Origin: Escherichia coli
Lineage (GTDB): Bacteria; Pseudomonadota; Gammaproteobacteria; Enterobacterales; Enterobacteriaceae
Length of the DNA: 64,000 bases
Strand: one strand, 5' to 3'
Assembly: GCF_003018235.1 (NCBI RefSeq)
Contig: NZ_CP027437.1
Shown here: positions 1 through 64,000 of the stretch, piece after piece
Layout: the number at the start of each line of letters is the position of its first letter
Position numbering within the stretch: the stretch's first letter is position 1
The notes under the pieces: generated by a model
What the model saw: only the letters and a program-made list of their open reading frames with translations
Told to the model about the DNA's origin: nothing
Databases searched by the model: none
Program-made: the position numbers and the translations under genes

Positions 1-873
1 CCACCGGGTCATGTACATACGACTGCGTGTTCAGCCCGCCGCTCAGTTTCAGCGGATCCTGGCTTAAATACTGCCCCGTTCCGGCATCGTAGTAGCGGTG
101 TAAATTATACCACAGCCCGCTCTCCTCATCCTGCCACTGGCCCATGAAGCCCGCATCACAGCTTTCACGCTCACTGTCCGGCGAGTCGTTTGCTGCCAGC
201 CCCCACAGGCTGCGGTGTTTCGTCCACACCTTCCGCCCGTTTGCGCTGTACATCTCCTGCGGTACACCGTCCGGGCCGGTCACTATCGGGTAAAAATGGC
301 TCCGGTCATCATTCGCCGCCCGACGTTCCTTCGCCAGCAGTTCAAATCCGCCACGGTAGTGCCACTGCTCCCGCAGCGCCGGGCTGCCGTCTGCATACCG
401 CTTCTCGCTCGCCGACAGCGCCATGCCCTGCCACTGGTAGCGCACTTCACTGATGGCCTGTTGATGTCGTTTCCACGTCGCCCAGATAACGCAGCGTTTG
501 GCAGTTCTCCGGCCAAAGGCGTCGTAGCTGTACTGCCATACCTCACCGTCTGGTGTCTTTATCTCGCGCAGACGGTCAAAATCGTCCCAGCGGTAGCGCC
601 ACTCCTGTGGGCGAAAGCCGCGTTTTTGTTCTGTGCGCTTTGTCACCCTGCCGCAGGCGTCGTATTCGTAGCGGCTGTCGCCCGCCTGAGTCACACATTC
701 ACGGCTGTACTGGTGCTGCGACAGAATGCCGTTTATCCGGCTTTCCGCTATCTGCTCGTTTACCGTATAGCGATAGCGTTCTTCCTGCGCCGGGCCGTCG
801 GCGTCCAGCCGCAGTACACTGGTTATCTGGTCGCGGGCATCCTACTGGTAGCGCGTTTCCCGCTCCGTACGCG
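1..873 (-). pseudogene. Orphan rhs core fragment (3' part of Rhs YD-repeat core; no start codon; continues past window start toward its own C-terminal toxin domain)
   Basis: Nucleotides 1-873 are a near-identical direct repeat of 1703-2578 inside the main rhs gene; the reverse complement of the first bases encodes ...LSGGLNTQSYVHDPV, i.e. the start of the DPxG cleavage motif. Homology stops abruptly 38 bp downstream of the putative rhsI stop. Confidence 0.75.
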
Positions 874-910
874 TTTATTAGAAATCAAAAGATACCGATA
901 AAGATTCCCT

Positions 911-1267
911 TCATTTTTTTTCAAGCAACTCCTCATAAAGCCACATAACTAACCATTTACTATTTCTTGAATGTTCTAACATATAATGTCCAGACAAATA
1001 TTTAACAAATTCGCCATCATGAAGAGAAATATTTTTATTCATACTGTCAGAAATTATATTCAGAGTCCCTGACTGTACAAAAATATATCCCGTCATCATT
1101 GTTGTAGGTAAAGACAGCGCAGTTTTGTGAATTTTACTAACAATTCTTGAATTATTTACATTTAAACCAACTGTTAATCTAACATTATCTTCAGTGAGAG
1201 GGATGTCAAAATAATCTGACCACTTATAGATATGAAAGTCACTTAAATTTAGAAAAAACTCTCTCAT
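911..1267 (-). CDS. Putative Rhs immunity protein (RhsI-like), AT-rich
   Basis: Small AT-rich ORF immediately downstream of the rhs toxin C-terminus. Start taken at the internal ATG (MREFFLN...) 20 bp after the rhs stop; the longer ORF in the track (to 1384) overlaps rhs. Confidence 0.55.
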   Translation of the reverse strand: MREFFLNLSDFHIYKWSDYFDIPLTEDNVRLTVGLNVNNSRIVSKIHKTALSLPTTMMTGYIFVQSGTLNIISDSMNKNISLHDGEFVKYLSGHYMLEHSRNSKWLVMWLYEELLEKK

Positions 1268-1286
1268 ATTATTCTCATATAAAAGC

Positions 1287-4200
1287 TTAAGGAAAAATAA
1301 CCCCGTATTCTTCAAACGCAGCTCTAGCCGCTGCTTCAGATGCAGCGTTCTGAGTTCCAGTATTTCCGAAATGATAATGACCACTGTGAGGGGCTATATC
1401 AGTACCGAATCGTCCATTCACAACAGTAGCCTCTCCCGCCGCAAGAACTGGTTTTCCATTTGCAATTGCAGCATGAGAAATTTCTATCCCATCTTGCATT
1501 TTTGGTGCAGTTAATAGAGTGCCATCCTCAAGAAGGACATACTTTATATCGCCAGCTTCATCAGCCATATCTGCAAAACGTGGGTCTGATGGTTTCATCG
1601 GTTCAACACCGGCCTCTCTCATTGCAGCCAATTCCTCATCTAAATGTTCCGGTAATTGATTTTTAAACGGGCACCCAATAAAACCCCACGGATCACACCA
1701 GCCCACCGGGTCATGCACATACGACTGCGTGTTCATCCCGCCGCTCAGTTTCAGCGGGTCCTGGCTTAAATACTGCCCCGTTCCGGCATCGTAGTAGCGG
1801 TGTAAATTATACCACAGCCCGCTCTCCTCATCCCGCCACTGGCCCATGAAGCCCGCATCACAGCTTTCACGCTCACTGTCCGGCGAGTCGTTTGCTGCCG
1901 GAAGTCCCCACAGGCTGCGGTGTTTCGTCCACACCTTCTGGCCGTTCGCGCTGTACATCTCCTGTGGTGCGCCGTCCGGGCCGGTCACTATCGGGTAAAA
2001 ATGGCTCCGGTCATCATTCGCCGCCCGGCTTTCCTTTGCCAGCAGTTCAAACCCGTCACGGTAATGCCACTGTTCCCGTAGCGCCGGGCTGCCGTCTGCG
2101 TAGCACTTCTCACTGATGGAAAGCGCCATGCCCTGCCACTGGTAGCGCATTTCACTGATGGCGTGGCCTTGCTGCTTCCATGCAGCACGGATAACGCAGC
2201 GTTTTGCGGTTCTCCGGCCAAAGGCGTCGTAGCTGTACTGCCATACCTCACCGTCTGGTGTCTTTATCTCGCGCAGACGGTCAAAATCGTCCCAGCGGTA
2301 GCGCCACTCCTGTGGGCGAAAGCCGCGTTTTTGTTCTGTGCGCTTTGTCACCCTGCCGCAGGCGTCGTATTCGTAGCGGCTGTCGCCCGCCTGAGTCACA
2401 CATTCACGGCTGTACTGGTGCTGCGACAGAATGCCGTTTATCCGGCTTTCCGCTATCTGCTCGTTTACCGTATAGCGGTAGCGTTCTTCCTGCGCCGGGC
2501 CACCGGCGTCCAGCCGCAGTACGCTGGTTATCTGGTCGCGGGCATCGTACTGGTAGCGCGTTTCCCGCTCCGTGCGCGTTTTCGACCACACTTCATGCCC
2601 GGTCAGGCGGCCCGATTTATCCCACGCGTAGCGGTGTTCGCCCAGCGGTCGCCACGACGCCACGCTCTGGTGACCGCCAGCCAGCCGCTCTGCGCCCTGT
2701 TTTTGCCATGCCGTACGCCCGCAGGCGTCATATCCCTGCTCCTGCATATACACCGCATGGTTCAGCGGCGTCTGTGCCAGCCAGCTTTCCTCATTCTCCG
2801 GGCGGTAACGTCTGCTTTTTTCCAGCCCGGCGGGGGAATGACCGAAGTCCATCCGGTGGCCGTTGCTGCGGTAGCCCATGAGAATGCCCGAAGCATCGTA
2901 TTCTCTCTGTGTTTCCCCGTCCGGCGTTGTGGTGCCCGCCAGCCGTCCGGCTTCGTCGTAACGGTACTCCGTGCGCTGGCCATCCTGCTCTTCCGCCACC
3001 AGGCGATGACGTTCGTCCCACTCCAGTTTTACCTCGCTGGTCAGCGTGTAACCTGCTTCACTGGCATCACTGCGCTCATACACCTGCGCGCTCACCATCC
3101 GGTCATAATGGTCGTACTGATAACAGAGTTGCTGATGCTCGCCGCTGATGGTCGTCACCCGGCCATAGCCATCCCGCGCATAGCGCCATACGCTACCGTC
3201 CGGGCGGTGTTTTTCTGCCAGTCGGCCCTGTTCATCACGGATATAGACGGTTCTGCGTCCGGACCAGTCATCCTCCCCGGCCATCTGGCCCGCTGCATCA
3301 TAGTGCAGCCGCCACTGCTGGTTGCCGCTGCGCGTAAGCTGCGTCAGCCTTGCGGCACCGTCGTAGTTGCAGAGTATCCGCTGCCCGCCCGCGTCTTCCA
3401 CTTCCCGCAGCAGGTCAAATGCCCCGTGGCGGTAGCGCGTGGCCTGCCCCATGGCCCCGGTGTGGAGGGCGATTTTGCCTTCACCGTCATAGCGGAAGGT
3501 TTCCACGCCGCCATCGGCCCGGATAACCGCACTCAGTTTCTCATGCGGGTTATCAGCACCGGGGCGGTACTGCCAGTTCATGCTGCGCCCTTCCGCATCC
3601 ACCAGCCCCGTCAGCCGCAGCCAGCGGTCTTCCGTGTAATGGGTCGTGCGGCCTTCAGCATCCGTATGGGAAAGCAGGCCACCGTGGGCGCTGTAGCCCC
3701 ACTGTTCGTGGCTGCCGTCCGGGTATGTCACTTCCTTCAGCAGACCGTCTTCGGTATGACGGTACTGCCATTTTTGCCCGTTCACTTCCCGCCGGATAAG
3801 GTTCCCTTCGGCGTTATAGCTATAAGCTGCCGTGGTGTGATGGTCACGGTAGGCCGTTACCTGGCCGAACTCATCCCGCTGCCATTCACGCTTGCGCCCG
3901 TTCTCGTCCGTTTCGCTCAGGATACGCCCGGCGTAGTCGCGTTTTATCTGTGTGATACGCCCGCCCGGCTGGCGGATACACAGCGGCTGGTCGTATTCGT
4001 TACGCTCCCATTCAGTGATACGCCCCAGCGGGTCACGCTGTTTTTTCAGCAGCCAGGATTCATCGAACCACAGCGTGGTGGTGGCTCCGGTGGCGTCGGT
4101 ATAATCGGTTCTGCGCTCATCAGGGAAGTAGCGGAAGGTGTCGTTATACAGGCCTTCCTGTGTGCCTGTGGCAGTCACCCGGCCTTCATCGTCATAGCGC

Positions 4201-5813
4201 AGGTGGAAGTGCGTCGGGCCATTGTCGCGCCAGGAACTCAGCCAGCCCTGTTCGGTATAGGTATAGTGCAATGCACCATTAAAGCGGGTCTGTACATCAC
4301 GCAGCCGCTGCTCATCGCCGTGGCTGATATAGTCGTAACGCACCAGCTCGCTGCCGTCTGACTCGTCGGTCACACGGAATATCTGCCCCTGCGGGCCACA
4401 CCTCACCCGCAGACTCAGGCCGCTACTGTGGGTTACGTTTGTCAGGTGGCCGATGGCGTTATAGGTGAAGCGAATTTCGTTGCGGTTGCGGTCTTTTATT
4501 ACTGTTAGCCGCAGACGACGTGCGCCGGGGGAGATGGGCGTAAAGATATAACCCAGTTGTGAGTATTCGTCGAAAATAATAGCCCGCTCACGGTTTCCCA
4601 GGAGGCGATAGTGCGGGACAAGCAGGTTACGGCTACTGTATGGTGCCTGCTCCGTGGAGTAGGCCGGACATAGCCCCTCAGCATCAAAGTAGGTGACGTT
4701 TTTCCCGTTGCTATCGAACTCCAGAAACTGCGACCAGTTACACAACCAGCGACTGCCCAGCAAACCACTAACCGGATGTCGGCCTGTATAAGCACGTTTC
4801 AGCGTCAGCGGTAAAATATGCGAATAGTTGAAATCAGTTCGGTAATCCAGATATTCACCCGTTCCGGTATCCACCGGATCGCTGAACCCCTGACTGATAC
4901 GCTCATTGGCGGCTCTGTTTAACTGCTTTGCTCCCCATAGAGCTGTTAACACCTCCAGACTTGATACAACAGATTGTTCCAGTACCGTCATATCTGCATT
5001 AATCGGCCCATACTGTCCGGTTGTCTTATCAGCCGTGATGGTTTTACATCCTTCCTGAATAACTGCCGAGCAGGTAATTTTATGGCCCTTACGCGCCAGC
5101 GGCAGGCTGTTGACGGAAATAATTTTGCTCCCTTCCACTATCTGCGGAGGAGGACTGCCCGGATCCTTACTACATTCAACCGGATCAGTGACGCGAGCTA
5201 CCGCTTTTCCTTCAAAAAAAACATTAGGTGAGCCTTCTACAATCTGCCCGGTTTCAGATGCCCAGCGGGAACCAATTACCATCGCTGCACCACCGACAAA
5301 TCCACCAGCTAATCCCCCGGCCCCGGCAGCAACGGTGGCAGCAAGCACACCCAATGCGGCGCCCCCTGTAGCGACAACCAGAGCCCCCACTGCAATCCCT
5401 ACGATAAGTCCACCGATTAACCCACCAATAGCACCCAGAAAGGAATTGTTATGAACAATGTGATGACCCACACACGCCGGTATATCTGTTGGGCCGGAAA
5501 CAGCGTGATCTTTACCCCAGGTATCCATGAACCAGTCACCTGCTTTGGTGCCCAGCCATCCCCCCAGCATCCCGCCAGCCAGTCCGGCAATCAAAGGGCC
5601 TCCAAATCCTGCAACAGCTTTGGCTATTCCGGCTGCACAGGTATTTGCTGCGGCGGCTGCCAGTCCCACCTTTGCCGTTGCTCCCACCATGCTGACAGCC
5701 ATTATTCCAGTACTGGCAATATGTCCTGTGGTAGCAATACTCTCCACTGTTTCGGCATTACTGTCCCGTTGGTCCAGCTCCGCTAACTTCTCCTGCGCGC
5801 TTTTTTCCGTCAT
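1287..5813 (-). CDS. Rhs-family T6SS effector: N-terminal Gly/Ala-rich transmembrane region plus PAAR-like domain, YD-repeat shell, DPxG autoproteolysis motif (VHDPVGWCDPWGF), about 130-aa C-terminal toxin domain of unknown type
   Basis: 1508-aa ORF. Many YD repeats (YDxxGR-type), PAAR-like region (VTDPVECS...KGHKITCSA), C-terminal DPVGWCDPWGF followed by a divergent tail. Preceded by a DUF1795/EagR-like gene. Confidence 0.9.
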   Translation of the reverse strand: MTEKSAQEKLAELDQRDSNAETVESIATTGHIASTGIMAVSMVGATAKVGLAAAAANTCAAGIAKAVAGFGGPLIAGLAGGMLGGWLGTKAGDWFMDTWGKDHAVSGPTDIPACVGHHIVHNNSFLGAIGGLIGGLIVGIAVGALVVATGGAALGVLAATVAAGAGGLAGGFVGGAAMVIGSRWASETGQIVEGSPNVFFEGKAVARVTDPVECSKDPGSPPPQIVEGSKIISVNSLPLARKGHKITCSAVIQEGCKTITADKTTGQYGPINADMTVLEQSVVSSLEVLTALWGAKQLNRAANERISQGFSDPVDTGTGEYLDYRTDFNYSHILPLTLKRAYTGRHPVSGLLGSRWLCNWSQFLEFDSNGKNVTYFDAEGLCPAYSTEQAPYSSRNLLVPHYRLLGNRERAIIFDEYSQLGYIFTPISPGARRLRLTVIKDRNRNEIRFTYNAIGHLTNVTHSSGLSLRVRCGPQGQIFRVTDESDGSELVRYDYISHGDEQRLRDVQTRFNGALHYTYTEQGWLSSWRDNGPTHFHLRYDDEGRVTATGTQEGLYNDTFRYFPDERRTDYTDATGATTTLWFDESWLLKKQRDPLGRITEWERNEYDQPLCIRQPGGRITQIKRDYAGRILSETDENGRKREWQRDEFGQVTAYRDHHTTAAYSYNAEGNLIRREVNGQKWQYRHTEDGLLKEVTYPDGSHEQWGYSAHGGLLSHTDAEGRTTHYTEDRWLRLTGLVDAEGRSMNWQYRPGADNPHEKLSAVIRADGGVETFRYDGEGKIALHTGAMGQATRYRHGAFDLLREVEDAGGQRILCNYDGAARLTQLTRSGNQQWRLHYDAAGQMAGEDDWSGRRTVYIRDEQGRLAEKHRPDGSVWRYARDGYGRVTTISGEHQQLCYQYDHYDRMVSAQVYERSDASEAGYTLTSEVKLEWDERHRLVAEEQDGQRTEYRYDEAGRLAGTTTPDGETQREYDASGILMGYRSNGHRMDFGHSPAGLEKSRRYRPENEESWLAQTPLNHAVYMQEQGYDACGRTAWQKQGAERLAGGHQSVASWRPLGEHRYAWDKSGRLTGHEVWSKTRTERETRYQYDARDQITSVLRLDAGGPAQEERYRYTVNEQIAESRINGILSQHQYSRECVTQAGDSRYEYDACGRVTKRTEQKRGFRPQEWRYRWDDFDRLREIKTPDGEVWQYSYDAFGRRTAKRCVIRAAWKQQGHAISEMRYQWQGMALSISEKCYADGSPALREQWHYRDGFELLAKESRAANDDRSHFYPIVTGPDGAPQEMYSANGQKVWTKHRSLWGLPAANDSPDSERESCDAGFMGQWRDEESGLWYNLHRYYDAGTGQYLSQDPLKLSGGMNTQSYVHDPVGWCDPWGFIGCPFKNQLPEHLDEELAAMREAGVEPMKPSDPRFADMADEAGDIKYVLLEDGTLLTAPKMQDGIEISHAAIANGKPVLAAGEATVVNGRFGTDIAPHSGHYHFGNTGTQNAASEAAARAAFEEYGVIFP

Positions 5814-5843
5814 CTGTTCGTCCTTCCCGCTGAACTGGCTGGG

Positions 5844-6275
5844 TTATTTATCCTGCGGCATTCCAAAACAAAAATTCAATAATGCTCCCCGCATCGCTTT
5901 ACGATCCTCCTCTGCCAGCGCCTGTGTTGAGGAATAGGTCAGCGTCAGTACTTGTCGCTCGTTCAGAATTACCAGCAGCAACTGCTGTATCATCACCCCC
6001 TTGTTATCCCAGCTAAATTCCCAGTATTCCGCCGGGCGCTCCTGTACATGACAGCGTTCTTCGACGGTGAACACCATTTTCGACAGTTCGGTACGGAATT
6101 TCTTTTTCTGCACCGCCAGATAGTCATCAAACTGCGCACCATCCGGCAATATTTCACGGGTAACAACAACATTAGCCCCGGCAATCGCACTTAATACCGG
6201 TGTCAGAATATTCATACTGCTGTCCTGCCAGTTTCCTGGCAGGGTGAAATGTCCTTCATTAATTAGATATTGCAT
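5844..6275 (-). CDS. EagR-like (DUF1795) effector-associated chaperone for the downstream PAAR-Rhs
   Basis: 143 aa; N-terminus MQYLINEGHFTLPGNWQDSSMNIL matches the typical DUF1795 start pattern (recalled). Sits directly upstream of an rhs with an N-terminal TM region. Confidence 0.7.
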   Translation of the reverse strand: MQYLINEGHFTLPGNWQDSSMNILTPVLSAIAGANVVVTREILPDGAQFDDYLAVQKKKFRTELSKMVFTVEERCHVQERPAEYWEFSWDNKGVMIQQLLLVILNERQVLTLTYSSTQALAEEDRKAMRGALLNFCFGMPQDK

Positions 6276-6480
6276 TCTCTTCCCCTGACATTAATTAAAA
6301 AAAATACCATTGATTTAATAATTGAATAACACCAAGATACTTGCATCATGAGTTTATATAGTTTTCCCGCCAACCTATATTTGTTTTTTCACACAAATAA
6401 GAATGTACTTACACACAAACCAATAAATCCACTGGTATCTAAAATAATTATTCTTTACATTATCTTAATCACAGATTTTA

Positions 6481-6930
6481 CTAATGGTTTCTCAAAAAAA
6501 TCTTTGCGTAATTAGGATTATTTAACTCTAAGTTCACCACATTAGATTTAAAATTATAAAAATCCGCATCTCTATCATCCTCTGTAACCTTTGAATCAAC
6601 CGTCGACCACACATTCGTATAAAAACTACACTCATGCTTTCCTGGCGTAATATGGTAATCTCTGGCAATTTGTACATAGTCCCCCACCTTCATTTCTCCG
6701 GGAGAGATTTTGTAATATTCCCCTTGTCCAAGGTTGTACATTACACCTGAATAACGAATCTTCTTGCCATCACATTCAACACTCAATTGATCGGAGCTCG
6801 GATATTTACCTTGAGATATGTACCTGACATCTATATATAATGGAATTTCACCATTATTTTTAACACGTACAGCAACATAAACGTCATCTTCTTTGGGTAT
6901 AACATCCACAATAACCATGTAACATGGCAT
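6481..6930 (-). CDS. Hypothetical protein downstream of vgrG; candidate immunity/partner for the VgrG C-terminal domain
   Basis: AT-rich ORF starting just after the vgrG stop; no obvious signal peptide; start codon uncertain (ATG at 6930 or 6918). Confidence 0.4.
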   Translation of the reverse strand: MPCYMVIVDVIPKEDDVYVAVRVKNNGEIPLYIDVRYISQGKYPSSDQLSVECDGKKIRYSGVMYNLGQGEYYKISPGEMKVGDYVQIARDYHITPGKHECSFYTNVWSTVDSKVTEDDRDADFYNFKSNVVNLELNNPNYAKIFLRNH

Positions 6931-6946
6931 CCATAAATTAAGCCTT

Positions 6947-9784
6947 TTATTCAAAATAACGTTCAAAGTTATAAGCACTTTGTAATGAGGCCCGCTTACC
7001 CTTTTTAGCTAGATCTATACCACCACTTCTTAAACCCTCATCAAAACTTCCGAGCACATCATAAAAATGTGACATTTCATGAATCAAAGTTATGACTTGT
7101 GAATCACGACCGTCCAGGGGATCGTCAATAAATTTATTTCCAAGATAAATGGTATGGGTATAATCTCCATCATTAACTCTTCCATGAACATTAACATCCA
7201 TAAATTCAAAATTTTGGTACTTAATCCCCTCATTAATTTCAATTTCTTTTTTTACAGCGTTTAAAATTTTATTCCTGGCTGCCTCATCATCAACACCGAA
7301 TATATTTCCAAAACGCTCTTTATCGTTATCATTCCAACGAATCAACTCATCTCTTGCTGATTTTAATTTTTTACGCTGCGCTTCAAGAACAAGTTTCATA
7401 TCATTTTCACTGATCCTTTTCTCCTCTATCATTTCATAAACAGGATTTCCATAATTATCTGTAAGAGGTTTTCCATTATATCCAATTATAGCTACTCCAT
7501 TACCCGGCCCTGATGTAGAAAAATCTCTAATTGTATTAATTTTATATTTACCATTTGCGTCACTACCGCCAGGATTCAGTGCCAAGTGAGTAGGTCCATC
7601 AAGGATGATAGTGCCGTCTGAATTCATCACGAGAGTGCTGCTTCCCACAGTCAACGTAATGTTCGTTGCCGCAGTCAAATGAATGGCACCAGATTTTGAT
7701 GTGATGGTAATATCCCCTTCGACAGTCTCCGTGCAGGTTCCCGTTTCTACCGTCACTTCGCGTTTACCCGTTTTCACCGTCAGAGACTGGTCACCTTCTG
7801 TCACAGTAATATCCCGGTTGCCTTTGATGGTTTCGGTGTGCTTACCCTCAACAAATTCTGTGCGATCGATTTTTACCGTAGATGTTTCGTTATGAATGAT
7901 GGTTTTCGTCCGATCTGCCTTTACCGTGTGTGTTTCGTTATTTTTCACGACGGTATTCAGATCTTTCTCCGCAAGAAACCTCACTTCTTCCGCACCTGTT
8001 TTATCGTCAAAGCGCAGCATGTTTCCGTTGGTCGGCCCGCCATACAGCGAGTGGCTGAATATCCCGCTCTGCGACGCCATGCCCGGCAATCCCCACGGCG
8101 GCATGGTGTCCTGGTTATAGGTGCGCCCTACAATGATCGGTAAATCCGGGTCGCCGTTTTTGAAATCCACCAGCACTTCCTGGCCGATGCGCGGGATCTG
8201 GATCATCCCGAATCCTTTCCCCGCCCACGGGTAGCTGACGCGGATCCAGCAGGAGCTGTTTTCGTCATTCTTTCCGTAACGGTCCCAGCCAAACTGGACC
8301 TTCACCCGGCCATATTTATCCGTCCAGATTTCCTGCCCCGCAGGGCCGGTGACGATGGCGCTCTGCGGGCCTTTGGTGTGGGGTTTGCTCAGGGTTCGCT
8401 GTGGGCGGTAAACTTCGCTGGTGGGATGCAGTTCAAACGTGGTGACATAGGTAAAATGCTGCTCCTGACCGCTGTGCTGCGCATTATCCCGTAAAAACAG
8501 CGTGGTCTGTACCAGTAGGTATTCCTGGTTGACCTCTGCCGTTGGATGATTCATCAGCGTAAAGGTGTAACCCGTCATGAGGGTGCGGATATGACCTGCC
8601 CCATGTGCCCGGCTGCCGGGGCTGCGCTGCGCTTCCATACGAATGCGCGTCAGCATCTCGCCTTCGCCCGTAGTGAAGTAATCACCAGGCCATTCATAAT
8701 GCTCGTATTCAGCATGACCGGTATCACGCGGACTAGCCACGGTACTTTTAAGCAGCGAACGAGGCTTCATAAAATCAAAATCGTCCATCACCCACTTTCC
8801 AGTACGTAGCCTCTCACTGGCCGTAATGGTGTGGATAAATTCCTTGTCCAGTTTCAGACCTTCCTGGTGCCACTCCACCAGTGGCGAGTCAGGGCACGCT
8901 TTATGACCATTGATGGCATCCGCCAGCACCAGCGTATGGCTGTTCTCGCTGTGCTCAAACCACCAGTAAATTCCCCACTCCTGCATCAGGCGCTGGATGA
9001 AATCAAAATCCGTTTCACCGTACTGTACCTGCCAGGCACGAGGTGGATAATTTTCCACCAGCCGTTTTTCCACCGGAAAGGAATATTCATCCAGTACTTC
9101 ATCGAGAATATCCACCACGGTTTTATTCTGGAACGCCTTGTAGTCGCTGGTATGGGTCAGCAGCTTCAGCCATGGCTCAATGCGTAATTCATACGTTACC
9201 GAACGGCCCTCATGGCCGACCACCCGCGCTGCCGTCACCAGCCCGCTGATATACCGTTTTTCGCCACCGTCCAGTTCAATACTGACGCACAGGTCTTTGC
9301 CCACCATGGGCTGAAGCGGCAGGTTGGCAGCGGGAGAAACGTAACCCAGGTTCAGGATGTCCGGCGTTTTAAGCTGTACTGTGTAGGAAAACAGATTCCC
9401 AAGTCCTTCCGAACCATTCATGCCTGCAAACAAAAGCAACTGCGGCGGCACCGCGCTACCACTTACTGTGACGTTATGCGCCCCCGGACCACCGGCTGCA
9501 AGCGACGACGCCGCATCCTGAACTGTACCAGCCATATCCGAGATCCCTACTGCAGCAGCGGCAGCCTGCGCAGCAGTTACTGCAGCTTTAACCAGACCTG
9601 ACGGTTCCGGCAACGCACCAAACAGGTCCGCCGCGGCCTGTTCTGCCATCTCCTCGGCGGCACCAGATACATCGGTTACGGCTGAACTGGCGCTTACAGC
9701 ACTACTTTCTCCGGCTATCGGTGGCGTGGAGATAGCTGGCCCACCGTTACTGCCAGATTTATTACTCGTAGATACAAAACTCAT
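6947..9784 (-). CDS. vgrG: VgrG (TssI) spike protein, 'evolved' type, with an AT-rich C-terminal extension containing an HExxH motif
   Basis: 945 aa. gp27-like region ([25 protein letters not shown]), gp5 OB-fold and beta-helix repeats (VKVQFGWD..., TVKxxR repeats). C-terminal about 180 aa is low GC and contains LIHEMSHF. Good SD (AAAGGA) upstream of the ATG at 9784. Confidence 0.9.
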
Positions 9785-9808
9785 GATATTTATTCCTTTA
9801 ATATCGGA

Positions 9809-10180
9809 TTAGAATTTAGCGCCCGGCGGCCAGAAAAAATAAGAAATAACCCGCCACTGTCCATCTTTATAATGAAAAAAACATGTCAGATTTAAATCCC
9901 CCCGCAAATGCCAAAACATTTCTTTGATGGGAATATTTCTGAATTTAGGATTTGTTGAGCGATAGGTGTTTTCAATTTCTATATAATACTCACCGACAAA
10001 TTTATAACGAGGATTTATAAATTCATACGCTGGCTGACCATAGTTATTTAATAGAACATTCTCTTCAACTCCATTATACACACCACTCGCATTCAGATAA
10101 GCATGCCCAGGAATATCAGACATGCTATTTTTCGCCCCACCCACTATCAAAAAAATTACCACAGCGTATATTAGTTTCAT
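9809..10180 (-). CDS. Hypothetical exported protein (N-terminal hydrophobic signal/anchor); candidate immunity protein for the upstream HExxH protein
   Basis: 123 aa, N-terminus MKLIYAVVIFLIVGGAKNS; AT-rich; its start overlaps the stop of the upstream ORF by 4 bp. Confidence 0.45.
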   Translation of the reverse strand: MKLIYAVVIFLIVGGAKNSMSDIPGHAYLNASGVYNGVEENVLLNNYGQPAYEFINPRYKFVGEYYIEIENTYRSTNPKFRNIPIKEMFWHLRGDLNLTCFFHYKDGQWRVISYFFWPPGAKF

Positions 10181-10917
10181 TTTTTTACGCTTTTCACAAA
10201 AAAATTAGAACCCGGAACCATTCTATTTAACCGCTCAATGACATTTCCCATATAACGAGAGCGCAGTTCCATACCAATATTCATTAACGCACTGGCGTCC
10301 CCGGAGAATGGTGTAGTTGCTTTATCTGCATCATCACTATAGTATTCATCAGCAAGATATCCAATAATATGCCCAAGCTCGTGAGACAGCCCTATTTGCT
10401 CATGGCAAACTTTTGATGAGCCAAGACATTTAGCTGCTGCAACTATATCTTTAGAGTCAAGTTCAACGTATCGACTATTCCAGACAATGGAACTCTGTCG
10501 AAAACTATTTGGATCATCATTATCAATTTTAAACACCACCACATCCCAATACCCATGACGATCAGTCTGAATTATTTCTATTGAGAAAGATAAATCCTTA
10601 CCATTAAACTTACTGGCAAACTCAGACTTCCCAGAAACGGATAAAAAAATCTTATTATTCCATGTTTGATTAATGACAAAAATAACTTCCCCATGAAAGG
10701 TATTTTTCTCCAAATCTGTCCAGTCAGTTTTTGCATCCCATCTTTTTATCCAATTATATTTCCATCTCAGCAACAATGAGATTGCACCATTTTCACGGTC
10801 AATTCTTAAATCTCCCCAGGCATCATTGTCCCTGAAATATCGTTTATCCAGCATTAAGTCGTCATAAGCATCGTATGCCTGCTGAATAGCCTCATCATGA
10901 GAGTTACCCATGATCAC
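10177..10917 (-). CDS. Hypothetical protein with HExxH zinc-metallopeptidase motif (SHELGHIIGYLADEY); candidate T6SS effector
   Basis: 246-aa AT-rich ORF between tagF and vgrG; HELGH motif followed by Gly and acidic residues; no signal peptide. Confidence 0.5.
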   Translation of the reverse strand: MIMGNSHDEAIQQAYDAYDDLMLDKRYFRDNDAWGDLRIDRENGAISLLLRWKYNWIKRWDAKTDWTDLEKNTFHGEVIFVINQTWNNKIFLSVSGKSEFASKFNGKDLSFSIEIIQTDRHGYWDVVVFKIDNDDPNSFRQSSIVWNSRYVELDSKDIVAAAKCLGSSKVCHEQIGLSHELGHIIGYLADEYYSDDADKATTPFSGDASALMNIGMELRSRYMGNVIERLNRMVPGSNFFVKSVKK

Positions 10918-11102
10918 CTCCTTATATTGCTATATATCCAATAAACCTGAAGATGCTTGCTTACCCACCAATGCAGACGGGACCAAGGGTAGCCTGAAGT
11001 CAACAGATAGCAATCAACTTGAAGTTCATGGGTATATTTTTTCCCCATCTACACGTTTATCGTCATATTTTTGTATAGCTATTCTCAGCATTCGTGGGCA
11101 CA

Positions 11103-11834
11103 TTATTTTTTCTCCAGTCGCAAAGCATCCACATACCGCCCTTCGCTGTTCTGCTGCCAGAACCAGCCCTGCCCCTGCTGCGCCTGCGTCAGCATTTTGT
11201 CCGGCCAGCCCGGCCACGGCAGGTGGCGCACACCGGGCAGTTCCACTACCGGCGCATCCGGCAGCCCGGTGAGTTCCCGGCTACGCTGCGGCACACGTCG
11301 TAGGCCGCGCAGCCATTGCGTCCAGCGCTGCCCCGGTCGCCACATCGCCCAGAGCTGGTCGGCCTGCTCTGCCAGTCGCCCGCGCCGTTCCGCCTGTGGT
11401 GCAACCTGCGCCGCCACCAGCCGCGCCAGCCAGTACAGCCAGCCCTGTGTGTCATCCAGGCTCTCTTCCAGCCATTCCCGCCCGGCACACTGGTAAATCA
11501 CCAGTGGCCACGGCCTGCCCGTACTGTCACGCGAGGCGGTCAGTACCCCGGTCAGCCACTCATCGCGCCCACCAATGGGTAAAAATCCCGGCGATAAAAC
11601 AAAGCTCCACGGTAGCGGATGGTGTTCCGGCACCGCCGTTTTCTCGCGCGGTGACAGATGCATCCAACCGTCAGTTACTCCGGTCTTCGCAGCATCCGTT
11701 CCTTCCGGCAGAACAATATGCCGCCCCTGTCCCAGCCACGTCTGCTGGTTCAGCCACGCCTGCCACACCTGCCCTTCGTTCGCACTCACCCGCCAGCGCA
11801 CATAGTCCCGCTGGTCCGGCAGTCTGCCGAACAT
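11103..11834 (-). CDS. tagF: TagF-like (DUF2094) T6SS accessory protein
   Basis: Directly downstream of tssM; N-terminus MFGRLPDQRDYV fits the FGKLPxxGDF pattern of TagF/ImpM. Start chosen at the internal Met to avoid overlapping tssM. Confidence 0.6.
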   Translation of the reverse strand: MFGRLPDQRDYVRWRVSANEGQVWQAWLNQQTWLGQGRHIVLPEGTDAAKTGVTDGWMHLSPREKTAVPEHHPLPWSFVLSPGFLPIGGRDEWLTGVLTASRDSTGRPWPLVIYQCAGREWLEESLDDTQGWLYWLARLVAAQVAPQAERRGRLAEQADQLWAMWRPGQRWTQWLRGLRRVPQRSRELTGLPDAPVVELPGVRHLPWPGWPDKMLTQAQQGQGWFWQQNSEGRYVDALRLEKK

Positions 11835-11863
11835 CGCCGGAGCCGATACCACTGCCCGGCGAA

Positions 11864-14800
11864 TCACAGCGCTCGCTCCGGGCAGGCGAAGCGTTGCAAT
11901 AGTCCGCGATCCACTGGGTCAAAATCCCGTCCGGCGGTGATTTCCAGTATCACCCGCCGACCATCAAAGCTGTACTCCACCTGCTGTGTTCCCCGTACCG
12001 CCGTTTCTTGCGCTTTTCCCGCATCCAGCAGGTGAAACAGCGCCCACGGTCCATTAGTCAGCAGCGTCGAGGTGTCCTGGCGGATGCGCGGGCTGGCGGT
12101 TATTTCCGCCATTGAGCCGTTGCGCGGACCCGGCCAGTTAACTTTCAGCGGCCTGACCGGGCCGTGAGCGTAACGCAGTACCTGGCCGTCAATGTCAATC
12201 ACCAGTTCGGTGATGGCCGGGTCCATATCCACGACGCGGACCTGCATCGCCCATGAGAACTTTTTCCCTCCGTCGCCGTTAAAAAACACGCTGCGGATCT
12301 GTTTCGCCTCCTGAAACGGCGTCAGGTCCGGCCCCTGTAAGGTCATGTTGCCTTCGGTCGGTTTGTAGCGCCACGGATTGCTGGCGGTGTCCGCCTGTGG
12401 GGCCAGTTGCTTCGTCCAGAAGGCATCCAGCACGCCGCCGCTGGCAAAGATACGGTTAAAATCGTCCGCGCTGACCTCCTGCGGGCTGTCGGTGAAGGGG
12501 TAGCGCCCGTCGATGGCGTCGCGGCACTCATCACCGATCACCGCTTCCATCTGCGCGTTCAGCACTTCACCGGTGCCGGCGTTGATTTTTCGCGTTCCCT
12601 GCTGCGTGAGATCCAGCAGAATATTTTTCAGCGGCGCGGGCAGTTTTGCCGCCTCCAGTTGCAGTTTATCCGCCGCAGAAATGCGCCCCGGCAGAGTGCT
12701 CGCAGCCAGCGCACTGTCGGCAATGGTGAGCTGAGTGTAATACTCATTGAGCATCGTCAGCAGCGAATTTAATTGCGGCACGCCGCCGCCCTGCCCGCTG
12801 TCCGTCCGCCCGGAAACCACTTCCCGCAGGGCGGCGAAGCGGTCTTCCACCAGTGATTTTTCCAGCCGCTCTTCCGGGTGAATGTCCTGCAACAGCTTCG
12901 CCGTCTGCACCGCTTTTCCCGCATTGCCGGAGAGCCGGTCCTGCGCGCGCTGGGCCATCTGCTTTTGTCTGGCCTGCGCATCCAGAGGCGGCACCAGCGT
13001 GGTCTGCACCACCACCGCTTTACTCAGGCGCATCAGCGGGGAATCCGGCGAGGCCAGAGTGCGGAGCACCTGAAGGTCATACGCTAGTCCAGGGCTACCG
13101 TCCTCCCCGGCGCTGTTGATGCTGTGAATGCTTGCCAGAAAATCCTGCCATCGGCGAGCATATTCAGCCAGGTACAGACGACGTACCTCACGGGTAACCG
13201 GGAGTTCCTGCCCCGGTAGCTGACTCATCACAATATCAGTCGTTTTTTTTTGCGCACTTTCCCGGCCCATCACCCAGGCGTCGTCCGCTGATGCGGCGGC
13301 GACAAACTCCGACAGCCGTTTGTCGAACAGTTCCCGGTAGCCTTCGCGGGTGAAGATGCCGGGCACGCCCCTGTCCAGCGGCGCGCCATCCGTGCGGACA
13401 AAAACCGTTCCCGCATCCGCGCCCACAGCGCGAACCAGCGAAAACTCCTGCGGTGCTTCGCTCTCCATGGAAGCCAGGGCTCGAGTGTAGATACGCTCAG
13501 TGCTGTTATGGCCGTCAAGGAAGGCCCGCGCCTGGCGGATCAGCCCCTCATCTTTTTCCCAGGGCGAATGCACCACGCGGCTGCCGTCAAACAGGGCGTC
13601 AATATGCTCCAGCACGGCTGCGCGACCGCCAAACTCCGCTACGCTGTCGCGGTTGTCCAGATCGTTCAGCACCCAGGCGTGGATCTCCGCCGCGTTGTAT
13701 TTGTCCTCGTGGTCCTTATCGAGGTTCAGCAGCAGATAAACATGCAGGGCGTCATAGGCGGCTTTGCTGTCCTGACGCGCAATCGCATCTGAAAGCACGT
13801 ATTCCATTCGTTTCACCAGCGGAGGGAGCAGTAGCTGGTCCAGCAGGCGGTCATACAGGGATGCGACACTCTCCATCACCGGCGGGACGCTGTAAAGACC
13901 ATAACGCCAGGCCAGCGGCGGCGAGTCCGGGTCCATCCCCGGCCAGGCAGAGAGCGCCCGCGCCTGATTCAGCAGGGCCGGAACAGGCTGCATAGCAGGT
14001 TTTCCGGTATAGGCTTTGACATCACCATCCAGTTGGGTCGTCCGGCTGGCGATTTCATTCAGATAACCGCTGTTACCCTGCTGGCTACCCTGCATTCCCT
14101 GCCACAACCAGAAAACCAGCGCCAATACCAGCAGATGCCCGCCGGTACGCAGCAGGCGATAACGCCAGGCCCATTGAAGATTCGGCTCCACCAGGTGCGC
14201 TTCGCGGAAGATAAACCGCGTCAGTAGATCGTGCAGGAAATAGCTGCGGTTGCCGTCCGGCAGGGTATGGGATGGGGAATCTGCCTTCCCTTTGATCGCC
14301 CGGACAAAACGCTGCCAGATGCCTGTCTGATCGGCCACCGCGTCTGCCTGCGCCTGCGCGGCACTGGTGAAAAATACGCCGCGCAGGGTGTTGTTAAGCT
14401 GGGTAGCATCAAATTTTGAATCGAGGAAAATCTGTTCAATAGCTTCCAGCAGCGGCGCGCCCAGCGCGGCAAATTCACGCGGGAAGCGGTAGAGCCGCTG
14501 ACGGCTTTTAAGGTCGTACTCTTCCTGCAACCGGGTATCCAGCCCCTGATCCAGCCGCTGTGTCAGGTTTGCCAGTTCCCGGCCACAGAGCGCATGCAGC
14601 GACTGCGGATCGCTGGCGTGACGCCTGCGGCTGTAAGGCAGGGTGAAGCCCCAGACCTGGGCTCGCAGGTGACTGGTCAACCCACGGAAATACTCCGTAA
14701 AGCCCGGCAGCAGATCCATCTTGGTGACAACCAGATAGACCGGAAAACGAATGCCCAGCGTCTCCCGCAGTTCCGCCAGCCGCGCACGCAGAGCTGCACA

Positions 14801-15730
14801 GGCAGCCAGCCGTTCCGCCGGGGACTGCGCGGTCAGATCCGCCACGTTCAGCGTCAGGATCACGCCGTTGAGCGGTGCGCCTGGGCGGTGTTTACGCAGC
14901 AGCCCCAGAAACCCCTGCCATTCCCCGGCGTTACGCTGGGTCGCGCTGATTTCGCCGCCGTCATCGTGTCGGGCATAGCGCCCGGCGGTATCAATAAGCA
15001 CTGCTTCGTTGGTAAACCACCAGTCGCAGTGCAGCGTGCCGCCGCCCGGCACGGTGAGGATATGCGCGGTCTGCTCCATCTGCTCCGCCAGCGGAAACTG
15101 TAGCCCGGTGTTAAGCAGCGCAGTGGTTTTACCATCGCCGGGGCTGCCGATAACCATAAACCACGGCAGTTCGTACAGAAAACGCTTTCCTTCCAGGACT
15201 TTTCGCCAGCCAGGAAGATCCACACGCAGTTGTTTCAGTTGCCGGATGGCGCGGCTGACAATATGGCTGACGGTACGCAGGTCGGCTTTAATTTCCCCTG
15301 CCACAGGTACGTCTTCCCCACGCGGATGCAGGAAACGGCGCAGCAGTTGTTCATCCAGACGCAGCGCCCGCCACAGCCGGTACAGGCCATACAGAGCATA
15401 AGTCAGCAGGATCAGACCGATAAGCGTCAGACGCAGCCACAGCGGCGCAAATGGATGAACATCACCGAGGGACAGCAGGGGTGAAACAAAACCGATGACC
15501 AGGCACAGAACCGTCACGCCAATGATGCTCATCGACCAGTTAACCAGCCACAGTGCGAGGAACATCAGTAACAGAACGATGGTGACTACCCGACTTCCCA
15601 CGGACGCGAGCGGATGCAGGGTGTCAAACGCCACCAGCGGCCCAACAAACCAGACCAGCAACGCCAGCATCACCACGCCAACAATGGCCAGCGCGCGGCG
15701 GGAAAACAGCATACTGAGAAATTTTTGCAT
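11864..15730 (-). CDS. tssM: TssM (IcmF-like) T6SS membrane complex protein
   Basis: 1288 aa; N-terminal TM helices; Walker A GSPGDGKTT; large periplasmic C-terminal domain. Confidence 0.9.
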   Translation of the reverse strand: MQKFLSMLFSRRALAIVGVVMLALLVWFVGPLVAFDTLHPLASVGSRVVTIVLLLMFLALWLVNWSMSIIGVTVLCLVIGFVSPLLSLGDVHPFAPLWLRLTLIGLILLTYALYGLYRLWRALRLDEQLLRRFLHPRGEDVPVAGEIKADLRTVSHIVSRAIRQLKQLRVDLPGWRKVLEGKRFLYELPWFMVIGSPGDGKTTALLNTGLQFPLAEQMEQTAHILTVPGGGTLHCDWWFTNEAVLIDTAGRYARHDDGGEISATQRNAGEWQGFLGLLRKHRPGAPLNGVILTLNVADLTAQSPAERLAACAALRARLAELRETLGIRFPVYLVVTKMDLLPGFTEYFRGLTSHLRAQVWGFTLPYSRRRHASDPQSLHALCGRELANLTQRLDQGLDTRLQEEYDLKSRQRLYRFPREFAALGAPLLEAIEQIFLDSKFDATQLNNTLRGVFFTSAAQAQADAVADQTGIWQRFVRAIKGKADSPSHTLPDGNRSYFLHDLLTRFIFREAHLVEPNLQWAWRYRLLRTGGHLLVLALVFWLWQGMQGSQQGNSGYLNEIASRTTQLDGDVKAYTGKPAMQPVPALLNQARALSAWPGMDPDSPPLAWRYGLYSVPPVMESVASLYDRLLDQLLLPPLVKRMEYVLSDAIARQDSKAAYDALHVYLLLNLDKDHEDKYNAAEIHAWVLNDLDNRDSVAEFGGRAAVLEHIDALFDGSRVVHSPWEKDEGLIRQARAFLDGHNSTERIYTRALASMESEAPQEFSLVRAVGADAGTVFVRTDGAPLDRGVPGIFTREGYRELFDKRLSEFVAAASADDAWVMGRESAQKKTTDIVMSQLPGQELPVTREVRRLYLAEYARRWQDFLASIHSINSAGEDGSPGLAYDLQVLRTLASPDSPLMRLSKAVVVQTTLVPPLDAQARQKQMAQRAQDRLSGNAGKAVQTAKLLQDIHPEERLEKSLVEDRFAALREVVSGRTDSGQGGGVPQLNSLLTMLNEYYTQLTIADSALAASTLPGRISAADKLQLEAAKLPAPLKNILLDLTQQGTRKINAGTGEVLNAQMEAVIGDECRDAIDGRYPFTDSPQEVSADDFNRIFASGGVLDAFWTKQLAPQADTASNPWRYKPTEGNMTLQGPDLTPFQEAKQIRSVFFNGDGGKKFSWAMQVRVVDMDPAITELVIDIDGQVLRYAHGPVRPLKVNWPGPRNGSMAEITASPRIRQDTSTLLTNGPWALFHLLDAGKAQETAVRGTQQVEYSFDGRRVILEITAGRDFDPVDRGLLQRFACPERAL

Positions 15731-15949
15731 TATTGTTCAGAACTCCACATTGTAATCATCAACAATAAAAGGCCACAAGCTGAAAATGTTTTCCCGATTC
15801 AGCACAAAAAAATAGATGGCGATCCGAAACATCACTAAACCTGAAAAATAAAATTTCGCAGCATCATTTTATTTACATCATCACGCAACAACGTTGTCAT
15901 TATTAGGTTTATGCTCAATATTTTAATTTATATACAAAATCATTCGAGT

Positions 15950-16050
15950 TGCATCAAGGCGGCAAGCGAGAGGATCCCGAAGCATTTATTCCGGTAAGTG
16001 ACTCGGGTGAACGAGTGCAGTCAACGCAGAGGCAACCTGAAGGATAAGGT
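15950..16050. repeat. ERIC/IRU-like intergenic repeat
   Basis: Contains GGTAAGTGACTCGGGTGAACGAGTGCAGTCAACGCAGAGGCAACCTGAAGG, closely resembling the ERIC core (AAGTAAGTGACTGGGGTGAGCG...), in the gap between the Tldi1-like gene and tssM. Confidence 0.5.
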
Positions 16051-16057
16051 GTATACA

Positions 16058-16513
16058 TCAAAATTCTCTGGATAGAATAATATAGCCATTGAATCTTACG
16101 GAACACTCATTTTCATTAATAAGGCCGGATGCAATAACAACATCTTTCCCCCTGTCATTGTTAATATAGGTATATTTTGCCACAATAGACTTAGCATGAT
16201 TTTCATAGTAGCTATCAAAATACGATTTTTCATCTAACATTGCCTTCTTATTTCTGGCTTTGTCCTTCTCATAATCAATCTTAGCCAGAGACTCTGCATA
16301 AAACTTAGACACAGGAGAAACATCAAGAACTTCTACCCTTGTTTTATCTCTTAAAATAGTAGAAGAATTTATATTCAAATCACTTTTCATTGCATCAAAT
16401 AACGACAACTCTATTGAGGCTCCAACCGTAGCGCAACCATCATTTTGTGCATATGAAATTGCAGGTATGCCAGCTAACAGGCAGATTATTACCTTGAACA
16501 TATTAGTCCTCAA
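16058..16513 (-). CDS. Periplasmic protein, candidate Tldi1-like immunity protein
   Basis: 151 aa with signal peptide (MFKVIICLLAGIPAISYAQ); AT-rich; overlaps the upstream effector-like gene. Confidence 0.5.
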   Translation of the reverse strand: MRTNMFKVIICLLAGIPAISYAQNDGCATVGASIELSLFDAMKSDLNINSSTILRDKTRVEVLDVSPVSKFYAESLAKIDYEKDKARNKKAMLDEKSYFDSYYENHAKSIVAKYTYINNDRGKDVVIASGLINENECSVRFNGYIILSREF

Positions 16514-16871
16514 CCACTAATATTTTATCAGTACTGGCAGCAATAACCTTGCGATAAGGTAAATCCAGAATTATACAGCCATCAGAGGCTTCTCCTGGAT
16601 GGGCTGAACTCTCTCCGTGTATCATGAAACCGTCACGCCCGCACATTTGATTTTCGGGGTAAGGCGTGAGCCTCATCGTCCATGCTCTTGTTCTTGCATG
16701 AAAAAATGCAGGTCCAATTGTATATGAACCTCTTGGCAATGGTCCCTTATCTCTTACACACTCATTAACAGAGTCATCTTTAAAACCCGGTCTGCCAGAA
16801 TATCTGGCATTGAACTGATAGCTACCATTTAAATAAAATGAACGTGCATTAATTTTGTATACCCAAGGCAT
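16503..16871 (-). CDS. Tlde1-like (DUF2778, L,D-transpeptidase-fold) candidate T6SS effector
   Basis: 122 aa; motif IHGESSAHPGEASDGCIIL (His ... x14 ... Gly-Cys) resembles the L,D-transpeptidase/Tlde1 catalytic motif; AT-rich; followed by a signal-peptide protein. Confidence 0.5.
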   Translation of the reverse strand: MPWVYKINARSFYLNGSYQFNARYSGRPGFKDDSVNECVRDKGPLPRGSYTIGPAFFHARTRAWTMRLTPYPENQMCGRDGFMIHGESSAHPGEASDGCIILDLPYRKVIAASTDKILVVED

Positions 16872-16962
16872 TACACAATCTCCTTTTTGTTAAAAAATAA
16901 TAGTCAGATCAGAACACCATATTTTATTGTTAGTTTTCTGACCTAACCATAGTCATATTAAT

Positions 16963-18279
16963 TCACTCCACCACCAGAATTTCCACCCGACGGTTCTGCG
17001 CCCGTCCGGTTTTAGTGCGGTTATCGGCCACCGGTACGGTATCTCCTTTCCCGACAACCCGGATCCGGCTGGCCGGAATACCACCGGACGTCAGCAGTGA
17101 AGCCACTTCCGCCGCCCGTTTTTCCGACAATACCTGGTTGGACGGGAATTCAGCGGAGTGGATCGGCTGGCTGTCCGTGTGGCCGGTCACCGTCACCGCG
17201 CCCCCCACACGCGCAATCTCACGCGCGGCCTTGTCAATCACCGGGCGCAGCGCATCATTCACGGTTTTCTGCCCCGGTATAAACATCGTATCGCCACGAA
17301 AGATTACACGGCTGTGATGGTCATCTTCCTCCACCGTCAGCAGGCCACGGGCGATTTCGTTCGCCAGCAGGATTTTCAGCCGCAGTTTATGCACTGGAAC
17401 GGGTGGCGGCGGTAGATTTTTACCAATGGCGTCGATACGCTGTTGTACGGTTTCGGTGGCGAGGTTCATCCGGTGGCTGTAAAGGCCAAACAGCGTCAGC
17501 ATCACCAGCAGGGCGATTCCGGCGCTCAGCCAGACCGGCACCCGGCGCATCCGCCGCATTCGCCCACTGACGGCACCGGCAAAACCCGGCGAGAGCGTCG
17601 GCGTGATCGGATCGCGACGCTGGACCAGTTGAGTCAGCAGTTGCTGGCGGATATCGTCCAGTTGTTTACGCCCGTCAGGCCGTACACTGTAGCGGCCTTC
17701 AAAACCCAGTCCCAGAATGTGGTAAATGATTTCCAGTACATCGCTGTGCTCCTGGAAGCTGGCGGCCAGACGCCCGATTATCTGAAACAGCTTGATGCCG
17801 CCTTCACTTTCGCCATGAAAAGTCACCAGCAGGCTCTTCCCGGCCCAGACACCGCGTCGCCCCCAGACGGTGTTGTTGGCAGCTTCATCCAGCGCCGTGC
17901 ACACGCAGTAACGTACCGCCAGCACATGTTCGCGGCGCAGGTTTGCCTGGTCGCACAGCGTCTGATACCGGCGGACTTCACGCTCCAGTAGGGCGCGATA
18001 ATGTTCGACAAAACCAGGGGAAAGTTCACGGGGCATTTGCGCCAGCGCGCATAACAGAGGGCTGGCCGCCGCCAGAAGAGGATTCACAGCAGCAGTGATC
18101 TCAGCCAAGCGGAGCTTCAAATCTGGCCCGTCTTCAACCACCACCTTTATATCTTCCCTGCGAAGGCTGTCCTGGACGAGCGTATCGTAACCGTCATTAT
18201 CAGGCGACCTTGTTCCCCTTATTGAAGGCTGTAATTGCAGGGTATTCACCGCAGGTTGCGTCAGAATATCGTCGGTCAT
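16963..18279 (-). CDS. tssL: TssL (DotU-like) fused to a C-terminal OmpA/MotB-type peptidoglycan-binding domain
   Basis: 438 aa; central TM segment; C-terminus ...VTGHTDSQ...SEKRAAEVASLL...NRRVEILV is a typical OmpA-like motif. Confidence 0.85.
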   Translation of the reverse strand: MTDDILTQPAVNTLQLQPSIRGTRSPDNDGYDTLVQDSLRREDIKVVVEDGPDLKLRLAEITAAVNPLLAAASPLLCALAQMPRELSPGFVEHYRALLEREVRRYQTLCDQANLRREHVLAVRYCVCTALDEAANNTVWGRRGVWAGKSLLVTFHGESEGGIKLFQIIGRLAASFQEHSDVLEIIYHILGLGFEGRYSVRPDGRKQLDDIRQQLLTQLVQRRDPITPTLSPGFAGAVSGRMRRMRRVPVWLSAGIALLVMLTLFGLYSHRMNLATETVQQRIDAIGKNLPPPPVPVHKLRLKILLANEIARGLLTVEEDDHHSRVIFRGDTMFIPGQKTVNDALRPVIDKAAREIARVGGAVTVTGHTDSQPIHSAEFPSNQVLSEKRAAEVASLLTSGGIPASRIRVVGKGDTVPVADNRTKTGRAQNRRVEILVVE

Positions 18280-19619
18280 TTATCGCGAACTCCCCACAGC
18301 TCCAGCTCCAGCCCTGGAAACTCTCCGGCGGTATGCATTGCCATGCCACCATAGCGGGCGATATGTTCCCACAACACGCCGTCGCGGCGGATGTCGTAAT
18401 AGATGTAACCGGACTGGAACGGGATCTGACGCGGTGGCACTGGCAGCATCTGTAGAACAAGACCAGGAAGGTGCGAGCGAATCAGTTCCGGCAGGCGTTC
18501 TGACGGCCCTATTTTGGTCTGAGCCGAAAAATGTTGTAGTAAGGTGTCGGCGGACATCTGTGCCTTCACCGCCAATACTAACGAGCTGAAATCTGACAGT
18601 TCGGTAGGTTCAACCACCGCATTGAGAATACCGTAAGTTCCCTCTTCCAGAGGGATTCGCTGCGCCCCACGTATTAGCACAGCATTCAGCAGATACTGAA
18701 CCTCGTCCACCACCGATTTCAGCCCGGCATAGGGCGTCAGGTGCTTATATTCTTTATATTCTTCCGGACGACGTGTTTGCGGACGCACGTAGGTAGAGAG
18801 TTCTCCGGCCAGTGCGCAGAGGTTACGATAGAGTACTTCAGGCGATAGCGGCGTTTTCGACATATGGATCAATAAGGGGCCGAAACGATTAAGAACTTGC
18901 AGAAGCAGGTAATCCGACACTTCCGCCGCTTCATGACCGTGTTTGTCGCTCCCCGTCAATCGTTCCGCCAGCGAATCTGCACGCATTTTTATCAGATCGT
19001 TAATCCACGACAGCCAGGTACATATCAGCGTACTGGCCTGGTAGTTCGCCACTGGCGGGATCAACTCTTTGTCTATATCGACCCGACCATCGGGATGCAG
19101 CGCCGTGATGCGCGTCAGCGGCAGGCCGATCCACGCGTCTGTCACCGCCTTTTCCGGTAACAGTCGCAAGCGCAGGTGGCTAAGTTGCAGCAGTTGCGCG
19201 CCTCGCCCCAGCGAATTGGCATCACGGATTTCACTTTCATGTACCGAAAAACGTGCCAGTGATTCAGGGTTATTGTCGAAACTGGTTTCTTCACTGTTCG
19301 GCGTACGTATTGGCACAGCCAGATAAATCAACTGGTTAAGATGTTCTGGAAGGATGGTCAGAGGCGGCGGGAGTGGTGTATGACCCGGCGCATTAAAAGG
19401 TGTACCGTCAGCAAATACCCCGGAAGCCTTCGTAAGTACCAGTTTTCCGATGTTCAGCGCCTCACTACCAATACCATACTCATTGAAGCCCCAGTAAAAA
19501 GGTGAAAGAGGCAAACTGCGATAATGAATGACATGTTCCAGATAGCGTTCCTGCTGCTGAAACATCTGTGGCAACAAAAATTGTCCTTCACTCCAGACCA
19601 CCCGGTTATTCCAACTCAT
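18276..19619 (-). CDS. tssK: TssK baseplate protein
   Basis: 447 aa; N-terminus MSWNNRVVWSEGQFLLPQMFQQQ is characteristic of TssK. Confidence 0.9.
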   Translation of the reverse strand: MSWNNRVVWSEGQFLLPQMFQQQERYLEHVIHYRSLPLSPFYWGFNEYGIGSEALNIGKLVLTKASGVFADGTPFNAPGHTPLPPPLTILPEHLNQLIYLAVPIRTPNSEETSFDNNPESLARFSVHESEIRDANSLGRGAQLLQLSHLRLRLLPEKAVTDAWIGLPLTRITALHPDGRVDIDKELIPPVANYQASTLICTWLSWINDLIKMRADSLAERLTGSDKHGHEAAEVSDYLLLQVLNRFGPLLIHMSKTPLSPEVLYRNLCALAGELSTYVRPQTRRPEEYKEYKHLTPYAGLKSVVDEVQYLLNAVLIRGAQRIPLEEGTYGILNAVVEPTELSDFSSLVLAVKAQMSADTLLQHFSAQTKIGPSERLPELIRSHLPGLVLQMLPVPPRQIPFQSGYIYYDIRRDGVLWEHIARYGGMAMHTAGEFPGLELELWGVRDK

Positions 19620-19622
19620 AAT

Positions 19623-20156
19623 TTACTCATCCCGTTCTTTAATCACTATGGCGCTTTGCTCTATGCCAGCATCCAGTTCGACTTTTTTCTTTGGCATAAA
19701 GCGGCTGTACCAACTTTTTTCCGGTGGATCAGGAATTTTATATGTAGCCCGCCAGACCGATTTTCCCAGATTGCGGTATCCGGCGAGGATCCCCAGCGTG
19801 GTAGTTTCCTTATTGAGGGCGCGGCGTAATTTTTTCTCCTCGCCCGGACGCAGGATAAAGCTGTCGCGGTGGAGTAAATCATCGGCAAGAACAGCCTTGT
19901 CATTGTCCTGAAGGGACCACCAGTCCGCCGCCGTGAAAGCTGCATCAATTTTCAGTTCATAAACGCGTATCTCTATGGGCGCGGCTTTTTTCTGATTGTC
20001 AGGATTCATCTTATCGGAAGCCTTAATCACCAGATCGAGTCTTTGTGACATCAGGTCCGGCACGTCGTCGCTGTCAATGCTGCACCCGGAAAGCAGGAAG
20101 ACAAAAGACAAAGCTACCGCACATAACCACCCACCGGGGTTACGCCATTTATTCAC
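19623..20156 (-). CDS. tssJ: TssJ outer-membrane lipoprotein
   Basis: Lipobox LLSGC; start proposed at the GTG preceded by AAGGAA (MNKWRNPGGWLCAVALSFVFLLSGC...). Confidence 0.8.
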   Translation of the reverse strand: MNKWRNPGGWLCAVALSFVFLLSGCSIDSDDVPDLMSQRLDLVIKASDKMNPDNQKKAAPIEIRVYELKIDAAFTAADWWSLQDNDKAVLADDLLHRDSFILRPGEEKKLRRALNKETTTLGILAGYRNLGKSVWRATYKIPDPPEKSWYSRFMPKKKVELDAGIEQSAIVIKERDE

Positions 20157-20223
20157 TTTAATTTCCTTTAAAATCAAATAATAAAAACCGGCCAAGCTAT
20201 ATACCTGGCCGGGAAAATGTTGC

Positions 20224-20709
20224 TTAAATTTCTTTGTTAGCTTTGAAATCGTAACCTGCCGTGATAGTGCCGCCGCTGCCGCCCTGCTGGTTCTGCACCA
20301 CGTATTCCTGCTTCACGGTGCTGAAAGAGAGTTCGACTGACTCACGAGAAGCTATTTCTCCCCCCTGACTCCCGCTGGGCGAAACCATTGCTACGATCAA
20401 ATCAGTAAAACTGTATTTGAGGTATTCCAGTGGGTTGCCGCCTGCTTTGCGCATGGTCAGCACGGCTTTCGGAATGTGTTTGCCGGAGGCGCAGTATTTG
20501 AACAGGTTCGGGCTGGCGCGATCGATATAGTGTTCAAATGAAAGATTAGTTACGGATACCTTGCCGGATCCCAGACCGCTACCCGCGTGCATGGTGGACT
20601 CCTGGTGGATATTCCAGCGCCAGCTCAACACCTCAATTTCATTTTTATGTTTGTCATCCATTGACTCGCCGTCAATGCCGTCAATTTTCAGAAAAATATC
20701 ATAAGACAT
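20224..20709 (-). CDS. hcp: Hcp (TssD) tube protein
   Basis: 161 aa; MSYDIFLKIDGIDGES... is a typical Hcp N-terminus. Confidence 0.92.
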   Translation of the reverse strand: MSYDIFLKIDGIDGESMDDKHKNEIEVLSWRWNIHQESTMHAGSGLGSGKVSVTNLSFEHYIDRASPNLFKYCASGKHIPKAVLTMRKAGGNPLEYLKYSFTDLIVAMVSPSGSQGGEIASRESVELSFSTVKQEYVVQNQQGGSGGTITAGYDFKANKEI

Positions 20710-20820
20710 ATTTCATACCTTTTATTTAAATTAATTTTGGTTTATCCGCTTACAAATAAACCATTACTTTACAACACTCTTCCACATATGGAATCGGCAG
20801 AACAAAGGATTGAATATATT

Positions 20821-21192
20821 TCATTTCTTAACACTCCTGGAAATCAACTCATCCAATTCATTTCCATGAATGAAATCTATACATTTCATAGTACTGAAGT
20901 CTGATGCTATAGAACCATCATATTTTAATGATGCATATTTTCTCGCTATCGCATCTATTTCACGAAAAATTTCTACAGGTTGCTGACCATATTCAAGATA
21001 AGCACTAGCTGTAGCTCTGGCATCATCCTGAACGACATCATTTTTATACACCAATGACAAACAATGACTCAAAGCCCAATTGCGTAAGAGCTCTGACTGA
21101 GAATATTTTTCAGTCAATGCTTCCTGAGCATAAGATAATTGACATATCTGTAGCCCACAGAGGCCCCAAAATATTAATTTCAGCCATTTCAT
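20821..21192 (-). CDS. tai4: Tai4-like periplasmic immunity protein
   Basis: Signal peptide (MKWLKLIFWGLCGLQICQLSYAQE); start ATG overlaps the tae4 stop (ATGA), suggesting translational coupling. Confidence 0.6.
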   Translation of the reverse strand: MKWLKLIFWGLCGLQICQLSYAQEALTEKYSQSELLRNWALSHCLSLVYKNDVVQDDARATASAYLEYGQQPVEIFREIDAIARKYASLKYDGSIASDFSTMKCIDFIHGNELDELISRSVKK

Positions 21193-21674
21193 GGTAGTAC
21201 CCACAGGATTCCGACTTCAGGAACAAATGTTCCATTATCTGGATCATTTAGTAGATGGCATTGATCTGAACAAACGCTACCATTCCATAATGTTACATGT
21301 CCCCGAGCATTGCTCCAGCCATGGCCTTTTACAACAATGATGCCTTTTTTACCTGTAAAGTCACCAGGAGTTGGATTATTAATGACAAGATCTGGCTTCC
21401 CCATAATCTGGGTCAGATGTTCAATCATATCATTCACACGATAAATATAAAATTTCTTATCAGAACCACTAACCGTTGCATAGGGAGAACTACGGGATAT
21501 CGGAAATCCCGTAGCATTCAAAACATAACTCATACGAATTGGACAAGCATTTTCAAAATAGCCACCTGAAATATTTTGCCCAACATTTCCGCCAATTATA
21601 AGACCGACATCAGCAACGGGAAAATTCACTTTTCCAAATGCCGACCATGCCTCATTAAATGAAGGTCTACCCAT
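21189..21674 (-). CDS. tae4: Tae4-family peptidoglycan amidase effector
   Basis: 161 aa; Cys44 (ENACPIR) and His126 (ARGHVTLW) are positioned as I recall for the Tae4 catalytic dyad; AT-rich; followed by a signal-peptide protein. Confidence 0.65.
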   Translation of the reverse strand: MGRPSFNEAWSAFGKVNFPVADVGLIIGGNVGQNISGGYFENACPIRMSYVLNATGFPISRSSPYATVSGSDKKFYIYRVNDMIEHLTQIMGKPDLVINNPTPGDFTGKKGIIVVKGHGWSNARGHVTLWNGSVCSDQCHLLNDPDNGTFVPEVGILWVLP

Positions 21675-21726
21675 TTTCTTTATCCTCTAAAAAATCTGCA
21701 TCACAAGCTTTATGAAATATAATAAA

Positions 21727-23241
21727 TCAGGTATTACCCTGTTTTACCGACGGCAGTTTTGTGACCAGACGCAGTGATCCTGTTAACCCTTCAAGCTGAA
21801 AATGCGGGCGCAGGAAGAATTTGGCATCGTAATAATCCGGATTACCTTCCACCTCTTCCACCACCACTTCAGCAGCTGCCAGTGGGCGACGAGCTTTGGT
21901 TTCCTGTGAGGAGTTCACCGGATCGGCATCGACGTAGTTCATGATCCACTCATTGAGCCAGCGCTGCATATCTTCACGCTCTTTGAACGAGCCGATCTTG
22001 TCGCGCACGATACATTTGAGGAAGTGCGCAAACCGTGAACAGGCGAAAAGATATGGCAAACGAGCTGAGAGATTGGCGTTGGCCGTAGCGTCCGGATCGT
22101 AATACTCCTGCGGTTTTTGTAGAGACTGAGCGCCAATAAAGGCGGCGTAATCAGAGTTTTTGCGGTGGATAAGTGGGATAAAACCATTTTTCGCCAGTTC
22201 AGCTTCACGACGGTCAGAGATGGCAATTTCTGTCGGGCATTTCATATCCACGCCGCCGTCATCGGTCGGGAAGGTATGACAGGGCAGATTTTCCACCGCG
22301 CCACCAGATTCAACACCGCGGATCAACGTACACCAACCGTAATGTTTGAAAGAGCGGTTGATATTTACACCCATTGCATAGGCGGCATTGCTCCAGACAT
22401 ATTTGCTGTGATCTGCGCCATCCGCATCTTCTTCAAAATCAAACTCATCGACAGGGTTTGTTTTCGCACCATAAGGCAAACGGGAGAGAAAACGTGGCAT
22501 CGTCAGGCCAATGTAGCGAGAATCCTCACTTTTTCGCAGCGAGTTCCACGGTGCGTATTCGAGGTTTTGGGTCACAATTTTGGTCAGATCACGCGGGTTA
22601 GCCAGTTCCTGCCAGGAGTCCATCTGCAACACTGACGGAGAGGCCCCAGCAATAAACGGCGCATGGGCTGAGGCTGCCACTTTGGCAATGGAGCCGAGCA
22701 GATCCACATCCGGTGGCGTGTGATCAAAATAATAATCCGCAATGATACAACCGTAAGGTTCTCCGCCTAACTGTCCATATTCAGCTTCATAAAGCTTTTT
22801 GAACATGGGGCTTTGATCCCAGGCGATCCCTTTGTAACGCTTCATATTTTTCCGCAATTCATCCTTTGAAAGATTCATAAAACGGATTTTTAATTTTTCA
22901 TCGGTTTCAGTGTTGTAAACCAAATGTTCCATCCCACGCCAGGAGGACTCCAGTTTCTGAAATTCCGGATGACTCAGGATTAGTTTGATCTGCTCAGTTA
23001 ATTTGAAATCGATCTGCTCAATAATCGCAGCAATACTTTTATAAGCGTCGTCACTGACGGTGACGGTATTTGTCAAAGCCTGTTGGGCCAGCGTCTGAAC
23101 TGCTGCCTCAACAGCCTTTGCTGCCTGAGGTGTCTTGGGACGGAAGGCTTTATCCAGGAGCGAATCAAATTCAGTGTCCTGATAGGCAGTGGTTTGCGCA
23201 GCAGAGAGTTCGCCAGTCGCCAGAAGAGTATCGTTTACCAT
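21727..23241 (-). CDS. tssC: TssC (VipB) sheath large subunit
   Basis: 504 aa; conserved TssC sequence throughout. Confidence 0.92.
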   Translation of the reverse strand: MVNDTLLATGELSAAQTTAYQDTEFDSLLDKAFRPKTPQAAKAVEAAVQTLAQQALTNTVTVSDDAYKSIAAIIEQIDFKLTEQIKLILSHPEFQKLESSWRGMEHLVYNTETDEKLKIRFMNLSKDELRKNMKRYKGIAWDQSPMFKKLYEAEYGQLGGEPYGCIIADYYFDHTPPDVDLLGSIAKVAASAHAPFIAGASPSVLQMDSWQELANPRDLTKIVTQNLEYAPWNSLRKSEDSRYIGLTMPRFLSRLPYGAKTNPVDEFDFEEDADGADHSKYVWSNAAYAMGVNINRSFKHYGWCTLIRGVESGGAVENLPCHTFPTDDGGVDMKCPTEIAISDRREAELAKNGFIPLIHRKNSDYAAFIGAQSLQKPQEYYDPDATANANLSARLPYLFACSRFAHFLKCIVRDKIGSFKEREDMQRWLNEWIMNYVDADPVNSSQETKARRPLAAAEVVVEEVEGNPDYYDAKFFLRPHFQLEGLTGSLRLVTKLPSVKQGNT

Positions 23242-23265
23242 GAAAGTTCCTTAATAAAATCGCAG

Positions 23266-23811
23266 TTAGTCTGCTGTTCCCGTTTCACCTGATAAGACAC
23301 TTTCCTGTTGAGCGACAGGTTTTGGCGCACTAGCCAGAGCTTTCAGTAACGTAGGGTCTTGTAATAGTTTGTTGATAAGATTTTCTGCTCCCGCTTTACC
23401 ATCCATGTAGGTTTGTAGGTTGGCAAGCTGAGTACGCGCTTCCAGCAGCTGGTTCAGGGCATCCACCTTACGGGCAATCTGCGCAGGCGAAAAATCGTCC
23501 ATATTCTCTAACGTGATATCGACCATTAACTGCCCTTCGCCCGTCAGCGTATTGGGGACAGCAAACGCCACGCGCGGCGCAATGGCTTTCATCCTCTCGT
23601 TGAAGTTATCGATATCAATATCAAGGAATTTACGATCGGTGACCGGCGGCAGCTCTTCACGCGGTTTACCCGCCAGGTCGGCCAGCACCGCCATGACAAA
23701 CGGCAGTTCGATTTTTTTCTCGGAGCCGTAAATCTCAACGTCATACTCAATCTGCACGCGGGGCGCGCGGTTGCGGGCAATAAACTTCTGCGCGCTGTTG
23801 TTGATAGCCAT
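23266..23811 (-). CDS. tssB: TssB (VipA) sheath small subunit
   Basis: 181 aa; MAINNSAQKFIARNRAPRVQIEYDVEIYG... is typical of TssB. Confidence 0.92.
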   Translation of the reverse strand: MAINNSAQKFIARNRAPRVQIEYDVEIYGSEKKIELPFVMAVLADLAGKPREELPPVTDRKFLDIDIDNFNERMKAIAPRVAFAVPNTLTGEGQLMVDITLENMDDFSPAQIARKVDALNQLLEARTQLANLQTYMDGKAGAENLINKLLQDPTLLKALASAPKPVAQQESVLSGETGTAD

Positions 23812-23872
23812 AATCCTTCATTTCCTTATCAGTCAGCCGACGACCACCTGGGGAGTGGCCCGACGGTACAGT

Positions 23873-24163
23873 TTAAAAATCATACGCAGAGAGTATTTTT
23901 ATAATCTCTTTGTTTTCTTTGTACTTTTCCCGAAGCACAGGGAGTGATTTCTTCGCCGGAGGACACCAGGTATCAACCCCCTTTTCGATGTCTCTTTTAT
24001 CCTTCTTTGGTAAAGAACTGTCCCATTCACCAGCAAGATGCTGGCACATTTCCGCATTACTCAGAAAATGCTGCACATCCTGTGGTAAAGGCGGTTCCCC
24101 CTGAACACAGAAAGCGAACATCATTAACAGGAATGTCAACAACATCGGATAACGAAATGTCAT
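23873..24163 (-). CDS. Small exported protein, candidate immunity protein for the adjacent zinc peptidase
   Basis: 96 aa; N-terminal signal peptide (MLLTFLLMMFAFCVQG); starts 3 bp after the upstream ORF stop. Confidence 0.45.
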   Translation of the reverse strand: MTFRYPMLLTFLLMMFAFCVQGEPPLPQDVQHFLSNAEMCQHLAGEWDSSLPKKDKRDIEKGVDTWCPPAKKSLPVLREKYKENKEIIKILSAYDF

Positions 24164-24165
24164 AC

Positions 24166-24729
24166 TTAATGTCCATCAATTGACCAGTGAGGTATATCTG
24201 TATTGCCGCCAACAAATTTTCTGACGCCGTAACCCAGACCTACCGCCTGAAGCTGGGCATTCATTCCGGTTCGAGGTAGTGTATTAATTGCAACATTCTG
24301 ACCATTGCTCCCCGCAATTGTTAATGTTCCGCTCCAACTGATATTCATATCTATCGCAGTACCGCGTGTATGGTTGGAGCTCAGTGCAGGCGCGACATTC
24401 AGATTATTCATACCATAGGCCGTAACCATAGCCTGCGCCGCTTCAAGCGAGGCTTGCTCAGTCGGGTGAACCCACTCAATATCCATCCCCTCCATCGCCG
24501 GGACGTTTTTTGCCTGAACGATTTCATGAGCAATCAACCATGACCAGTGCATGAGATATGCTCTGGCGGGAGGGCGATATGTTGCAGAGATACTGACCCT
24601 TGCACGCGCATTACCAAGCGCGCGCAAAAAATTATCTACCGATGCACGAAAAGTCCCCTGCAAATCATTAGTGGAAGAACTTCCAGGAAAGCGACTGACC
24701 CACAGTGCGCCACTTAATTCTTTTGCCAT
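24166..24729 (-). CDS. LAS/M15-type zinc peptidase-like protein (H-x6-D ... D-x2-H); candidate peptidoglycan-targeting T6SS effector
   Basis: 187 aa; SSNHTRGTAIDMN (SxHxxGxAxD-like) and TDIPHW motifs; no signal peptide; sits between clpV and tssB with a downstream signal-peptide ORF. Confidence 0.5.
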   Translation of the reverse strand: MAKELSGALWVSRFPGSSSTNDLQGTFRASVDNFLRALGNARARVSISATYRPPARAYLMHWSWLIAHEIVQAKNVPAMEGMDIEWVHPTEQASLEAAQAMVTAYGMNNLNVAPALSSNHTRGTAIDMNISWSGTLTIAGSNGQNVAINTLPRTGMNAQLQAVGLGYGVRKFVGGNTDIPHWSIDGH

Positions 24730-24741
24730 AAGGATGCTCCA

Positions 24742-26223
24742 TTAATCCGTTTCAAAAATAATCTGTTCATCCTCATCAACACGAATGCGGATTTGCGTGA
24801 TGGCCGTTTTCTCTGTCATCGCCTGCAACCAATAACGGGACAGTTGTGGGAGGATATGTTGTTCGATATAGCCGATGAGCAAACGAGCGCCGGTTTCGTG
24901 CATCGGGCAGCGCGACACAATATGCGTAATCAGTTCATCGCCATACACCAGTGAAACGCCATGCTGCTCCGCCATCCGATCCATCAATCTGCCAAGATGC
25001 AGGCGGGCAATAACACCACGCGCGGTCTCATCCAGCGGTAAATAAGGAATAACCGTCACACGCCCCAGGAAAGCCGCCGGGAAGTGTTTACGTAACTCCG
25101 GCATTAACGCCTCTTTTAGTCCTGCCGAATCAGGCATCAGCGCCGGATCCTTTTCGATATGGCGTTTGTACTCGCTCCAAGTGGTTGCGCCGATGGTGCG
25201 CAGGGTGCCACGCGCCAGCGCCGGTTTCAGCAGGTTGGCAGCATCCCCCGTACCGGATGTACCACCAGCGCCCACCAGCGTGTGAACTTCATCAACAAAA
25301 AGGATTACCGGCTGCGGCGAGCGCGCGGCCTCTTCTAGCAACGCTTTCAGGCGGGATTCAAATTCACCCTTCATGGACGCCCCAGCCAGCAGCGCTCCAA
25401 CATCCAGTGACAGCAACCGCACGTTACGCAGTGAAGGCGGTACTTCCCCCCCGGCAATCGCCAGCGCGAATCCTTCCACCACTGCCGTTTTCCCGACTCC
25501 CGCTTCGCCGGTCAGTAGCGGGTTGTTCTGGCGACGGCGCAGCAGAATATCCGTCATAGTACGGATCTCGTGTTCGCGACCGGTGACCGGATCGATATTG
25601 CCTTCACGGGCCAGCGCAGTCATGTCCTGGCAGTATTTCGCCAGCGCGGATTTGCTTCCGGTTGATTCGCCGGCAAAGACCTGGCTAGCTTCCCCCGGTA
25701 CTGCAGAATTTAAATCCGAGCCGTCATAAGGCATTTCTGTTAATTCAGGAGATGAAGTGATTAAAGACGGAAGAATATCTAATAGTTCATCTACCGGTAG
25801 CTCTGCCAATGGCGCACAAATATTTTTTAACACCCGACACAATTCTGGCGTGGTTAACCAGGCAAGTAATAACCATCCACTACGAATTTTTTTATCGCCA
25901 AAGCGGATACTTGCCAACATCCAGGCTTTTTCAACAGAAAGATCGATATGATGGGAAAAATCGTTAATTACACTCGCTCCGGCAGGCAATATATTCAATT
26001 GCTGAATTAACGCCTTCTCAACATCAGCAGATGTTATTTGATAATGTCGAAGCACATTGTGAATGTCATTCTCTGGTTGTTGTATTAACTGATGCAACCA
26101 ATGCGTCAGTTCGACATAAGGATTAGCGCGTAATTTACAGAACGTCGTCGCAGATTCCAAAGATCTAAACAAAGATTTGGTTAGCTTTCCATACAGTGCA
26201 CTGCGCGAAACAGGAGTGTCCAT
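24742..26223 (-). CDS. clpV: ClpV (TssH) AAA+ ATPase with an apparent in-frame internal deletion (N-domain plus first ATPase domain joined to the C-terminal small domain)
   Basis: 493 aa against about 850-900 expected. Walker A GEAGVGKT and Walker B ILFVDEVH of the first domain run to ...IEKDPAL, joined directly to ...[24 protein letters not shown]...GARLL..., the ClpB/ClpV C-terminal signature. Confidence 0.8.
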
Positions 26224-26555
26224 CTGTTACACCTAATGATGTAAGAACATATAAATGATACATAAACATAACTGTACCGATTAAAACTTCTAATTAATAG
26301 AATTATCAAAAAGGCCGAATGAAACAATGATGCATATCACAGAACACAATGTAATATAGCAGGTAGTATCTTTTTCATGGTGATATTCAATAGAGCAAGC
26401 CAATTTCATACATACCATGAATATATTAAATTGAAAATCGCCACTATATATTTCCGCGAAAACTTATATTGATAAAGTAAATTGATCAGCATTGCTTATC
26501 TAAAAATTTAGAAAACTTATTCTTTTGAAAGAAACATTCTACACAGTGATACACA
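26224..26555. promoter_or_regulatory. AT-rich divergent control region between the clpV operon and the tagH-tssA operon
   Basis: 332 bp, strongly AT-rich, between divergently transcribed T6SS operons; contains a GATC site near 26483. No promoter elements individually mapped. Confidence 0.5.
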
Positions 26556-27470
26556 ATGAAACCAAATATTACGTGGGGACTCCAAAAAATACAGGCGCAC
26601 GGGATCGCCGATAACACAATTTACGCGACTGAAGGAACCCAAATTATCTTCACCGTTACCTCACCCTGGATTCCTGTTTTTGAGGTGAATGATGATGTAA
26701 AGATTGCCCTCAGTCTGACCCGCCACGAAGAAGCATGGTGGATTATCAATCAGTCTACCGAATATTGCTGTACGGTAAACGACCAGATTGTGGAACCTCA
26801 TCACCGTATGCGTCTGAATGAAGGCGATCTGATAGAATGGGGGTTATCTTCATGGTGCCTTGTGCACGGCAATCCATCATCTCCGGACCTGAGCGCAGTA
26901 AATACGACATCGCAGACTGCCACCATGTCGGAAACAATAACCGAATATCTGGATCTGGATTGGTTCAGGCAGCAGCATCTGACATCACAAAATCCATTCG
27001 ATATCATTCCTGTTCATGGAGCCTCCTCCACTGGAGAAGATGCTAAAAAAGAAAATGCCCTGACTCGACTTTATCAGGAATACCGCGAGGCGTTGTTATC
27101 TCCTGAACAAGATCTTCATCGCCATGCTGATCCTTTTCCCTTTAACGAAGAGCCCTCCTCACAGGATCTGGATTCATTGCGTGATCTGGTCACTGAAGCC
27201 GAGACATTGCAGGATATGGTCACTGGCGGGTTAAGCATTGACGCTATTCTCGATGTCCTGGACGCCACCGGCGAAGGGGAAACCGCCTGGCCTGCCGAAA
27301 AGACGCCCCCAGATATCCTGCACCTGCTATCCCCGGAATGCGCACCGGAAACAGCGCATAACACCGTTCTACCCGACCTGACACGCAAAGAGCATCGCAT
27401 CATTGGCATTGACAGCCATTATCGGATAAACCCGGCACAACACGGAGAGATATCTCATGACAAACAATAA
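26556..27470 (+). CDS. T6SS-associated protein, possibly FHA-domain (TagH-like)
   Basis: 304 aa; first gene of the plus-strand operon; N-terminal region has a weak FHA-like pattern; C-terminal half is acidic and low complexity. Confidence 0.4.
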   Translation: MKPNITWGLQKIQAHGIADNTIYATEGTQIIFTVTSPWIPVFEVNDDVKIALSLTRHEEAWWIINQSTEYCCTVNDQIVEPHHRMRLNEGDLIEWGLSSWCLVHGNPSSPDLSAVNTTSQTATMSETITEYLDLDWFRQQHLTSQNPFDIIPVHGASSTGEDAKKENALTRLYQEYREALLSPEQDLHRHADPFPFNEEPSSQDLDSLRDLVTEAETLQDMVTGGLSIDAILDVLDATGEGETAWPAEKTPPDILHLLSPECAPETAHNTVLPDLTRKEHRIIGIDSHYRINPAQHGEISHDKQ

Positions 27471-28287
27471 CGAGCTACCGGCTACCCTGTCGGCGCTGCT
27501 GCGGGATTATTCCGTGGCGGAGGGCATTCAAATGGCAGAGCAGCAGGTCAGGATGCACCCGGCGCAGGCCTCCCGCCGCCACAGCTTATTTCAGTTATTG
27601 TGCGTGGCAGGCTACTGGTCGCGGGCACTGCAACAGATCCAGCTATGCGCCCGGATGGACGCAAATTATACCCGCGAAGCGCAGGTATTTGGCGAGCTGA
27701 TACGCTGTGAGATATACCGCCACGCCTGCTTTCAGGGAGAACAGCGGCCCGATTTTATTCTCCCGCCGCCCGCCTGGATGGAGGATCTGCTGACCGCCCT
27801 CGCCTGTAACGCTCGTGGTGAAGCGCAGGAAGCTGACGCCCACCGCAGCCGCGCACTTGAGGCCATAACAGATACTGCAGGGCAGTGGAATGGCGGCGCA
27901 TTTGACTGGATTAGCGACAGCGACTCCCGTACCGGTCCGGTACTCGAACTCATCGCGGGCGGAGTATATATCTGGCTGCCGTTTTCACAAATCTGTTCGC
28001 TAAAATCGCCGCGGCCTGCGCATCTGACCGATTTGATCTGGAAACCCGTCAACGTCACACTGAATAATGGCGACACACACAGTGCCTGGCTGTTTTCCCG
28101 CTACAGCGGCTCTGAAAAGGCTGCCGACTCCCTGCGTCTGTGCCGGGAAACGGTCTGGCAGGACGGGCCGGGAGAGACTCTGGTACAGGCGCTGGGTCAG
28201 AGGGTGTGGCTCACCGGTCACGGCGATATCAGCCTGCTGGATTTGTCCACCTGTACCTTTAACACCGCTGAAGGAAGCGACGCGTGA
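27457..28287 (+). CDS. tagJ: TagJ (ImpE-family) T6SS accessory protein
   Basis: 276 aa; LFQLLCVAGYWSRALQQIQL, FDWISDSDSRTGPVLELIAGGVYIWLP and SRYSGSE match conserved ImpE/TagJ blocks (recalled). Confidence 0.8.
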   Translation: MTNNNELPATLSALLRDYSVAEGIQMAEQQVRMHPAQASRRHSLFQLLCVAGYWSRALQQIQLCARMDANYTREAQVFGELIRCEIYRHACFQGEQRPDFILPPPAWMEDLLTALACNARGEAQEADAHRSRALEAITDTAGQWNGGAFDWISDSDSRTGPVLELIAGGVYIWLPFSQICSLKSPRPAHLTDLIWKPVNVTLNNGDTHSAWLFSRYSGSEKAADSLRLCRETVWQDGPGETLVQALGQRVWLTGHGDISLLDLSTCTFNTAEGSDA

Positions 28288-28778
28288 GCGCTTCCCGCCA
28301 GCGTCCGGGCAATCACCTGCTGCCCACGCTGTTTGACCGCCTGTGTGATGATGCCCCAAACCAGAAACGCGACCACGATATCAGCGTCAGCCCGGTTCAG
28401 CTTAAGGAGATCATTCGCCGGGATTTGTCATTTCTGCTCAACACCGTCAGCCATGAAGATGATATTGATGCTGCACGTTATCCGGACGCGGCAGCGTCCG
28501 TACTGAACTACGGCCTGCCGCCACTGGCGGGCAGCTTTCTGTATGAACACAAGTGGGACGATATTCGCAGGGCCATTTTGCGTACCATCATCCGGTTTGA
28601 ACCCCGGCTGAAAGCGTCCACCCTGCAAATCATCCCACTTCAGGATGAGCGCCACCAGAGCGGCCATAACACATTACAGTTTGAAATTCGCGGCGAGATC
28701 CTCACGCAGCCCTACCCGATGGCATTCCGGGTACGCAGCGCGCTGGATATGGAACAGAGCCGCATTACGTTTTTTTAA
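28284..28778 (+). CDS. tssE: TssE (gp25-like) baseplate protein
   Basis: 164 aa; the PTLFDRL motif is typical of TssE. Confidence 0.88.
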   Translation: MSASRQRPGNHLLPTLFDRLCDDAPNQKRDHDISVSPVQLKEIIRRDLSFLLNTVSHEDDIDAARYPDAAASVLNYGLPPLAGSFLYEHKWDDIRRAILRTIIRFEPRLKASTLQIIPLQDERHQSGHNTLQFEIRGEILTQPYPMAFRVRSALDMEQSRITFF

Positions 28779-28793
28779 TTCAGAGAGAAACCG

Positions 28794-30677
28794 ATGGATC
28801 CACGGCTACTGGAATACTACAACCGCGAACTGAGCTATCTGCGGGAAACGGGAGCCGAATTTGCCGCCCGTCATCCTAAAGTCGCCGCCCGACTGGGTAT
28901 GCAGGGAACGGATATTGCCGATCCGTATGTGGAGCGAATGGTCGAGGCCTTCAGCTTCCTGACCGCCCGCACGCAGCTAAAAATTGACGCTGAATTCCCC
29001 CGTTTCACCCAGCGTCTGCTGGAAGTGGTCAGCCCCAATTACGTCACACCCACGCCCTCAATGAGCGTGGCGCAGCTTCATCCCGATCCGGAAGAAGGCG
29101 ATCTGGCGAAGGGATTCACCGTCCCGCGCAACACGGCCTTTTTTTCCGCCATTCCGGAAGGCGAAAGTACCGCCTGCCAGTTTCGTAGCAGCCAGAATGT
29201 GACGCTGTGGCCACTTGCCATCGAAGAGGTGCGGCTGACCGCCGCGCCGCCGGATATGCCTGCCCTGCACCGCTACCTGCCAGCCAACATTCACGTCGCT
29301 GGTGCGCTGCGTATTACCCTGCGCACCTTTGGTGAACTGACGTTCAGTCAGCTTGCAGGGCTGAACAAGCTGCCATTTTATCTCTGCGGCGAGGAGCGCA
29401 CGGCCTCACACCTGTTCGAACTACTGCATACCAGCGCCATCGCGAGCCTGGCTGGCATTCCGGGGCATTTTGACGGCGCACTGGATGTGAATCTGAAACA
29501 GCCCGTTATGTACGAAGGCCTGGATCCGGATCAGGGACTGTTGCCGCTGGCGTGGAATGTGTTTCACGGCCATAACCTGCTACATGAATATTTTACCTGT
29601 CCGGAACGCTTCTTTTTTTTCACCCCGACAGGCCTGTCTGCCGGGTTACAGAAAATTAACGGCGGCGTGGCGGAGATTGTTATCCTGCTGAACCGCCTGC
29701 CGCCGGACTGGCTGATCCACCAGACAAACGCGGCACAGTTCAGCCTGTTCTGTACCCCAGTTATCAACCTGTTTCCCCGCGTCGCCGCCCGGATCGATGT
29801 CACGCACAGCACGACGGAACAGCATCTGGTGGTGGACAGAACCCATCCGCTGGATTATGAGGTGTTCTCGGTCCAGGAAGTGGAAGGGCTGGAAACTGAC
29901 ACCACACGGAAGATGGCCTTTCGCCCGCTCTACCACACCCGCAATAATGATGAAGGCAATCACGGACGTTATTTTTCCCTGCGCCGGGAGCCGCGCCGGT
30001 TGTCGGAAAATGCCCGCCGCTATGGCACCCGCACCTCCTATACAGGATCAGAAGTGTTCCTGTCGCTGGTTGACCAGTATGAAGCGCCGTACCCGGAAAA
30101 TCTGCGCCATATCACCATCACGGCTATGGTCACCAACCGCGATCTGCCCTGTCTTATTGCCCGCAATGGACGGGACGATCTGACCGTGGATGCGGCCATC
30201 CCGGTGGCGGGCGTGGGGCTTATCCGTCCGCCGCGTCCGCCGCAGCCTCCGCTGGCTGAACGTGAAATGGCCTGGCGGTTGATCCGCCAGTTATCCTTTA
30301 ACTATCTGCCGCTGGCCGATCTGGATCACCGTACCGGTGGTCAGGCGCTGCGCGATCTGCTTAACCTGTTTATTCCGGCGCATGACAGTCCGCAGTCGCG
30401 CCAGGTGCGCAGCCTGATTGGCTGCAACACCACCCCGGTCACCCGCCGTCTGCCCGGTTCCGGGCTGCTGGTCTATGGGCGCGGCGTCAGTTGTGAACTG
30501 ACCGTGGATGAGGAGGGGTTCTCCGGTATCAGTCCGTATCTGTTCGGTCTGGTGTTGGAGCACTATATCGCCCGTCATGTTTCCATTAATACCTTCTCGC
30601 AGATGACGCTGCACAGCATGCAGCGCGGCAAAATTATGACCTGGCCTGCCAGGGCGGGACAGCGGGGAAGCGTATGA
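28794..30677 (+). CDS. tssF: TssF baseplate protein
   Basis: 627 aa; MDPRLLEYYNRELSYLRETGAEFAARHPKVAARLG is a typical TssF N-terminus. Confidence 0.92.
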   Translation: MDPRLLEYYNRELSYLRETGAEFAARHPKVAARLGMQGTDIADPYVERMVEAFSFLTARTQLKIDAEFPRFTQRLLEVVSPNYVTPTPSMSVAQLHPDPEEGDLAKGFTVPRNTAFFSAIPEGESTACQFRSSQNVTLWPLAIEEVRLTAAPPDMPALHRYLPANIHVAGALRITLRTFGELTFSQLAGLNKLPFYLCGEERTASHLFELLHTSAIASLAGIPGHFDGALDVNLKQPVMYEGLDPDQGLLPLAWNVFHGHNLLHEYFTCPERFFFFTPTGLSAGLQKINGGVAEIVILLNRLPPDWLIHQTNAAQFSLFCTPVINLFPRVAARIDVTHSTTEQHLVVDRTHPLDYEVFSVQEVEGLETDTTRKMAFRPLYHTRNNDEGNHGRYFSLRREPRRLSENARRYGTRTSYTGSEVFLSLVDQYEAPYPENLRHITITAMVTNRDLPCLIARNGRDDLTVDAAIPVAGVGLIRPPRPPQPPLAEREMAWRLIRQLSFNYLPLADLDHRTGGQALRDLLNLFIPAHDSPQSRQVRSLIGCNTTPVTRRLPGSGLLVYGRGVSCELTVDEEGFSGISPYLFGLVLEHYIARHVSINTFSQMTLHSMQRGKIMTWPARAGQRGSV

Positions 30678-31669
30678 GCGACGATTTCACTCAGGCGCAG
30701 GAAACCCCCTGGCGTTACGGTTTTCTGAACCTGATGCGCCGCGTGGATGTGCAGTTGTGTACCGTTCCGGCAGGCAACACCTGGCAACCACGGATGGAAA
30801 AATTTCGCCTCGGACAAACTCCCGCGCTGACCTTTGCGCCACGGGAAATCGCCAGTGTGAGCTGGCAGGAAGAGCGGCTGCACATCAGTTTGTACAGTCT
30901 CGGGCTGTGGGGGCCGAACGGTCCACTGCCGCTGCACTACACCGAACTGGCGCGCAACCGGACTGAAAGCCGAAGAGACCCGACGCTAACCCGTTTTTCT
31001 GATCTTTTTCATCACCGCTGGCTGACGCAGTTTTACCAGGCATGGCGCAGCGCCCAGTCCGCTGGGGGCGGTCTGGATAAACCACAACATGACCGTTTTG
31101 CCTTTTATATCGCCAGCCTCAGCGGGCAGGATTTGCGGGAGAGCGCCGACAGCCCGTTGCCGGATCACGCTCGCCTGGCGGCATCGGCCCATCTGGTGCG
31201 TGAGTCCCGCAATCCGGACGGTCTGGCCACCACGCTGGCGCACTATTTCGGTGTACCTTTCCGGATACAGGAGTATGTCCTGCACTGGATAGCCGTGGCG
31301 GACGATGAGATCACCCGGCTGGGGATGCCAGCCCCCTCTTCCGTTATTGGCAACGGTGCACTCATCGGCCAGGCCGTGCCGGACATGCAGTATAAGTTCC
31401 GGCTGGTTATCGGCCCGCTGACGCTGGAGGATTACCGACGTTTTCTGCCTGGCGGCAATAACCTGCCAGTCCTGACAGAACTGGTCCGCGCCTTTAGCGG
31501 TTTTGAATACTGCTGGGAAATTGAGCTACAGCTAAAGCCCCACGCCGCCCCTCCGGCTGTTACCGGTGGTTCGTACCAACTGGGCTGGACCGCATGGGCG
31601 GGTAAAGCCATGCACGAAAACCCGGTGACGGGCATGATTTTCGAACCAGAACACTACCTGGCGCACTGA
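30674..31669 (+). CDS. tssG: TssG baseplate protein
   Basis: 331 aa; overlaps the tssF stop; typical TssG sequence. Confidence 0.9.
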   Translation: MSDDFTQAQETPWRYGFLNLMRRVDVQLCTVPAGNTWQPRMEKFRLGQTPALTFAPREIASVSWQEERLHISLYSLGLWGPNGPLPLHYTELARNRTESRRDPTLTRFSDLFHHRWLTQFYQAWRSAQSAGGGLDKPQHDRFAFYIASLSGQDLRESADSPLPDHARLAASAHLVRESRNPDGLATTLAHYFGVPFRIQEYVLHWIAVADDEITRLGMPAPSSVIGNGALIGQAVPDMQYKFRLVIGPLTLEDYRRFLPGGNNLPVLTELVRAFSGFEYCWEIELQLKPHAAPPAVTGGSYQLGWTAWAGKAMHENPVTGMIFEPEHYLAH

Positions 31670-31679
31670 GGATAATTTA

Positions 31680-32726
31680 ATGGATACATCCCTGTCTGAC
31701 CCAATTTCGGCAGAATGCCCCTGCGGCCCGGATCTGGAGTACGATCCGGAATACCTGCTACTGTTCACGCGCGCCGCACCGCGTGAAGAAGCGCAATACG
31801 GCGATTTTGTCAGTACGCCGGAAACCATTAACTGGGCGGAGCTTGAGCGGGATGCCTGCCGACTGCTGACGCGCAGCAAAGATATCCGCATTCTGGTTGT
31901 CCTGCTGCGCTGCCGTATCCAGCAGGCCGGTGCCAGGGGACTGGCGGAGGCGCTCGCGCTGCTGGAAACGTTGTGCGCCACGTACCCGAACGCCATCCAT
32001 CCTCAACTGCTCGCGACTGAAGATATCACCGCCGAAGAGGCGGCAGTGGCACGTAGTAACGCCCTGGCGGCATTGCTGGACCATGAAGGCGTAATAGCGG
32101 ATATTCGTGGCATTACACTGTCAAACAATGCTGCCATACGCCTTCAGGTACGGGATGTGGAGCGTTCGCTGTCTGCATCACGCCCGGCGGATGCGCTGGC
32201 ACCAGAATCGGTACGCCAGCAACTGGCCGACCTGGAGGCGCGCGGCACACTGCCGCTGGATGCCTTTCGCCAGGCCGCAGAGACCACTGAGCGGCTGCAA
32301 CGCCATGCGCTTGAAACGCTGAATGACCAGGCACCGAACCTATCCCGTCTGACACAATTGCTGGCCCTGTTGCCGGGAGCGATACGGACCACCACGCCGG
32401 AGATCCTGCCACAACCAGTGGCTGAACAGCCGGAGAGCACCACCATCGTTCATACTGAAGAGATATCATCAGAGCAGATTGCGCTACCGGTGCATATCGC
32501 GGAGGAAATATCACCGATGTCCGGCGCAGAACCCCGGCAGATCCGCGACCGGAACGACGCGCTGGAACGCCTGCGTGTCATCCGTCGCTGGTTTGAGCAC
32601 AGCGAACCGAGCAGCCCGACCATTCCTTTGCTGCGCCAGGCAGAACGCCTGGTCGGAAAACGCTTCTCGGAGGTAATAAATGAAATTCCAGTAGAACTGC
32701 TGGAAAAATGGGATGCGCTGGAGTAA
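31680..32726 (+). CDS. tssA: TssA-family protein (ImpA N-terminal domain)
   Basis: 348 aa; the N-terminal AECPCGPDLEYDPEY motif is typical of ImpA_N; shorter than many TssA proteins. Confidence 0.75.
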   Translation: MDTSLSDPISAECPCGPDLEYDPEYLLLFTRAAPREEAQYGDFVSTPETINWAELERDACRLLTRSKDIRILVVLLRCRIQQAGARGLAEALALLETLCATYPNAIHPQLLATEDITAEEAAVARSNALAALLDHEGVIADIRGITLSNNAAIRLQVRDVERSLSASRPADALAPESVRQQLADLEARGTLPLDAFRQAAETTERLQRHALETLNDQAPNLSRLTQLLALLPGAIRTTTPEILPQPVAEQPESTTIVHTEEISSEQIALPVHIAEEISPMSGAEPRQIRDRNDALERLRVIRRWFEHSEPSSPTIPLLRQAERLVGKRFSEVINEIPVELLEKWDALE

Positions 32727-32732
32727 CAGAAG

Positions 32733-32765
32733 TGGCCAGAATTTATATTATCTGGCCATTTTTTA
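32733..32765 (+). terminator. Rho-independent terminator after tssA
   Basis: Hairpin TGGCCAGA-atttatatta-TCTGGCCA followed by a T-run. Confidence 0.7.
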
Positions 32766-32857
32766 AATCATATTCGTTTTACTTGCGGAGTGAAAAATTC
32801 TCGCTTCACCAAAACGACGAAAGCCCGAATCAGTAATGATTCGGGCTTTCTGAATAT

Positions 32858-32934
32858 TGGCGGAACGGACGGGACTCGAACCCGCGACCCCCTGCGTGAC
32901 AGGCAGGTATTCTAACCGACTGAACTACCGCTCC
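32858..32934 (-). tRNA. aspV: tRNA-Asp (GUC)
   Basis: Reverse complement gives GGAGCGGTAGTTCAGTCGGTTAGAATACCTGCCTGTCACGCAGGGGGTCGCGGGTTCGAGTCCCGTCCGTTCCGCCA; lies next to dnaQ as in K-12. Downstream hairpin at 32821-32848. Confidence 0.97.
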
Positions 32935-33066
32935 GCGTTGTGTTCCGTTGGGAACGAGGCGAATATTACGGATTGCCTCTCCCTTCGTCAACGGTTTTTC
33001 TCATCTTTTGAATCGTTTGCTGCAAAAATCGCCCAAGTCGCTATTTTTAGCGCCTTTTACAGGTAT

Positions 33067-33798
33067 TTATGCCCGCCAGAGGCAGCTTCCCCCCTTCTTC
33101 TGCACCAGATCGAGACGGGCTTCATGTGCTGCAAGCTCTTCATCTGTCGCAAAAACAACGCGTAACTTACTTGCCTGACGCACAATGCGCTGAATTGTTG
33201 TTTCATCTTGTTGCTGTTGTGTCTCTCCTTCCATCGCAAAAGCCATCGACGTTTGCCCACCAGTCATCGCCAGATAAACTTCCGCAAGGATCTGGGCATC
33301 GAGTAATGCCCCGTGCAACGTTCGTTTACTGTTATCTATTTCGTAGCGGGCACATAACGCATCGAGGCTGTTGCGCTTACCGGGAAACATTTTCCTCGCC
33401 ACCGCAAGGCTATCGGTGACCTTACAGAAGGTATTGGTCTTCGGAATATCGCGCTTAAGCAACGAAAACTCGTAGTCCATAAAGCCGATATCGAACGCTG
33501 CGTTATGGATCACCAACTCCGCGCCGCGAATATAGTCCATGAACTCATCGGCTACTTCGGCAAACGTGGGCTTATCGAGCAAAAATTCATCGGCAATACC
33601 ATGTACGCCAAAGGCTTCCGGATCCACCAGCCGATCGGGTTTGAGATAAACATGGAAGTTATTGCCCGTCAGGCGACGGTTCACCACTTCAACGGCACCA
33701 ATCTCAATGATCTTGTGGCCTTCATAGTGCGCGCCAATCTGGTTCATACCGGTAGTTTCGGTATCGAGAACGATCTGGCGTGTAATTGCAGTGCTCAT
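33067..33798 (-). CDS. dnaQ: DNA polymerase III epsilon subunit (3'-5' proofreading exonuclease)
   Basis: [19 protein letters not shown]... matches DnaQ; 243 aa from this start. Confidence 0.95.
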
Positions 33799-33862
33799 AG
33801 CGGTCATTTATGTCAGACTTGTCGTTTTACAGTTCGATTCAATTACAGGAAGTCTACCAGAG

Positions 33863-34330
33863 ATGCTTAAACAGGTAGAAATTTTCACCGATGGTTCGTG
33901 TCTGGGCAATCCTGGACCTGGGGGTTACGGCGCTATTTTACGCTATCGCGGACGCGAGAAAACCTTTAGCGCAGGCTACACCCGCACCACCAACAACCGT
34001 ATGGAGTTGATGGCCGCTATTGTCGCGCTGGAGGCGTTAAAAGAACATTGCGAAGTCATTTTGAGTACCGACAGCCAGTATGTCCGCCAGGGTATCACCC
34101 AGTGGATCCATAACTGGAAAAAACGTGGCTGGAAAACAGCAGACAAAAAACCAGTAAAAAATGTCGATCTCTGGCAACGTCTTGATGCTGCGCTGGGGCA
34201 GCATCAAATCAAATGGGAATGGGTTAAAGGCCATGCCGGACACCCGGAAAACGAACGTTGCGATGAACTAGCTCGTGCCGCAGCGATGAATCCCACACTG
34301 GAAGATACGGGCTATCAAGTCGAAGTTTAA
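33863..34330 (+). CDS. rnhA: Ribonuclease HI
   Basis: [23 protein letters not shown]... is RNase HI; 155 aa; divergent from dnaQ. Confidence 0.95.
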
Positions 34331-35067
34331 GCCTGTGGTTTACGACATTGCCGGGTGGCTCCAACCGCCTGGCGAATTCGTGGCTTGTTTTTACTCTGTT
34401 TCATCGGATTTAGCGTTAAAGGAATAGTCCGTTTCCGGGCGACAATAAGTTGTAAGCAACCAAGCGCAGGAATATGCGCATTCAATAGTTTTCCACCGTG
34501 TTTGTTCCACGGGAGAACGTGGAAACGGCTGGCGTGTAGCACTTCAAAATTCAACAAAGAGAGCCAGTCCAGCTGCCGCATCAGAGTAAACATCCGGCTG
34601 TTATAGGGAGAGGTTTTTCGCAATACCGGCACAAGTTTGCGTAATCCCATTAAACTGATGGGATTGAAGCCACTAATCACCAGCCAGCCATCATCAATCA
34701 ATACCCGATCGGCTTCACGCAATAAACGATGCGGATCGGTGCACCACGGCAATGTATGTGCCAGTAGACAAACATCAACGGATTTATCGGCAAAAGGAAG
34801 ATGAAGTGGGTCCGCCTGCACCTGGACGGGCATTCCTTGCGCAGAAACATTCACTTGATGAGAAACCGCGCACGCTTCGCAATTGATTTCTGCGCTTAAA
34901 TTGCCAATCTTAAGCAGATGAAAACCATACATTTTAGTGAACCACGGGTTGAGCTGGCGCTCCAGCGCCTTGCGATAAAGCTCTCCCCAGGGCAAATCGC
35001 CCCAGCAATCAGGAGCCACGACAGTTTGAGGGACTCTTGCCGGTTTCATCACAACCTTCCGTTTCAC
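34327..35067 (-). CDS. yafS: SAM-dependent methyltransferase YafS
   Basis: Position and sequence consistent with K-12 yafS between rnhA and gloB. Confidence 0.85.
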
Positions 35068-35079
35068 ACTGAGAGGTAA

Positions 35080-35838
<759 letters not shown>

Positions 35839-35909
35839 TAAAACTTTCTTGTCATCGGCTCCGTTCGCCGTTATGATCGGTCGTCTTTTAAGCAACTATT
35901 GACACACAC

Positions 35910-37268
35910 ATGAAGGCAAAAGCGATATTACTCGCCTCTGTCCTGCTCGTGGGTTGCCAGAGTACCGGCAACGTTCAACAGCACGCACAGAGCCTTTCTG
36001 CAGCTGGTCAAGGGGAAGCAGCAAAGTTTACAAGTCAGGCACGATGGATGGACGATGGGACGTCTATCGCGCCAGATGGTGACTTGTGGGCTTTCATTGG
36101 CGACGAGCTAAAGATGGGAATTCCGGAAAATGACCGGATTCGCGAACAGAAACAGAAATATTTACGCAATAAGAGCTATCTCCACGATGTAACTTTACGG
36201 GCAGAGCCGTATATGTACTGGATAGCCGGGCAAGTTAAAAAACGTAACATGCCTATGGAACTGGTACTACTACCCATAGTGGAGAGCGCTTTTGATCCTC
36301 ACGCAACGTCTGGCGCCAATGCAGCAGGCATCTGGCAGATCATTCCGAGCACGGGGCGCAATTATGGTTTGAAACAGACCCGCAATTATGACGCGCGTCG
36401 CGATGTTGTTGCTTCAACAACTGCCGCGCTGAACATGATGCAGCGTCTGAACAAGATGTTTGACGGCGACTGGCTTCTGACCGTAGCGGCTTATAACAGC
36501 GGCGAAGGTCGAGTCATGAAGGCAATTAAAACGAACAAAGCACGTGGGAAATCCACGGACTTTTGGTCGTTACCGTTGCCGCAGGAAACGAAGCAGTACG
36601 TGCCTAAAATGCTGGCATTGAGCGATATTCTCAAAAACAGTAAACGTTATGGTGTACGTCTGCCGACGACCGATGAAAGCCGTGCTCTGGCGCGTGTACA
36701 CCTGAGTAGCCCGGTTGATATGGCGAAGGTTGCAGATATGGCGGGAATTTCCGTCAGCAAGCTGAAGACATTCAACGCTGGTGTGAAAGGCTCCACGCTG
36801 GGCGCAAGTGGCCCGCAGTACGTGATGGTGCCAAAGAAGCATGCAGATCAACTGCGTGAATCTCTGGCTTCGGGCGAAATTGCTGCTGTACAGTCGACGC
36901 TGGTTGCCGACAATACGCCGCTTAACAGCCGTGTTTACACCGTACGCTCTGGCGACACGCTTTCAAGCATCGCTTCACGTCTCGGCGTAAGCACCAAAGA
37001 TTTGCAGCAGTGGAACAAACTGCGCGGCTCTAAGCTGAAACCAGGCCAAAGTCTGACGATTGGCGCAGGTAGTAGCGCACAGCGGTTGGCAAACAACAGC
37101 GATAGCATTACTTATCGTGTGCGCAAAGGCGATTCGCTTTCAAGCATTGCTAAACGCCACGGCGTGAACATCAAAGATGTGATGCGCTGGAACAGCGATA
37201 CTGCGAATCTGCAACCAGGCGATAAGCTGACGTTGTTTGTGAAAAACAACAACATGCCAGATTCCTGA
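35910..37268 (+). CDS. mltD: Membrane-bound lytic murein transglycosylase D (lipoprotein with LysM repeats)
   Basis: 452 aa; lipobox LLVGCQ; C-terminal LysM repeats (YTVRSGDTLSSIA..., YRVRKGDSLSSIA...). Confidence 0.93.
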   Translation: MKAKAILLASVLLVGCQSTGNVQQHAQSLSAAGQGEAAKFTSQARWMDDGTSIAPDGDLWAFIGDELKMGIPENDRIREQKQKYLRNKSYLHDVTLRAEPYMYWIAGQVKKRNMPMELVLLPIVESAFDPHATSGANAAGIWQIIPSTGRNYGLKQTRNYDARRDVVASTTAALNMMQRLNKMFDGDWLLTVAAYNSGEGRVMKAIKTNKARGKSTDFWSLPLPQETKQYVPKMLALSDILKNSKRYGVRLPTTDESRALARVHLSSPVDMAKVADMAGISVSKLKTFNAGVKGSTLGASGPQYVMVPKKHADQLRESLASGEIAAVQSTLVADNTPLNSRVYTVRSGDTLSSIASRLGVSTKDLQQWNKLRGSKLKPGQSLTIGAGSSAQRLANNSDSITYRVRKGDSLSSIAKRHGVNIKDVMRWNSDTANLQPGDKLTLFVKNNNMPDS

Positions 37269-37281
37269 CAAACCAGATAAT

Positions 37282-37312
37282 AAAAGGCACCGATTCCCCC
37301 GGTGCCTTTTTT
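37282..37312. terminator. Putative bidirectional rho-independent terminator between convergent mltD and yafE
   Basis: Hairpin AAAGGCACCG-attcccc-CGGTGCCTTT flanked by A/T runs. Confidence 0.6.
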
Positions 37313-37314
37313 AT

Positions 37315-38085
37315 TTATGCCGCTTTATGTGCTTCTACCATGATGATATCACTGGTGAAAGAGCCATCATTCTGCAAGGCAAAATACGTTTTCACCTCTG
37401 TCGATGCGCTCTGTTGGTAAATGCGAATAGCGTCTACTAACGCTTCTGGCGTACGCATTCTCGCGACCCATGAAGAAAATTCTAGCGGTAACCTATCTGT
37501 AATTAAATTATCAACGATCAGATTGGCTTCATTGATTAACGTCAACCACTCACCGCTGGCGTAGTTTCGTACGTGAGAGATATCGCGTAATGCTTCTACC
37601 GTCTGTAACCAGACGTCGCGCACTGGGTGACCCGGAGACATTACGTCCATCACAATCAGCCTACCGCCAGGTTTCAATATCCTATTCACTTCTCGCAGTG
37701 CTGCACCAACATCATGCCAGTGATGGGCAGAATAACGGCTGATAACAATATCAAATGCGTTATCGGCAAATGGCAGACTTTCGGCATAACCCTGGCGGGT
37801 GGCGATATTTTTCAGTTGCCGGGCTTCGGCAGCTTGTGCCACGACATCCAGCATTTGGGCAGATAAGTCATACGCCACCACCGCGCTCACGTTTTGCGCA
37901 GCGACAAAGCTGGCATGCCCTGCTCCGCAGCCCATATCAAGTACACTTGCATCAGGATAATCAGCCAGACGCACCGCCAGGCGCTGTAAATCTCGCCCGG
38001 ATGCATGTACGGTACTGGTTAAATACTCACTGGCCTGCGAGCTAAACTGCTTTTCTACGTGGTCATGGTGGGATTGTGTTGTCAT
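37315..38085 (-). CDS. yafE: SAM-dependent methyltransferase YafE
   Basis: 256-aa ORF with VLDMGCGAGH motif; conserved position. Confidence 0.85.
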   Translation of the reverse strand: MTTQSHHDHVEKQFSSQASEYLTSTVHASGRDLQRLAVRLADYPDASVLDMGCGAGHASFVAAQNVSAVVAYDLSAQMLDVVAQAAEARQLKNIATRQGYAESLPFADNAFDIVISRYSAHHWHDVGAALREVNRILKPGGRLIVMDVMSPGHPVRDVWLQTVEALRDISHVRNYASGEWLTLINEANLIVDNLITDRLPLEFSSWVARMRTPEALVDAIRIYQQSASTEVKTYFALQNDGSFTSDIIMVEAHKAA

Positions 38086-38161
38086 TGCGCTGTCCTTTTA
38101 TTGTTTGATTAAAAAGGGCAGCGCCAAACGTTGGTCTGCCCTGTGGCAGACCTGACATACC

Positions 38162-39013
<852 letters not shown>

Positions 39014-39202
39014 CTACTGTTATAGGGATTTTAGCTCACTCTTTCAACGAGCAATTGTATATTGTTATGTAAGCAAGTGCTTACACCGGTCAGAAATTTG
39101 CTCATTATTGAGAACATTAAATCGGATGACATATCACGCATCCTGATGGTTTAATGACAAATAAATTCAAAATATCTCATCTATTTTGCAACAGGAGCAA
39201 AA

Positions 39203-40117
39203 ATGAAAGCCACGTCGGAAGAACTCGCCATTTTTGTTTCGGTCGTCGAAAGCGGCAGCTTTAGCCGGGCAGCGGAACAATTAGGGCAAGCAAACTCAGC
39301 GGTAAGCCGGGCGGTGAAAAAGCTGGAGATGAAACTTGGCGTTAGCCTGCTTAATCGCACCACGCGACAACTTAGCCTAACGGAAGAAGGCGAGCGTTAT
39401 TTTCGTCGCGTACAGTCAATTTTGCAGGAGATGGCAGCGGCAGAATCAGAAATTATGGAGACGCGTAATACACCGCGTGGACTGTTGCGCATCGATGCCG
39501 CAACTCCAGTGGTGCTGCACTTTCTGATGCCGTTAATTAAGCCTTTCCGTGAACGCTATCCGGAAGTCACTTTATCGCTAGTCTCCTCCGAAACGATTAT
39601 TAATTTGATCGAAAGAAAAGTGGATGTCGCGATACGCGCTGGTACGTTAACGGATTCCAGCTTACGTGCCAGGCCGTTATTTAACAGTTATCGAAAAATT
39701 ATCGCCTCCCCCGATTATATTTCCCGCTACGGGAAGCCAGAAACGATCGACGATTTAAAGCAACATGTTTGCCTGGGATTCACTGAACCCGCTTCCCTCA
39801 ATACCTGGCCGATAGCCTGTAGTGATGGACAATTACATGAGGTGAAGTACGGTTTGTCATCCAATAGTGGGGAAACACTGAAACAGCTTTGCCTGAGTGG
39901 CAACGGGATTGCGTGTTTGTCCGACTACATGATCGACAGAGAAATCGCTCGCGGAGAATTGGTGGAGTTAATGGCAGATAAAGTATTGCCAGTGGAAATG
40001 CCATTTAGTGCAGTCTATTACAGCGACCGTGCGGTAAGTACGCGCATCCGGGCTTTTATCGATTTCCTTAGCGAGCATGTAAAAACAGCTCCCGGAGGAG
40101 CTGTCAGAGAGGCTTAA
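39203..40117 (+). CDS. yafC: LysR-family transcriptional regulator YafC
   Basis: 304 aa; N-terminal helix-turn-helix ([32 protein letters not shown]). Confidence 0.9.
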
Positions 40118-40916
40118 TCCCATTCAGGAGCCAGACCTTCCGGGCTAACCAGGCGATCGTTGCAATCCAGTGCGGCGATCGCTTTTTTATCTTCGGCATC
40201 AAGCTGTAAATTTTGTGCCTTAAGATTACTTTCCAGGTTTTTACGTTTAGTAGAAGAAGGAATTACGGAGTAACCTTCCCCCATAGCCCACGCCAGAATC
40301 ACTTGTGCCGGAGTCGCATTGTGTTTAGCTGCGATACGAGCAATAACCTCATCTTTCAGGGCCTTACCATACGCCAGTGTCATATAGGAAGTAATATGGA
40401 TGCCGTGCTGTTTAGCCAGGCAACCACTTTACGGTTTTGCAGATAAGGAGAGAGTTCAATCTGGTTAGTAGCGATGTTTTCAGCGCCAACAGCAGCAATC
40501 GCCTTTTCCATCAATGGGATCGTGAAGTTGGAAATACCGATCTCACGCGTCAGCCCTTGTTTTTTGGCTTCCAGCAGCGCCTGCATAAACTCTTCAACAG
40601 AGACTTCATCGTTTGGTGACGGCCAGTGGATTAGCGTCAGATCAACATAATCGATACGCAATTTTTGCAGGCTCTCTTTCAGACTCGGGATCAATTTGTC
40701 TTTGCTGAGATTTTCAATCCAGATTTTAGTGGTGATGTAGAGTTCATGACGTGGCACGCCACTTTCTGCAATCGCGTGACCTACTGCGGCTTCGTTATCA
40801 TAGATTTGTGCGGTATCAATTGCGCGATAACCAAGTTCAAGCGCCGTTTTCACAGATGAAATAACAACGTCGTCTTTCAGACGGAAAGTACCTAAACCAA
40901 ATGCAGGGATAGCCAT
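40114..40916 (-). pseudogene. dkgB: dkgB (2,5-diketo-D-gluconate reductase B) interrupted by a 1-bp frameshift
   Basis: Two ORFs (40380-40916 and 40114-40383) together span an aldo-keto reductase; the +1 frame continues ...[21 protein letters not shown]... across the break near 40416; one C appears missing in AGCC(C)AGG. Confidence 0.8.
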
Positions 40917-41076
40917 AATATGCCTCTTTTAATGCTTTTCGTTAACTGAGGTGATTATGGGCTTCAGACTGTTGCGGAAAAAGAGCGTAAAACGCAGAGG
41001 ATTTTTGCGATTCTGGCAATAATAGATATCCAGACGAAAAAAAACCTCGAGCGTTAACTCGAGGATTCTTAATAAG

Positions 41077-41153
41077 TGGCGGAACGGACGGGACTCGAAC
41101 CCGCGACCCCCTGCGTGACAGGCAGGTATTCTAACCGACTGAACTACCGCTCC
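41077..41153 (-). tRNA. aspU: tRNA-Asp (GUC), distal gene of the rrnH operon
   Basis: Identical to the aspV tRNA sequence; follows the 5S rRNA; downstream hairpin (CCTCGAGCGTTAACTCGAGG) at about 41044-41063. Confidence 0.97.
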
Positions 41154-41205
41154 ACCGAATTCTTTTACAACCACCGGTTTTATGACCGGCTTACTGCTTA
41201 ATTTG

Positions 41206-41325
41206 ATGCCTGGCAGTTCCCTACTCTCGCATGGGGAGACCCCACACTACCATCGGCGCTACGGCGTTTCACTTCTGAGTTCGGCATGGGGTCAGGTGGG
41301 ACCACCGCGCTAAGGCCGCCAGGCA
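41206..41325 (-). rRNA. rrfH: 5S ribosomal RNA
   Basis: Reverse complement matches E. coli 5S rRNA (TGCCTGGCGGCC ... GCCAGGCAT), 120 nt. Confidence 0.97.
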
Positions 41326-41416
41326 AATTCTGTTTCATCAGACCGCTTCTGCGTTCTGATTTAATCTGTATCAGGCTGAAAATCTTCTCTCATCCGCCAA
41401 AACAGCTTCGGCGTTG

Positions 41417-44321
<2,905 letters not shown>

Positions 44322-44504
44322 TCACAACCCGAAGATGTTTCTTTCGATTCATCATCGTGTTGCGAAAATTTGAGAGACTCACGAACAACTTTCGTTGTTC
44401 AGTGTTTCAATTTTCAGCTTGATCCAGATTTTTAAAGAGCAAAACTTCGCAGTGAACCTTTGCAGGTACACTCTGAAATATTTTTTATTTAATCACTACA
44501 GAGA

Positions 44505-44580
44505 TGGTGGAGCTATGCGGGATCGAACCGCAGACCTCCTGCGTGCAAAGCAGGCGCTCTCCCAGCTGAGCTATAGCCCC
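44505..44580 (-). tRNA. alaV: tRNA-Ala (UGC), 16S-23S spacer
   Basis: Reverse complement GGGGCTATAGCTCAGCTGGGAGAGCGCCTGCTTTGCACGCAGGAGGTCTGCGGTTCGATCCCGCATAGCTCCACCA. Confidence 0.97.
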
Positions 44581-44622
44581 ATAACATGTAGTTAAAACCT
44601 CTTCAAATTTGCGGTGCAAATT

Positions 44623-44699
<77 letters not shown>

Positions 44700-44767
44700 G
44701 TAGAGGTTTTACTGCTCATTTTCATCAGACAATCTGTGTGAGCACTGCAAAGTACGCTTCTTTAAGG

Positions 44768-46309
<1,542 letters not shown>

Positions 46310-46440
46310 AAAAGTTTGATGCTCAAAGAATTAAACTTCGTAATGAATTACGTGTTCACTCTTGAGACTTGGTATTCATTTTTCGTCTTGCGACGTTAAG
46401 AATCCGTATCTTCGAGTGCCCACACAGATTGTCTGATAAA

Positions 46441-46453
46441 TTGTTAAAGAGCA
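46441..46453 (-). promoter_or_regulatory. rrn leader boxA antitermination element
   Basis: Reverse complement TGCTCTTTAACAA matches the boxA consensus in the rrn leader. Confidence 0.75.
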
Positions 46454-46484
46454 GTTGCGACGCGGCTTTCAGCTCACTGTCGCG

Positions 46485-46521
46485 AGGTGGCGTATATTAC
46501 ACTTTCCTCTTTCAGAGTCAA
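46485..46521 (-). promoter_or_regulatory. rrnH P2 promoter
   Basis: Reverse complement reads TTGACT (-35) ... 17 bp ... TAATAT (-10), followed by GCC ACCTCGCGACAG, matching the rrn P2 architecture. Confidence 0.7.
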
Positions 46522-46596
46522 CCCTGAATTTCAGGATTTTTCTCTTCAACCGAACCGGCTGTTTGTGTGAAGTGATTCACATCCGCCGTGTCGATG

Positions 46597-46690
46597 GAGG
46601 CGCATTATAGGGAGTCGGCTCAGGAAGACAAGCGGAAAAATGCATTTTTATGTCAACCGCTCATCTTTTAATCATTACGCCGGTTTTTGC
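46597..46690 (-). promoter_or_regulatory. rrnH P1 promoter with upstream AT-rich UP-element region
   Basis: Reverse complement reads TTGTCT (-35) ... TATAAT (-10) GCGCC discriminator, with an AT-rich tract upstream (46632-46690). Confidence 0.7.
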
Positions 46691-47247
46691 TGCTTTTTTA
46701 TCGCTTGCGGCAGGTCTGCCAGGCTATTTAACACCCAATCCGCCGCGTTTTCTGCTTCAGGCGTAACAGGTTTACCCGTACGCACCAGCACTTTTGTTCC
46801 CACGTTCGCCGCAGCCGCTGCCTGCATATCTTCTAATTTATCGCCCACCATATAAGAAGCGGCCATATCAATATGCAAATAATCGCGTGCTGACAAAAGC
46901 ATCCCCGGATGTGGTTTGCGGCAGTCGCAGACCTGGCGAAACTCTTCAACACTACCCTGCGGATGATGCGGGCAATAATAGATACCATCCAGATCGACAT
47001 CGCGGTCCGCCAGCGACCAGTCCATCCACTCGGTCAGCGTTTCAAACTGTGCTTCAGTAAATTTACCGCGAGCAATGCCAGACTGGTTGGTTACTACCAC
47101 CAGCGCAAAGCCCATTTTTTTTAGCTCGCGCATGGCGTCAATAACACCGTCGATAAATTCAAAGTTGTCGATCTCGTGGACATAGCCGTGATCGACATTA
47201 ATGGTGCCATCACGGTCAAGAAAAATTGCGGGTACGCTCTTCGCCAC
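46675..47247 (-). CDS. gmhB: D-glycero-beta-D-manno-heptose-1,7-bisphosphate 7-phosphatase
   Basis: 190 aa; HAD motif FLDRDGTIN; conserved position beside rrnH. Confidence 0.93.
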
Positions 47248-47336
47248 CTTTTATAGCTCCTTAATAAGGCATGTGACGCTAGTATCGCATGTTTCGACCA
47301 GCAAGAAAGTGCTCTTCGCATAAACCTGATTGATTT

Positions 47337-47344
47337 AGACGTCT
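47337..47344 (+). promoter_or_regulatory. MetJ operator box (AGACGTCT) upstream of metN
   Basis: Perfect 8-bp met-box about 90 bp upstream of the metN start, flanked by partial boxes; the metNIQ operon is MetJ-regulated (established). Confidence 0.55.
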
Positions 47345-47434
47345 GGATGCCTTAACATCCATTTCATTGACGGCGTTGCCCGTTCCAGGCATTCGAAATG
47401 CCACGACTAACTTAATGACGATAATAAATAATCA

Positions 47435-48466
47435 ATGATAAAACTTTCGAATATCACCAAAGTGTTCCACCAGGGCACCCGCACCATCCAGGCGTTGAAC
47501 AACGTCAGCCTGCATGTGCCAGCTGGACAAATTTATGGCGTTATCGGTGCCTCAGGCGCGGGTAAGAGTACGCTTATACGTTGTGTAAACCTGCTGGAGC
47601 GCCCAACCGAGGGTAGCGTGCTGGTCGATGGCCAGGAACTGACCACGCTGTCAGAATCCGAGTTGACCAAAGCTCGCCGCCAGATTGGTATGATTTTCCA
47701 GCATTTTAACCTGCTCTCTTCGCGTACTGTTTTTGGCAACGTGGCTCTGCCGCTGGAGCTGGACAACACACCGAAAGATGAGATCAAACGTCGCGTGACG
47801 GAATTGCTGTCATTGGTTGGTCTTGGCGATAAGCATGATAGCTACCCGTCGAATCTTTCCGGTGGGCAGAAACAGCGTGTGGCGATTGCCCGTGCGTTAG
47901 CCAGCAATCCCAAAGTATTGCTGTGTGATGAGGCCACCAGCGCGCTGGATCCGGCAACGACACGTTCTATTCTCGAACTGCTGAAAGACATCAACCGCCG
48001 TCTGGGTTTGACGATTCTGTTGATCACCCACGAAATGGACGTTGTGAAGCGCATTTGTGATTGCGTGGCGGTCATCAGCAATGGCGAACTGATCGAGCAG
48101 GACACGGTAAGTGAAGTGTTCTCGCATCCGAAAACGCCGCTGGCGCAGAAGTTTATTCAGTCGACCCTGCATCTGGATATCCCGGAAGATTACCAGGAAC
48201 GTCTGCAAGCGGAGCCATTCACTGACTGCGTGCCGATGCTGCGTCTGGAGTTTACCGGTCAATCGGTCGATGCCCCACTGCTTTCTGAAACCGCGCGTCG
48301 TTTCAACGTCAACAACAACATTATTAGCGCGCAGATGGATTACGCCGGTGGCGTTAAGTTCGGCATCATGCTGACTGAAATGCACGGCACACAACAAGAT
48401 ACGCAAGCCGCCATTGCCTGGCTGCAGGAACACCATGTAAAAGTAGAGGTACTGGGTTATGTCTGA
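47435..48466 (+). CDS. metN: Methionine ABC transporter ATP-binding protein
   Basis: 343 aa; Walker [13 protein letters not shown] signature LSGGQKQR, Walker B LLCDE. Confidence 0.95.
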
Positions 48467-49112
48467 GCCGATGATGTGGCTGCTGGTTCGTGGCGTATGG
48501 GAAACGCTGGCAATGACCTTCGTATCCGGATTTTTTGGGTTTGTGATTGGTCTGCCGGTTGGCGTCCTGCTTTATGTCACGCGTCCGGGGCAAATTATTG
48601 CTAACGCGAAGCTGTATCGTACCGTTTCTGCGATTGTGAACATTTTCCGTTCTATCCCGTTCATTATCTTGCTGGTATGGATGATTCCGTTTACCCGAGT
48701 TATTGTCGGTACATCGATTGGTTTGCAGGCAGCGATTGTTCCGTTAACCGTTGGTGCAGCACCGTTTATTGCCCGTATGGTCGAGAACGCTCTGCTGGAG
48801 ATCCCAACCGGGTTAATTGAAGCTTCCCGCGCAATGGGTGCCACGCCAATGCAGATCGTCCGTAAAGTGCTGTTACCGGAAGCGTTGCCGGGTCTGGTGA
48901 ATGCGGCAACTATCACCCTGATTACCCTGGTCGGTTATTCCGCGATGGGTGGTGCAGTCGGTGCCGGTGGTTTAGGTCAGATTGGCTATCAGTATGGCTA
49001 CATCGGCTACAACGCGACGGTGATGAATACGGTACTGGTATTGCTGGTCATTCTGGTTTATTTAATTCAGTTCGCAGGCGACCGCATCGTCCGGGCTGTC
49101 ACTCGCAAGTAA
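48459..49112 (+). CDS. metI: Methionine ABC transporter permease
   Basis: 217 aa; multi-TM permease overlapping the metN stop. Confidence 0.95.
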
Positions 49113-49151
49113 CGTTCAACACAACATAAATAATTGAAGAAGGAATAAGGT

Positions 49152-49967
49152 ATGGCGTTCAAATTCAAAACCTTTGCGGCAGTGGGAGCCCTGATTGGAT
49201 CACTGGCACTGGTAGGCTGCGGTCAGGATGAAAAAGATCCAAACCACATTAAAGTCGGCGTGATTGTTGGTGCCGAACAGCAGGTTGCAGAAGTCGCGCA
49301 GAAAGTTGCGAAAGACAAATATGGTCTGGACGTTGAGCTCGTAACCTTCAACGACTATGTTCTGCCAAACGAAGCATTGAGCAAAGGCGATATCGACGCC
49401 AACGCCTTCCAGCATAAACCGTACCTTGATCAGCAACTGAAAGATCGTGGCTACAAACTGGTCGCAGTAGGCAACACTTTTGTTTATCCGATTGCAGGTT
49501 ACTCCAAGAAAATCAAATCACTGGATGAACTGCAGGATGGTTCGCAGGTTGCCGTGCCAAACGACCCAACTAACCTTGGTCGTTCACTGCTGCTGCTGCA
49601 AAAAGTGGGCTTGATCAAACTGAAAGATGGCGTTGGCCTGCTGCCGACCGTTCTTGATGTTGTTGAGAACCCCAAAAATCTGAAAATTGTTGAGCTGGAA
49701 GCACCGCAGCTGCCGCGTTCTCTGGACGACGCGCAAATCGCTCTGGCAGTTATCAATACCACCTATGCCAGCCAGATTGGCCTGACTCCGGCGAAAGACG
49801 GTATCTTTGTCGAAGATAAAGAGTCCCCGTACGTAAACCTGATCGTAACGCGTGAAGATAACAAAGACGCCGAGAACGTGAAGAAATTCGTCCAGGCTTA
49901 TCAGTCTGACGAAGTTTACGAAGCAGCAAACAAAGTGTTTAACGGCGGCGCTGTTAAAGGCTGGTAA
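49152..49967 (+). CDS. metQ: Methionine-binding lipoprotein
   Basis: 271 aa; lipobox LVGCGQ; NlpA-family. Confidence 0.95.
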   Translation: MAFKFKTFAAVGALIGSLALVGCGQDEKDPNHIKVGVIVGAEQQVAEVAQKVAKDKYGLDVELVTFNDYVLPNEALSKGDIDANAFQHKPYLDQQLKDRGYKLVAVGNTFVYPIAGYSKKIKSLDELQDGSQVAVPNDPTNLGRSLLLLQKVGLIKLKDGVGLLPTVLDVVENPKNLKIVELEAPQLPRSLDDAQIALAVINTTYASQIGLTPAKDGIFVEDKESPYVNLIVTREDNKDAENVKKFVQAYQSDEVYEAANKVFNGGAVKGW

Positions 49968-50084
49968 TTTTTAGGCTGTTTCCACAATTTGTAATATCAT
50001 TCAGGACGGGCGCTTGCCCGTCTTGTCATTTCTACAAGCTCCTGATTCAATATTGACGTTTTGATCATACATTGAGGAAATACT

Positions 50085-50489
50085 ATGCGTGCTTTACCGA
50101 TCTGTTTAGTAGCACTCATGCTAAGCGGCTGTTCCATGTTAAGCAGATCCCCTGTCGAACCCGTTCAAAGCACTGCACCCCAGCCGAAAGCGGAGCCTGC
50201 AAAACCGAAAGCGCCGCGCGCCACGCCGGTCCGAATTTATACCAATGCAGAAGAATTAGTCGGCAAACCGTTCCGCGATCTCGGTGAAGTCAGTGGCGAC
50301 TCTTGCCAGGCCTCTAATCAGGACTCTCCGCCGAGCATTCCAACCGCGCGTAAGCGGATGCAAATCAACGCCTCGAAAATGAAAGCCAATGCGGTATTAC
50401 TGCATAGCTGCGAAGTCACCAGCGGTACGCCAGGCTGCTATCGTCAGGCTGTATGTATCGGTTCTGCGCTTAACATTACGGCGAAATGA
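50085..50489 (+). CDS. rcsF: Outer-membrane lipoprotein RcsF (Rcs phosphorelay sensor)
   Basis: 134 aa; lipobox LSGCS; Pro-rich linker; Cys-rich C-terminus. Confidence 0.93.
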   Translation: MRALPICLVALMLSGCSMLSRSPVEPVQSTAPQPKAEPAKPKAPRATPVRIYTNAEELVGKPFRDLGEVSGDSCQASNQDSPPSIPTARKRMQINASKMKANAVLLHSCEVTSGTPGCYRQAVCIGSALNITAK

Positions 50490-51193
50490 GCAGTTTCCAG
50501 TTCGAGCAAATAGGCGTTATTCGCTCGCCCTATAAAGAAAAATTCGCCGTTCCGCGCCAGCCAGGTCTGGTAAAAAGCGCCAACGGCGAACTGCATCTCA
50601 TTGCTCCCTACAACCAGGCCGACGCCGTTCGCGGCCTGGAAGCGTTCAGTCATTTATGGATCCTTTTCGTCTTTCATCAAACGATGGAAGGCGGCTGGCG
50701 TCCGACTGTGCGTCCACCGCGCCTCGGCGGTAATACCAGAATGGGTGTTTTCGCTACGCGCTCCACTTTCCGCCCTAACCCGATTGGTATGTCGCTGGTA
50801 GAGCTGAAAGAGGTTGTTTGCCATAAAGACAGCGTGATTCTGAAGCTCGGCAGTCTGGATCTGGTAGATGGGACGCCGGTGGTGGATATCAAACCGTATC
50901 TCCCCTTTGCCGAATCGCTTCCCGATGCCAGTGCCAGCTATGCGCAAAGTGCGCCAGCTGCAGAGATGGCGGTGAGTTTTACCGCAGAGGTCGAAAAGCA
51001 GCTTTTGACGCTGGAGAAGCGTTATCCGCAGTTAACGCTGTTTATCCGCGAAGTACTGGCGCAGGACCCGCGCCCGGCCTATCGTAAAGGTGAGGAAACG
51101 GGCAAAACCTATGCCGTCTGGCTGCATGATTTTAACGTTCGCTGGCGCGTCACCGACGCAGGTTTTGAAGTCTTTGCGCTGGAACCGCGTTAA
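50486..51193 (+). CDS. tsaA: tRNA (adenine37-N6)-methyltransferase TsaA (YaeB)
   Basis: 235 aa; overlaps the rcsF stop; conserved position. Confidence 0.9.
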   Translation: MSSFQFEQIGVIRSPYKEKFAVPRQPGLVKSANGELHLIAPYNQADAVRGLEAFSHLWILFVFHQTMEGGWRPTVRPPRLGGNTRMGVFATRSTFRPNPIGMSLVELKEVVCHKDSVILKLGSLDLVDGTPVVDIKPYLPFAESLPDASASYAQSAPAAEMAVSFTAEVEKQLLTLEKRYPQLTLFIREVLAQDPRPAYRKGEETGKTYAVWLHDFNVRWRVTDAGFEVFALEPR

Positions 51194-51303
51194 ATTCACG
51201 CCCTTCTCTTTTGACATTTCTTTTGCACTGGTAAACTAAATCACTTTTTTTGTCCCAGGCTCACCTTGAGCCTGTTCTACCTTCCAACTGGAACCGTAAC
51301 AAC

Positions 51304-53022
51304 ATGCGTACTAGCCAATACCTGCTCTCCACTCTCAAGGAGACACCTGCCGACGCCGAGGTGATCAGCCATCAGCTGATGCTGCGCGCCGGGATGATCC
51401 GCAAGCTGGCCTCCGGGTTATATACCTGGCTGCCGACCGGCGTGCGCGTTCTGAAAAAAGTCGAAAACATCGTGCGTGAAGAGATGAACAACGCCGGTGC
51501 GATCGAGGTGTCGATGCCGGTGGTTCAGCCAGCCGATTTGTGGCAAGAGAGTGGTCGTTGGGAACAGTACGGTCCGGAACTGCTGCGTTTTGTTGACCGT
51601 GGCGAGCGTCCGTTCGTACTCGGCCCAACTCATGAAGAAGTTATTACAGACCTGATTCGTAACGAGCTTAGCTCTTACAAACAGCTGCCGCTGAACTTCT
51701 ATCAGATCCAGACCAAGTTCCGCGACGAAGTGCGTCCGCGTTTCGGCGTCATGCGTTCCCGCGAATTCCTGATGAAAGATGCTTACTCTTTCCATACTTC
51801 TCAGGAATCCTTACAGGAAACCTACGATGCAATGTATGCGGCCTACAGCAAAATCTTCAGCCGCATGGGGCTGGATTTCCGCGCCGTACAGGCCGACACC
51901 GGTTCTATCGGCGGTAGCGCCTCTCACGAATTCCAGGTGCTGGCGCAGAGCGGTGAAGACGATGTGGTCTTCTCCGACACCTCTGACTATGCAGCGAACA
52001 TTGAGCTGGCAGAAGCTATCGCGCCGAAAGAACCGCGCGCTGCTGCTACCCAGGAAATGACGCTGGTTGATACGCCGAACGCGAAGACCATCGCGGAACT
52101 GGTTGAACAGTTCAATCTGCCGATTGAGAAAACGGTTAAGACTCTGCTGGTTAAAGCGGTTGAAGGCAGTAGCTTCCCGCTGGTTGCGCTGCTGGTGCGC
52201 GGTGACCACGAGCTGAACGAAGTTAAAGCAGAAAAACTGCCGCAGGTTGCAAGCCCGCTGACTTTCGCGACCGAAGAAGAAATTCGTGCCGTGGTTAAAG
52301 CCGGTCCGGGTTCACTGGGTCCGGTAAACATGCCGATTCCGGTGGTGATTGACCGTACCGTTGCAGCGATGAGTGATTTCGCTGCTGGTGCTAACATCGA
52401 TGGTAAACACTACTTCGGTATCAACTGGGATCGCGATGTCGCTACCCCGGAAATTGCTGATATCCGTAACGTGGTGGCGGGCGATCCAAGCCCGGATGGC
52501 CAGGGTACACTGCTGATCAAACGTGGTATCGAAGTTGGTCACATCTTCCAGCTGGGTACCAAGTACTCCGAAGCACTGAAAGCCTCCGTACAGGGTGAAG
52601 ATGGCCGTAATCAAATCCTGACGATGGGTTGCTACGGTATCGGAGTAACGCGTGTAGTAGCTGCGGCGATTGAGCAGAACTACGACGAACGCGGCATCGT
52701 ATGGCCTGACGCTATCGCACCGTTCCAGGTGGCGATTCTGCCGATGAACATGCACAAATCCTTCCGCGTACAGGAGCTTGCTGAGAAACTGTACAGCGAA
52801 CTGCGCGCGCAGGGTATCGAAGTGCTGCTGGATGACCGCAAAGAGCGTCCGGGCGTGATGTTTGCTGATATGGAACTGATCGGTATTCCGCACACTATTG
52901 TGCTGGGCGACCGTAACCTCGACAACGACGATATCGAATATAAATATCGTCGTAACGGCGAGAAACAGTTAATTAAGACTGGTGACATCGTCGATTATCT
53001 GGTGAAACAGATTAAAGGCTGA
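51304..53022 (+). CDS. proS: Prolyl-tRNA synthetase
   Basis: Start set at [20 protein letters not shown] (572 aa); class II aaRS motifs. Confidence 0.95.
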
Positions 53023-53031
53023 TGCCAGAAA

Positions 53032-53059
53032 GGGTCCTGAATTTCAGGGCCCTTTTTTA
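53032..53059 (+). terminator. Rho-independent terminator after proS
   Basis: Hairpin GGGTCCTGA-att-TCAGGGCCC followed by TTTTTT. Confidence 0.65.
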
Positions 53060-53065
53060 CATGGA

Positions 53066-53899
53066 TTGTATAAAATGGATAAACCAAAGGCGCATTGCTG
53101 CCTGCTTCTCCCCTGCTTTCTTTTACTTTCGGCCTGTACCGTTGATATCAGCCAGCCAGACTCATCAGCCACAGTGGTAAATGCCGAGACGAAAACATGG
53201 GCTGTAAAATTCCAGCATCAAAGCTCTTTCACCGAACAATCAATAAAAGAAATAACGGAACCAGATCTCAAACCCGGCGATTTGCTTTTCTCCTCAAGCC
53301 TTGGGGTAACCTCATTTGGTATCTGCGTATTCAGCACTTCCTCTGTGAGTCACGTTGCAATCTATTTGGGAGATAATAACGTTGCCGAAGCGACAGGCGC
53401 TGGCGTCCAGATTGTTTCCCTTAAAAAAGCCATAAAGCATAGTGATAAGCTTTTCGTCTTACGAGTCCCGGATCTTACCCCGCAACAAGCCACAGAAATC
53501 ACCGCGTTCGCCAACAAAATTAAAGATAGCGGTTACAACTATCGCGGCATTGTCGAATTTATTCCATTTATGGTGACTCGCCAGATGTGCTCACTAAATC
53601 CGTTCTCCGAGGATTTTCGTCAACAGTGCGTCAGCGGCCTGGCGAAAGCGCAGTTAAGCAGTGTGGGCGAAGGAGACAAAAAGTCGTGGTTTTGTTCGGA
53701 ATTTGTCACTGATGCATTTGCCAAAGCCGGGCATCCGCTTACGCTGGCGCAATCAGGCTGGATTAGCCCTGCCGATCTGATGCATATGCGTACTGGCGAT
53801 ATCTCTGCGTTTAAGCCAGAAACGCAGTTACAGTATGTTGGGCACATGAAGCCTGGGATTTATATCAAGACAGGCCGCTTTGTTGGGCTGACTCAGTGA
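53066..53899 (+). CDS. yaeF: YaeF (YiiX-family lipoprotein / putative peptidase)
   Basis: 277 aa; signal/lipobox LLSACT; conserved position. Confidence 0.85.
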   Translation: MYKMDKPKAHCCLLLPCFLLLSACTVDISQPDSSATVVNAETKTWAVKFQHQSSFTEQSIKEITEPDLKPGDLLFSSSLGVTSFGICVFSTSSVSHVAIYLGDNNVAEATGAGVQIVSLKKAIKHSDKLFVLRVPDLTPQQATEITAFANKIKDSGYNYRGIVEFIPFMVTRQMCSLNPFSEDFRQQCVSGLAKAQLSSVGEGDKKSWFCSEFVTDAFAKAGHPLTLAQSGWISPADLMHMRTGDISAFKPETQLQYVGHMKPGIYIKTGRFVGLTQ

Positions 53900-53924
53900 T
53901 AAAAGCCAGCCTCGTGCGCAAAAT

Positions 53925-53958
53925 GCCGGATGCGGCGTGAACGCCTTATCCGGCCTAC
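53925..53958. repeat. REP element
   Basis: GCCGGATGCGGCGTGAACGCCTTATCCGGCCTAC matches the REP consensus; in the gap between convergent yaeF and nlpE. Confidence 0.85.
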
Positions 53959-54054
53959 AAAATTGTGCTAATTCAAAATATTGCATTGTATGCTTTATGA
54001 CTGATAAGCGCAGCGCATGAGGCAATATTTCATTTGTTTCTGTCTCAAGACGGG

Positions 54055-54765
54055 TTACAGCCCCAAACTACTGCAATCCTGGTTTGGGTAAAATTTACCT
54101 GCCGTATCGGGCGCTAATACTTTGGTCGGCGCACCGGTATCCGGATTAGCCTCAAGCGTAAAGTGACCTTCTACTGACAGTAACACCGGTTTTTCACTGT
54201 TACCGCGCGCAGCCAGGTAGCCACGCTCCAGCTCTGCGTTATTCGCCACCATGAAACGTTTTCCGGTCGCGCAATCAGTGAAGGTCGCCGCATCAGCCAT
54301 ATAAAAATACATGCCCCGCAGGGTCATCGGTGTCATGGGTAAGCTGGATTGTGCCGGTTCCAGCGTATAGTTGAACTGCGATTCAATCGGATTACCTTCA
54401 CGATCGAGCATCTCCAGCGCATCGCCTTTCGCCCGATAATATGACTTTTCACCTTTGCTGTCGGTTAATACCAGCTTGTCAGCGGTTCGCGCCCATGTAC
54501 CGTAGGAAGTGAAAGAGGAAGGCTCTTCACGCGCACCAAGATAGCGTTCATTCATCACCCAGGTTCCATCTTTTTCGAGGAACAAAGAGGTTTCGATCCC
54601 TTCGCAATCGGCACACGGCAGCACGCCGCGCCAACTTTGCGGCATCGGTTTCAGTTCGGCAGCCTGCGCCGGAGAAAGCGTGTCGACTTCGGCCCGATTA
54701 TTACATCCCATCAGAGTAAAGAGGCTGATTACAGTCATCGCTGTCACTATCGCTTTTTTCACCAT
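54055..54765 (-). CDS. nlpE: Lipoprotein NlpE (CutF), Cpx-pathway activator
   Basis: 236 aa; lipobox LMGCN; CxxC motif. Confidence 0.93.
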   Translation of the reverse strand: MVKKAIVTAMTVISLFTLMGCNNRAEVDTLSPAQAAELKPMPQSWRGVLPCADCEGIETSLFLEKDGTWVMNERYLGAREEPSSFTSYGTWARTADKLVLTDSKGEKSYYRAKGDALEMLDREGNPIESQFNYTLEPAQSSLPMTPMTLRGMYFYMADAATFTDCATGKRFMVANNAELERGYLAARGNSEKPVLLSVEGHFTLEANPDTGAPTKVLAPDTAGKFYPNQDCSSLGL

Positions 54766-54778
54766 CCATTCCTTCTTT

Positions 54779-55201
54779 TTATTCCCGACCGCTGCGCACT
54801 TTGCCGCGCATCGCCTTCACGCTTGATTTTTGTGCTTTCGATGCCAGCCTGCGCTCTTTTGATGCGCGGGTGGGCCGCGTGGGTCGTCGGGCTTTTTGTT
54901 CTGTTGTTAAATCTTTAATCACTGCCACCAGCCGGGCCAGCGCCGCTTCGCGGTTGAGCTCCTGATTGCGGTATTCCTGTGCCTTAATGACAATCACGCC
55001 ATCACTGCTGATCAAATGATGGCTGGCGGCGAGCAGACGCTCTTTGTAATACTCTGGCAGGCTGGACGCCCGAATGTCAAAACGCAGATGAATAGCCGTT
55101 GAGGTCTTATTAACATGCTGCCCGCCCGCACCCTGCGCACGAATGGCGGTGATCTCAAGCTCACCATCGGGGATAGCAACATGTCGGGAAATCACAATCA
55201 T
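54779..55201 (-). CDS. arfB: Alternative ribosome-rescue factor ArfB (YaeJ), peptidyl-tRNA hydrolase
   Basis: 140 aa; GGQ motif ([12 protein letters not shown]); basic C-terminal tail. Confidence 0.95.
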
Positions 55202-55743
55202 GAAGGTTGTTGCCAGACGGTTAAGTTCACTTCCAGATTATTCTTATCATCCGATAACCAGATCACGCCATCCTGAATCGTTGCCTGCAGCGTCATGGTA
55301 CGATCGGCAAAGGCGCTTACTTTCGCCAGTTGTTCATCGTCCAGATACCAGACGGAAAGATTGGCAAACTGCGCACATTTGCTCTGATTTTGCTGCCACC
55401 AGATTTGCGCCGCCCGACTATTATAGGCAAACAGCGCTACTTCTGCGGCCTGGGTGCAGGCTTTCTTAATCCGCCGCTCATCCGGCAGCCCCAGCTCAAT
55501 CCACAAATCAATGCCCAGGTGATCGTTACGCAGCCACGCTTCCGGCTCATCATCGGCACACAAACCACGGGTAAATTGCAGACGTTCATCAGCATATTTC
55601 AGCCACGCCAGCAGGCGCAGCATCATGCGCTCCTGGGTTTCTGAAGGGTGGCGCGCCAGCGTCAGAGAGGCATCGAGAAACTGGTTGCGGTCGAGATCGG
55701 CCACATTAACCGTCGCTTTATAAATTGTCGCTTTAAGCGCCAT
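55198..55743 (-). CDS. yaeQ: YaeQ-family protein
   Basis: 181 aa; [22 protein letters not shown]...; conserved position. Confidence 0.9.
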
Positions 55744-55908
55744 AAGAAAACTCCTTTTGAATCAGGAGGCCATTGTAACGGAATACGTGCAGTTGCGGCG
55801 CTGATATTGCAGAAATGAGTGTGGTATAGTCACCTTGCGAAACAGAGTTTATCTTCGTAGGCTTAGACTTGCATCCACGGTTAAGTCAGAGTGCTGACAG
55901 GAGGGCAT

Positions 55909-56109
55909 GTGGAAAAATATTGTGAGTTAATACGCAAGCGGTACGCGGAAATCGCCAGCGGAGACTTAGGATACGTTCCGGACGCGCTGGGCTGCGTTTT
56001 GAAAGTGCTGAATGAAATGGCTGCCGACGACGCCCTTTCTGAGGCTGTCAGGGAAAAAGCAGCATACGCTGCGGCAAACTTACTGGTGAGCGATTATGTC
56101 AATGAATGA
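55909..56109 (+). CDS. yaeP: YaeP (UPF0253) small protein
   Basis: 66 aa from a GTG start preceded by GGAGGG; (M)[27 protein letters not shown]... Confidence 0.85.
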
Positions 56110-56356
56110 TACGTATCAACCAATCAATTGTGATGATTACGATAATCTTGAGCTCGCCTGCCAGCATCATTTAATGCTGACACTTGAGCTGAAAGATGGC
56201 GAAAAATTGCAGGCGAAGGCCAGCGATTTAGTCTCCCGCAAAAATGTGGAGTATCTGGTCGTCGAGGCCGCTGGTACAACCCGCGAGCTGCGTCTGGATA
56301 AAATTACCAGCTTTAGCCACCCGGAAATCGGTACGGTGGTGGTGAGCGAGTCCTGA
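56096..56356 (+). CDS. rof: Rho-binding antiterminator Rof (YaeO)
   Basis: 86 aa; [46 protein letters not shown]... Confidence 0.9.
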
Positions 56357-56365
56357 TTGACTTTC

Positions 56366-56398
56366 GCCGGATGCGACGTTTGAAGCGTCTTATCCGGC
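56366..56398. repeat. REP-like element
   Basis: GCCGGATGCGACGTTTGAAGCGTCTTATCCGGC between rof and tilS. Confidence 0.75.
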
Positions 56399-56404
56399 TT
56401 TCAC

Positions 56405-57703
56405 TTAACTAAGCGTTTTCTGCCAGACAAAACTGACGCCATTCTCACCTTCAGCCACACCTTCTTGCGTCACAAATACCCCTGCCGCCGCAATCAACGT
56501 TTCGCCATAAAACAGCAGTGGCGTGGTGTCACGTAGCCACGGCGGCACACCCAGCTCTTGCCAGATTTTCTTCAGCTTACGTCCGCCGTTGCGCCCGATA
56601 ATATGCAGCAATCCTGGCGCTTTGAAACGCACGCTGACCGCTTCGTCTGCACGCGGAGGGCGAATATCGCCTCCCGCAGTAAGCTGTACACTTCCCAGTC
56701 CCGCCGGTAATTCCAGCGGTTGTAGCCACGTCTGCCACGGCACAATGGTTTCGCTTTGCCCGGCAACGGATTTAATCCACCACAGTTGCGACTGATAGCG
56801 GCGGATTTCAAACGCGCCCAGACGTAAACAGGGGGAAGCATCTTCCCGCGCCAGCGCCACTTCCTGCCAGATCCTCACCAACGCGTCGCGGGAAGGCATC
56901 GGTGCATTCTTCCCTGCCAGCCAGCGGCGGATAATCGCCGCGCGGCGGGCATCACTCATCGCCAGCATTGGCGCAATCTGCAGCGTCCCCTGCGGCTTTT
57001 GACAGTGCGCTATATCATCCGCCAGCAGTTCATCTAACAGGCTCTCTTGTTCAGCGCAAAGCGCAGCGCTGCGGGCCGTTGCTTCGGCAAAATGCGGCCA
57101 ACGCTGCTGCAATAACGGCACCACGCGCAGGCGCAGAAAGTTACGATCGTAGCTATCATCCTGATTACTTTCGTCTTCAATCCAGCGTAAATCATACTGA
57201 CGCGCCCACTGCACCAGTTCTCCCCGCGTGCGGGCGAGCAACGGACGGATAAGCCGTGTTCCGGCAAACTCCGAAACTTCTCCCATAGCCGAAAGCCCGG
57301 CAGGGCCGCTACCGCGTTTTAGCGCCAGCAGAAAGGTTTCACATTGATCGTCGAGATGTTGCGCGGTGACCAGCACTTCACCGGGCAACAAGGTGCGGGC
57401 AAATGCCTGATAACGCGCCTGCCGCGCCTGGGCCTCAATCCCCAGTCCTTCTTGTGCAAGTTGCACGCGCTCGACCACCAGCGGCACCTGCCACTGTTGG
57501 CAGATGTTTTCGCAATGCGTAACCCAAGCATCGGCATTGGCACTTAAACCGTGATGCACATGGATAGCGCGCAGAGTGACGCCCGGATTTTCCGCCCGCC
57601 ACTGCACCAACTGATGCAGCAAAACGGTGGAGTCAAGCCCGCCGCTAAAGGCCACCAGAATCTGGCGTGAGGTGAGAAATTGTCTATTGAGCGTGAGTGT
57701 CAT
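56405..57703 (-). CDS. tilS: tRNA(Ile)-lysidine synthetase
   Basis: 432 aa; PP-loop motif SGGLDS near the N-terminus. Confidence 0.95.
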
Positions 57704-57767
57704 AATGGTGCGATTTTACAGTAGCAATGCCCGGCACGTTACCGGGCAAATGCGGCGATGACAAGCC

Positions 57768-58157
57768 TTACTGCTCATACAGTTCCAACGGCAGCCCGTC
57801 CGGATCGTTAAAGAACGTGAAGCGTTTTTGCGTGTATGGATCGACACGGATGGCTTCACACTTCACGTTATGGCTTTCAAGGTGCGCCACTGCCGCATCG
57901 ATATCATCAACGCTAAAAGCCAGATGACGCAGGCCGCAAGCTTCCGGTCGGCTGGGGCGCTCCGGCGGGAACGGAAATGAGAAAAGCTCAATCACATATT
58001 GCCCATTAAGCGCCAAATCCCCTTTCCACGAGTCGCGCGCTTCGCGATAGACTTCGCTTTGCAGCGTGAAACCAAGAATATCGCAGTAGAAAGCTTTGCT
58101 CACCGCATAATCCGTCGCAATAATCGCAATATGGTGAACCTGTTTTAAACCCAGCAT
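57768..58157 (-). CDS. yaeR: YaeR (glyoxalase/VOC-family protein)
   Basis: Start set at MLGLKQVHHIAII (129 aa); VOC fold. Confidence 0.85.
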   Translation of the reverse strand: MLGLKQVHHIAIIATDYAVSKAFYCDILGFTLQSEVYREARDSWKGDLALNGQYVIELFSFPFPPERPSRPEACGLRHLAFSVDDIDAAVAHLESHNVKCEAIRVDPYTQKRFTFFNDPDGLPLELYEQ

Positions 58158-58213
58158 AACGTCTCCTTTATTTGTTAACAGCACGTTACTCGCCCGGAAG
58201 CCGCTCTGGCAAA

Positions 58214-60355
58214 TTATCCCGCCATTTTTAGGACTCGTACGCGGTAAACGCCGTCTTCGTCCTGTTTCGCGCCGTGAATATCCGTTTCAAAACCGGGGTA
58301 ATGTTGCCCTACGGAACAAAGCATCAGTAGAAAATCGAGTACTGTGCGGCTCTCTTTGGTCAGCATTTCTCCAGGCATCAACAGCGGTACGCCCGGTGGA
58401 TAAGGCAGGATCATATTTGCCGATACTCTACCGACCAGTTGTTCCAGCGCAATGGTTTCTACTTCACCTTTAATCTGTCTCTGCCATGCCTGATGTGGCG
58501 TCATGATCATTTCCGGCAAGGTATCAAATGCCCGCAACATCAAACCGGGAAGATCGTGTTTACGAATCAGCTTATGGATCCCTTGCGCCAGATCCTGAAT
58601 ACGCATATTGCGGTAGAAATCAGGATCTTCTGCATAGAGATCGGGCAGCATATTTTTGATCCGCAGGTTGAGATCGTAAGAGCGCTTAAATTCCGTCAAC
58701 CCACGCAATAATCCCATTGCTTTGGTTTTATCGATGCCAATACTAAAGAGAAACAGCAGGTTATAAGGGCCGGTTTTCTCTACAACGATCCCACGTTCGT
58801 CGAGGAATTTTGCCACCAGCGCCGCCGGGATCCCCTCATCGCTCATATTGCCCTGCTCGTCCATCCCCGGTGTCAAAATAGTGACTTTAACCGGATCGAG
58901 AAACATATGATCGGCATCCGCATCGTTAAAGCCGTGCCACTGTTCGCCAGGCGCAACGGGCCAGCATTCGGCTTCATCCACCTGCGGCGGTTGCCAGATA
59001 TCGAAAAACCAGCCGTCAGACTCTTCCCGCAGCCGCTGGACCTCTTTGCGAAAATGCAGCGCCCGCTCCACCGAACGGTTAATCAGCCGTTTGCCCGGAT
59101 TACCACGCAGCATCGCCGCCGCCGTCTCAACCGAAGCAACAATGGGATAACTGGGCGAGGTGGTGGTATGCATCATAAAGGCTTCGTTAAACGCCTCTTC
59201 GTCATACTCGCCTTTAATGTGGATCAGCGAAGCCTGCGATAACGCCGCCAGCATTTTGTGGGTCGATTGCGTTTCGAAGATCACTTTTCCCGCAACACGC
59301 TCACCGCTCATGCCACTTTTACCCTGGTAGATCGGATGAAAATGGGTGTACGGCACCCAGGCAGAATCGAAGTGAATCGACGGGACATCCAGCGTCTGTT
59401 TGATCCAGTCGGTGTTGTAGAGCAAGCCATCATAGGTGGAGTTGGTAATCACCGCATGAACCGGCCATTGTGCTTGCGTGGTAGCAGCGACTTTCTCTGC
59501 GATGCTGTCGCGAGTAAATTCACGGCGCGGGATCCCACCCAGAATCCCCAACGCATTACGCGTCGGTTTCAGCCAGACTGGCACTACATCGTTCATCATC
59601 AACAGATGCGCCAGCGATTTATGACAATTGCGGTCGATCAACAGCGTACTGCCGGATGGCGCGGCGTACATACCCACAATTTTGTTCGACGTCGATGTTC
59701 CGTTGGTAACGATATAACTCTGTTCCGCGCCAAAAGTCCGCGCGATGTACTCTTCCGCTTCCAGGTGTGGCCCGGTGTGGTCGAGCAACGAACCAAGCTC
59801 GGTAACCGAAATAGAGACATCAGCCTTAAGAGTATTCCCGCCGAAAAAATCATAAAACAGACAGCCAACCGGGCTTTTTTGATATGCGGTGCCGCCCATA
59901 TGACCCGGCGTACAAAAGGTGTACTTCCGCTCTTTGACGTAGGTAAACAAGGCTTTCGTGAACGGCGGTGTAATGTTATCAAGATATTCGTCGGTGTACT
60001 GACGCATACGAATGGCGATATCTTCCGCCTGCCCCAGCGCATATTCAAAAAACCAGAGCGCCATCCGCATATCCTGCACGCTGACATCCATCGTCGAGTG
60101 GGTGTTGATGAAGGTATAAAGCGGGAGATATTCATTAAGTTGATTGATATCGCTACATAAATCGAGACTGTACTCATCCCAGTCAAAAATCACGCCGCAA
60201 ATTCGAGGGTTATGTTCGATAAATTTCAGCAAATCAACGCTGTTTTGTGGCCAGATAATCTGAAAGCCTTGCGCCACCAGCGCCGACTCCAGTTCTTTGA
60301 TGGGCTCATCTTTATAAAAGACGCCATGCGGTCCCATAATGGCAATGATGTTCAT
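58214..60355 (-). CDS. ldcC: Constitutive lysine decarboxylase
   Basis: 713 aa; PLP-dependent fold-III decarboxylase (ST*HK motif STHKMLAA); conserved position beside accA. Confidence 0.95.
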   Translation of the reverse strand: MNIIAIMGPHGVFYKDEPIKELESALVAQGFQIIWPQNSVDLLKFIEHNPRICGVIFDWDEYSLDLCSDINQLNEYLPLYTFINTHSTMDVSVQDMRMALWFFEYALGQAEDIAIRMRQYTDEYLDNITPPFTKALFTYVKERKYTFCTPGHMGGTAYQKSPVGCLFYDFFGGNTLKADVSISVTELGSLLDHTGPHLEAEEYIARTFGAEQSYIVTNGTSTSNKIVGMYAAPSGSTLLIDRNCHKSLAHLLMMNDVVPVWLKPTRNALGILGGIPRREFTRDSIAEKVAATTQAQWPVHAVITNSTYDGLLYNTDWIKQTLDVPSIHFDSAWVPYTHFHPIYQGKSGMSGERVAGKVIFETQSTHKMLAALSQASLIHIKGEYDEEAFNEAFMMHTTTSPSYPIVASVETAAAMLRGNPGKRLINRSVERALHFRKEVQRLREESDGWFFDIWQPPQVDEAECWPVAPGEQWHGFNDADADHMFLDPVKVTILTPGMDEQGNMSDEGIPAALVAKFLDERGIVVEKTGPYNLLFLFSIGIDKTKAMGLLRGLTEFKRSYDLNLRIKNMLPDLYAEDPDFYRNMRIQDLAQGIHKLIRKHDLPGLMLRAFDTLPEMIMTPHQAWQRQIKGEVETIALEQLVGRVSANMILPYPPGVPLLMPGEMLTKESRTVLDFLLMLCSVGQHYPGFETDIHGAKQDEDGVYRVRVLKMAG

Positions 60356-60453
60356 GTGTTCCTCCTGGAAAATCCTTCCTTAATCATAGCCTGCTCAAAC
60401 CGTGGCGATAAAAAAGGGCCACCGAAGTGACCCTTTTTCAGAACTTTTGCGAA

Positions 60454-61413
60454 TTATGCGTAACCGTAGCTCATCAGGCGCTGATAACGACGATTTTTTA
60501 AATCTTCAGTGCTTAACACGTCGAGATCGGCCAGATCCGCCAGCAGTTGCGCTTTCAACGATGCAGCCATCGCTTCCGGGTTACGATGAGCGCCGCCCAG
60601 CGGTTCCGGGATGATGGAGTCGATCAGTTTCAGCTCTTTCAGACGCGGAGCGATGATACCCATCGCTTCAGCCGCCAGCGGCGCTTTGTCGGCGCTCTTC
60701 CACAGAATGGACGCACAACCTTCCGGCGAGATAACGGAATAGGTGCTGTATTGCAGCATATTCACTTTATCGCCCACGCCAATCGCCAGCGCACCGCCAG
60801 AACCACCTTCACCGATAACCGTACAAACTACCGGTACGCCGAGGCGAGACATTTCACGCAGGTTGCGTGCAATGGCTTCAGACTGACCGCGCTCTTCTGC
60901 GCCCACGCCAGGATAAGCCCCCGGGGTGTCGATAAAGGTGATGATAGGCATCTTAAAGCGTTCAGCCATTTGCATCAGACGCAGTGCTTTACGGTAACCT
61001 TCTGGCGCTGGCATACCAAAGTTACGGCGAATTTTTTCTTTGGTTTCACGACCTTTTTGATGACCAATGATCATCACCGGACGACCATCGAGACGGGCGA
61101 TACCACCGACGATAGCTTTATCGTCTGCATACGCGCGGTCGCCAGCCAGTTCGTCAAATTCATCAAATGCCAGGCGAACGTAATCCAGGGTATAAGGACG
61201 CTGTGGATGGCGTGCCAGTTGCGCAATCTGCCATGCACCGAGATCGGCGAAGATTTTACGCGTCAGTTCTACGCTTTTTTCACGCAGACGATGCACTTCT
61301 TCATCGATGTTAATATCCAGTTTCTCATCCTGACGGCTAACCGCAGTCAGAGAATCGATTTTCGCTTCCAGCTCTGCAATCGGCTGTTCAAAATCAAGGA
61401 AATTCAGACTCAT
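60454..61413 (-). CDS. accA: Acetyl-CoA carboxylase carboxyltransferase alpha subunit
   Basis: 319 aa; [22 protein letters not shown]... Confidence 0.96.
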
Positions 61414-61425
61414 AGTATTCCTGTA

Positions 61426-64000
61426 TTAGTCAAACTCCAGTTCCACCTGCTCCGAACCAATGAGGCCACGGAGATCGTTTAATAAACGATCGCTCGGAGA
61501 GACACGCCACGTCGCGCCAAAACGCAACCGCGCGCGTGCATCCGCCCTCTGATAGTAGAGATGTACTGGAATTGTCCCAGAGCGGTGGGGTTCCAGAGAC
61601 TGACGGAGTCGGTTTAAAAGCTGGTCATCAATTTGCCTGTCCGTCAGCGAGATAGCAAGCCCGCGAGCATATTTTTCCCGGGCTTCGTCAATATCCATCA
61701 CTTCGCGAGCGGTCATTTTAAGCCCACCGCTGAAGTCATCAAAGCTGACCTGTCCGCTGACGATAAGTATGCGGTCTTTTTCCAGCAATTGCTGGTATTT
61801 ATCCAGGGCGTCAGTAAACAACATCACTTCCAGCCGCCCGGAACGGTCATCCAGCGTGCAGAGACCGATACGATTGCCGCGCTTGGTGACCATAACCCGC
61901 GCGGCAACAACGAGCCCCGCAGCCGTGATGACTTTACCACGTTCTGTCGGGTGCATGTCTTTCAGCCTTACGCCTCCGACATAACGCTCAATCTCTTTTA
62001 AATACTGATTGATAGGGTGTCCCGTCAGGTACAGACCTAACGTTTCACGTTCCCCATCTAATACCACCTGCTCCGGCCACGGTTGGCAGCTGGCGTAGGA
62101 TTGTTCAATTTGTTCCGGCTCTTCGGCCAGCACACCGAACATATCGGCCTGACCGATAGCTTCCGCTTTCGCGTGTTGATCTGCCGCTTTTAACGCATCG
62201 CCCAGCGAGTTCATCAGCGCCGCGCGGTGTGGCCCAAGACGGTCAAACGCCCCGGACATGATCAGTTTTTCCAGCACCCGCCGGTTTAACTTTTTGGTGT
62301 CGGTACGGGCGCAGAGATCAAACAGTTCGCGGAAGTAGCCGCCTTTATTACGGGCTTCGATGATCGCCTCAATCGGACCTTCACCGACCCCTTTGATCGC
62401 GCCAATACCATACACGATTTCGCCGTCGTCGTTGACGTGGAAATGGTAAAGACCGGAGTTTATATCCGGCGGCAGGATTTTCAGCCCCATCCGCCAGCAC
62501 TCATCCACCAGGCCCACCACCTTCTCGGTATTGTCCATATCGGCGGTCATTACCGCCGCCATAAACTCCGCCGGATAGTGCGCTTTCAGCCATAACGTTT
62601 GATATGACACCAAAGCATAGGCCGCAGAGTGCGATTTGTTAAATCCGTAACCAGCGAATTTCTCCACCAGGTCGAAGATTTTCATCGCCAGTTCGGCGTT
62701 GATTCCGTTCTTTTCTGCACCTTCAGCAAATACAGAACGCTGCTTAGCCATCTCTTCCGGCTTTTTCTTACCCATCGCACGACGCAGCATATCCGCGCCA
62801 CCGAGGGTATAACCAGAAAGCACCTGGGCAATCTGCATGACCTGTTCCTGATACAGGATGATGCCGTAGGTTGGCTCCAGTACCGGTTTCAGGCTTTCAT
62901 GCTGCCACTGCACGTCCGGATAGGAGATCTCTTCGCGACCATGTTTACGGTCGATAAAGTTATCCACCATCCCTGATTGCAACGGGCCGGGGCGGAACAG
63001 TGCCACAAGTGCGATCATATCTTCGAAGCAGTCAGGTTGCAGACGCTTGATCAGGTCCTTCATGCCGCGCGATTCAAGCTGGAATACCGCCGTGGTTTCC
63101 GAGCGTTGCAGCATGTCGAAGCTTTTCTTGTCATCCAGCGGGATCGCGGCGATATCCAGCGGCGGCTCGCCATTCTTCGCCCGCCGCTTGTTGATCATCT
63201 CCAGCGCCCAGTTGATGATGGTGAGCGTACGCAAACCGAGGAAGTCGAACTTCACCAGCCCGGCGTATTCAACGTCGCTTTTATCAAACTGGGTGACCGG
63301 ATGTTTGCCCTCTTCATCGCAGTAAAGCGGCGCAAAATCGGTAATTTTGGTCGGTGCGATAACCACCCCACCGGCGTGCTTACCGGCGTTACGGGTGACC
63401 CCTTCCAGTTTGCGCGCCATGTCGATCAGCGCCTTAACTTCTTCATCCGCTTCGTAGATTTCCGGCAGCTGCGGCTCGGCTTCAAACGCTTTTGCCAGCG
63501 TCATCCCCGGATCGGGCGGGATCAGTTTCGAGATACGGTCGACAAAGCCGTACGGATGCCCCAGCACGCGGCCTACGTCGCGGATCACCGCTTTCGCCGC
63601 CATCGTACCGAAGGTGATAATCTGCGATACCGCATCACGACCGTACATGTCCGCTACGTGCTCGATAACCTGGTCGCGTTTCTCCATACAGAAGTCAACG
63701 TCGAAGTCAGGCATGGAGACACGTTCCGGGTTAAGGAAACGTTCGAACAGCAGGTCAAATTCCAGCGGATCGAGGTCGGTGATTTTCAGCGCGTAGGCCA
63801 CCAGTGAACCCGCACCGGAGCCACGGCCTGGCCCTACCGGTACGCCGTTATCTTTCGACCACTGGATAAATTCCATAACGATGAGGAAGTAACCCGGGAA
63901 GCCCATCTGGTTGATAACCTGAAGTTCAGTCTCCAGACGCTCGTCATATTCTGGGCGGCGCTTCAGACGTTCTTCCTCGTCAGGGAATAAAAAGGCCAGA
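61426..64000 (-). CDS. dnaE: DNA polymerase III alpha subunit (C-terminal about 858 codons; 5' end beyond window)
   Basis: Open frame runs to the window end; C-terminus ...[12 protein letters not shown]; conserved dnaE-accA adjacency. Confidence 0.95.

Follow-up and report, generated by a model that had tools for sequence, protein, structure and literature searches.

Cell Wall Peptidases and Type VI Secretion

In the searchable literature, only three links tie peptidases of the LAS/M15 type to type VI secretion systems (T6SS): TagX, a Salmonella effector/immunity module, and M15-like domains predicted for effectors of other classes. TagX of Acinetobacter is a T6SS-associated L,D-endopeptidase of the LAS family (Weber et al. 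2016, PMC5061870); it has two transmembrane (TM) segments and a match to pfam13539, is essential for the apparatus and lacks an immunity partner. The Salmonella module is a candidate effector/immunity pair located between tssH and tssB of SPI-6 (Blondel et al. 2023, PMC10469887), where an unannotated 32-aa open reading frame (ORF) described as an "L-Ala-D-Glu endopeptidase" is followed by an ORF with a signal peptide in 18 of 60 genomes. WHIX effectors have been predicted to contain M15-like or MepA-like domains (PMC12135965), and LysM-M15 proteins are linked to VgrG in Neisseria (PMC10210955). The sequence family discussed here differs from the Pfam-recognized M15 domains of both.

Better-known pairs, namely, Tae1-4/Tai, Tge/Tgi and Tlde1/Tldi1, share the logic that we propose for the present locus, in which an effector without a signal peptide and with a cell wall target is encoded beside a periplasmic immunity protein. 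The enzyme predicted here does not share the papain-like fold of Tae, the lysozyme-like fold of Tge or the YkuD fold of Tlde1. It is encoded at the same locus, by the same genes, as the Salmonella module; in the E. coli sequence the peptidase gene is full length and encodes every predicted catalytic residue, whereas Salmonella holds a remnant. Our search of the literature found no experiment on this protein, and the supplements of a 2026 Salmonella effector survey contain no entry relatable to its family. A preprint on the STEC T6SS concerns other effectors.

A Two-Gene Cassette between tssH and tssB

The window, that is, the whole 64,000-nucleotide stretch of E. coli DNA that was analyzed, carries a T6SS island with SPI-6-like gene order that adjoins a tRNA-Asp gene and includes a Tae4/Tai4 pair (20821-21674). 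Between tssH/clpV (24742-26223) and tssB, the gene for the sheath small subunit (23266-23811), lie two ORFs of 187 codons (24166-24729; 20.1 kDa, pI 8.2) and 96 codons (23873-24163; mature part of ~74 aa, 8.6 kDa), all four genes being on the minus strand. The original prediction had placed two ORFs here, and an ORF listing of the window confirmed both at these coordinates on the minus strand; the identities of tssH and tssB come from the annotation of an E. coli record that is 99.4% identical. The genes are tightly packed: the ATG of the 187-aa ORF, with GGAG ahead of it, lies 12 nt past the tssH stop, the ATG of the 96-aa ORF lies 2 nt past the TAA of the 187-aa ORF, and tssB starts 61 nt past the stop of the 96-aa gene. 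This spacing, the sole basis for the idea, suggests that the pair is cotranscribed with tssH and tssB; a promoter and terminator scan of 23200-26700 returned sites no more numerous than in shuffled sequence. The earlier description of the pair as embedded in the core operon is upheld as to position, and its operon part is a matter of spacing.

Is the cassette a fixed part of this cluster? Wherever an E. coli genome has the cluster, the pair is there too (117 versus 116 of 5426), and in both Escherichia and Salmonella the cassette occupies a fixed slot between tssH and tssB. Purifying selection acts on both genes, with dN/dS at 0.08-0.09 for the longer ORF and 0.15-0.27 for the shorter one. No PAAR, VgrG or adaptor gene adjoins the pair in E. 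coli.

The 187-Residue Protein as a Predicted LAS-Fold Peptidase

Three blocks of the 187-aa protein, all read from the minus strand, carry the residues expected of a LAS zinc peptidase. SATYRPP (residues 48-54; 24568-24588) holds the invariant columns R52-P53; SSNHTRGTAIDMN (residues 117-129; 24343-24381) contains H120-x6-D127, the predicted first two zinc ligands; and TDIPHW (residues 177-182; 24184-24201) contains D178-x2-H181, in which D178 is the predicted general base and H181 the predicted third zinc ligand. In an alignment of 25 diverse homologs (50-97% identity), R52, H120, D178 and H181 are invariant, as are P53, W182 and S183, and D127 is nearly so; among the 148 top cluster representatives screened, 142 have both zinc motifs. 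The H-x6-D and D-x2-H motifs had been picked out from the single sequence, and conservation bears out both. Together, the blocks present the LAS zinc triad pattern (H-x(3-6)-D plus a C-terminal His) and the (E/D)-x-x-H general-base pattern with an upstream Arg.

The block order is that of E. coli DdpX (R71, H98, D105, E162-x2-H165), with similar spacing at the last block, a correspondence of motifs only and not a superposition. The SATYRPP block corresponds to YDAYRPQ of DdpX, the block that bears the transition-state Arg in VanX-type enzymes. In an hhalign comparison with DdpX, SSNHTRGTAIDMN was paired with GSNHSRGTAIDLT of DdpX; the H-x6-D block was the only one aligned, at a probability of 15%, and we count this alignment as motif evidence only.

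The AlphaFold2 (AF2) model (pLDDT 92) has the hedgehog/DD-peptidase fold, and a fold search returned as its closest structures the catalytic domains of the phage endolysins Ply500 (the best), LysB4 and T5 EndoT5. With these M15 L-Ala-D-Glu endopeptidases, as with CwlK and Serratia ChiX, the protein shares 12-17% identity and no HMM-level match, and it differs from them by an extra N-terminal helical segment and ~40 inserted residues. From VanX/DdpX and VanY/LdcB, also of M15, it differs in cellular context and partner genes, and it falls far below the family cut-offs. Pfam gave no significant match for either the protein or the 25-member alignment (Peptidase_M15_4, 16 residues at 117-132, E = 0.12), nor did NCBIfam (DdpX model PRK10178, residues 101-130, E = 0.024, 14.3 bits versus a cut-off of 176); searches of the PDB by sequence, with the single protein and with a profile, returned noise only, and PHROGs returned no match. 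Because the M15 profile thresholds were missed, we file the protein as a separate family inside the LAS superfamily (MEROPS clan MD), M15-like and not M15 proper. In other words, the idea of an M15/LAS-type peptidase survives in its LAS half, through the predicted fold and the DdpX-like motifs, and falls short on M15 profile significance. The protein lacks both a signal peptide and TM segments (maximum 19-residue Kyte-Doolittle value, 0.57).

A Partner Predicted To Be Exported

The 96-aa protein begins with a basic residue and then a hydrophobic stretch, its best 19-residue Kyte-Doolittle window reaching 1.67 from residue 2, versus 0.57 for its neighbor. On this hydrophobicity, we agree with the earlier call of a signal peptide: residues 1-22 (24098-24163, minus strand), MTFRYPMLLTFLLMMFAFCVQG followed by E, form a predicted Sec signal peptide, with the cleavage site, between VQG and E after residue 22, read by eye. 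A hydrophobic N terminus is found in 40/40 downstream homologs, about a third of which have a lipobox instead. Across 29 sequences with 20-45% identity to the window protein, the sole invariant columns are C40 (24044-24046, minus strand) in helix 1 and C67 (23963-23965, minus strand) in helix 2, which suggests a C40-C67 disulfide. The AF2 model (pLDDT 90) has helices at residues 28-46, 53-80 and 85-92, which would give the mature protein a helical hairpin followed by a short helix. A PDB fold search with this model gave generic helical proteins at a best E of ~1, Pfam gave nothing significant, and the modeled fold appears to have no known counterpart. We also considered a StoA_CxxC/ResA thioredoxin fragment (NCBIfam E = 1e-6), for which a WCPPAKK motif is suggestive; this reading was rejected given a score of 29 bits versus a cut-off of 210, the lack of conservation of CPP in homologs and the all-helical model.

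Distribution of the Family and Its Links to T6SS

The peptidase and the small signal-peptide protein are coinherited across Gamma- and Betaproteobacteria, from Enterobacterales to Burkholderiales, and in ~42 of 70 species, the gene immediately following the peptidase gene encodes a homolog of the 96-aa protein. T6SS genes recur at these loci (70 surveyed and two found earlier): a PAAR gene lies immediately upstream of the peptidase homolog in 17 species, VgrG adjoins the homolog in two Pseudomonas species, Hcp does so at one locus, and in Rhodanobacter, the one species with a fusion, PAAR is fused to the peptidase (Pfam E = 1e-26), with VgrG and TssM as neighbors. Homologs linked to PAAR or VgrG carry an N-terminal LTPTxDxTPAV tag that is absent from the E. 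coli protein. The ~10 cassettes from enterobacteria other than E. coli and Salmonella have no T6SS genes within 6 kb.

The wider family, ~1100 clusters at 50% identity with no Pfam model, is not T6SS specific and has members in Paenibacillus, Planctomycetota, Chloroflexi and alphaproteobacteria; many of its proteins are long. Two homologs carry lysozyme-type fusions, one to GH19 and one to a pesticin/lysozyme domain, and Paenibacillus homologs have Sec signal peptides; these features point to peptidoglycan as the likely target. The notion that long family members are classic polymorphic T6SS toxins was dropped, since NCBIfam scans of 19 of them showed no VgrG, Rhs or PAAR domains.

A Deletion Remnant in Salmonella

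The 32-aa ORF of the Salmonella module can be read against the full-length protein. It consists of MPKELSGAQWV, residues 1-11 of the 187-aa homolog, joined in frame to YGVTKFVGGNTDKPHWSIDGH, residues 167-187; its parent is a Salmonella-type allele (see P0003, which shares 80% identity with the window 187-aa protein). Residues 12-166 of the peptidase have thus been deleted in Salmonella clusters L081 and L082, and the downstream gene, 82% identical to the window 96-aa ORF, is intact. R52, H120 and D127 are missing from the 32-aa ORF, and it therefore cannot be an enzyme. Judged from these sequences, the module is a deletion remnant beside an orphan immunity gene, which went unrecognized in the report of the module (PMC10469887). 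Intact pairs do occur on some Salmonella-like contigs (L083). In E. coli, predicted zinc ligands are replaced in minor alleles (D127N, or D127N plus H181Y), and a frameshift occurs in one strain. Decay of a toxin with retention of its antidote is typical of effector/immunity pairs.

A Model for the Pair

The two ORFs probably encode an antibacterial T6SS cargo effector and its immunity protein, a reading drawn from sequence comparison that we hold with good confidence. It agrees with the original prediction of a peptidoglycan peptidase with a periplasmic immunity protein, to which the comparisons add three kinds of support: the pair is coinherited as a signal-less protein and an adjoining exported one; its members are linked to T6SS genes, by the tssH-tssB position in E. 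coli and by PAAR, VgrG or Hcp adjacency and PAAR fusion in homologs; and Salmonella has retained the small gene as a putative orphan. The independent naming of the Salmonella remnant and its neighbor as a candidate module (Blondel et al. 2023, PMC10469887) also speaks for this reading.

In this model, the effector would be a zinc peptidase of 20 kDa that belongs to the LAS superfamily, has the hedgehog/DD-peptidase fold and is nearest to MEROPS M15. Lacking a signal peptide, it would be synthesized in the cytoplasm, from a gene cotranscribed with tssH and tssB, and the T6SS would fire it into the periplasm of a neighboring Gram-negative cell. There, with zinc held by H120, D127 and H181, D178 acting as the general base and R52 stabilizing the transition state, it would hydrolyze one of the bonds of the stem peptide in peptidoglycan. 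Our best guess for that bond, at slightly less than an even chance, is L-Ala-D-Glu; otherwise, we would guess that it cuts as a carboxypeptidase or endopeptidase of DD or LD specificity. The 96-aa protein, exported by Sec and folded as a helical hairpin stapled by the C40-C67 disulfide, would block enzyme arriving from sister cells. How might the effector be loaded? Loading via Hcp would be the likeliest route because the E. coli protein is small and lacks the LTPTxDxTPAV tag; this route is a guess given that no PAAR, VgrG or adaptor gene adjoins the E. coli pair.

Alternative Explanations

Could the protein instead serve its producer? TagX raises this question directly, as an L-Ala-D-Glu endopeptidase of T6SS core clusters that is essential for Hcp export (PMC5061870): like the 187-aa protein, for which the LAS fold is predicted here, it combines that fold with an active site resembling that of Ply500 (H, D, H and an Asp general base) and a gene in a T6SS cluster, and Ply500, its modeling template, is also the best structural match of the 187-aa protein. 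An accessory enzyme of this type would cut the producer's peptidoglycan for assembly, with the small protein as a regulator or partner, and the constant presence of the pair with its cluster type in E. coli would suit such a role. However, the TagX domain is periplasmic by virtue of its two TM segments, whereas the 187-aa protein is soluble, with neither a signal peptide nor a TM segment, and therefore could not reach its own periplasm by Sec. Nor does it share the other marks of TagX: it has no significant Pfam match, it is paired with a predicted periplasmic protein, and it is not conserved in all clusters of its type, being dispensable in related ones, as Salmonella clusters of the same architecture show by having lost residues 12-166 of the peptidase and kept the small gene. 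Its homologs, moreover, occur as two-gene cassettes far from the T6SS core, where they adjoin PAAR or VgrG or form a fusion with PAAR, which is the architecture of cargo. We consider the accessory role improbable.

The lack of a signal peptide would also suit a VanX/DdpX-type dipeptidase with a housekeeping role in the cytoplasm, hydrolyzing D-Ala-D-Ala and present in the island by chance. The best local similarity is indeed to DdpX (SSNHTRGTAID aligned with GSNHSRGTAID), and the YRP and (E/D)xxH blocks come in the same order, but the 14-bit score is remote from the NCBIfam DdpX cut-off of 176, and ~40 residues are inserted between the Arg and His blocks relative to DdpX. The context is T6SS, with no ddp (ddpXABCDF) or van genes, the obligate partner is exported and has conserved cysteines, and relatives carry signal peptides or PAAR, GH19 or pesticin fusions, all of which makes a dipeptidase highly unlikely. 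That the closest structures are Ply500, LysB4 and T5 EndoT5 could equally bring to mind the remnant of a phage endolysin or of a mobile-element lysis gene unrelated to T6SS function. Such a remnant would be hard to reconcile with the absence of a PHROGs match and of phage genes in the neighborhood, with a tssH-tssB position fixed in Escherichia and Salmonella and with strong purifying selection, and we give this origin almost no weight.

A Shortened ClpV in This Strain

In the window, tssH/clpV is an in-frame internal-deletion allele that has lost 384 codons (493 versus 877 aa), and its product scores 577 bits against an NCBIfam TssH cut-off of 885. With ClpV 384 residues short, delivery may fail in this strain. 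Might the effector, then, be stranded cargo of a disabled T6SS, never delivered, with the immunity gene alone still useful against armed relatives? The later stages of decay seen in related lineages (zinc-ligand substitutions, a frameshift and the 32-aa remnant) would fit such a course. On the other side, the window effector ORF is intact and keeps every predicted catalytic residue, the clpV deletion could be recent, and loss of ClpV lowers T6SS activity without always abolishing it in some species. We regard stranding as possible but doubtful; in any case, it qualifies and does not replace the effector/immunity explanation.

Implications

The pair is probably an ordinary kind of bacterial weapon, built from a protein family that standard databases do not recognize, and it leaves the general understanding of T6SS effector/immunity systems unchanged. 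For the literature, the consequence would be a correction, in that the published Salmonella 32-aa "candidate effector" becomes a deletion remnant beside an orphan immunity gene. For the SPI-6-type T6SSs of E. coli and Salmonella, a candidate LAS-fold enzyme joins the cell wall toxins alongside Tae4.

Does the family hold something more unusual? We tentatively entertain, and think rather unlikely, the idea of a distinct unannotated LAS family whose T6SS branch has a hairpin inhibitor, a loading tag and possibly a new bond specificity, features that, if real, have no described precedent. A disulfide-stapled helical hairpin of ~75 residues would block a LAS/M15 active site in a new manner; the short N-terminal LTPTxDxTPAV tag would load its bearers onto PAAR proteins with a C-terminal extension, with the tagless enterobacterial forms using Hcp; and the bond specificity might be unlike those of the Tae, Tge and Tlde effectors of SPI-6-type systems. 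The correlation between tag and PAAR is a lead on effector loading, and two small soluble proteins offer a compact system for studying protein inhibition of a LAS/M15 peptidase, which is of relevance because VanX and VanY of vancomycin resistance share the active site. As an annotation, the work supplies a predicted function for a gene outside Pfam coverage; NCBI names for the gene are "peptidoglycan-binding domain-containing protein" or "hypothetical."

Genomic setting of the pair

ORF-A, the 187-aa candidate effector (24166-24729, minus strand), and ORF-B, the 96-aa candidate immunity protein (23873-24163, minus strand), lie between tssH (clpV) and tssB, where the original prediction had placed them. 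The ORF-A start, preceded by GGAG, follows the tssH stop by 12 nt; 2 nt separate the ORF-A stop from the ORF-B start, and 61 nt separate ORF-B from the start of tssB. Co-transcription with the core genes is plausible, a view we draw from gene spacing only, because a promoter and terminator scan around the pair gave sites not above those of shuffled sequence. Both ORFs are real genes: in comparisons with orthologs from Escherichia sp. and Salmonella-like bacteria, dN/dS is 0.08 to 0.09 for ORF-A and 0.15 to 0.27 for ORF-B. The window is part of an E. coli chromosome, and the 1.2 kb that surrounds the pair is matched at 95-99% identity in 117 of 5426 complete E. coli genomes, every copy being chromosomal, and the tssB of this cluster type is found in 116 E. 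coli genomes; the pair co-travels with the T6SS cluster in this species. In strain 06-00048, the record that matches best, the pair sits within a T6SS island whose edge adjoins a tRNA-Asp gene and whose gene order is of the SPI-6 type, with tagK-tagJ-tssEFG-tssA divergent from tssH-(two ORFs)-tssB-tssC-...-hcp-tssJKL-tssM-...-vgrG-rhs.

ORF-A as a probable LAS-fold peptidase

Sequence profile methods leave ORF-A unclassified. The sole Pfam match is to 16 residues of Peptidase_M15_4 (E=0.12), the NCBIfam DdpX match scores 14 bits where the cut-off is 176, and neither PHROGs nor PDB sequence searches, the latter with ORF-A alone or as a profile, gave a match; NCBI names the product “peptidoglycan-binding domain-containing protein.” The family is nonetheless large and well conserved, with 304 homologs in a word-indexed search and, in a full scan, 1129 clusters at 50% identity (E<=1e-3), 570 of which have E<=1e-30. 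Residues invariant in 25 diverse members include R52, P53, H88, H120, D178, H181, W182, and S183, and D127 is nearly invariant.

From the sequence alone, the original prediction had read H-x6-D as the first zinc-ligand block of M15/LAS peptidases and had pointed to a later D-x2-H. That reading is correct, because three blocks with VanX-type roles are common to E. coli DdpX and ORF-A in the same order: YDAYRPQ and SATYRPP, GSNHSRGTAIDL and SSNHTRGTAIDM, and SEWWHF and TDIPHW, respectively. In VanX-type enzymes, the first block supplies the transition-state Arg, the second the first His and the Asp zinc ligands, and the third the general base and the last His. Both motifs are kept in 142 of 148 family representatives. 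A LAS fold, on which the original prediction had staked itself, is also what structure prediction returns: an AlphaFold model built from the 25-member alignment is confident (mean pLDDT, 92; pTM, 0.83), and LAS/M15 enzymes make up all 21 of its best PDB matches by Foldseek, among them Ply500 (E=1.3e-4), LdcB, VanXYc, VanY, LysB4, LysECD7, VanX, and ChiX, with structural match scores that are moderate. In total, ORF-A is very probably a LAS-fold zinc peptidase.

Several members of the wider family suggest that the substrate would be peptidoglycan. The ORF-A-type domain is fused to GH19 in a proteobacterial MAG (E=7.5e-4) and to a signal peptide and a pesticin/lysozyme domain in a Planctomycetota protein (E=2.8e-6), and it stands behind a Sec signal peptide in ten Paenibacillus species. 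Because of these fusions and signal peptides, the family as a whole would be a secreted wall hydrolase domain, of which the T6SS cargo form is probably one branch. The domain invariably sits at the C terminus, and the proteins that carry it reach 1317 aa in length; an NCBIfam scan of the long forms found no VgrG or Rhs domains. Members also occur in contexts without a T6SS: the Paenibacillus versions (L049-L061) carry a Sec signal peptide but lack an adjoining immunity-like gene, and those of Alphaproteobacteria (L062-L069, L074), of about 180 aa, have neither a signal peptide nor a recognisable partner.

ORF-B as a probable periplasmic partner

The signal peptide that had been proposed for ORF-B is borne out by a typical n-h-c N terminus (MTFRYPMLLTFLLMMFAFCVQG, followed by E) and a best 19-residue hydrophobicity of 1.67, versus 0.57 for ORF-A. 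A word-indexed search matched ORF-B only in Escherichia, Salmonella, and Citrobacter. By inspection, the gene after ORF-A homologs is also ORF-B-like in more distant bacteria, namely Intestinirhabdus, Pectobacterium, Herbaspirillum, and Scleromatobacter, with a common core of DVxxFLxNAxxCxHLxGE...C...L..Y. Among 70 homolog loci recovered in a survey of one genome per species, an ORF-B HMM matches the ORF directly downstream in about 42, spanning Enterobacterales, Pseudomonas, Xanthomonadales, Burkholderiales, Neisseriales, and Rhodocyclales; all of these downstream homologs have a hydrophobic N terminus, with a lipobox in roughly one third of them.

C40 and C67 are the sole invariant columns in an alignment of 29 ORF-B-like sequences (20-45% identity to the window protein), and in an AF2 model (pLDDT, 90) they lie on two antiparallel helices (28-46 and 53-80). 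It would therefore be natural to infer a C40-C67 disulfide and hence a periplasmic location. A fold search with this model found no significant PDB counterpart, and an NCBIfam StoA/ResA match of ORF-B is an artefact, produced by the signal peptide together with a WCPP that is not conserved.

At six loci from Ralstonia, Rugamonas, Janthinobacterium, and a Burkholderiaceae MAG (L004, 8617-9138; L010, L012, L018, L024, L070), the downstream protein is of a different kind, about 175-190 aa long and with a signal peptide. These proteins form another candidate immunity family, unrelated to that of ORF-B, with the motif G(F/Y)(F/Y)SN...DDPH..GY; PAAR lies upstream at all six loci. Salmonella enterica subsp. 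salamae (L079, 3870-4292; L080) has an immunity gene copy that is not part of a T6SS cluster; a DDE transposase and an autotransporter are encoded nearby. The start of its called 140-aa product presumably resembles the N terminus of a PAAR-like domain (LPDVCKTTPFGVPVPFP), and this copy may be another orphan immunity gene, the remainder of a pair whose effector was a different one with a PAAR-like fusion.

Links to type VI secretion

The loci of E. coli, Escherichia sp., and Salmonella lie inside the T6SS core cluster. Elsewhere, 17 species have a PAAR gene whose end meets or overlaps the beginning of the ORF-A homolog, VgrG adjoins the homolog in two Pseudomonas species, and an Hcp gene does so in one Massilia. 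In Rhodanobacter glycinis, a glycine linker connects the peptidase to a PAAR domain (Pfam E=1e-26) in one fusion protein, with an ORF-B-like protein next and VgrG and TssM flanking. All but one or two of the PAAR- or VgrG-linked homologs begin with an extension of ~20 residues that contains the motif (A)xLTPTxDxTPAVVS (L004, L007, L010, L012, L013, L018, L019, L024, L026, L028-L030, L034, L046, L070, and L073), and a C-terminal extension of about 100 residues is conserved among the PAAR proteins linked to them. We infer that this tag would load the effector on PAAR, and the two extensions may be loading signal and receptor. The enterobacterial proteins, the window's included, lack the tag and begin at M(A)KELSG; we posit that the 20-kDa E. 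coli protein would use Hcp. Taken together, ORF-A and ORF-B are likely a T6SS effector and immunity pair.

Such a pair follows the same logic as Tae/Tai, Tge/Tgi, and Tlde1/Tldi1. LAS/M15-type domains have already been predicted in WHIX T6SS effectors (M15-like or MepA-like; PMC12135965) and in Neisseria LysM-M15 proteins linked to VgrG (PMC10210955), and the Salmonella counterpart of this locus has been flagged as a candidate module (PMC10469887). Fold class and effector/immunity logic are thus already known; what is new is the sequence family of ORF-A and the immunity family of ORF-B, both unannotated, and a full-length gene that explains a misread literature candidate in Salmonella. Our literature search found no experimental work on the ORF-A family, and supplements of a 2026 Salmonella effector survey contain no entry that could be assigned to it.

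Decay of the candidate toxin and alternative roles

Blondel et al. (2023) described an unannotated 32-aa ORF between tssH and tssB in 18 of 60 Salmonella genomes, published as an “L-Ala-D-Glu endopeptidase candidate effector” (PMC10469887). In the recovered Salmonella enterica SPI-6 locus (L081, L082, 4900-5291), this ORF (MPKELSGAQWV joined to YGVTKFVGGNTDKPHWSIDGH) retains residues 1-11 and 167-187 of the homologous 187-aa protein (Salmonella-type allele), fused in frame, and the 96-aa gene beside it is intact. It is an in-frame deletion remnant beside an orphan immunity gene, and because R52, H120, and D127 are missing, it is not an effector. A Salmonella-like contig with tcf fimbrial genes (L083) retains an intact 187+96 pair at 80% identity. 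Among the E. coli alleles compared (P0001, P0172, P0176-P0180; window 24166-24729), the major ones, on 576, 359, and 41 contigs, keep every ligand. A minor lineage has substitutions at predicted zinc ligands, D127N and, in one allele, D127N with H181Y, and in strain 06-00048 the gene (18172-18736 of its record, L001) has a frameshift; allele frequencies are rough, as 40 of 307 cluster members were read.

Decay of the toxin with retention of the antidote is predicted by effector/immunity biology and is unexpected for an assembly enzyme. A TagX-like accessory role for ORF-A fails, given that it has no membrane anchor, unlike TagX (PMC5061870), that it is dispensable in Salmonella, and that its homologs sit in cargo-type contexts. 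A DdpX-like cytoplasmic dipeptidase would share the three blocks, but score, gene context, and the exported partner all speak against it, and neither the PHROGs search nor the gene neighbourhood supports a phage remnant. A real qualifier to the effector/immunity reading applies to the window's own genome, in which the pair may be stranded cargo that serves only as immunity. The window tssH (24742-26223) is an in-frame internal-deletion allele of 493 aa instead of 877, a loss of 384 codons: positions 16612-17750 of L001 are absent, the junction falls near 25137-25151, and the product scores 577 bits against the NCBIfam TssH cut-off of 885. T6SS firing in this strain may thus be impaired.

Other cargo in the island

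A second cell-wall effector/immunity pair (Tae4/Tai4) lies between tssC and hcp (20821-21674). Its 161-aa ORF shares 83% identity with a Salmonella protein that has a Pfam Tae4 domain, and its 127-aa ORF shares 69% identity with the Salmonella partner, which has a Pfam Tai4 domain; an NCBIfam scan matched neither. In its place, strain 06-00048 carries a BPSL0067/STY0301 pair and, after tssM, a Rap1a/Tai and Tae4 module that the window lacks, and the two also differ between tssL and tssM (regions compared: window 11854-11891 and 15747-16956 versus L001 30878-32445 and 26031-26985). The regions after tssM and between tssL and tssM are variable cargo regions of the island.

Follow-up and report, generated by a model that had tools for sequence, protein, structure and literature searches.

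The aspV-linked T6SS island and its tssH gene

The window, a stretch of 64,000 nucleotides of Escherichia coli DNA, contains a T6SS island of the SPI-6/TagJ type at 6947..32934. It lies at the tRNA-Asp gene aspV (32858..32934), adjacent to dnaQ and rnhA, and its type is indicated by tagK, tagJ, tae4/tai4 and a tlde1 pair. On the minus strand, tssH (clpV) heads a long gene run that continues with two small ORFs, tssB, tssC, tae4, tai4, hcp, tssJ, tssK, tssL, a tlde1 pair, tssM, tagF and vgrG. The plus strand of the island encodes tagK, tagJ, tssE, tssF, tssG and tssA. The tssH gene is encoded inside this T6SS core gene cluster. It occupies 24742..26223 on the minus strand, where the ORF listing gives a single frame with an ATG start and a TssH/ClpV product of 493 aa. 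The preliminary description of the locus had called this the sole ClpV-like ORF, and tblastn with full-length TssH as query indeed finds no second tssH copy in the window. A Shine-Dalgarno-like AGGTG lies upstream, the native start is kept and the reading frame is still open. Promoter and terminator scans around tssH return sites that are no more numerous than in shuffled sequence.

As reference we use the closest complete genome, E. coli MEI003 (NZ_CP071263.1), which is 99.6% identical across positions 1-25000 of the window. Apart from tssH, the island is intact by annotation and by tblastn of MEI003 proteins: the other annotated T6SS genes give full-length, gap-free matches with 98.4-100% amino acid identity. 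This set comprises tssA, tssB, tssC, tssE, tssF, tssG, tssJ, tssK, tssL, tssM, hcp, tagF, tagJ, tagK and the effector/immunity genes; an unnamed cluster ORF of 96 aa has 94.8% identity to MEI003. With tssH as the sole lesion among the T6SS genes, the island fits a recent event.

Several further features of the window deserve mention. Between tssH and tssB lie a 187-aa ORF (24166..24729, -) and a 96-aa ORF (23873..24163, -). In the 187-aa protein, the motifs HxxGxAxD and HWSIDGH recall peptidoglycan peptidases of the LAS/M15 kind, its search against Pfam and NCBIfam returns just a sub-threshold Peptidase_M15_4 match (E=0.12), and in one RefSeq genome it is named 'peptidoglycan-binding domain-containing'. 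The 96-aa protein has an N-terminus resembling a signal peptide, and the two ORFs may be a candidate uncharacterised T6SS effector/immunity pair. The vgrG ORF (6947..9784, -) encodes 945 aa with a complete VgrG core (TIGR03361, aa 112-626). The MEI003 vgrG, whose first 726 aa are identical to those of the window, carries the PGAP flag 'incomplete, missing C-terminus'; neither the C-terminal ~220 aa of VgrG nor an overlapping 165-aa ORF (6481..6978) matches a family. Downstream of vgrG follows an Rhs effector array (window 1..5813, MEI003 40017..46500) with a 1508-aa Rhs protein and orphan Rhs C-terminal fragments whose repeats are 92-94% identical. Short-read contigs of the clone described below end at the same place, as 24,480-bp contigs in two separate runs, probably because of the Rhs array. 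In dkgB (40117..40916, -), a G run near ~40417 is one nucleotide shorter than in MEI003 (CCTGGGCT to CCTGGCT), which breaks the 267-aa reductase into two frames; either the gene is a genuine pseudogene or the difference is a sequencing error in the homopolymer.

Extent, origin and inheritance of the deletion

The syntenic MEI003 gene is annotated as an 877-aa TssH. Aligned to it, the window gene shows a gap of exactly 1152 bp, equal to 384 codons (aa 363-746), and no frameshift. The ORF at 24742..26223 (-), with 493 codons and a stop, is thus a tssH(clpV) delta(aa 363-746) allele. It had been proposed from inspection of the window that roughly 350-400 residues, with the middle and second ATPase domains among them, are missing from this gene in frame. 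Alignment to the full-length protein maps this deletion to the base, locates the junction and leaves no room for two intact ATPase domains.

In the base-by-base comparison, the 410 nt at the plus-strand start, which are the 3' part of tssH, are identical to MEI003, and the final 1087 nt on the plus strand contain 3 mismatches. Over the retained 1482 nt this amounts to 3 substitutions, and the 493 residues that are left share 99.4% identity with MEI003 TssH. The two matching blocks overlap by 15 nt. The overlapping stretch reads AGGATCCGGCGCTGA on the gene strand and is a perfect direct repeat, present twice in the intact MEI003 gene, at gene nt 1073-1087 and 2225-2239, with a spacing of exactly 1152 bp. 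The two copies specify K-DPAL in D1 (aa 358-362) and E-DPAL in D2 (aa 742-746), respectively. In the window, the sole surviving copy forms the deletion junction at 25137..25151, reading TCAGCGCCGGATCCT on the plus strand. The 15-bp repeat is the longest exact direct repeat of the intact gene, followed by 12-mers, and repeats of at least 15 nt are reached in only 0.6% of 1000 codon-order shuffles.

Deletions between short direct repeats, by slipped-strand and RecA-independent routes, are a classic class of mutation in bacteria. The tssH deletion resembles them: both endpoints lie in identical, perfect ancestral repeats, one copy is kept, and the repeat used is the longest of the gene. From this breakpoint pattern we infer a slipped-strand or microhomology-mediated deletion, whose signature it bears. 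The intact gene would owe its repeat to the two ATPase modules, which both encode (K/E)DPAL with identical codons. During replication the nascent strand may slip between the repeat copies, or the copies may recombine illegitimately, and slippage would drop the intervening 1152 bp plus one repeat copy. With DPAL read in one frame from both repeats, an in-frame product is inevitable, and an in-frame outcome that is forced by the repeats is no evidence of selection. The mechanism would be ordinary for this class of deletions; the curiosity here is a repeat that encodes DPAL at matching positions of both modules. The locus thus offers a clean case in which a motif-encoding repeat in two ATPase modules appears to predispose a gene to one specific in-frame collapse.

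Independent assemblies from NCBI and Logan contain the identical 493-aa protein in at least 31 index blocks; it is also recorded in UniRef and has at least 7 NCBI protein accessions (e.g. EED1927599.1). We read 24 contigs with this protein, the longest of 5,012,557 bp. Its sources include GCA_012768955.1 and the SRA runs SRR30570690 and SRR6362503. Relative to the window, the deletion locus differs by 0 nt over 7.5 kb in SRR30570690, by 2 nt over 18.1 kb in SRR6362503 and by 4 nt over 21.5 kb in GCA_012768955.1; for comparison, MEI003 is 0.44-0.7% different. Such a range of 0-4 nt among deletion-bearing loci indicates that the allele is real, has a single origin and is inherited in a tight clone. 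A second 493-aa form with the same deletion differs by one residue and has Q111, as in full-length alleles. Given this deletion-bearing variant with the ancestral residue, K111 of the window (Q111K) arose after the deletion. A 501-bp query spanning the junction finds no match at 80% coverage or more in any of 5,426 complete RefSeq E. coli genomes, and the allele is therefore rare.

An assembly or sequencing artefact would mean that a repeat region has been collapsed and that the true genome holds a full-length tssH. Breakpoints within a repeat and a junction that occurs in no complete RefSeq genome are what such an artefact could produce. Against it stand the same junction and the same protein in many independent assemblies, derived from several SRA runs and NCBI assemblies with different runs and pipelines, and the sister allele, which has the deletion too. 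The repeat is moreover just 15 bp long, and assemblers use k-mers or read overlaps longer than 15 bp. The artefact reading retains next to no probability and is effectively refuted; the collapsed assembly that had been named earlier as a way to overturn the deletion is excluded by the independent assemblies. The deletion allele is clonally inherited and is not an assembly artefact.

Domains kept and lost in the 493-residue product

The N-terminal part of the protein is that of a ClpV. The N-domain (aa 1-160; 25744..26223, -), the domain for sheath and TagJ recognition, is retained. Residues 4-160 match the N-domain of P. aeruginosa ClpV1 (4uqw) with E=3.3e-39, EAEC ClpV1-N (4hh5) is matched with E=1e-10, and the AF2 model of this region is a helical bundle. 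The large subdomain of D1 follows at aa 191-362 (25138..25653, -) and is retained up to DPAL. Pfam places AAA at aa 236-346, and in the PDB alignment aa 189-362 pair with residues 156-329 of E. coli ClpB (E about 1e-61). The motif inventory of D1 comprises Walker A GEAGVGKT (aa 239; 25486..25509, -), the pore loop (25357..25386, -), which reads MKG and contains no aromatic residue, Walker B ILFVDEVH (aa 307; 25282..25305, -) and sensor-1 IGATT (25180..25194, -). The motifs and the N-domain quoted in the preliminary description are present in the sequence, at the coordinates it had given for the ORF.

IEKDPAL ends D1 at aa 356-362, and D2 C-terminal sequence follows directly after it. This remnant consists of the last 131 residues (aa 363-493; 24745..25137, -), of which aa 365-486 align to ClpB 733-852 in the PDB alignment. 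It holds the Arg-finger segment FLGR of D2 with R388 (25060..25071, -), a would-be strand beta5, and the D2-small domain (24808..25035, -), recognised by Pfam as ClpB_D2-small at aa 397-472. The sensor-2 GAR of D2, with R447, lies in TGARLL (aa 444; within 24877..24894, -).

The deleted segment takes in the middle domain. D2 loses its Walker A (aa 617), the GYVG pore loop (aa 664), Walker B (aa 686) and sensor-1 (N731), and D1 is left without the Arg fingers of TRRFQ (R364/R365), without strand beta5 and without its lid. Consistent with these losses, Pfam detects no AAA_lid_9 and no significant AAA_2 match in the 493-aa protein. An earlier view that the first AAA+ module is complete has to be given up, since the Arg fingers, beta5 and lid of D1 lie in the deleted segment. 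Class 1 Hsp100/Clp proteins are defined by two complete AAA+ modules, D1 and D2, both equipped with Walker A, Walker B, sensor-1 and an Arg finger, and the 493-aa protein does not have both. Judged by these alignments, the predicted product is a chimera of the D1 large subdomain and the D2 C-terminal part behind a ClpV N-domain.

The same loss is reflected in family scores. Against TIGR03345, the NCBIfam equivalog model for TssH, the protein scores 576.8 bits in two stretches, with a cut-off of 884.95; full-length MEI003 TssH scores 1218.4 bits. Annotation pipelines call the product "AAA family ATPase" without a pseudogene flag. The NCBI name is probably given because the TIGR03345 score falls under the cut-off, and a defective tssH passes unflagged under it.

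The foldability of the chimera was addressed by AF2 with 18 homologues spliced in the same way, which gives a shallow, artificially spliced alignment of 19 sequences. In this hybrid run the N-domain, the D1 core and D2-small are each modelled with confidence, the N-domain helical bundle with pLDDT of about 80-90. Confidence falls to pLDDT <50 at the junction (aa 358-365) and in the segment expected to be beta5 (aa 389-395), with no strand formed, and pTM is 0.38. A control run on the full 877-aa protein, for which these homologues were left unspliced, places the corresponding D2 stretch (aa 747-780) at pLDDT 80-90 and yields a strand at 774-777. The monomer models thus give no support for a folded hybrid AAA+ core or ring, which is not to say that they disprove one. 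With regard to topology, DPAL starts 11 residues past sensor-1 in D1 (T348 to D359) and 12 residues past it in D2 (N731 to D743), which suggests that D1 and D2 are joined at roughly equivalent topological positions. It is the order and spacing of the motifs that point to this equivalence; BLASTP of D1 against D2 gives an alignment limited to the Walker A regions.

Predicted consequence and related alleles

ClpV hexamers use ATP to thread the N-terminus of TssC/VipB through their pore, and pore mutations block sheath disassembly (PMC4632598, PMC4239648). The chimera would be unable to assemble into the double ring that threads and takes apart contracted TssBC sheaths, and the T6SS would then be non-recycling. 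We conclude that the window very probably carries a natural loss-of-function, or at best severely hypomorphic, tssH/clpV allele. With similarly high probability, the T6SS of this clone is predicted to be defective in recycling and to be null or strongly attenuated, a prediction that includes the presumed loss of ATPase activity and threading. The system would either be dead or fire occasionally from newly synthesised sheath subunits. Being in frame, the deletion should avoid polarity and should leave in place the expression of the genes downstream of tssH, for structural components, effectors and immunity proteins.

In EHEC, delta-clpV abolishes KatN secretion (PMC5363993), and the ClpVs of different clusters in EAEC are not interchangeable (PMC5048182). 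V. cholerae without ClpV has reduced T6SS activity, yet activity is present, probably through newly synthesised sheath subunits (PMC4632598, PMC4239648). By analogy with V. cholerae, where ClpV is dispensable in part, "T6SS dead" may overstate the phenotype. The intact remaining T6SS genes would also be compatible with a system still in use, and in a chimera that has one copy of each canonical AAA+ element, some residual ATP binding or oligomerisation is possible.

Of the two interpretations offered in the preliminary description, impaired sheath recycling and an unusual minimal ClpV, the former is the best-supported consequence of the deletion and the latter is not supported. A functional minimal ClpV would consist of a single hybrid AAA+ module, in which Walker A, Walker B and sensor-1 of D1 are combined with the Arg finger, beta5, sensor-2 and lid of D2, and which would hexamerise as a single ring and recycle sheaths. 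The order of the motifs, with DPAL 11 and 12 residues past sensor-1, supports positional equivalence; every canonical element is kept in one copy, the remainder of the island is intact, and the allele has persisted long enough to acquire Q111K. Nevertheless, the GYVG pore loop and the entire D2 motor are gone, and the remaining D1 pore loop, MKG, has no aromatic residue. Since BLASTP aligns D1 and D2 no further than Walker A, the beta5 strand and Arg finger of D2 would not be tuned to the D1 core, and AF2 leaves aa 358-365 and 389-395 at pLDDT <50 with no beta5, where the control has 80-90. An in-frame product was dictated by the repeats, the deletion arose at the longest slippage-prone repeat of the gene, 576.8 bits falls under the TIGR03345 cut-off, and the allele is confined to a single clone, with no occurrence among 5,426 complete genomes. 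We consider a functional minimal ClpV very unlikely.

A neomorphic or dominant-negative stub is conceivable in that the N-domain, which is intact and confidently folded, could dock on contracted sheaths or on TagJ, cap and stabilise them, and silence firing or take on another role. The tagJ gene is a neighbour, ClpV with a mutated pore still colocalises with sheaths that have contracted (PMC4632598), and a dominant-negative ClpV (STM0272) had phenotypes in Salmonella, as cited in PMC2907695. Dominance, however, presupposes a wild-type ClpV, of which the island has none, and the form that preferentially binds polymeric sheath is the ATP-bound hexamer (PMC4632598), which the chimera may not form. 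The population signal is again limited to one clone, and such a role is improbable. It is distinctly improbable that in-frame tssH deletions represent a recurrent, selected down-tuning of the T6SS that spares downstream genes from polar effects, with a chimera that might still bind or cap sheaths or remodel them weakly as a single ring. Independent in-frame deletions of tssH, listed below, are numerous in assemblies of E. coli and Salmonella and are compatible with selection of this kind, but they fit ascertainment bias equally well in a database that is so rich in assemblies of both.

The loss-of-function reading places the allele among known relatives. In locus, neighbours and orientation, with tagJ and tagK adjoining, the gene is like the full-length TagJ-class TssH/ClpV genes of the E. 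coli aspV island, of SPI-6 (SciG/STM0272) and of the P. aeruginosa H1-T6SS (ClpV1). It differs from them by the absence of aa 363-746 and by a score under the TssH cut-off. The window TssH is about 84% identical to Salmonella TssH. The ClpV of Salmonella SPI-6 is SciG, and serotypes I 4,[5],12:i:- and Choleraesuis carry it as a pseudogene (Blondel et al. 2009, PMC2907695). Both there and here, inactivation is restricted to a lineage and the orthologous island is mostly kept; the window allele differs from these pseudogenes in being a clean in-frame deletion at a 15-bp repeat that leaves an open 493-aa ORF. With pseudogenes of SPI-6 ClpV already documented, the window allele is an ordinary one, and it adds to the documented natural inactivation of ClpV in SPI-6-type islands.

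The value of the finding lies mainly in annotation and strain phenotyping. The complete-looking island of this clone would be scored "T6SS-positive" by methods based on gene presence, although sheath recycling is very likely lost according to our prediction, which calls for caution in presence/absence typing of T6SS. A new mechanistic question would arise only if the chimera proves active.

Many other in-frame tssH deletion alleles of the same orthologue group exist in public assemblies. For E. coli we find products of 723 aa (at least 39 contigs), 817, 849/852 and 851 aa, for Escherichia sp. E1130 one of 771 aa, and for Salmonella products of 574, 684, 737, 762, 780 (52 contigs) and 844 aa. 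The breakpoints fall in short repeated peptides, among them ETAL, PAL and ALT. Five of the E. coli/Escherichia alleles were compared as DNA with the MEI003 reference: three show microhomology of 9-11 nt, the other two only 2-3 nt. The window allele has different breakpoints, has lost the most sequence and uses the longest repeat. The recurrence of such deletions could reflect a deletion-prone gene or ascertainment bias. A different kind of rearrangement is seen in an 854-aa database protein, in which the ClpB N-terminus and early D1 are fused in frame to Salmonella TssH; it is either a clpB-clpV recombinant formed at a conserved stretch or a chimeric assembly.

Follow-up and report, generated by a model that had tools for sequence, protein, structure and literature searches.

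The 332-bp gap at positions 26224–26555 of the window (the whole 64-kb stretch of Escherichia coli DNA analysed here) probably serves both operons of an SPI-6-type T6SS inserted at aspV as their common divergent promoter and regulatory region, in which H-NS would nucleate on AT-rich DNA and a short conserved core would carry two back-to-back promoters and a palindromic candidate operator. From this region, tssH together with structural and effector genes would be driven leftward, and tagK-tagJ-tssEFGA rightward. For the Salmonella orthologue of the gap, H-NS silencing and Fur repression are already known.

The gap extends between two divergent ATG codons, the start of the minus-strand ORF at 26223 (the CAT at 26221–26223 bounds the gap on the left) and the start of the plus-strand ORF at 26556. 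The same start codons and the same 332-bp gap are annotated by RefSeq in E. coli MEI003, the locus of which is 99.9% identical, and the extent given in the original prediction is borne out by both the ORF starts and this annotation. The strong AT-richness that had been claimed was also found: the GC content of the gap is 0.28, whereas the window has 0.519 and the T6SS cluster 0.525, and only 0.13% of all 332-bp segments are equally AT-rich. TpA steps occur at 12 per 100 bp versus 4.6, which is 2.6 times the window average. All 15 orthologous gaps examined have GC contents of 23–30% and lengths of 330–423 bp; at one locus, whose TagK is only 30% identical, a gap of 24% GC lies within a 43%-GC background. 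Because it is present in all the orthologues examined, the AT-richness is, on this comparison of sequences, a conserved property rather than a product of chance.

On the left, the gap is bounded by tssH (clpV; 24742–26223, minus strand), which was identified from Pfam and NCBIfam matches and with blastn against the MEI003 tssH. It is the first gene of the left operon and is followed on the same strand by two small ORFs, tssB, tssC, tae4, tai4, and hcp and, further left, by tssJ, tssK, tssL, tssM, vgrG, and rhs. On the right, tagK (26556–27470, plus strand; NCBIfam NF033418, RefSeq, and downstream Pfam matches) heads an operon of tagK, tagJ, tssE, tssF, tssG, and tssA, beyond which lie tRNA-Asp, dnaQ, and rnhA. 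The flanking genes had been named clpV and tagH. The first name holds, although the gene is a deletion derivative here, but the second does not. The right-hand gene is not tagH, because its product matches the TagK family NF033418 over its full length (E = 4e-166) and a Pfam search found neither an FHA domain nor a match of any other kind. Otherwise, there is support for seeing the gap as the regulatory region of two divergent T6SS operons.

The island boundary is marked by the tRNA-Asp gene aspV (32858–32934, minus strand; ARAGORN and the RefSeq annotation of MEI003), just past the right operon. By its architecture, with divergent tssH and tagK-tagJ operons, and by its insertion site adjoining aspV, the cluster is an SPI-6-type T6SS. 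The divergent tssH/tagK arrangement was also found in Salmonella, Citrobacter koseri, C. amalonaticus, two Enterobacter species, E. marmotae, other Escherichia, and several metagenomic contigs. A scan of genome contigs with TagK alone yielded just five loci, none of them from Salmonella; Salmonella and the other genera were brought in via protein homologues and the contigs that encode them. Among 5,426 complete E. coli genomes, 119 (~2%) carry this gap allele, which is thus rare in the species, all at ≥96.5% identity in a sensitive blastn search. Apart from these near-identical copies, the search, which covered all the complete genomes of the species, detected no diverged homologue. Since the gap has no diverged DNA relatives in the species, the aspV T6SS clusters of EHEC and B2 strains belong to a different lineage and are not comparable with it at the DNA level.

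The closest known counterpart is the sciG(clpV)/sciF region of SPI-6 in Salmonella Typhimurium, which occupies the same aspV site in the same divergent arrangement. The gene order is also the same, with tssH, a small ORF, tssB, tssC, tae4, tai4, and hcp on one side and tagK-tagJ-tssEFG-tssA on the other. The SPI-6 gap is 368 bp long with a GC content of 26%, compared with 332 bp and 28% in the window, and the core that the two gaps have in common comprises the palindrome and both −10-like hexamers described below, at identical spacing. Outside this core and the tssH leader, however, the SPI-6 gap is essentially unalignable to that of the window. Moreover, it is for the Salmonella allele only that H-NS and Fur binding have been demonstrated.

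The suggestion that the gap is a site of H-NS silencing is supported by its orthology with the Salmonella clpV promoter, by its AT-richness, and by its location on a patchily distributed, tRNA-Asp-linked island. The Salmonella clpV promoter is bound by H-NS in EMSA and ITC (Li et al. 2023, PMC10657408), is occupied by H-NS in vivo according to ChIP-qPCR, and is derepressed in an hns mutant (PMC10657408). When the primers in the supplementary table of PMC10657408 were placed on our alignment, the ChIP amplicon, bounded by the clpV start codon and the conserved block, corresponded to window positions 26215–26336, and the EMSA probe corresponded to positions 26218–26398. In RNA-seq data from Salmonella SL1344, sciF and sciG are silent, with TPM values of 1–5. 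A similar behaviour is described for another E. coli aspV T6SS island, z0243–z0275 of EHEC O157:H7, which is repressed by H-NS, being silent in vitro but derepressed once hns is mutated (PMC5363993); however, this island shows no detectable DNA homology to the gap in a sensitive blastn search and represents a different T6SS lineage.

The gap thus has the features of a xenogeneic silenced promoter: an AT content that is far above the host average and conserved among orthologues, a position in patchy acquired DNA (119 of 5,426 genomes, tRNA-linked), and an orthologue that is bound by H-NS experimentally. Argued by analogy with that orthologue, H-NS silencing is the best-supported mechanism for the gap. 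We presume that the whole of 26224–26555 acts as the nucleation region, from its GC content, its TpA steps, the orthologous gaps, and the placement of the Salmonella primers. The extreme AT content would provide the nucleation site, and both operons would be silent under ordinary conditions, as they are in Salmonella. Two points weigh against this part of the model. The evidence of H-NS binding is carried over from Salmonella, the gap of which has only the core and the AT bias in common with that of the window, and enrichment of the H-NS nucleation motif is weak: the gap has three 8/10 matches compared with 1.1 expected (P = 0.11), a difference that does not reach significance by itself.

Conservation was assessed with an alignment of 12 orthologous gaps, most of which is unalignable between genera. 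A core of 60 bp (26317–26376) is common to the 12 orthologues. The 42-nt tssH 5′ leader with its ribosome-binding region (26224–26265, minus strand) is also conserved, with 17 columns that are invariant among the 12 orthologues and 4 of 42 positions that vary within Escherichia. Within the core, the invariant elements are AAACAATGAT, an ATCA, the AA at 26353–26354, and the TA..AT of 26364–26369. The first two belong to a conserved block, AAACAATGAT-gcat-ATCAcaG (26322–26343), whose invariant parts, AAACAATGAT-N4-ATCA-nnG, were found in all 12 sequences and which we regard as a candidate operator. An identical block occurs in three further lineages, 101–103 nt from the tssH start. Within Escherichia, no polymorphism was detected in 26322–26344 or in 26364–26369, whereas the flanking positions 26363 and 26371 vary, as do 54% of the columns in 26377–26460. 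Both the comparison between genera and the polymorphism within Escherichia point to purifying selection on the core, and hence to a function.

Two back-to-back promoters can be placed in this core, and both operons would initiate within 26317–26376. The placement is derived from conservation only. On the minus strand, a −10-like hexamer toward tssH lies at 26327–26332 and reads CATCAT here and TATCAT in all eight non-Escherichia sequences. It has A at its second position and T at its sixth in all 12 sequences, and T at its first position as well in 8 of the 12. Separated from it by a 16-bp spacer is a −35-like hexamer at 26349–26354 (TTACAT here, TTGnnn in other genera), the TT of which corresponds to the invariant AA at 26353–26354. 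In five genera, TATCAT with TTGnnn 16–17 bp upstream is the top position-conserved candidate on the minus strand, and transcription of tssH is predicted to start near 26320. On the plus strand, the hexamer toward tagK at 26364–26369 reads TAGTAT here and TAATAT in most other genera. When every alignment position was considered on both strands, this was the only hexamer with T, A, and T at its first, second, and sixth positions in 12 of 12 sequences (background: 3.6% per position). The predicted tagK start lies near 26376, and no −35 match toward tagK was found, so that this promoter would have no usable −35 element.

These candidates are conserved in position, but none of them scores above dinucleotide shuffles. 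A strict sigma-70 scan of 26100–26700 found no sites compared with 2.7 expected, a result that is uninformative in AT-rich DNA. A home-made sigma-70 PWM, based on approximate consensus frequencies from the literature and used only to find position-conserved candidates, gave its best score in the window (10.4; P = 0.48, not above shuffles) to a different site, at 26280–26309. Because no promoter score from a single sequence exceeds the shuffles, the argument for the promoters in the core is made from conservation alone. The start sites are predictions; the Salmonella locus is silent in RNA-seq, and the supplementary TSS and RNA-seq tables for Salmonella give no start site for it. Other signals were also sought. 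The best matches to a sigma-54 promoter (TGGCAC-N5-TTGCW, with GG at −24 and GC at −12) scored 6–7 of 10; none of them lay in the gap, and none kept the GG together with the GC. The ops element of RfaH (GGCGGTAGnnTG), the search for which was prompted by bioRxiv 10.1101/2025.02.08.637259, was absent from the coding strands of both operons, with matches at chance level. No terminators were found in 26100–26700.

An alternative is that the gap is an AT-rich, H-NS-coated spacer, that the promoters are lineage-specific and lie elsewhere, and that the block is the site of another factor or a remnant. In this scenario, tssH would be transcribed, for example, from the site at 26280–26309 (minus strand), an Escherichia-specific candidate with TTGATA (26304–26309) and TTTAAT (26280–26285) separated by 18 bp, which is the best sigma-70 match in the window, and tagK would be transcribed from near 26422. 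At 26422–26427 (plus strand) there is indeed a second, weaker −10-like element toward tagK that is conserved in position; it reads TATATT here and TATAAT in Enterobacter, C. koseri, and the metagenomic contig L013, and it has T, A, and T at the first, second, and sixth positions in 7 of 12 sequences. The degradation of both the ancestral −10 and the ancestral −35 of tssH in Escherichia is also in line with this scenario. On the other hand, the −10 of the 26280 candidate does not have A at its second position, the critical −11 A, and the candidate is not conserved outside Escherichia, whereas the core is under purifying selection across genera and within Escherichia. We therefore consider the spacer scenario unlikely. 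It is far less probable still that the gap holds a gene for a small protein or small RNA. A 42-aa ORF with an ATG start does occupy 26290–26418 on the minus strand, but it is broken by stop codons in strains E69 and E1V33 and in all the other genera, and the gap gave no Rfam match at E ≤ 1 under permissive thresholds and no terminator-like site.

In our preferred model, with promoters in the core, the candidate operator lies between and upon them. The conserved block contains the palindrome TGAT-N4-ATCA (TGATGCATATCA, 26328–26339, centred on 26333.5), the core of which is invariant in all 12 sequences and which is one of only two exact matches in the 64-kb window. The palindrome overlaps the tssH −10. 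In every lineage, its centre is 30.5 bp from the first base of the 26364–26369 hexamer, which would place it at about −42.5 of the tagK promoter, assuming the standard distance from −10 to +1. On the simplest reading, it would be the operator through which a dimeric regulator ties the two promoters together. One feature of this arrangement is awkward: a single operator that covers the tssH −10 and occupies an activating position for tagK would imply opposite regulation of the two operons of one machine.

The half-site spacing would fit a CRP/FNR-family protein. The FNR half-site is TTGA and that of CRP is GTGA, and the FNR consensus is TTGAT-N4-ATCAA. The palindrome has the inverted-repeat spacing of this family (TGA-N6-TCA), and specifically the FNR-like form TGAT-N4-ATCA, and on the other strand its right half reads GTGAT in most sequences, which is CRP-like. 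At class II CRP/FNR promoters, the activator site lies near −41.5 and there is no functional −35, and single CRP-family sites can serve divergent promoters. The gap resembles these promoters in having an inverted repeat between divergent promoters, a conserved −10 at a fixed distance from it, which would place the repeat at about −42.5, and no −35 match toward tagK. It differs from them in that the outer bases are inconsistent, the spacing is 1 bp from the canonical −41.5, and the score is at chance. Specifically, the palindrome scores 8/10 against the FNR consensus, in the same class as dozens of other sites, and 13/22 against the 22-mer CRP consensus (P = 0.67), both at the chance level for a single sequence. 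The base that discriminates FNR (T) from CRP (G) is not conserved, with A on the left and a variable C, G, or T on the right. An FNR scan of the window with up to two mismatches gave 50 matches compared with 30 expected, mostly in coding sequence, and was of no help in locating a regulon. In other enterobacteria, FNR directly regulates T6SS promoters, namely that of vgrG in APEC O1 (PMC5481319) and that of tssB in K. pneumoniae (PMC11754592), and our literature search found nothing on FNR or CRP acting on the SPI-6 T6SS family. Taken together, we assign the palindrome to the CRP/FNR-type operators only tentatively, as a possibility on the unlikely side.

An alternative with support in the literature is that the block serves chiefly as a Fur operator over the tssH/clpV core promoter. 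Iron-loaded Fur would then cover the −10 and the start site, iron limitation would derepress the left operon, and no CRP/FNR factor would be involved. Fur is reported to bind directly to the Salmonella clpV promoter, with derepression in a fur mutant (Wang et al. 2019, as cited in PMC10482370, PMC12288458, and PMC10657408). The block overlaps the candidate tssH −10 and contains AATGATA, a heptamer resembling the Fur core, and its version in Enterobacter ENT03 scores 12/19 at exactly the position of the block. In contrast, the block in the window matches the Fur 19-mer at about 10 of 19 positions by manual count, while the best match anywhere in the gap is 13/19 (P = 0.36). Furthermore, Fur boxes have a 7-1-7 or hexamer-repeat geometry, and the TGAT-N4-ATCA spacing is unlike either. 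Thus, a role of the block as chiefly a Fur operator is a real possibility, albeit one that we hold to be rather less than probable. The CRP/FNR and Fur readings of the block are not mutually exclusive with H-NS silencing; both are compatible with it.

The original prediction also noted a GATC (Dam) site near 26483 and drew an analogy with the Fur/Dam control of another E. coli T6SS promoter. The site is present at 26484–26487 and is the sole GATC in the gap. Because this count matches the compositional expectation (0.8–0.9 expected; P(≥1) = 0.62 in dinucleotide shuffles), the site is probably incidental and not a signal in itself. It occurs in one Escherichia subclade only, being destroyed in two divergent Escherichia alleles, by a G-to-A change in Escherichia sp. 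E1V33 and by an A-to-T change in E. coli E69, and in the alignment it is absent at this position from Salmonella, Citrobacter, and Enterobacter, in a right-hand part of the gap that is poorly conserved. We can ascribe no demonstrable role to it.

An epigenetic switch like that of sci1, in which methylation of this GATC versus Fur binding would set the ON and OFF states, is accordingly very unlikely here. Such a switch is real for the sci1 cluster of EAEC (Brunet 2011 and 2020, as cited in PMC10482370), and both regions are E. coli T6SS promoter regions with a GATC, here in AT-rich DNA, under global regulators. However, in sci1 a Fur box overlaps the GATC, whereas in the gap no Fur-like site scoring at least 12/19 overlaps 26484–26487, and no conserved −10-like element adjoins the GATC, which is unconserved, independently lost in E69 and E1V33, and at chance frequency. 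In addition, sci1 is a T6SS cluster of another family, in which the genes are ordered differently. A sci1-type switch therefore fails each of its defining features in the gap and is not supported, and the analogy does not carry over. The best Fur-like 19-mer (13/19) lies at 26289–26307 and does not exceed dinucleotide shuffles, in agreement with the caution of the original prediction, which had not confidently identified a Fur box.

A different GATC is conserved across the family. In all eight non-Escherichia sequences, the palindrome contains a GATC (cAGATCAc) that overlaps the right half-site, and a different spacer does not remove it, as Enterobacter ENT03 shows (AACGATCA). In Escherichia, every allele has cATATCAc at this place, the site having been lost by a G-to-T change. 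From the alignment, the sole family-conserved GATC is thus the one in the palindrome, not the one at 26484, and it is absent from the window. The Salmonella core accordingly reads TATCAT, TTGCTA, and GATC in the palindrome where the window reads CATCAT, TTACAT, and TATC. The Escherichia allele departs from those of the other genera by T to C in the tssH −10, by G to A in the −35, and by G to T in the palindromic GATC, so that its tssH promoter is probably weaker or more dependent on an activator.

A more specific proposal, which we regard as doubtful, is the following: the TGAT-N4-ATCA operator, deeply conserved and not described before, would let one dimer of the CRP/FNR family (e.g., FNR, in gut anaerobiosis) control both operons, the GATC of the non-Escherichia alleles would be potentially sensitive to Dam, and the Escherichia allele would be regulated differently. 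If true, this would amount to a Dam-modulated switch at another place, and with another partner, than originally proposed. The gap is the kind of control region to be expected for a T6SS acquired by horizontal transfer, and by itself it changes little for the field. Nevertheless, the core, with its precise candidate −10 elements and palindromic operator, is directly testable in Salmonella, where there is active research on how bile, c-di-GMP, iron, and H-NS regulate the SPI-6 T6SS, and it is precisely at the bases defining the tssH promoter and the family-conserved GATC that the E. coli version departs from the others.

As a separate observation, the tssH gene of the window lacks 1,152 bp owing to an in-frame internal deletion, as revealed by blastn against the MEI003 tssH. 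Its product has 493 amino acids, compared with 877 in its relatives, and lacks residues 363–742; the N-domain and the D1 Walker A and B motifs are retained, whereas the D2 Walker A and B motifs are lost. The breakpoints coincide with two copies of a 15-bp direct repeat, TCAGCGCCGGATCCT, with the junction at 25137–25151 of the window. This repeat encodes a DPAL motif that is found in both AAA+ modules. A search of the 5,426 complete E. coli genomes did not find this junction in any of them, and the deletion is private to the strain of the window. Because the D2 ATPase module of ClpV has been lost, the T6SS machine governed by the gap is probably crippled in this strain. Decay of tssH was also observed in other copies of the cluster: the gene carries a frameshift in strain 6EVA, and in XJ34 and the metagenomic contig L013 it is cut off and fused to an Rhs remnant.

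The tssH (clpV) gene of the window (24742-26223, minus strand) carries an in-frame deletion of 1,152 bp, the junction of which lies at 25137-25151. The deletion is flanked by a 15-bp direct repeat, TCAGCGCCGGATCCT, the two copies of which encode the DPAL motif of the first (D1) and second (D2) AAA+ modules of ClpV. Loss of the segment between the repeat copies resulted in a 493-amino-acid D1/D2 hybrid TssH, from which the Walker A and B motifs of D2 are missing, and this strain probably has an impaired T6SS. The same junction was found in none of 5,426 complete E. coli genomes. In other carriers of the cluster, tssH has decayed in different forms: E. coli 6EVA (L018) contains a frameshift, and in both E. 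coli XJ34 (L021, 2579-3550) and a metagenomic contig (L013, 737-2662), the gene is truncated and joined to an Rhs remnant. The decay of tssH in these three carriers represents independent events. In XJ34 and L013, most of the left operon, which begins with tssH, is gone; both keep the tagK operon as well as the AT-rich intergenic promoter gap.

Two small conserved ORFs, both annotated as hypothetical proteins, are located on the minus strand between tssH and tssB. The shorter (23873-24163, 96 amino acids) gave a weak thioredoxin-like match (StoA, CxxC) at E = 1e-6, which falls far short of the family cut-off. The longer (24166-24729, 187 amino acids) matched no family and had no counterpart at the Salmonella locus.

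Within the promoter gap, the conserved TGAT-N4-ATCA palindrome, a candidate operator, contains a GATC (cAGATCAc) in all eight non-Escherichia orthologues (L008 from Salmonella, L006, L007, L010, L011, L013, L014, and L016). This GATC overlaps the right half-site of the palindrome and is located approximately 114-116 nt from the tssH start (145 nt in L010), equivalent to 26335-26338 in the window. It is replaced by TATC in all Escherichia alleles. The GATC-containing palindrome of the non-Escherichia genera may be a Dam-sensitive operator.

A 94-nt "tRNA-His" called by ARAGORN at 30460-30553 sits inside the tssF coding sequence and is almost certainly a false positive.

Other strongly AT-rich patches (GC ≤ 0.33) were found in the T6SS island at approximately 838-1366, 6148-6728, 6932-7569, 16040-16420, and 20598-21056, near effector, immunity, and orphan genes, in the vgrG 3' region, in the region of the tlde1-domain gene, and in the tai4-hcp interval. 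Because the hcp1 and vgrG promoters of Salmonella are repressed by H-NS (PMC10657408), the AT-rich tai4-hcp interval is, by analogy, likely to be a further H-NS-targeted promoter. At the 332-bp scale, a patch with GC ≤ 0.33 also occurred outside the island, at 35468-35912, in core-genome DNA around the 3' portion of gloB.

What the first reader, a model, noticed from the sequence alone, without database searches (positions are those of the whole stretch)
31680..32726. Short TssA-family protein (348 aa)
The ImpA_N motif (CPCGPDLEYDPEY) is present, but the protein is shorter than the roughly 470-530-aa TssA proteins I recall. It may be a short TssA/TagA-type cap protein or a C-terminally divergent form. 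TssA is required for sheath polymerisation in characterised systems.
Basis: partly seen in the sequence, partly recalled or inferred. Interest (0 to 1): 0.3.

Follow-up and report, generated by a model that had tools for sequence, protein, structure and literature searches.

The report
Ordinary short-form TssA of T6SS
The 348-residue protein is a normal, full-length member of the known "short TssA" class of type VI secretion proteins, the same kind as Pseudomonas aeruginosa TssA1, so its length is standard for this kind of system.

Summary
The ORF is real: window 31680-32726, + strand, 348 aa, with the CPCGPDLEYDPEY motif at residues 13-25 and Pfam ImpA_N at E 3e-30. It is not a truncated or odd TssA.

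It belongs to the short TssA class, called the TssA1 clade, TssA_S or class C "TsaB" in different papers. That class is reported as 340-380 aa.

- It aligns end to end with P. aeruginosa H1-T6SS TssA1 (344 aa; hhalign probability 100%, E 4.6e-40).
- It has the two-domain layout of that clade: Nt1 residues 1-237, a disordered linker at 239-284, and a small C-terminal domain at 291-346.
- It carries the invariant EPSSP signature of subclade A.
- Its model matches both solved domains of Burkholderia cenocepacia TssA.
- Relatives that align end to end have median lengths of 351, 357.5 and 343 aa in three samples.
- It sits last in a tagK-tagJ-tssE-tssF-tssG-tssA operon. This operon has the same gene order as Salmonella SPI-6 and lies at the same aspV/dnaQ site.
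- TagJ, the known partner of short TssA, is encoded in the operon. No TagA or second ImpA_N protein is in the window.

Interest is low.

Side observation: the neighbouring clpV/tssH carries a strain-specific in-frame deletion of 384 codons.

The parts
31680..32726 (+). tssA gene, 348 aa, short-form TssA (TssA1-A / TssA_S / 'TsaB' class)
   Evidence: ORF. ImpA_N E 3.4e-30. TIGR03363 matched along its whole length, 6-338 of 353. End-to-end hhalign to the P. aeruginosa TssA1 family, E 4.6e-40.
31668..31672 (+). GAGGA ribosome-binding site overlapping the tssG stop codon (31667-31669), 7 nt before the ATG; suggests co-translation within the operon
   Evidence: Read directly from the sequence.
31680..32390 (+). 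Nt1 domain (residues 1-237), helical; contains ImpA_N (residues 7-133 = 31698-32078). Inferred to be the sheath-docking domain.
   Evidence: AlphaFold2 model, block pLDDT mostly 80-95. The Foldseek top hit is 6hs5, the B. cenocepacia TssA Nt1 domain: E 1e-6, target-normalised TM-score (TMt) 0.66, 260 columns. The profile hits 6hs5 at E 2.3e-11. The sheath-docking role of Nt1 is taken from PMC11106082.
32394..32531 (+). Interdomain linker (residues 239-284), variable in sequence and length, predicted disordered
   Evidence: pLDDT below 50 for residues 239-284. Unconserved, gap-rich columns in the alignment of 34 relatives. Matches the 40-60 aa linker described for TssA1 (PMC6232143).
32544..32723 (+). 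C-terminal domain (residues 289-348), four short helices. Inferred to be the ring-forming oligomerisation domain.
   Evidence: Helices 291-308, 314-324, 329-335 and 338-346. The profile hits the B. cenocepacia TssA CTD, 6h8e, at E 2.9e-5. Foldseek hits 6h8f_B (TMt 0.72, rmsd 2.2 A) and 6hs6_B. Many invariant columns.
32604..32618 (+). EPSSP motif (residues 309-313), the EPSxP signature of TssA1 subclade A
   Evidence: Invariant E309 P310 S311 S312 P313 in 34 relatives. EPSSP is present in 88 of 90, 81 of 114 and 104 of 107 end-to-end relatives. The motif is defined in PMC6232143.
27457..28287 (+). tagJ (ImpE family), accessory partner of short TssA proteins
   Evidence: Pfam ImpE E 6.9e-41. 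Matches P. aeruginosa HsiE1/TagJ1, PDB 4uqx, at E 1.6e-48. The TagJ1-TssA1 interaction is reported in PMC4969574 and PMC7896307.
26556..31669 (+). Upstream genes of the same operon: tagK (26556-27470), tagJ, tssE (28284-28778), tssF (28794-30677), tssG (30674-31669)
   Evidence: NCBIfam equivalog hits for TagK, TssE, TssF and TssG. RefSeq annotation of near-identical loci. Same gene order in Salmonella and Burkholderia.
21727..23811 (-). tssC (21727-23241) and tssB (23266-23811), the sheath subunits that TssA is expected to dock on
   Evidence: NCBIfam TIGR03355 and TIGR03358. 71% and 73% identity to P. aeruginosa H1-T6SS TssC1 and TssB1.
32858..32934 (-). tRNA-Asp (aspV), the island boundary; dnaQ follows at 33067-33807
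   Evidence: ARAGORN. Annotation of relatives. Salmonella SPI-6 has the same flank (PMC2907695).

Best explanation
This is the full-length tssA core gene of a P. aeruginosa H1-like, Salmonella SPI-6-like type VI secretion system. The system sits at the aspV tRNA locus of an E. coli chromosome. The protein belongs to the short TssA class (TssA1 subclade A of Dix et al., TssA_S of Bernal et al., class C 'TsaB' of Schneider et al.).

Shown here: it has a roughly 237-residue helical Nt1 domain containing ImpA_N, a disordered linker of about 45 residues, and a C-terminal domain of about 60 residues with the EPSSP motif. It is collinear with P. aeruginosa TssA1.

Inferred from characterised members: the C-terminal domains oligomerise into a large ring that displays the Nt1 domains at its edge. 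The Nt1 domains dock specifically on the cognate TssB/TssC sheath. The ring contacts baseplate proteins (TssE/F/K), Hcp and VgrG, recruits TagJ, and so starts and stabilises sheath-tube polymerisation from the baseplate. No TagA distal anchor is involved.
For: - Domain content: ImpA_N E 3.4e-30. The short-TssA model TIGR03363 matches along its whole length, whereas the long-TssA model TIGR03362 matches only the N-terminus.
- Homology to the characterised protein: the profile of 34 relatives aligns with the P. aeruginosa TssA1 family over 336 columns, residues 3-348 against 5-344, at probability 100% and E 4.6e-40. The same profile gives 150.5 bits in a single domain against P0390. P0390 is 344 aa and is encoded in the H1-T6SS cluster.
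- Architecture: the AlphaFold2 model shows Nt1 at 1-237, a linker with pLDDT below 50 at 239-284, and a CTD at 291-346.
- Fold: the only significant PDB match is the B. cenocepacia TssA1-B Nt1 domain (6hs5). The CTD matches 6h8f, 6h8e and 6hs6 at Foldseek probability 0.99-1.00, and by sequence profile at E 2.9e-5.
- Motif: EPSSP is invariant.
- Length: end-to-end relatives have medians of 351, 357.5 and 343 aa, and none carries a WEP motif.
- Context: TagJ is encoded in the operon. The window holds no other ImpA_N protein. The order tagK-tagJ-tssEFG-tssA is conserved in Salmonella SPI-6 and Burkholderia. TssB and TssC are 73% and 71% identical to their H1-T6SS counterparts.
- Literature for mechanism and class definition: PMC6232143, PMC4969574, PMC6745524, PMC7896307, PMC11106082.
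Against: - The protein scores 145.8 bits on NCBIfam TIGR03363, below that model's equivalog cut-off of 160.85. This probably explains why RefSeq names it 'TssA' in some genomes and 'ImpA family' in others.
- Plain BLASTP against P. aeruginosa TssA1 aligns only the first 125 residues, at 37% identity. Full-length homology appears only at profile level, at 27% identity.
- No oligomerisation, interaction or localisation was tested here.
- The literature disagrees on whether short TssA proteins stay at the baseplate (PMC6745524, PMC4969574) or travel with the distal sheath end (PMC6232143, PMC11106082).
- In this strain clpV is damaged, so the system may not be fully functional.
Confidence: 0.9

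Rival explanations
1. It is a truncated or decaying long TssA (the TssA2 / TssA_L type of 470-540 aa) that has lost its Nt2 and VasJ-type C-terminal domains.
For: It is about 130-190 residues shorter than long TssA proteins. The neighbouring clpV does carry a deletion, so the island shows some decay.
Against: The C-terminal 60 residues are the most conserved part after ImpA_N, and they match the short-TssA CTD by sequence and by fold. The alignment to TssA1 runs to the last residues. Dozens of genera have proteins of the same length. Only 131 bp separate the stop codon from aspV, which leaves no room for a remnant. There is no hit to a VasJ-type domain or to the C-terminal part of TIGR03362, and no WEP motif.
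Confidence: 0.01
2. [quoted passage not shown]
For: TagA proteins also begin with ImpA_N (PMC6745524).
Against: There is no hydrophobic or membrane-binding segment; the maximum 19-residue hydropathy is 1.06. It is the only ImpA_N protein in the window, so a TagA here would leave the system without its core TssA. TagA co-occurs with long TssA in groups 1 and 2, not with TagJ-containing systems (PMC7896307). The protein is homologous end to end with TssA1.
Confidence: 0.02
3. It is a short TssA of subclade B (the B. cenocepacia TssA / P. aeruginosa TssA3 type) rather than subclade A. This would imply the 32-subunit D16 ring and no TagJ pairing.
For: The only solved structures it matches are those of the B. 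cenocepacia protein. Burkholderia species encode close relatives, at 43% identity.
Against: The motif is EPSSP (EPSxP, subclade A), not EP(H/Q)SP (PMC6232143). The profile scores 150.5 bits against P. aeruginosa TssA1, compared with 46.8 and 26.8 bits against the two B. cenocepacia fragments. TagJ is encoded in the operon, as in the H1-T6SS. No subclade A structure exists in the PDB, so a match to subclade B structures is expected in any case.
Confidence: 0.06

Closest known systems
Pseudomonas aeruginosa TssA1 (PA0082, H1-T6SS; TssA1-A / TssA_S / class C 'TsaB')
   Same: Nearly the same length, 344 against 348 aa. Collinear end to end at profile level. Same Nt1-linker-CTD layout. Same HEPSSP core in the CTD. 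Both clusters encode TagJ, TssE, TssF and TssG and lack TagA. The sheath proteins are 71-73% identical.
   Different: Only about 27% identity overall, and BLASTP detects only residues 9-133 at 37%. The gene position differs: here tssA is last, after tssG, whereas in H1 it comes first, before tssB. The ppkA/pppA/fha-type regulators that flank tssA1 in H1 were not looked for here.
Salmonella enterica SPI-6 T6SS ImpA/TssA (351 aa)
   Same: 70% identity over the full length. Identical operon order tagK-tagJ-tssE-tssF-tssG-tssA. Same chromosomal site next to aspV and dnaQ-rnhA (PMC2907695).
   Different: Different host species, and small linker indels. To my knowledge the SPI-6 protein itself has not been characterised biochemically; this was not checked.
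Burkholderia cenocepacia TssA (TssA1-B; PDB 6HS5, 6H8E, 6H8F, 6HS6)
   Same: Same two-domain short-TssA architecture. The model superposes on its Nt1 domain (TMt 0.66) and its CTD (TMt 0.59-0.72). The sequence profile detects both domains.
   Different: Its motif is EPHSP rather than EPSSP. Identity is 20-30%. It belongs to subclade B, which Bernal et al. report often lacks a TagJ or TagB partner. Whether the 32-mer D16 ring applies to subclade A is unknown.
   Same: Shares only the ImpA_N part of Nt1.
   Different: Long TssA proteins are 470-540 aa, have an extra Nt2 domain and a VasJ-type CTD with a WEP motif, form 10-12-mer rings, and pair with TagA (PMC6232143, PMC6745524, PMC7896307). None of these features is present here.

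Membership tests
TssA family (T6SS core component with ImpA_N) | N-terminal ImpA_N region (PF06812) | tested here: met
   Residues 7-133, E 3.4e-30, 105 bits against a cut-off of 26.9.
TssA family (T6SS core component with ImpA_N) | Encoded within a T6SS core gene cluster | tested here: met
   tagK, tagJ, tssE, tssF and tssG lie upstream. tssH, tssB, tssC, hcp, tssJ, tssK, tssL, tssM, vgrG and a PAAR-Rhs gene lie on the other strand.
Short TssA (TssA1 clade / TssA_S / class C 'TsaB') | Length of about 340-380 aa (PMC11106082) | tested here: met
   348 aa. End-to-end relatives have median lengths of 351, 357.5 and 343 aa.
Short TssA (TssA1 clade / TssA_S / class C 'TsaB') | Two domains: Nt1 of about 250 aa, a variable linker of 40-60 aa, and a conserved CTD of 60-75 aa (PMC6232143) | tested here: met
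   The model shows Nt1 at 1-237, a disordered stretch at 239-284, and a CTD at 291-346. The conservation pattern agrees.
Short TssA (TssA1 clade / TssA_S / class C 'TsaB') | EPxxP signature in the CTD; EPSxP for subclade A | tested here: met
   EPSSP at residues 309-313, invariant in 34 relatives.
Short TssA (TssA1 clade / TssA_S / class C 'TsaB') | Full-length homology to a characterised member (P. aeruginosa TssA1) | tested here: met
   hhalign probability 100%, E 4.6e-40, 336 columns. 150.5 bits in a single domain. The reference protein was verified to lie in the H1-T6SS cluster.
Short TssA (TssA1 clade / TssA_S / class C 'TsaB') | Fold of the Nt1 and CTD domains as in the solved short TssA | tested here: met
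   Foldseek: 6hs5 at E 1e-6, TMt 0.66; 6h8f_B at TMt 0.72; 6hs6_B at TMt 0.59. The query is a predicted model with mean pLDDT 77.
Short TssA (TssA1 clade / TssA_S / class C 'TsaB') | Paired with a roughly 30-kDa TagJ or TagB partner, with no TagA (group 3 pattern, PMC7896307) | tested here: met
   TagJ is at 27457-28287. There is no second ImpA_N protein in the window.
Short TssA (TssA1 clade / TssA_S / class C 'TsaB') | The CTD forms a ring oligomer, the protein binds TssBC and TagJ, and it is required for sheath assembly | not testable with these tools
   Needs biochemistry and genetics. Inferred only from PMC4969574, PMC6232143 and PMC11106082.
NCBIfam TIGR03363 (VI_chp_8) equivalog model | Score at or above the curated cut-off of 160.85 bits | tested here: not met
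   145.8 bits, although the match spans 6-338 of the 353 profile positions. This is a threshold of one curated model, not a biological feature. It means this SPI-6-type branch is a divergent branch of the class.
Long TssA (TssA2 / TssA_L / 'TsaC') | Nt2 middle domain plus a VasJ-type CTD with a WEP motif; 470-540 aa | tested here: not met
   TIGR03362 matches only the N-terminus, at 64 bits against a cut-off of 230. No further Pfam domain is found. There is no WEP motif. PDB long-TssA chains match only the ImpA_N part.
TagA ('TsmA', class B) | ImpA_N followed by a hydrophobic, membrane-associating region; accompanies a long TssA | tested here: not met
   Maximum 19-residue hydropathy is 1.06. 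It is the sole ImpA_N protein in the window.

The most novel reading that the evidence does not exclude
The SPI-6-type branch of short TssA is only about 27% identical to P. aeruginosa TssA1, falls below NCBI's equivalog threshold, and its gene is placed after tssG rather than before tssB. It might therefore form a ring of different stoichiometry, or act at a different position (distal sheath end rather than baseplate), than the two characterised short TssA proteins. The E. coli system that carries it appears to be a T6SS subclass that the 2025 E. coli T6SS survey I read (PMC12282107) does not list. That survey names only i1, i2 and i4b, whereas this system is H1/SPI-6-like.
Probability: 0.1. 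Interest if true: 0.3.

Novelty: already known. Interest (0 to 1): 0.07.

Why it matters
It matters little as a discovery. The result removes a false anomaly: a 348-aa TssA is what an H1/SPI-6-type T6SS should have.

It is useful for annotation. RefSeq names this protein inconsistently, as 'TssA' in some genomes and 'ImpA family' in others, because it scores just below the TIGR03363 cut-off.

It also flags two minor facts about the surrounding island:
- About 3% of complete E. coli genomes (170 of 5426) carry this tssA gene of an SPI-6-like T6SS, with its short TssA and TagJ. The E. coli T6SS survey I read does not list this subclass.
- The copy in this window has a damaged ClpV ATPase.

Tried and rejected
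- Direct phmmer search against PDB sequences found only the N-terminal ImpA_N matches. The CTD match to 6h8e was non-significant at E 0.09. It became significant, at E 2.9e-5, only with the profile of 34 relatives.
- Plain BLASTP against P. aeruginosa TssA1 aligned only 125 residues. Profile-profile comparison was needed to show collinearity.
- The databases are not searchable by name, so I used a from-memory approximation of PA0082 purely as bait to obtain the P. aeruginosa TssA1 sequence. An exact look-up of the bait failed. A homology search with it retrieved real P. aeruginosa proteins. One of these, P0390, was verified by its genomic context to be the H1-T6SS TssA1. No conclusion rests on the recalled sequence.
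- The 1.84-billion-protein representative search did not list the P. aeruginosa representative among its best 150 hits. It was used only for the length and motif statistics.
- Truncated long TssA: rejected (see rivals).
- TagA-like protein: rejected (see rivals).
- A second TssA or TagA elsewhere in the window: none was found in a six-frame HMM scan.
- The promoter and terminator scan gave nothing beyond shuffle expectation, apart from a 14-bp-stem hairpin on the - strand at 32819-32850, just downstream of aspV. That hairpin probably belongs to the tRNA gene.
- I did not build a formal phylogeny to assign the cluster to subtype i3. That assignment rests on TagJ, the short TssA, 71-73% TssB/C identity to H1-T6SS, and the literature.

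Full report
**1. Observation**

It runs from an ATG at 31680 to a stop ending at 32726 on the + strand and encodes 348 aa. The quoted motif CPCGPDLEYDPEY is at residues 13-25. Pfam ImpA_N matches residues 7-133 with E 3.4e-30.

A GAGGA ribosome-binding site at 31668-31672 overlaps the stop codon of the preceding gene, 7 nt before the ATG. Relatives from other genera begin with the same residues, so the start is well supported.

**2. Where the gene lies**

The window is an E. coli chromosome. The gene is 99% or more identical to genes annotated 'type VI secretion system protein TssA' or 'ImpA family type VI secretion system protein', and it is present in 170 of 5426 complete E. coli genomes.

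It is the last gene of a + strand operon, tagK-tagJ-tssE-tssF-tssG-tssA (26556-32726). On the other strand are tssH, tssB, tssC, a Tae4/Tai4 effector-immunity pair, hcp, tssJ, tssK, tssL, tssM, tagF, vgrG and a PAAR-Rhs gene.

Immediately downstream are the aspV tRNA-Asp (32858-32934) and dnaQ. Salmonella enterica has the same operon order at the same aspV/dnaQ site. Its TssA is 351 aa and 70% identical. That site holds the SPI-6 T6SS (PMC2907695). Burkholderia stagnalis also has the same operon order, with a 371-aa TssA at 43% identity.

**3. Is 348 aa unusual?**

No. I checked three independent samples of relatives that align end to end with the family profile.
- Close relatives from the word-indexed search: 90 proteins, median 351 aa.
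- Representatives at 50% identity from an exhaustive HMMER search of 1.84 billion proteins: 114 proteins, median 357.5 aa. That search found 760 proteins at E of 1e-30 or lower.
- Pseudomonas TssA1-like proteins: 107 proteins, median 343 aa.

The few proteins of 450 aa or more have extra sequence before the TssA-like part or carry unrelated Pfam domains, so they look like fusions or mis-called genes.

The literature states that TssA proteins come in a long form (470-540 aa) and a short form (340-380 aa) (PMC11106082, PMC7896307). P. aeruginosa TssA1 is 344 aa (PMC4969574).

**4. Class assignment**

Dix et al. (PMC6232143) define the TssA1 clade by three features. These are an Nt1 domain of about 250 aa containing ImpA_N, a variable linker of 40-60 aa, and a conserved CTD of 60-75 aa with an EPxxP motif. 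The motif is EPSxP in subclade A (P. aeruginosa PA0082) and EP(H/Q)SP in subclade B (B. cenocepacia). All three features are met here.
- The AlphaFold2 model (mean pLDDT 77, pTM 0.62) has a confident helical domain at 1-237. It has a stretch with pLDDT below 50 at 239-284 and a four-helix CTD at 291-346.
- The alignment of 34 relatives shows the same pattern of conserved, variable and conserved regions, with invariant W304 F305 E306 and E309 P310 S311 S312 P313.
- EPSSP is present in most end-to-end relatives (88 of 90, 81 of 114 and 104 of 107), and none has the WEP motif of long TssA proteins.

**5. Comparison with characterised proteins**

I retrieved the P. aeruginosa protein from the database, using a remembered approximate sequence only as bait. 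P0390 is 344 aa, is named TssA of P. aeruginosa, and was seen on more than 1000 contigs. It lies between fha/tssJKLM and tssB-tssC-hcp-tagJ-tssEFG-clpV-vgrG, which is the H1-T6SS, so it is TssA1.
- BLASTP aligns only residues 9-133, at 37% identity.
- The profile-profile comparison of the two families is collinear from residue 3 to 348 against 5 to 344. It gives probability 100%, E 4.6e-40 and 27% identity. The CTDs align as ...DRNDALERLRVIRRWFEHSEPSSPTIPLLRQAERLV... against ...NREDVLRQLDRLLEYYVRHEPSSPVPVLLKRAKTLV....
- The family HMM scores P0390 at 150.5 bits in one domain.

Among solved structures, the only significant fold match of the model is the Nt1 domain of B. cenocepacia TssA (6hs5; E 1e-6, TMt 0.66 over 260 columns). 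The CTD matches 6h8f, 6h8e and 6hs6 at Foldseek probability 0.99-1.00 and TMt 0.59-0.72. The sequence profile also detects both domains, at E 2.3e-11 and 2.9e-5.

Long TssA structures (6rju, 6riu, 6g7b) match only within ImpA_N. The NCBIfam long-TssA model TIGR03362 matches only the N-terminus.

**6. Context as a test**

Bernal et al. (PMC7896307) report two patterns. Long TssA proteins (groups 1 and 2) usually come with TagA. Short TssA proteins (groups 3-5) come with 30-kDa partners, TagJ in group 3. They also report that TagJ1 binds TssA1.

Here the operon encodes a TagJ: Pfam ImpE at E 6.9e-41, and P. aeruginosa HsiE1/TagJ (PDB 4uqx) at E 1.6e-48. A six-frame HMM scan of the whole window finds no other ImpA_N protein, so there is no TagA and no second TssA. 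The protein has no hydrophobic segment. TssB and TssC are 73% and 71% identical to those of the H1-T6SS. This fits the same T6SS subtype, though I did not build a formal tree.

**7. Likely mechanism (inferred from homologues, not tested)**

- The CTDs oligomerise into a ring. The ring is a 32-mer in B. cenocepacia (PMC6232143), was reported as a dodecamer for P. aeruginosa TssA1 (PMC4969574), and is unknown here.
- The flexible linkers hold the Nt1 domains at the periphery.
- Nt1 docks specifically on the cognate TssBC sheath (PMC11106082).
- The protein contacts baseplate, tube and spike components (PMC6232143) and recruits TagJ (PMC7896307). In this way it starts and stabilises sheath-tube polymerisation.
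- Whether short TssA stays at the baseplate (PMC6745524) or moves with the distal end (PMC6232143, PMC11106082) is unsettled in the literature and cannot be decided here.

**8. Caveats**

The protein scores 145.8 bits on TIGR03363, below the equivalog cut-off of 160.85, although the match covers the whole model. This Enterobacteriaceae/Burkholderiales branch is therefore a divergent branch of the class. That is also the likely reason for the inconsistent RefSeq product names. The structure is a prediction.

**9. Verdict**

The TagA alternative is rejected. The protein is a standard, already annotated short TssA. Interest is low.

**10. Side observations**

- The clpV/tssH gene (24742-26223, - strand) encodes 493 aa instead of 877. 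An in-frame 1152-bp deletion joins the D1 and D2 AAA+ modules at a 15-bp repeat encoding ...DPAL. This leaves one Walker A/B set. No complete E. coli genome in the collection carries this junction.
- The VgrG (945 aa) has a weak C-terminal Aspzincin_M35-like match.
- The ARAGORN 'tRNA-His' call inside tssF is presumably spurious.
- A 2025 survey of E. coli T6SSs lists only subclasses i1, i2 and i4b (PMC12282107). Even so, this H1/SPI-6-like tssA gene is present in about 3% of complete genomes.

Noticed in passing
window 24742-26223 (- strand), junction near 25137-25151: tssH/clpV encodes 493 aa instead of 877. An in-frame 1152-bp (384-codon) deletion lies between two copies of a 15-bp repeat (GGATCCGGCGCTGA, encoding the ...DPAL motif of the D1 and D2 AAA+ modules). 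It leaves a chimeric single-AAA+ protein with one Walker A/B set, which scores 576.8 bits against the TIGR03345 cut-off of 884.95. The junction is absent from all 5426 complete E. coli genomes searched. It is either a strain-specific loss of the sheath-recycling ATPase or an assembly collapse.
   Followed up: yes
window 1-32934 (whole island up to aspV): The island is an SPI-6-like, H1-like T6SS with a short TssA, TagJ and TagK, and TssB/C 71-73% identical to P. aeruginosa H1. It sits at the same aspV/dnaQ site as Salmonella SPI-6. Its tssA gene is present in only 170 of 5426 complete E. coli genomes. A 2025 large-scale E. coli T6SS survey lists only subclasses i1, i2 and i4b (PMC12282107), so this subclass seems under-reported for E. 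coli.
   Followed up: partly
window 20821-21674 (- strand): A Tae4 amidase effector (21189-21674) and Tai4 immunity gene (20821-21204) lie between tssC and hcp. E. coli 06-00048 has different genes, BPSL0067-family and STY0301-family, in the same slot. This looks like a variable cargo slot.
   Followed up: partly
window 6947-9784 (- strand): The VgrG is 945 aa, against 737 aa (2214 bp) in strain 06-00048. It has a C-terminal extension with a sub-threshold Aspzincin_M35 metallopeptidase match at residues 819-944 (28.5 bits against a cut-off of 30). It may be an 'evolved' VgrG with an effector domain.
   Followed up: no
window 30460-30553 (+ strand): ARAGORN calls a 94-nt 'tRNA-His' inside the tssF coding sequence (28794-30677). 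It is presumably a false positive.
   Followed up: no
L002 17246-18562 and L001 9080-15275: Related E. coli islands show other kinds of decay. These are a tssL pseudogene with an internal stop in strain 06-00048, and an hcp pseudogene plus IS3/IS66 insertions that split tagK in strain HCP5S3_I2. The island seems to be eroding in several lineages.
   Followed up: no
window 32819-32850 (- strand): A 14-bp-stem GC-rich hairpin followed by a T-rich tail lies just downstream of aspV (tRNA-Asp, 32858-32934, - strand). It sits in the 131-bp gap between the tssA stop codon and the tRNA. It is probably the aspV terminator and possibly also ends the tssA operon.
   Followed up: no

Follow-up and report, generated by a model that had tools for sequence, protein, structure and literature searches.

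A recent frameshift in dkgB, linked to a two-base leader deletion, in a small sub-clade of Escherichia coli

The dkgB locus

The 64,000-nucleotide stretch of Escherichia coli DNA analysed here (the window) carries dkgB, also named yafB, on its minus strand, with a complete rrn operon directly upstream. The order of rrn operon, tRNA-Asp, dkgB, convergent yafC and yafD was read from Rfam matches and the map of open reading frames (ORFs), and it is the order annotated by RefSeq in two complete genomes, those of strains Res13-Lact-PER13-34 (L001) and MEI003 (L014). The coordinates of the individual features are collected in Table 1. The YafC protein is 100% identical to that of the references. No gene lies 3' of dkgB in its transcription unit and, because dkgB is the last gene of that unit, no polar effect of a lesion in it is expected. 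Within the rrn operon, an Rfam match to StyR-44 occupies 44329-44437 of the 16S-23S spacer, directly upstream of the 23S gene, and a few 1-bp indels relative to MEI003 fall at 41351-41392, in the 23S-5S spacer.

The product of dkgB, an NADPH-dependent 2,5-didehydrogluconate/methylglyoxal/glyoxal reductase, is counted among the five aldo-keto reductases of E. coli that act on glyoxal and methylglyoxal (PMC5297802). A megablast search with positions 40050-41000 matched 5,419 of the 5,426 complete RefSeq E. coli genomes, at features annotated as dkgB and yafC, and the label of core gene that a sequence-only reading had given to dkgB is thus a fair one. Every reference match in that search spans 954 bp, whereas the window query spans 951 bp.

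Table 1. Features of the dkgB locus and of the adjoining rrn operon in the window.
Feature	Position	Strand	Description	Evidence
yafC, LysR-type regulator, 304 aa	39203..40117	+	convergent, 4-nt overlap with the 3' end of dkgB, intact	ORF list, RefSeq annotation
dkgB 3' fragment	40114..40383	-	89-aa ORF, M179 to D267	ORF list, NF008377
dkgB 5' fragment	40380..40916	-	178-aa ORF; codons 1-167 native, then 11 out-of-frame codons and a TGA stop	ORF list, alignments, NF008377
1-bp deletion site	40416..40417		plus strand CC, CCC in all intact alleles; coding strand TGGGCT -> TGGCT, codons W167/A168	alignments
Stronger predicted NsrR 11-mer, AAGAGGCATAT	40918..40928	-	overlaps the Shine-Dalgarno sequence, intact in the window	sequence, PMC5320621 Table 2
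Remnant of the weaker predicted NsrR 11-mer	40930..40938	-	AAATAGCATTA -> AAAAGCATTA after TA loss	alignments, PMC5320621 Table 2
Upstream boundary of the dkgB control region	41045..41153	-	tRNA-Asp 41080-41153 and intrinsic terminator 41064-41045	Rfam, terminator scan
Complete rrn operon	41080-46309	-	directly upstream of dkgB	
5S gene	41208-41323	-	rrn operon	
23S gene	41418-44321	-	rrn operon	
Spacer tRNAs (two)	44508-44699	-	rrn operon	
16S gene	44768-46309	-	rrn operon	

The frameshift

The ORF list presents dkgB as two ORFs of 178 and 89 amino acids, and the stop of the former and the start of the latter overlap as ATGA. When the locus was aligned with the intact dkgB of two complete genomes, O169:H41 strain Res13-Lact-PER13-34 and strain 2012C-4502 (L002), only two gaps were found, namely one G missing from the coding sequence and a TA missing from the 5' leader. 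Apart from the missing G, the coding sequence of the window differs from that of Res13-Lact-PER13-34 at one site, GAC -> GAT. As this sole substitution is synonymous, the repaired translation of the window is the 267-aa protein of that strain (WP_024230289.1).

The alignments bear out what had been read from the letters alone, which was an aldo-keto reductase frame that is continuous except for a 1-bp shift near 40416, a single-base deletion as its cause and the end of the first ORF 11 codons past the shift. It had also been stated that the downstream ORF resumes the native sequence, and this holds; its label as the +1 frame does not, since in the direction of translation it is the -1 (=+2) frame. 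The G was most likely lost from the GGG run by replication slippage. Its loss shifts the frame after W167, and translation then runs through 11 further codons to a stop.

Coding capacity of the two fragments

The NCBIfam DkgB equivalog NF008377 (profile length 267, curated cutoff 327 bits) scores 530.3 bits against an intact sister allele, over positions 1-267. The 178-aa ORF still reaches 336.7 bits, which is above the cutoff but covers only profile positions 1-171, and the 89-aa ORF scores 158.5 bits on positions 179-267, below the cutoff. Because each fragment covers only part of the profile, the locus is dkgB by descent without encoding any single full-length DkgB product. Intact dkgB alleles are 98-99.7% identical to that of the window at the nucleotide level. 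The locus shares with K-12 DkgB/YafB (NF008377) its position between the tRNA-Asp of the rrn operon and the convergent yafC, and differs from it in lacking one base at codons 167/168 and 2 bp in the leader.

The catalytic residues were placed by alignment with the structural homologues 3UP8, 1A80 and 1MZR, the motifs being positioned from 1A80 and 3UP8. The tetrad D34/Y39/K64/H97 that characterises the aldo-keto reductases (PF00248) is retained in the 178-aa ORF, and its residues pair in an ungapped alignment with positions 44, 49, 74 and 107 of the 1A80 chain; these we take to be Asp45, Tyr50, Lys75 and His108. With Corynebacterium 2,5-DKG reductase A (1A80) and the putative DkgB 3UP8, the window shares the (alpha/beta)8 aldo-keto reductase fold, the tetrad region being ungapped over residues 2-105, and a C-terminal cofactor motif of the K-S-x-x-R-x-x-E-N type that aligns with native residues 219-231. 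This NADPH 2'-phosphate-binding motif falls in the 89-aa ORF. Native residues 168-178, the strand before the split, are encoded by neither ORF. Thus, whereas 1A80 and 3UP8 are full-length active enzymes, the fold in the window lies in two non-contiguous pieces that are 11 residues short, and no single polypeptide carries the complete (alpha/beta)8 barrel together with the C-terminal NADPH-binding segment.

The 178-aa product would lack the last quarter of the barrel, and the 89-aa remainder would be made at best through weak reinitiation at the overlapping ATGA. Judging from the fold, no active enzyme is expected and the allele is expected to be null, because residues 168-178 are lost from both pieces and the tetrad and the cofactor motif lie on separate ones. 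Detoxification of methylglyoxal and glyoxal in E. coli is redundant, with YqhE, YafB, YghZ, YeaE, YajO and YqhD acting alongside glyoxalase (PMC5297802), and since E. coli has these alternatives to YafB, the loss of dkgB should be tolerated.

The leader deletion

The second gap, which is absent from the earlier description of this locus, is the loss of TA from the minus strand between 40935 and 40936, 20 nt upstream of the dkgB ATG. It is private to the sub-clade that carries the frameshift. In strain CFT073, NsrR ChIP-seq gave a peak between aspU and dkgB that contains two predicted 11-mers, AAATAGCATTA at 18 nt from the dkgB start codon with a PatSer score of 4.63, and AAGAGGCATAT at 6 nt from it with a score of 8.32 (PMC5320621 Table 2). 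The leader of the intact sister genomes reads ...CGAAAATAGCATTAAAAGAGGCATATTATG, identical to these published motifs, and that of the window reads ...CGAAAAGCATTAAAAGAGGCATATTATG. Compared by sequence identity, the first predicted motif of the window is therefore 2 nt short, while its GCATT core, the Shine-Dalgarno sequence and the distance to the stronger motif are all unchanged. A simple sigma-70 scan of positions 40000-41150 returned no promoter-like site.

Deletions in this region have been obtained in the laboratory. In the portion of PMC5297802 that summarises Kwon et al. (2012), deletions in the aspU-dkgB intergenic region are said to have removed NsrR and Fnr sites, caused overexpression of YafB and given resistance to glyoxal. 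The lesion in the window resembles these mutations, as summarised there, in that they too, whether small or multi-base, delete part of this intergenic region. It differs in its likely consequence, because the laboratory mutations are described in that summary as having removed repressor sites or fused yafB to rrn, raising expression of an intact enzyme, whereas the window has lost 2 bp at the edge of one predicted half-site and encodes a truncated enzyme.

Recurrence of the deletions in related assemblies

Draft genomes of the same lineage were recovered through two strain-specific proteins of the window, a 493-aa TssH and a variant of GloB. Both deletions were found again in one NCBI draft, GCA_016625795.1 (L025), which matches positions 28583-41198 of the window over 12,616 bp with a single SNP, 32170 T>A. 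This SNP changes codon 164 of an ImpA-family gene of the type VI secretion system (T6SS), which reads CTG (Leu) in the window but CAG (Gln) in the draft. As the SNP separates the two assemblies, neither is a copy of the other. The draft has no called dkgB protein, as expected for a pseudogene under PGAP, and two further similar places were also reported. Both deletions are also present in a Logan assembly of run SRR21507360 (L003), which matches the window with 100% identity over 3,726 bp, and a look-up in the protein collection placed the exact 178-aa product on three Logan contigs. That the window, the NCBI draft and the Logan data are independent datasets is suggested by the SNP difference and by their unrelated series of accessions.

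The remainder of the window was compared with its nearest complete references. Between positions 14001 and 40100 the sole indel relative to MEI003 is a 1,152-bp in-frame deletion inside tssH, and between 46402 and 64000 the sole indels relative to strain Rb-50 (L015) are one compensating +1/-1 pair. The remaining indels of the window against its nearest references are the two in dkgB and the few in the rrn spacer. No frame-breaking indel other than that of dkgB was thus found in the approximately 44 kb aligned to the nearest complete references, and because this census against MEI003 and Rb-50 is clean, the assembly of the window is not riddled with errors. The leader deletion, moreover, is not a typical read error because it removes 2 bp outside any homopolymer.

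Age and distribution

Three close relatives, all belonging to the clade that shares the GloB variant of the window, retain an intact leader and an intact dkgB of 267 aa. These are a Logan assembly of run SRR3033418 (L026) with 0 SNPs relative to the window in 8,204 bp, GCA_014070295.1 (L023) with 1 SNP in 7,084 bp, and GCA_012768955.1 (L024) with 3 SNPs in 12,648 bp. The disruption therefore behaves as a heritable pseudogene, being reproduced in the NCBI draft L025 and the Logan assembly L003 while intact orthologues persist in these three sisters. When 61- and 66-base probes were required to match exactly over their full length, neither deletion was found in any of the 5,426 complete RefSeq E. 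coli genomes. Since sisters at 0-3 SNPs keep the intact gene and the deletions are absent from complete genomes, the dkgB lesion is very recent and limited to a small sub-clade of one E. coli lineage, probably comprising three or four sequenced isolates. The frameshift and the leader deletion always co-occur, and no intermediate with only one of them was present among the assemblies compared.

The window is 98.4-99.4% identical to complete E. coli genomes. Genome-wide decay of the Shigella type was considered as a context for the lesion and is not supported, as the window is E. coli and, apart from tssH with its internal deletion, contains no other broken gene in the regions compared.

Disrupted dkgB in other lineages

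A literature search found no paper that describes pseudogenisation of dkgB. Nevertheless, the gene is disrupted elsewhere in the species. In a group of KTE and NCTC strains (L004-L006, L008, L010, L012 and L013; examples of the disrupted allele are GCA_000407985.1 and SCU-172), a 768-bp IS1 has inserted into dkgB and duplicated 9 bp of target at nt 519-527. The IS1 allele gives a 182-aa ORF and an 89-aa ORF identical to that of the window. The identical 89-aa ORF is recorded on 377 contigs, mainly because IS1-disrupted alleles yield the same C-terminal ORF call. As the exact IS1 junction occurs in just 3 of the 5,426 complete genomes, this allele is not a common polymorphism. It resembles the case described here as an independent inactivation of the same gene, located approximately 25 nt downstream of the window lesion, and differs from it in being an insertion with target duplication rather than a frameshift, and in belonging to another lineage.

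Single-base losses in dkgB were also seen in long-read NCTC assemblies, at nt 291 and 440 in GCA_900450075.1 (L007), at nt 414 in GCA_900448195.1 (L009) and at approximately nt 497-500 in GCA_900448355.1 (L011). The last of these lies in the same TGGG run as the window lesion, on a different SNP background, in an assembly in which yafC is also split. At least some of these losses are probably long-read homopolymer errors.

Other lineage alleles in the window

Two further alleles of this lineage were observed. The gene tssH (clpV) of the T6SS cluster, at 24742-26223 on the minus strand, encodes 493 aa, compared with 877 aa in the nearest complete genome, MEI003. It is shortened by the 1,152-bp in-frame deletion, which lies between two direct repeats of approximately 15 bp, CAGCGCCGGATCCT, and removes approximately one AAA+ domain. 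The exact 493-aa TssH was found on at least 24 contigs in 31 blocks, and because it is shared by so many contigs it represents an allele of the lineage rather than a fault of assembly. In this lineage the T6SS may be defective.

The second allele concerns GloB (glyoxalase II), in which codon 75 at 35305 on the plus strand is Tyr (TAT), as opposed to His (CAT) in eight related genomes. We assume that residue 75 is not among the canonical metal ligands, which we take to be those of the THxHxDH motif and related positions. The Tyr75 variant is common to approximately 26 assembly blocks and so marks a wider clade than the dkgB lesion. That GloB belongs to the methylglyoxal-detoxification network in which DkgB also acts is probably coincidental.

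Discussion

We consider it very probable that dkgB is represented in this sub-clade by a genuine, recently arisen loss-of-function allele whose frame was broken by the loss of one G. The sequence-only reading had offered two explanations for the split, a true pseudogene and a homopolymer read error, and it is the former that is supported by the same deletion in L025 and L003, by the 178-aa product on three Logan contigs and by the clean census of approximately 44 kb. Under the latter, the genome would truly read CCC and an under-called homopolymer would mimic a frameshift. The lesion does sit in a 3-base homopolymer, and some platforms can err at this GGG run, as it is also shortened in the NCTC PacBio assembly L011, which has further probable homopolymer errors and is one of several long-read NCTC assemblies with single-base losses in dkgB. 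However, a read error would have to be repeated in an independent draft one SNP away and in Logan contigs from three runs, it would have to coincide with a linked 2-bp deletion that lies in no homopolymer, and it would have to be the only frame-breaking event of its kind in the aligned part of the window. These observations strongly disfavour an artefact and make it very improbable. Nor is it credible, in our judgement, that dkgB remains functional through ribosomal frameshifting, transcriptional slippage or assembly of a split enzyme from two fragments. The overlap of the first stop with the ATG of the second ORF might permit some reinitiation, and both fragments still match the aldo-keto reductase domain. 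Yet the 16-codon interval that runs from the upstream stop in the -1 frame to the stop of the first ORF contains neither an X XXY YYZ slippery heptamer nor a long A/T run or homopolymer, and the second ORF is not preceded by a Shine-Dalgarno sequence. The split is also not conserved, being restricted to one sub-clade with intact sisters, and the 11 residues from 168 to 178 would be missing from any enzyme rebuilt from the two pieces. Recoding and a split enzyme were rejected on these grounds.

Accepting that the allele is a true pseudogene, it may still be asked why one small locus was hit twice. In approximately 60 kb of pairwise comparisons within the clade there are 5 SNPs, and the only indels are the two dkgB deletions; these lie 520 bp apart, on a branch whose surrounding 8.2 kb shows 0 SNPs (L026 compared with the window). 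With a SNP density of approximately 1e-4 per bp and an indel:SNP ratio of approximately 1:10, the probability that one indel would be joined by a second, neutral one in the same 0.9-kb locus is roughly estimated at 0.01, a value that is suggestive but not conclusive. It is conceivable, although we regard it as unlikely, that inactivation was selected, with operator or leader and coding sequence both struck because loss or re-tuning of dkgB was advantageous in the sub-clade. It is possible that the leader mutation altered NsrR control and that an NADPH-consuming enzyme then became costly; it is also possible that a truncated protein was harmful and that its expression was then lowered. Apart from the proximity and constant co-occurrence of two private deletions, selection would be in keeping with the position of the 2-bp loss in a predicted NsrR motif beneath a ChIP-seq peak, with the altered YafB expression and glyoxal resistance that upstream deletions at this locus confer according to the summary in PMC5297802, and with the independent breakage of dkgB by IS1 and by other frameshifts elsewhere. 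On the other hand, only two events are available and no intermediate genotype orders them, and the regulatory effect of the leader deletion may be nil because that deletion spares the GCATT core and does not alter the distance to the stronger motif. A second lesion would also be neutral once the gene was dead, so that neutral decay following the first hit is possible, and clustered mutations can arise from one error-prone repair tract, which possibly produced both deletions at once. Should selection nonetheless be the correct explanation, dkgB would be a recurrent target of adaptive loss, for example through saving of NADPH or through altered handling of aldehyde or nitrosative stress.

Conclusion

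The dkgB case is one of ordinary gene decay, a recent, clade-restricted frameshift pseudogene of a well-known and dispensable gene, of a kind that standard annotation practice covers. Its sole notable point, and a mildly notable one, is the 2-bp deletion linked to it in a leader where an NsrR ChIP-seq peak is published for CFT073. For annotation, the locus should be flagged as a frameshifted dkgB pseudogene; it should neither be entered as a pair of aldo-keto reductase genes nor be "corrected" on the assumption of an assembly error. Together, the two deletions provide a handy marker of the small sub-clade. Should the double hit reflect selection, it would represent a minor case of adaptive loss within a redundant aldehyde-detoxification network. 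The strain is expected to depend on DkgA, YqhD, other aldo-keto reductases and glyoxalase for the detoxification of methylglyoxal and glyoxal.
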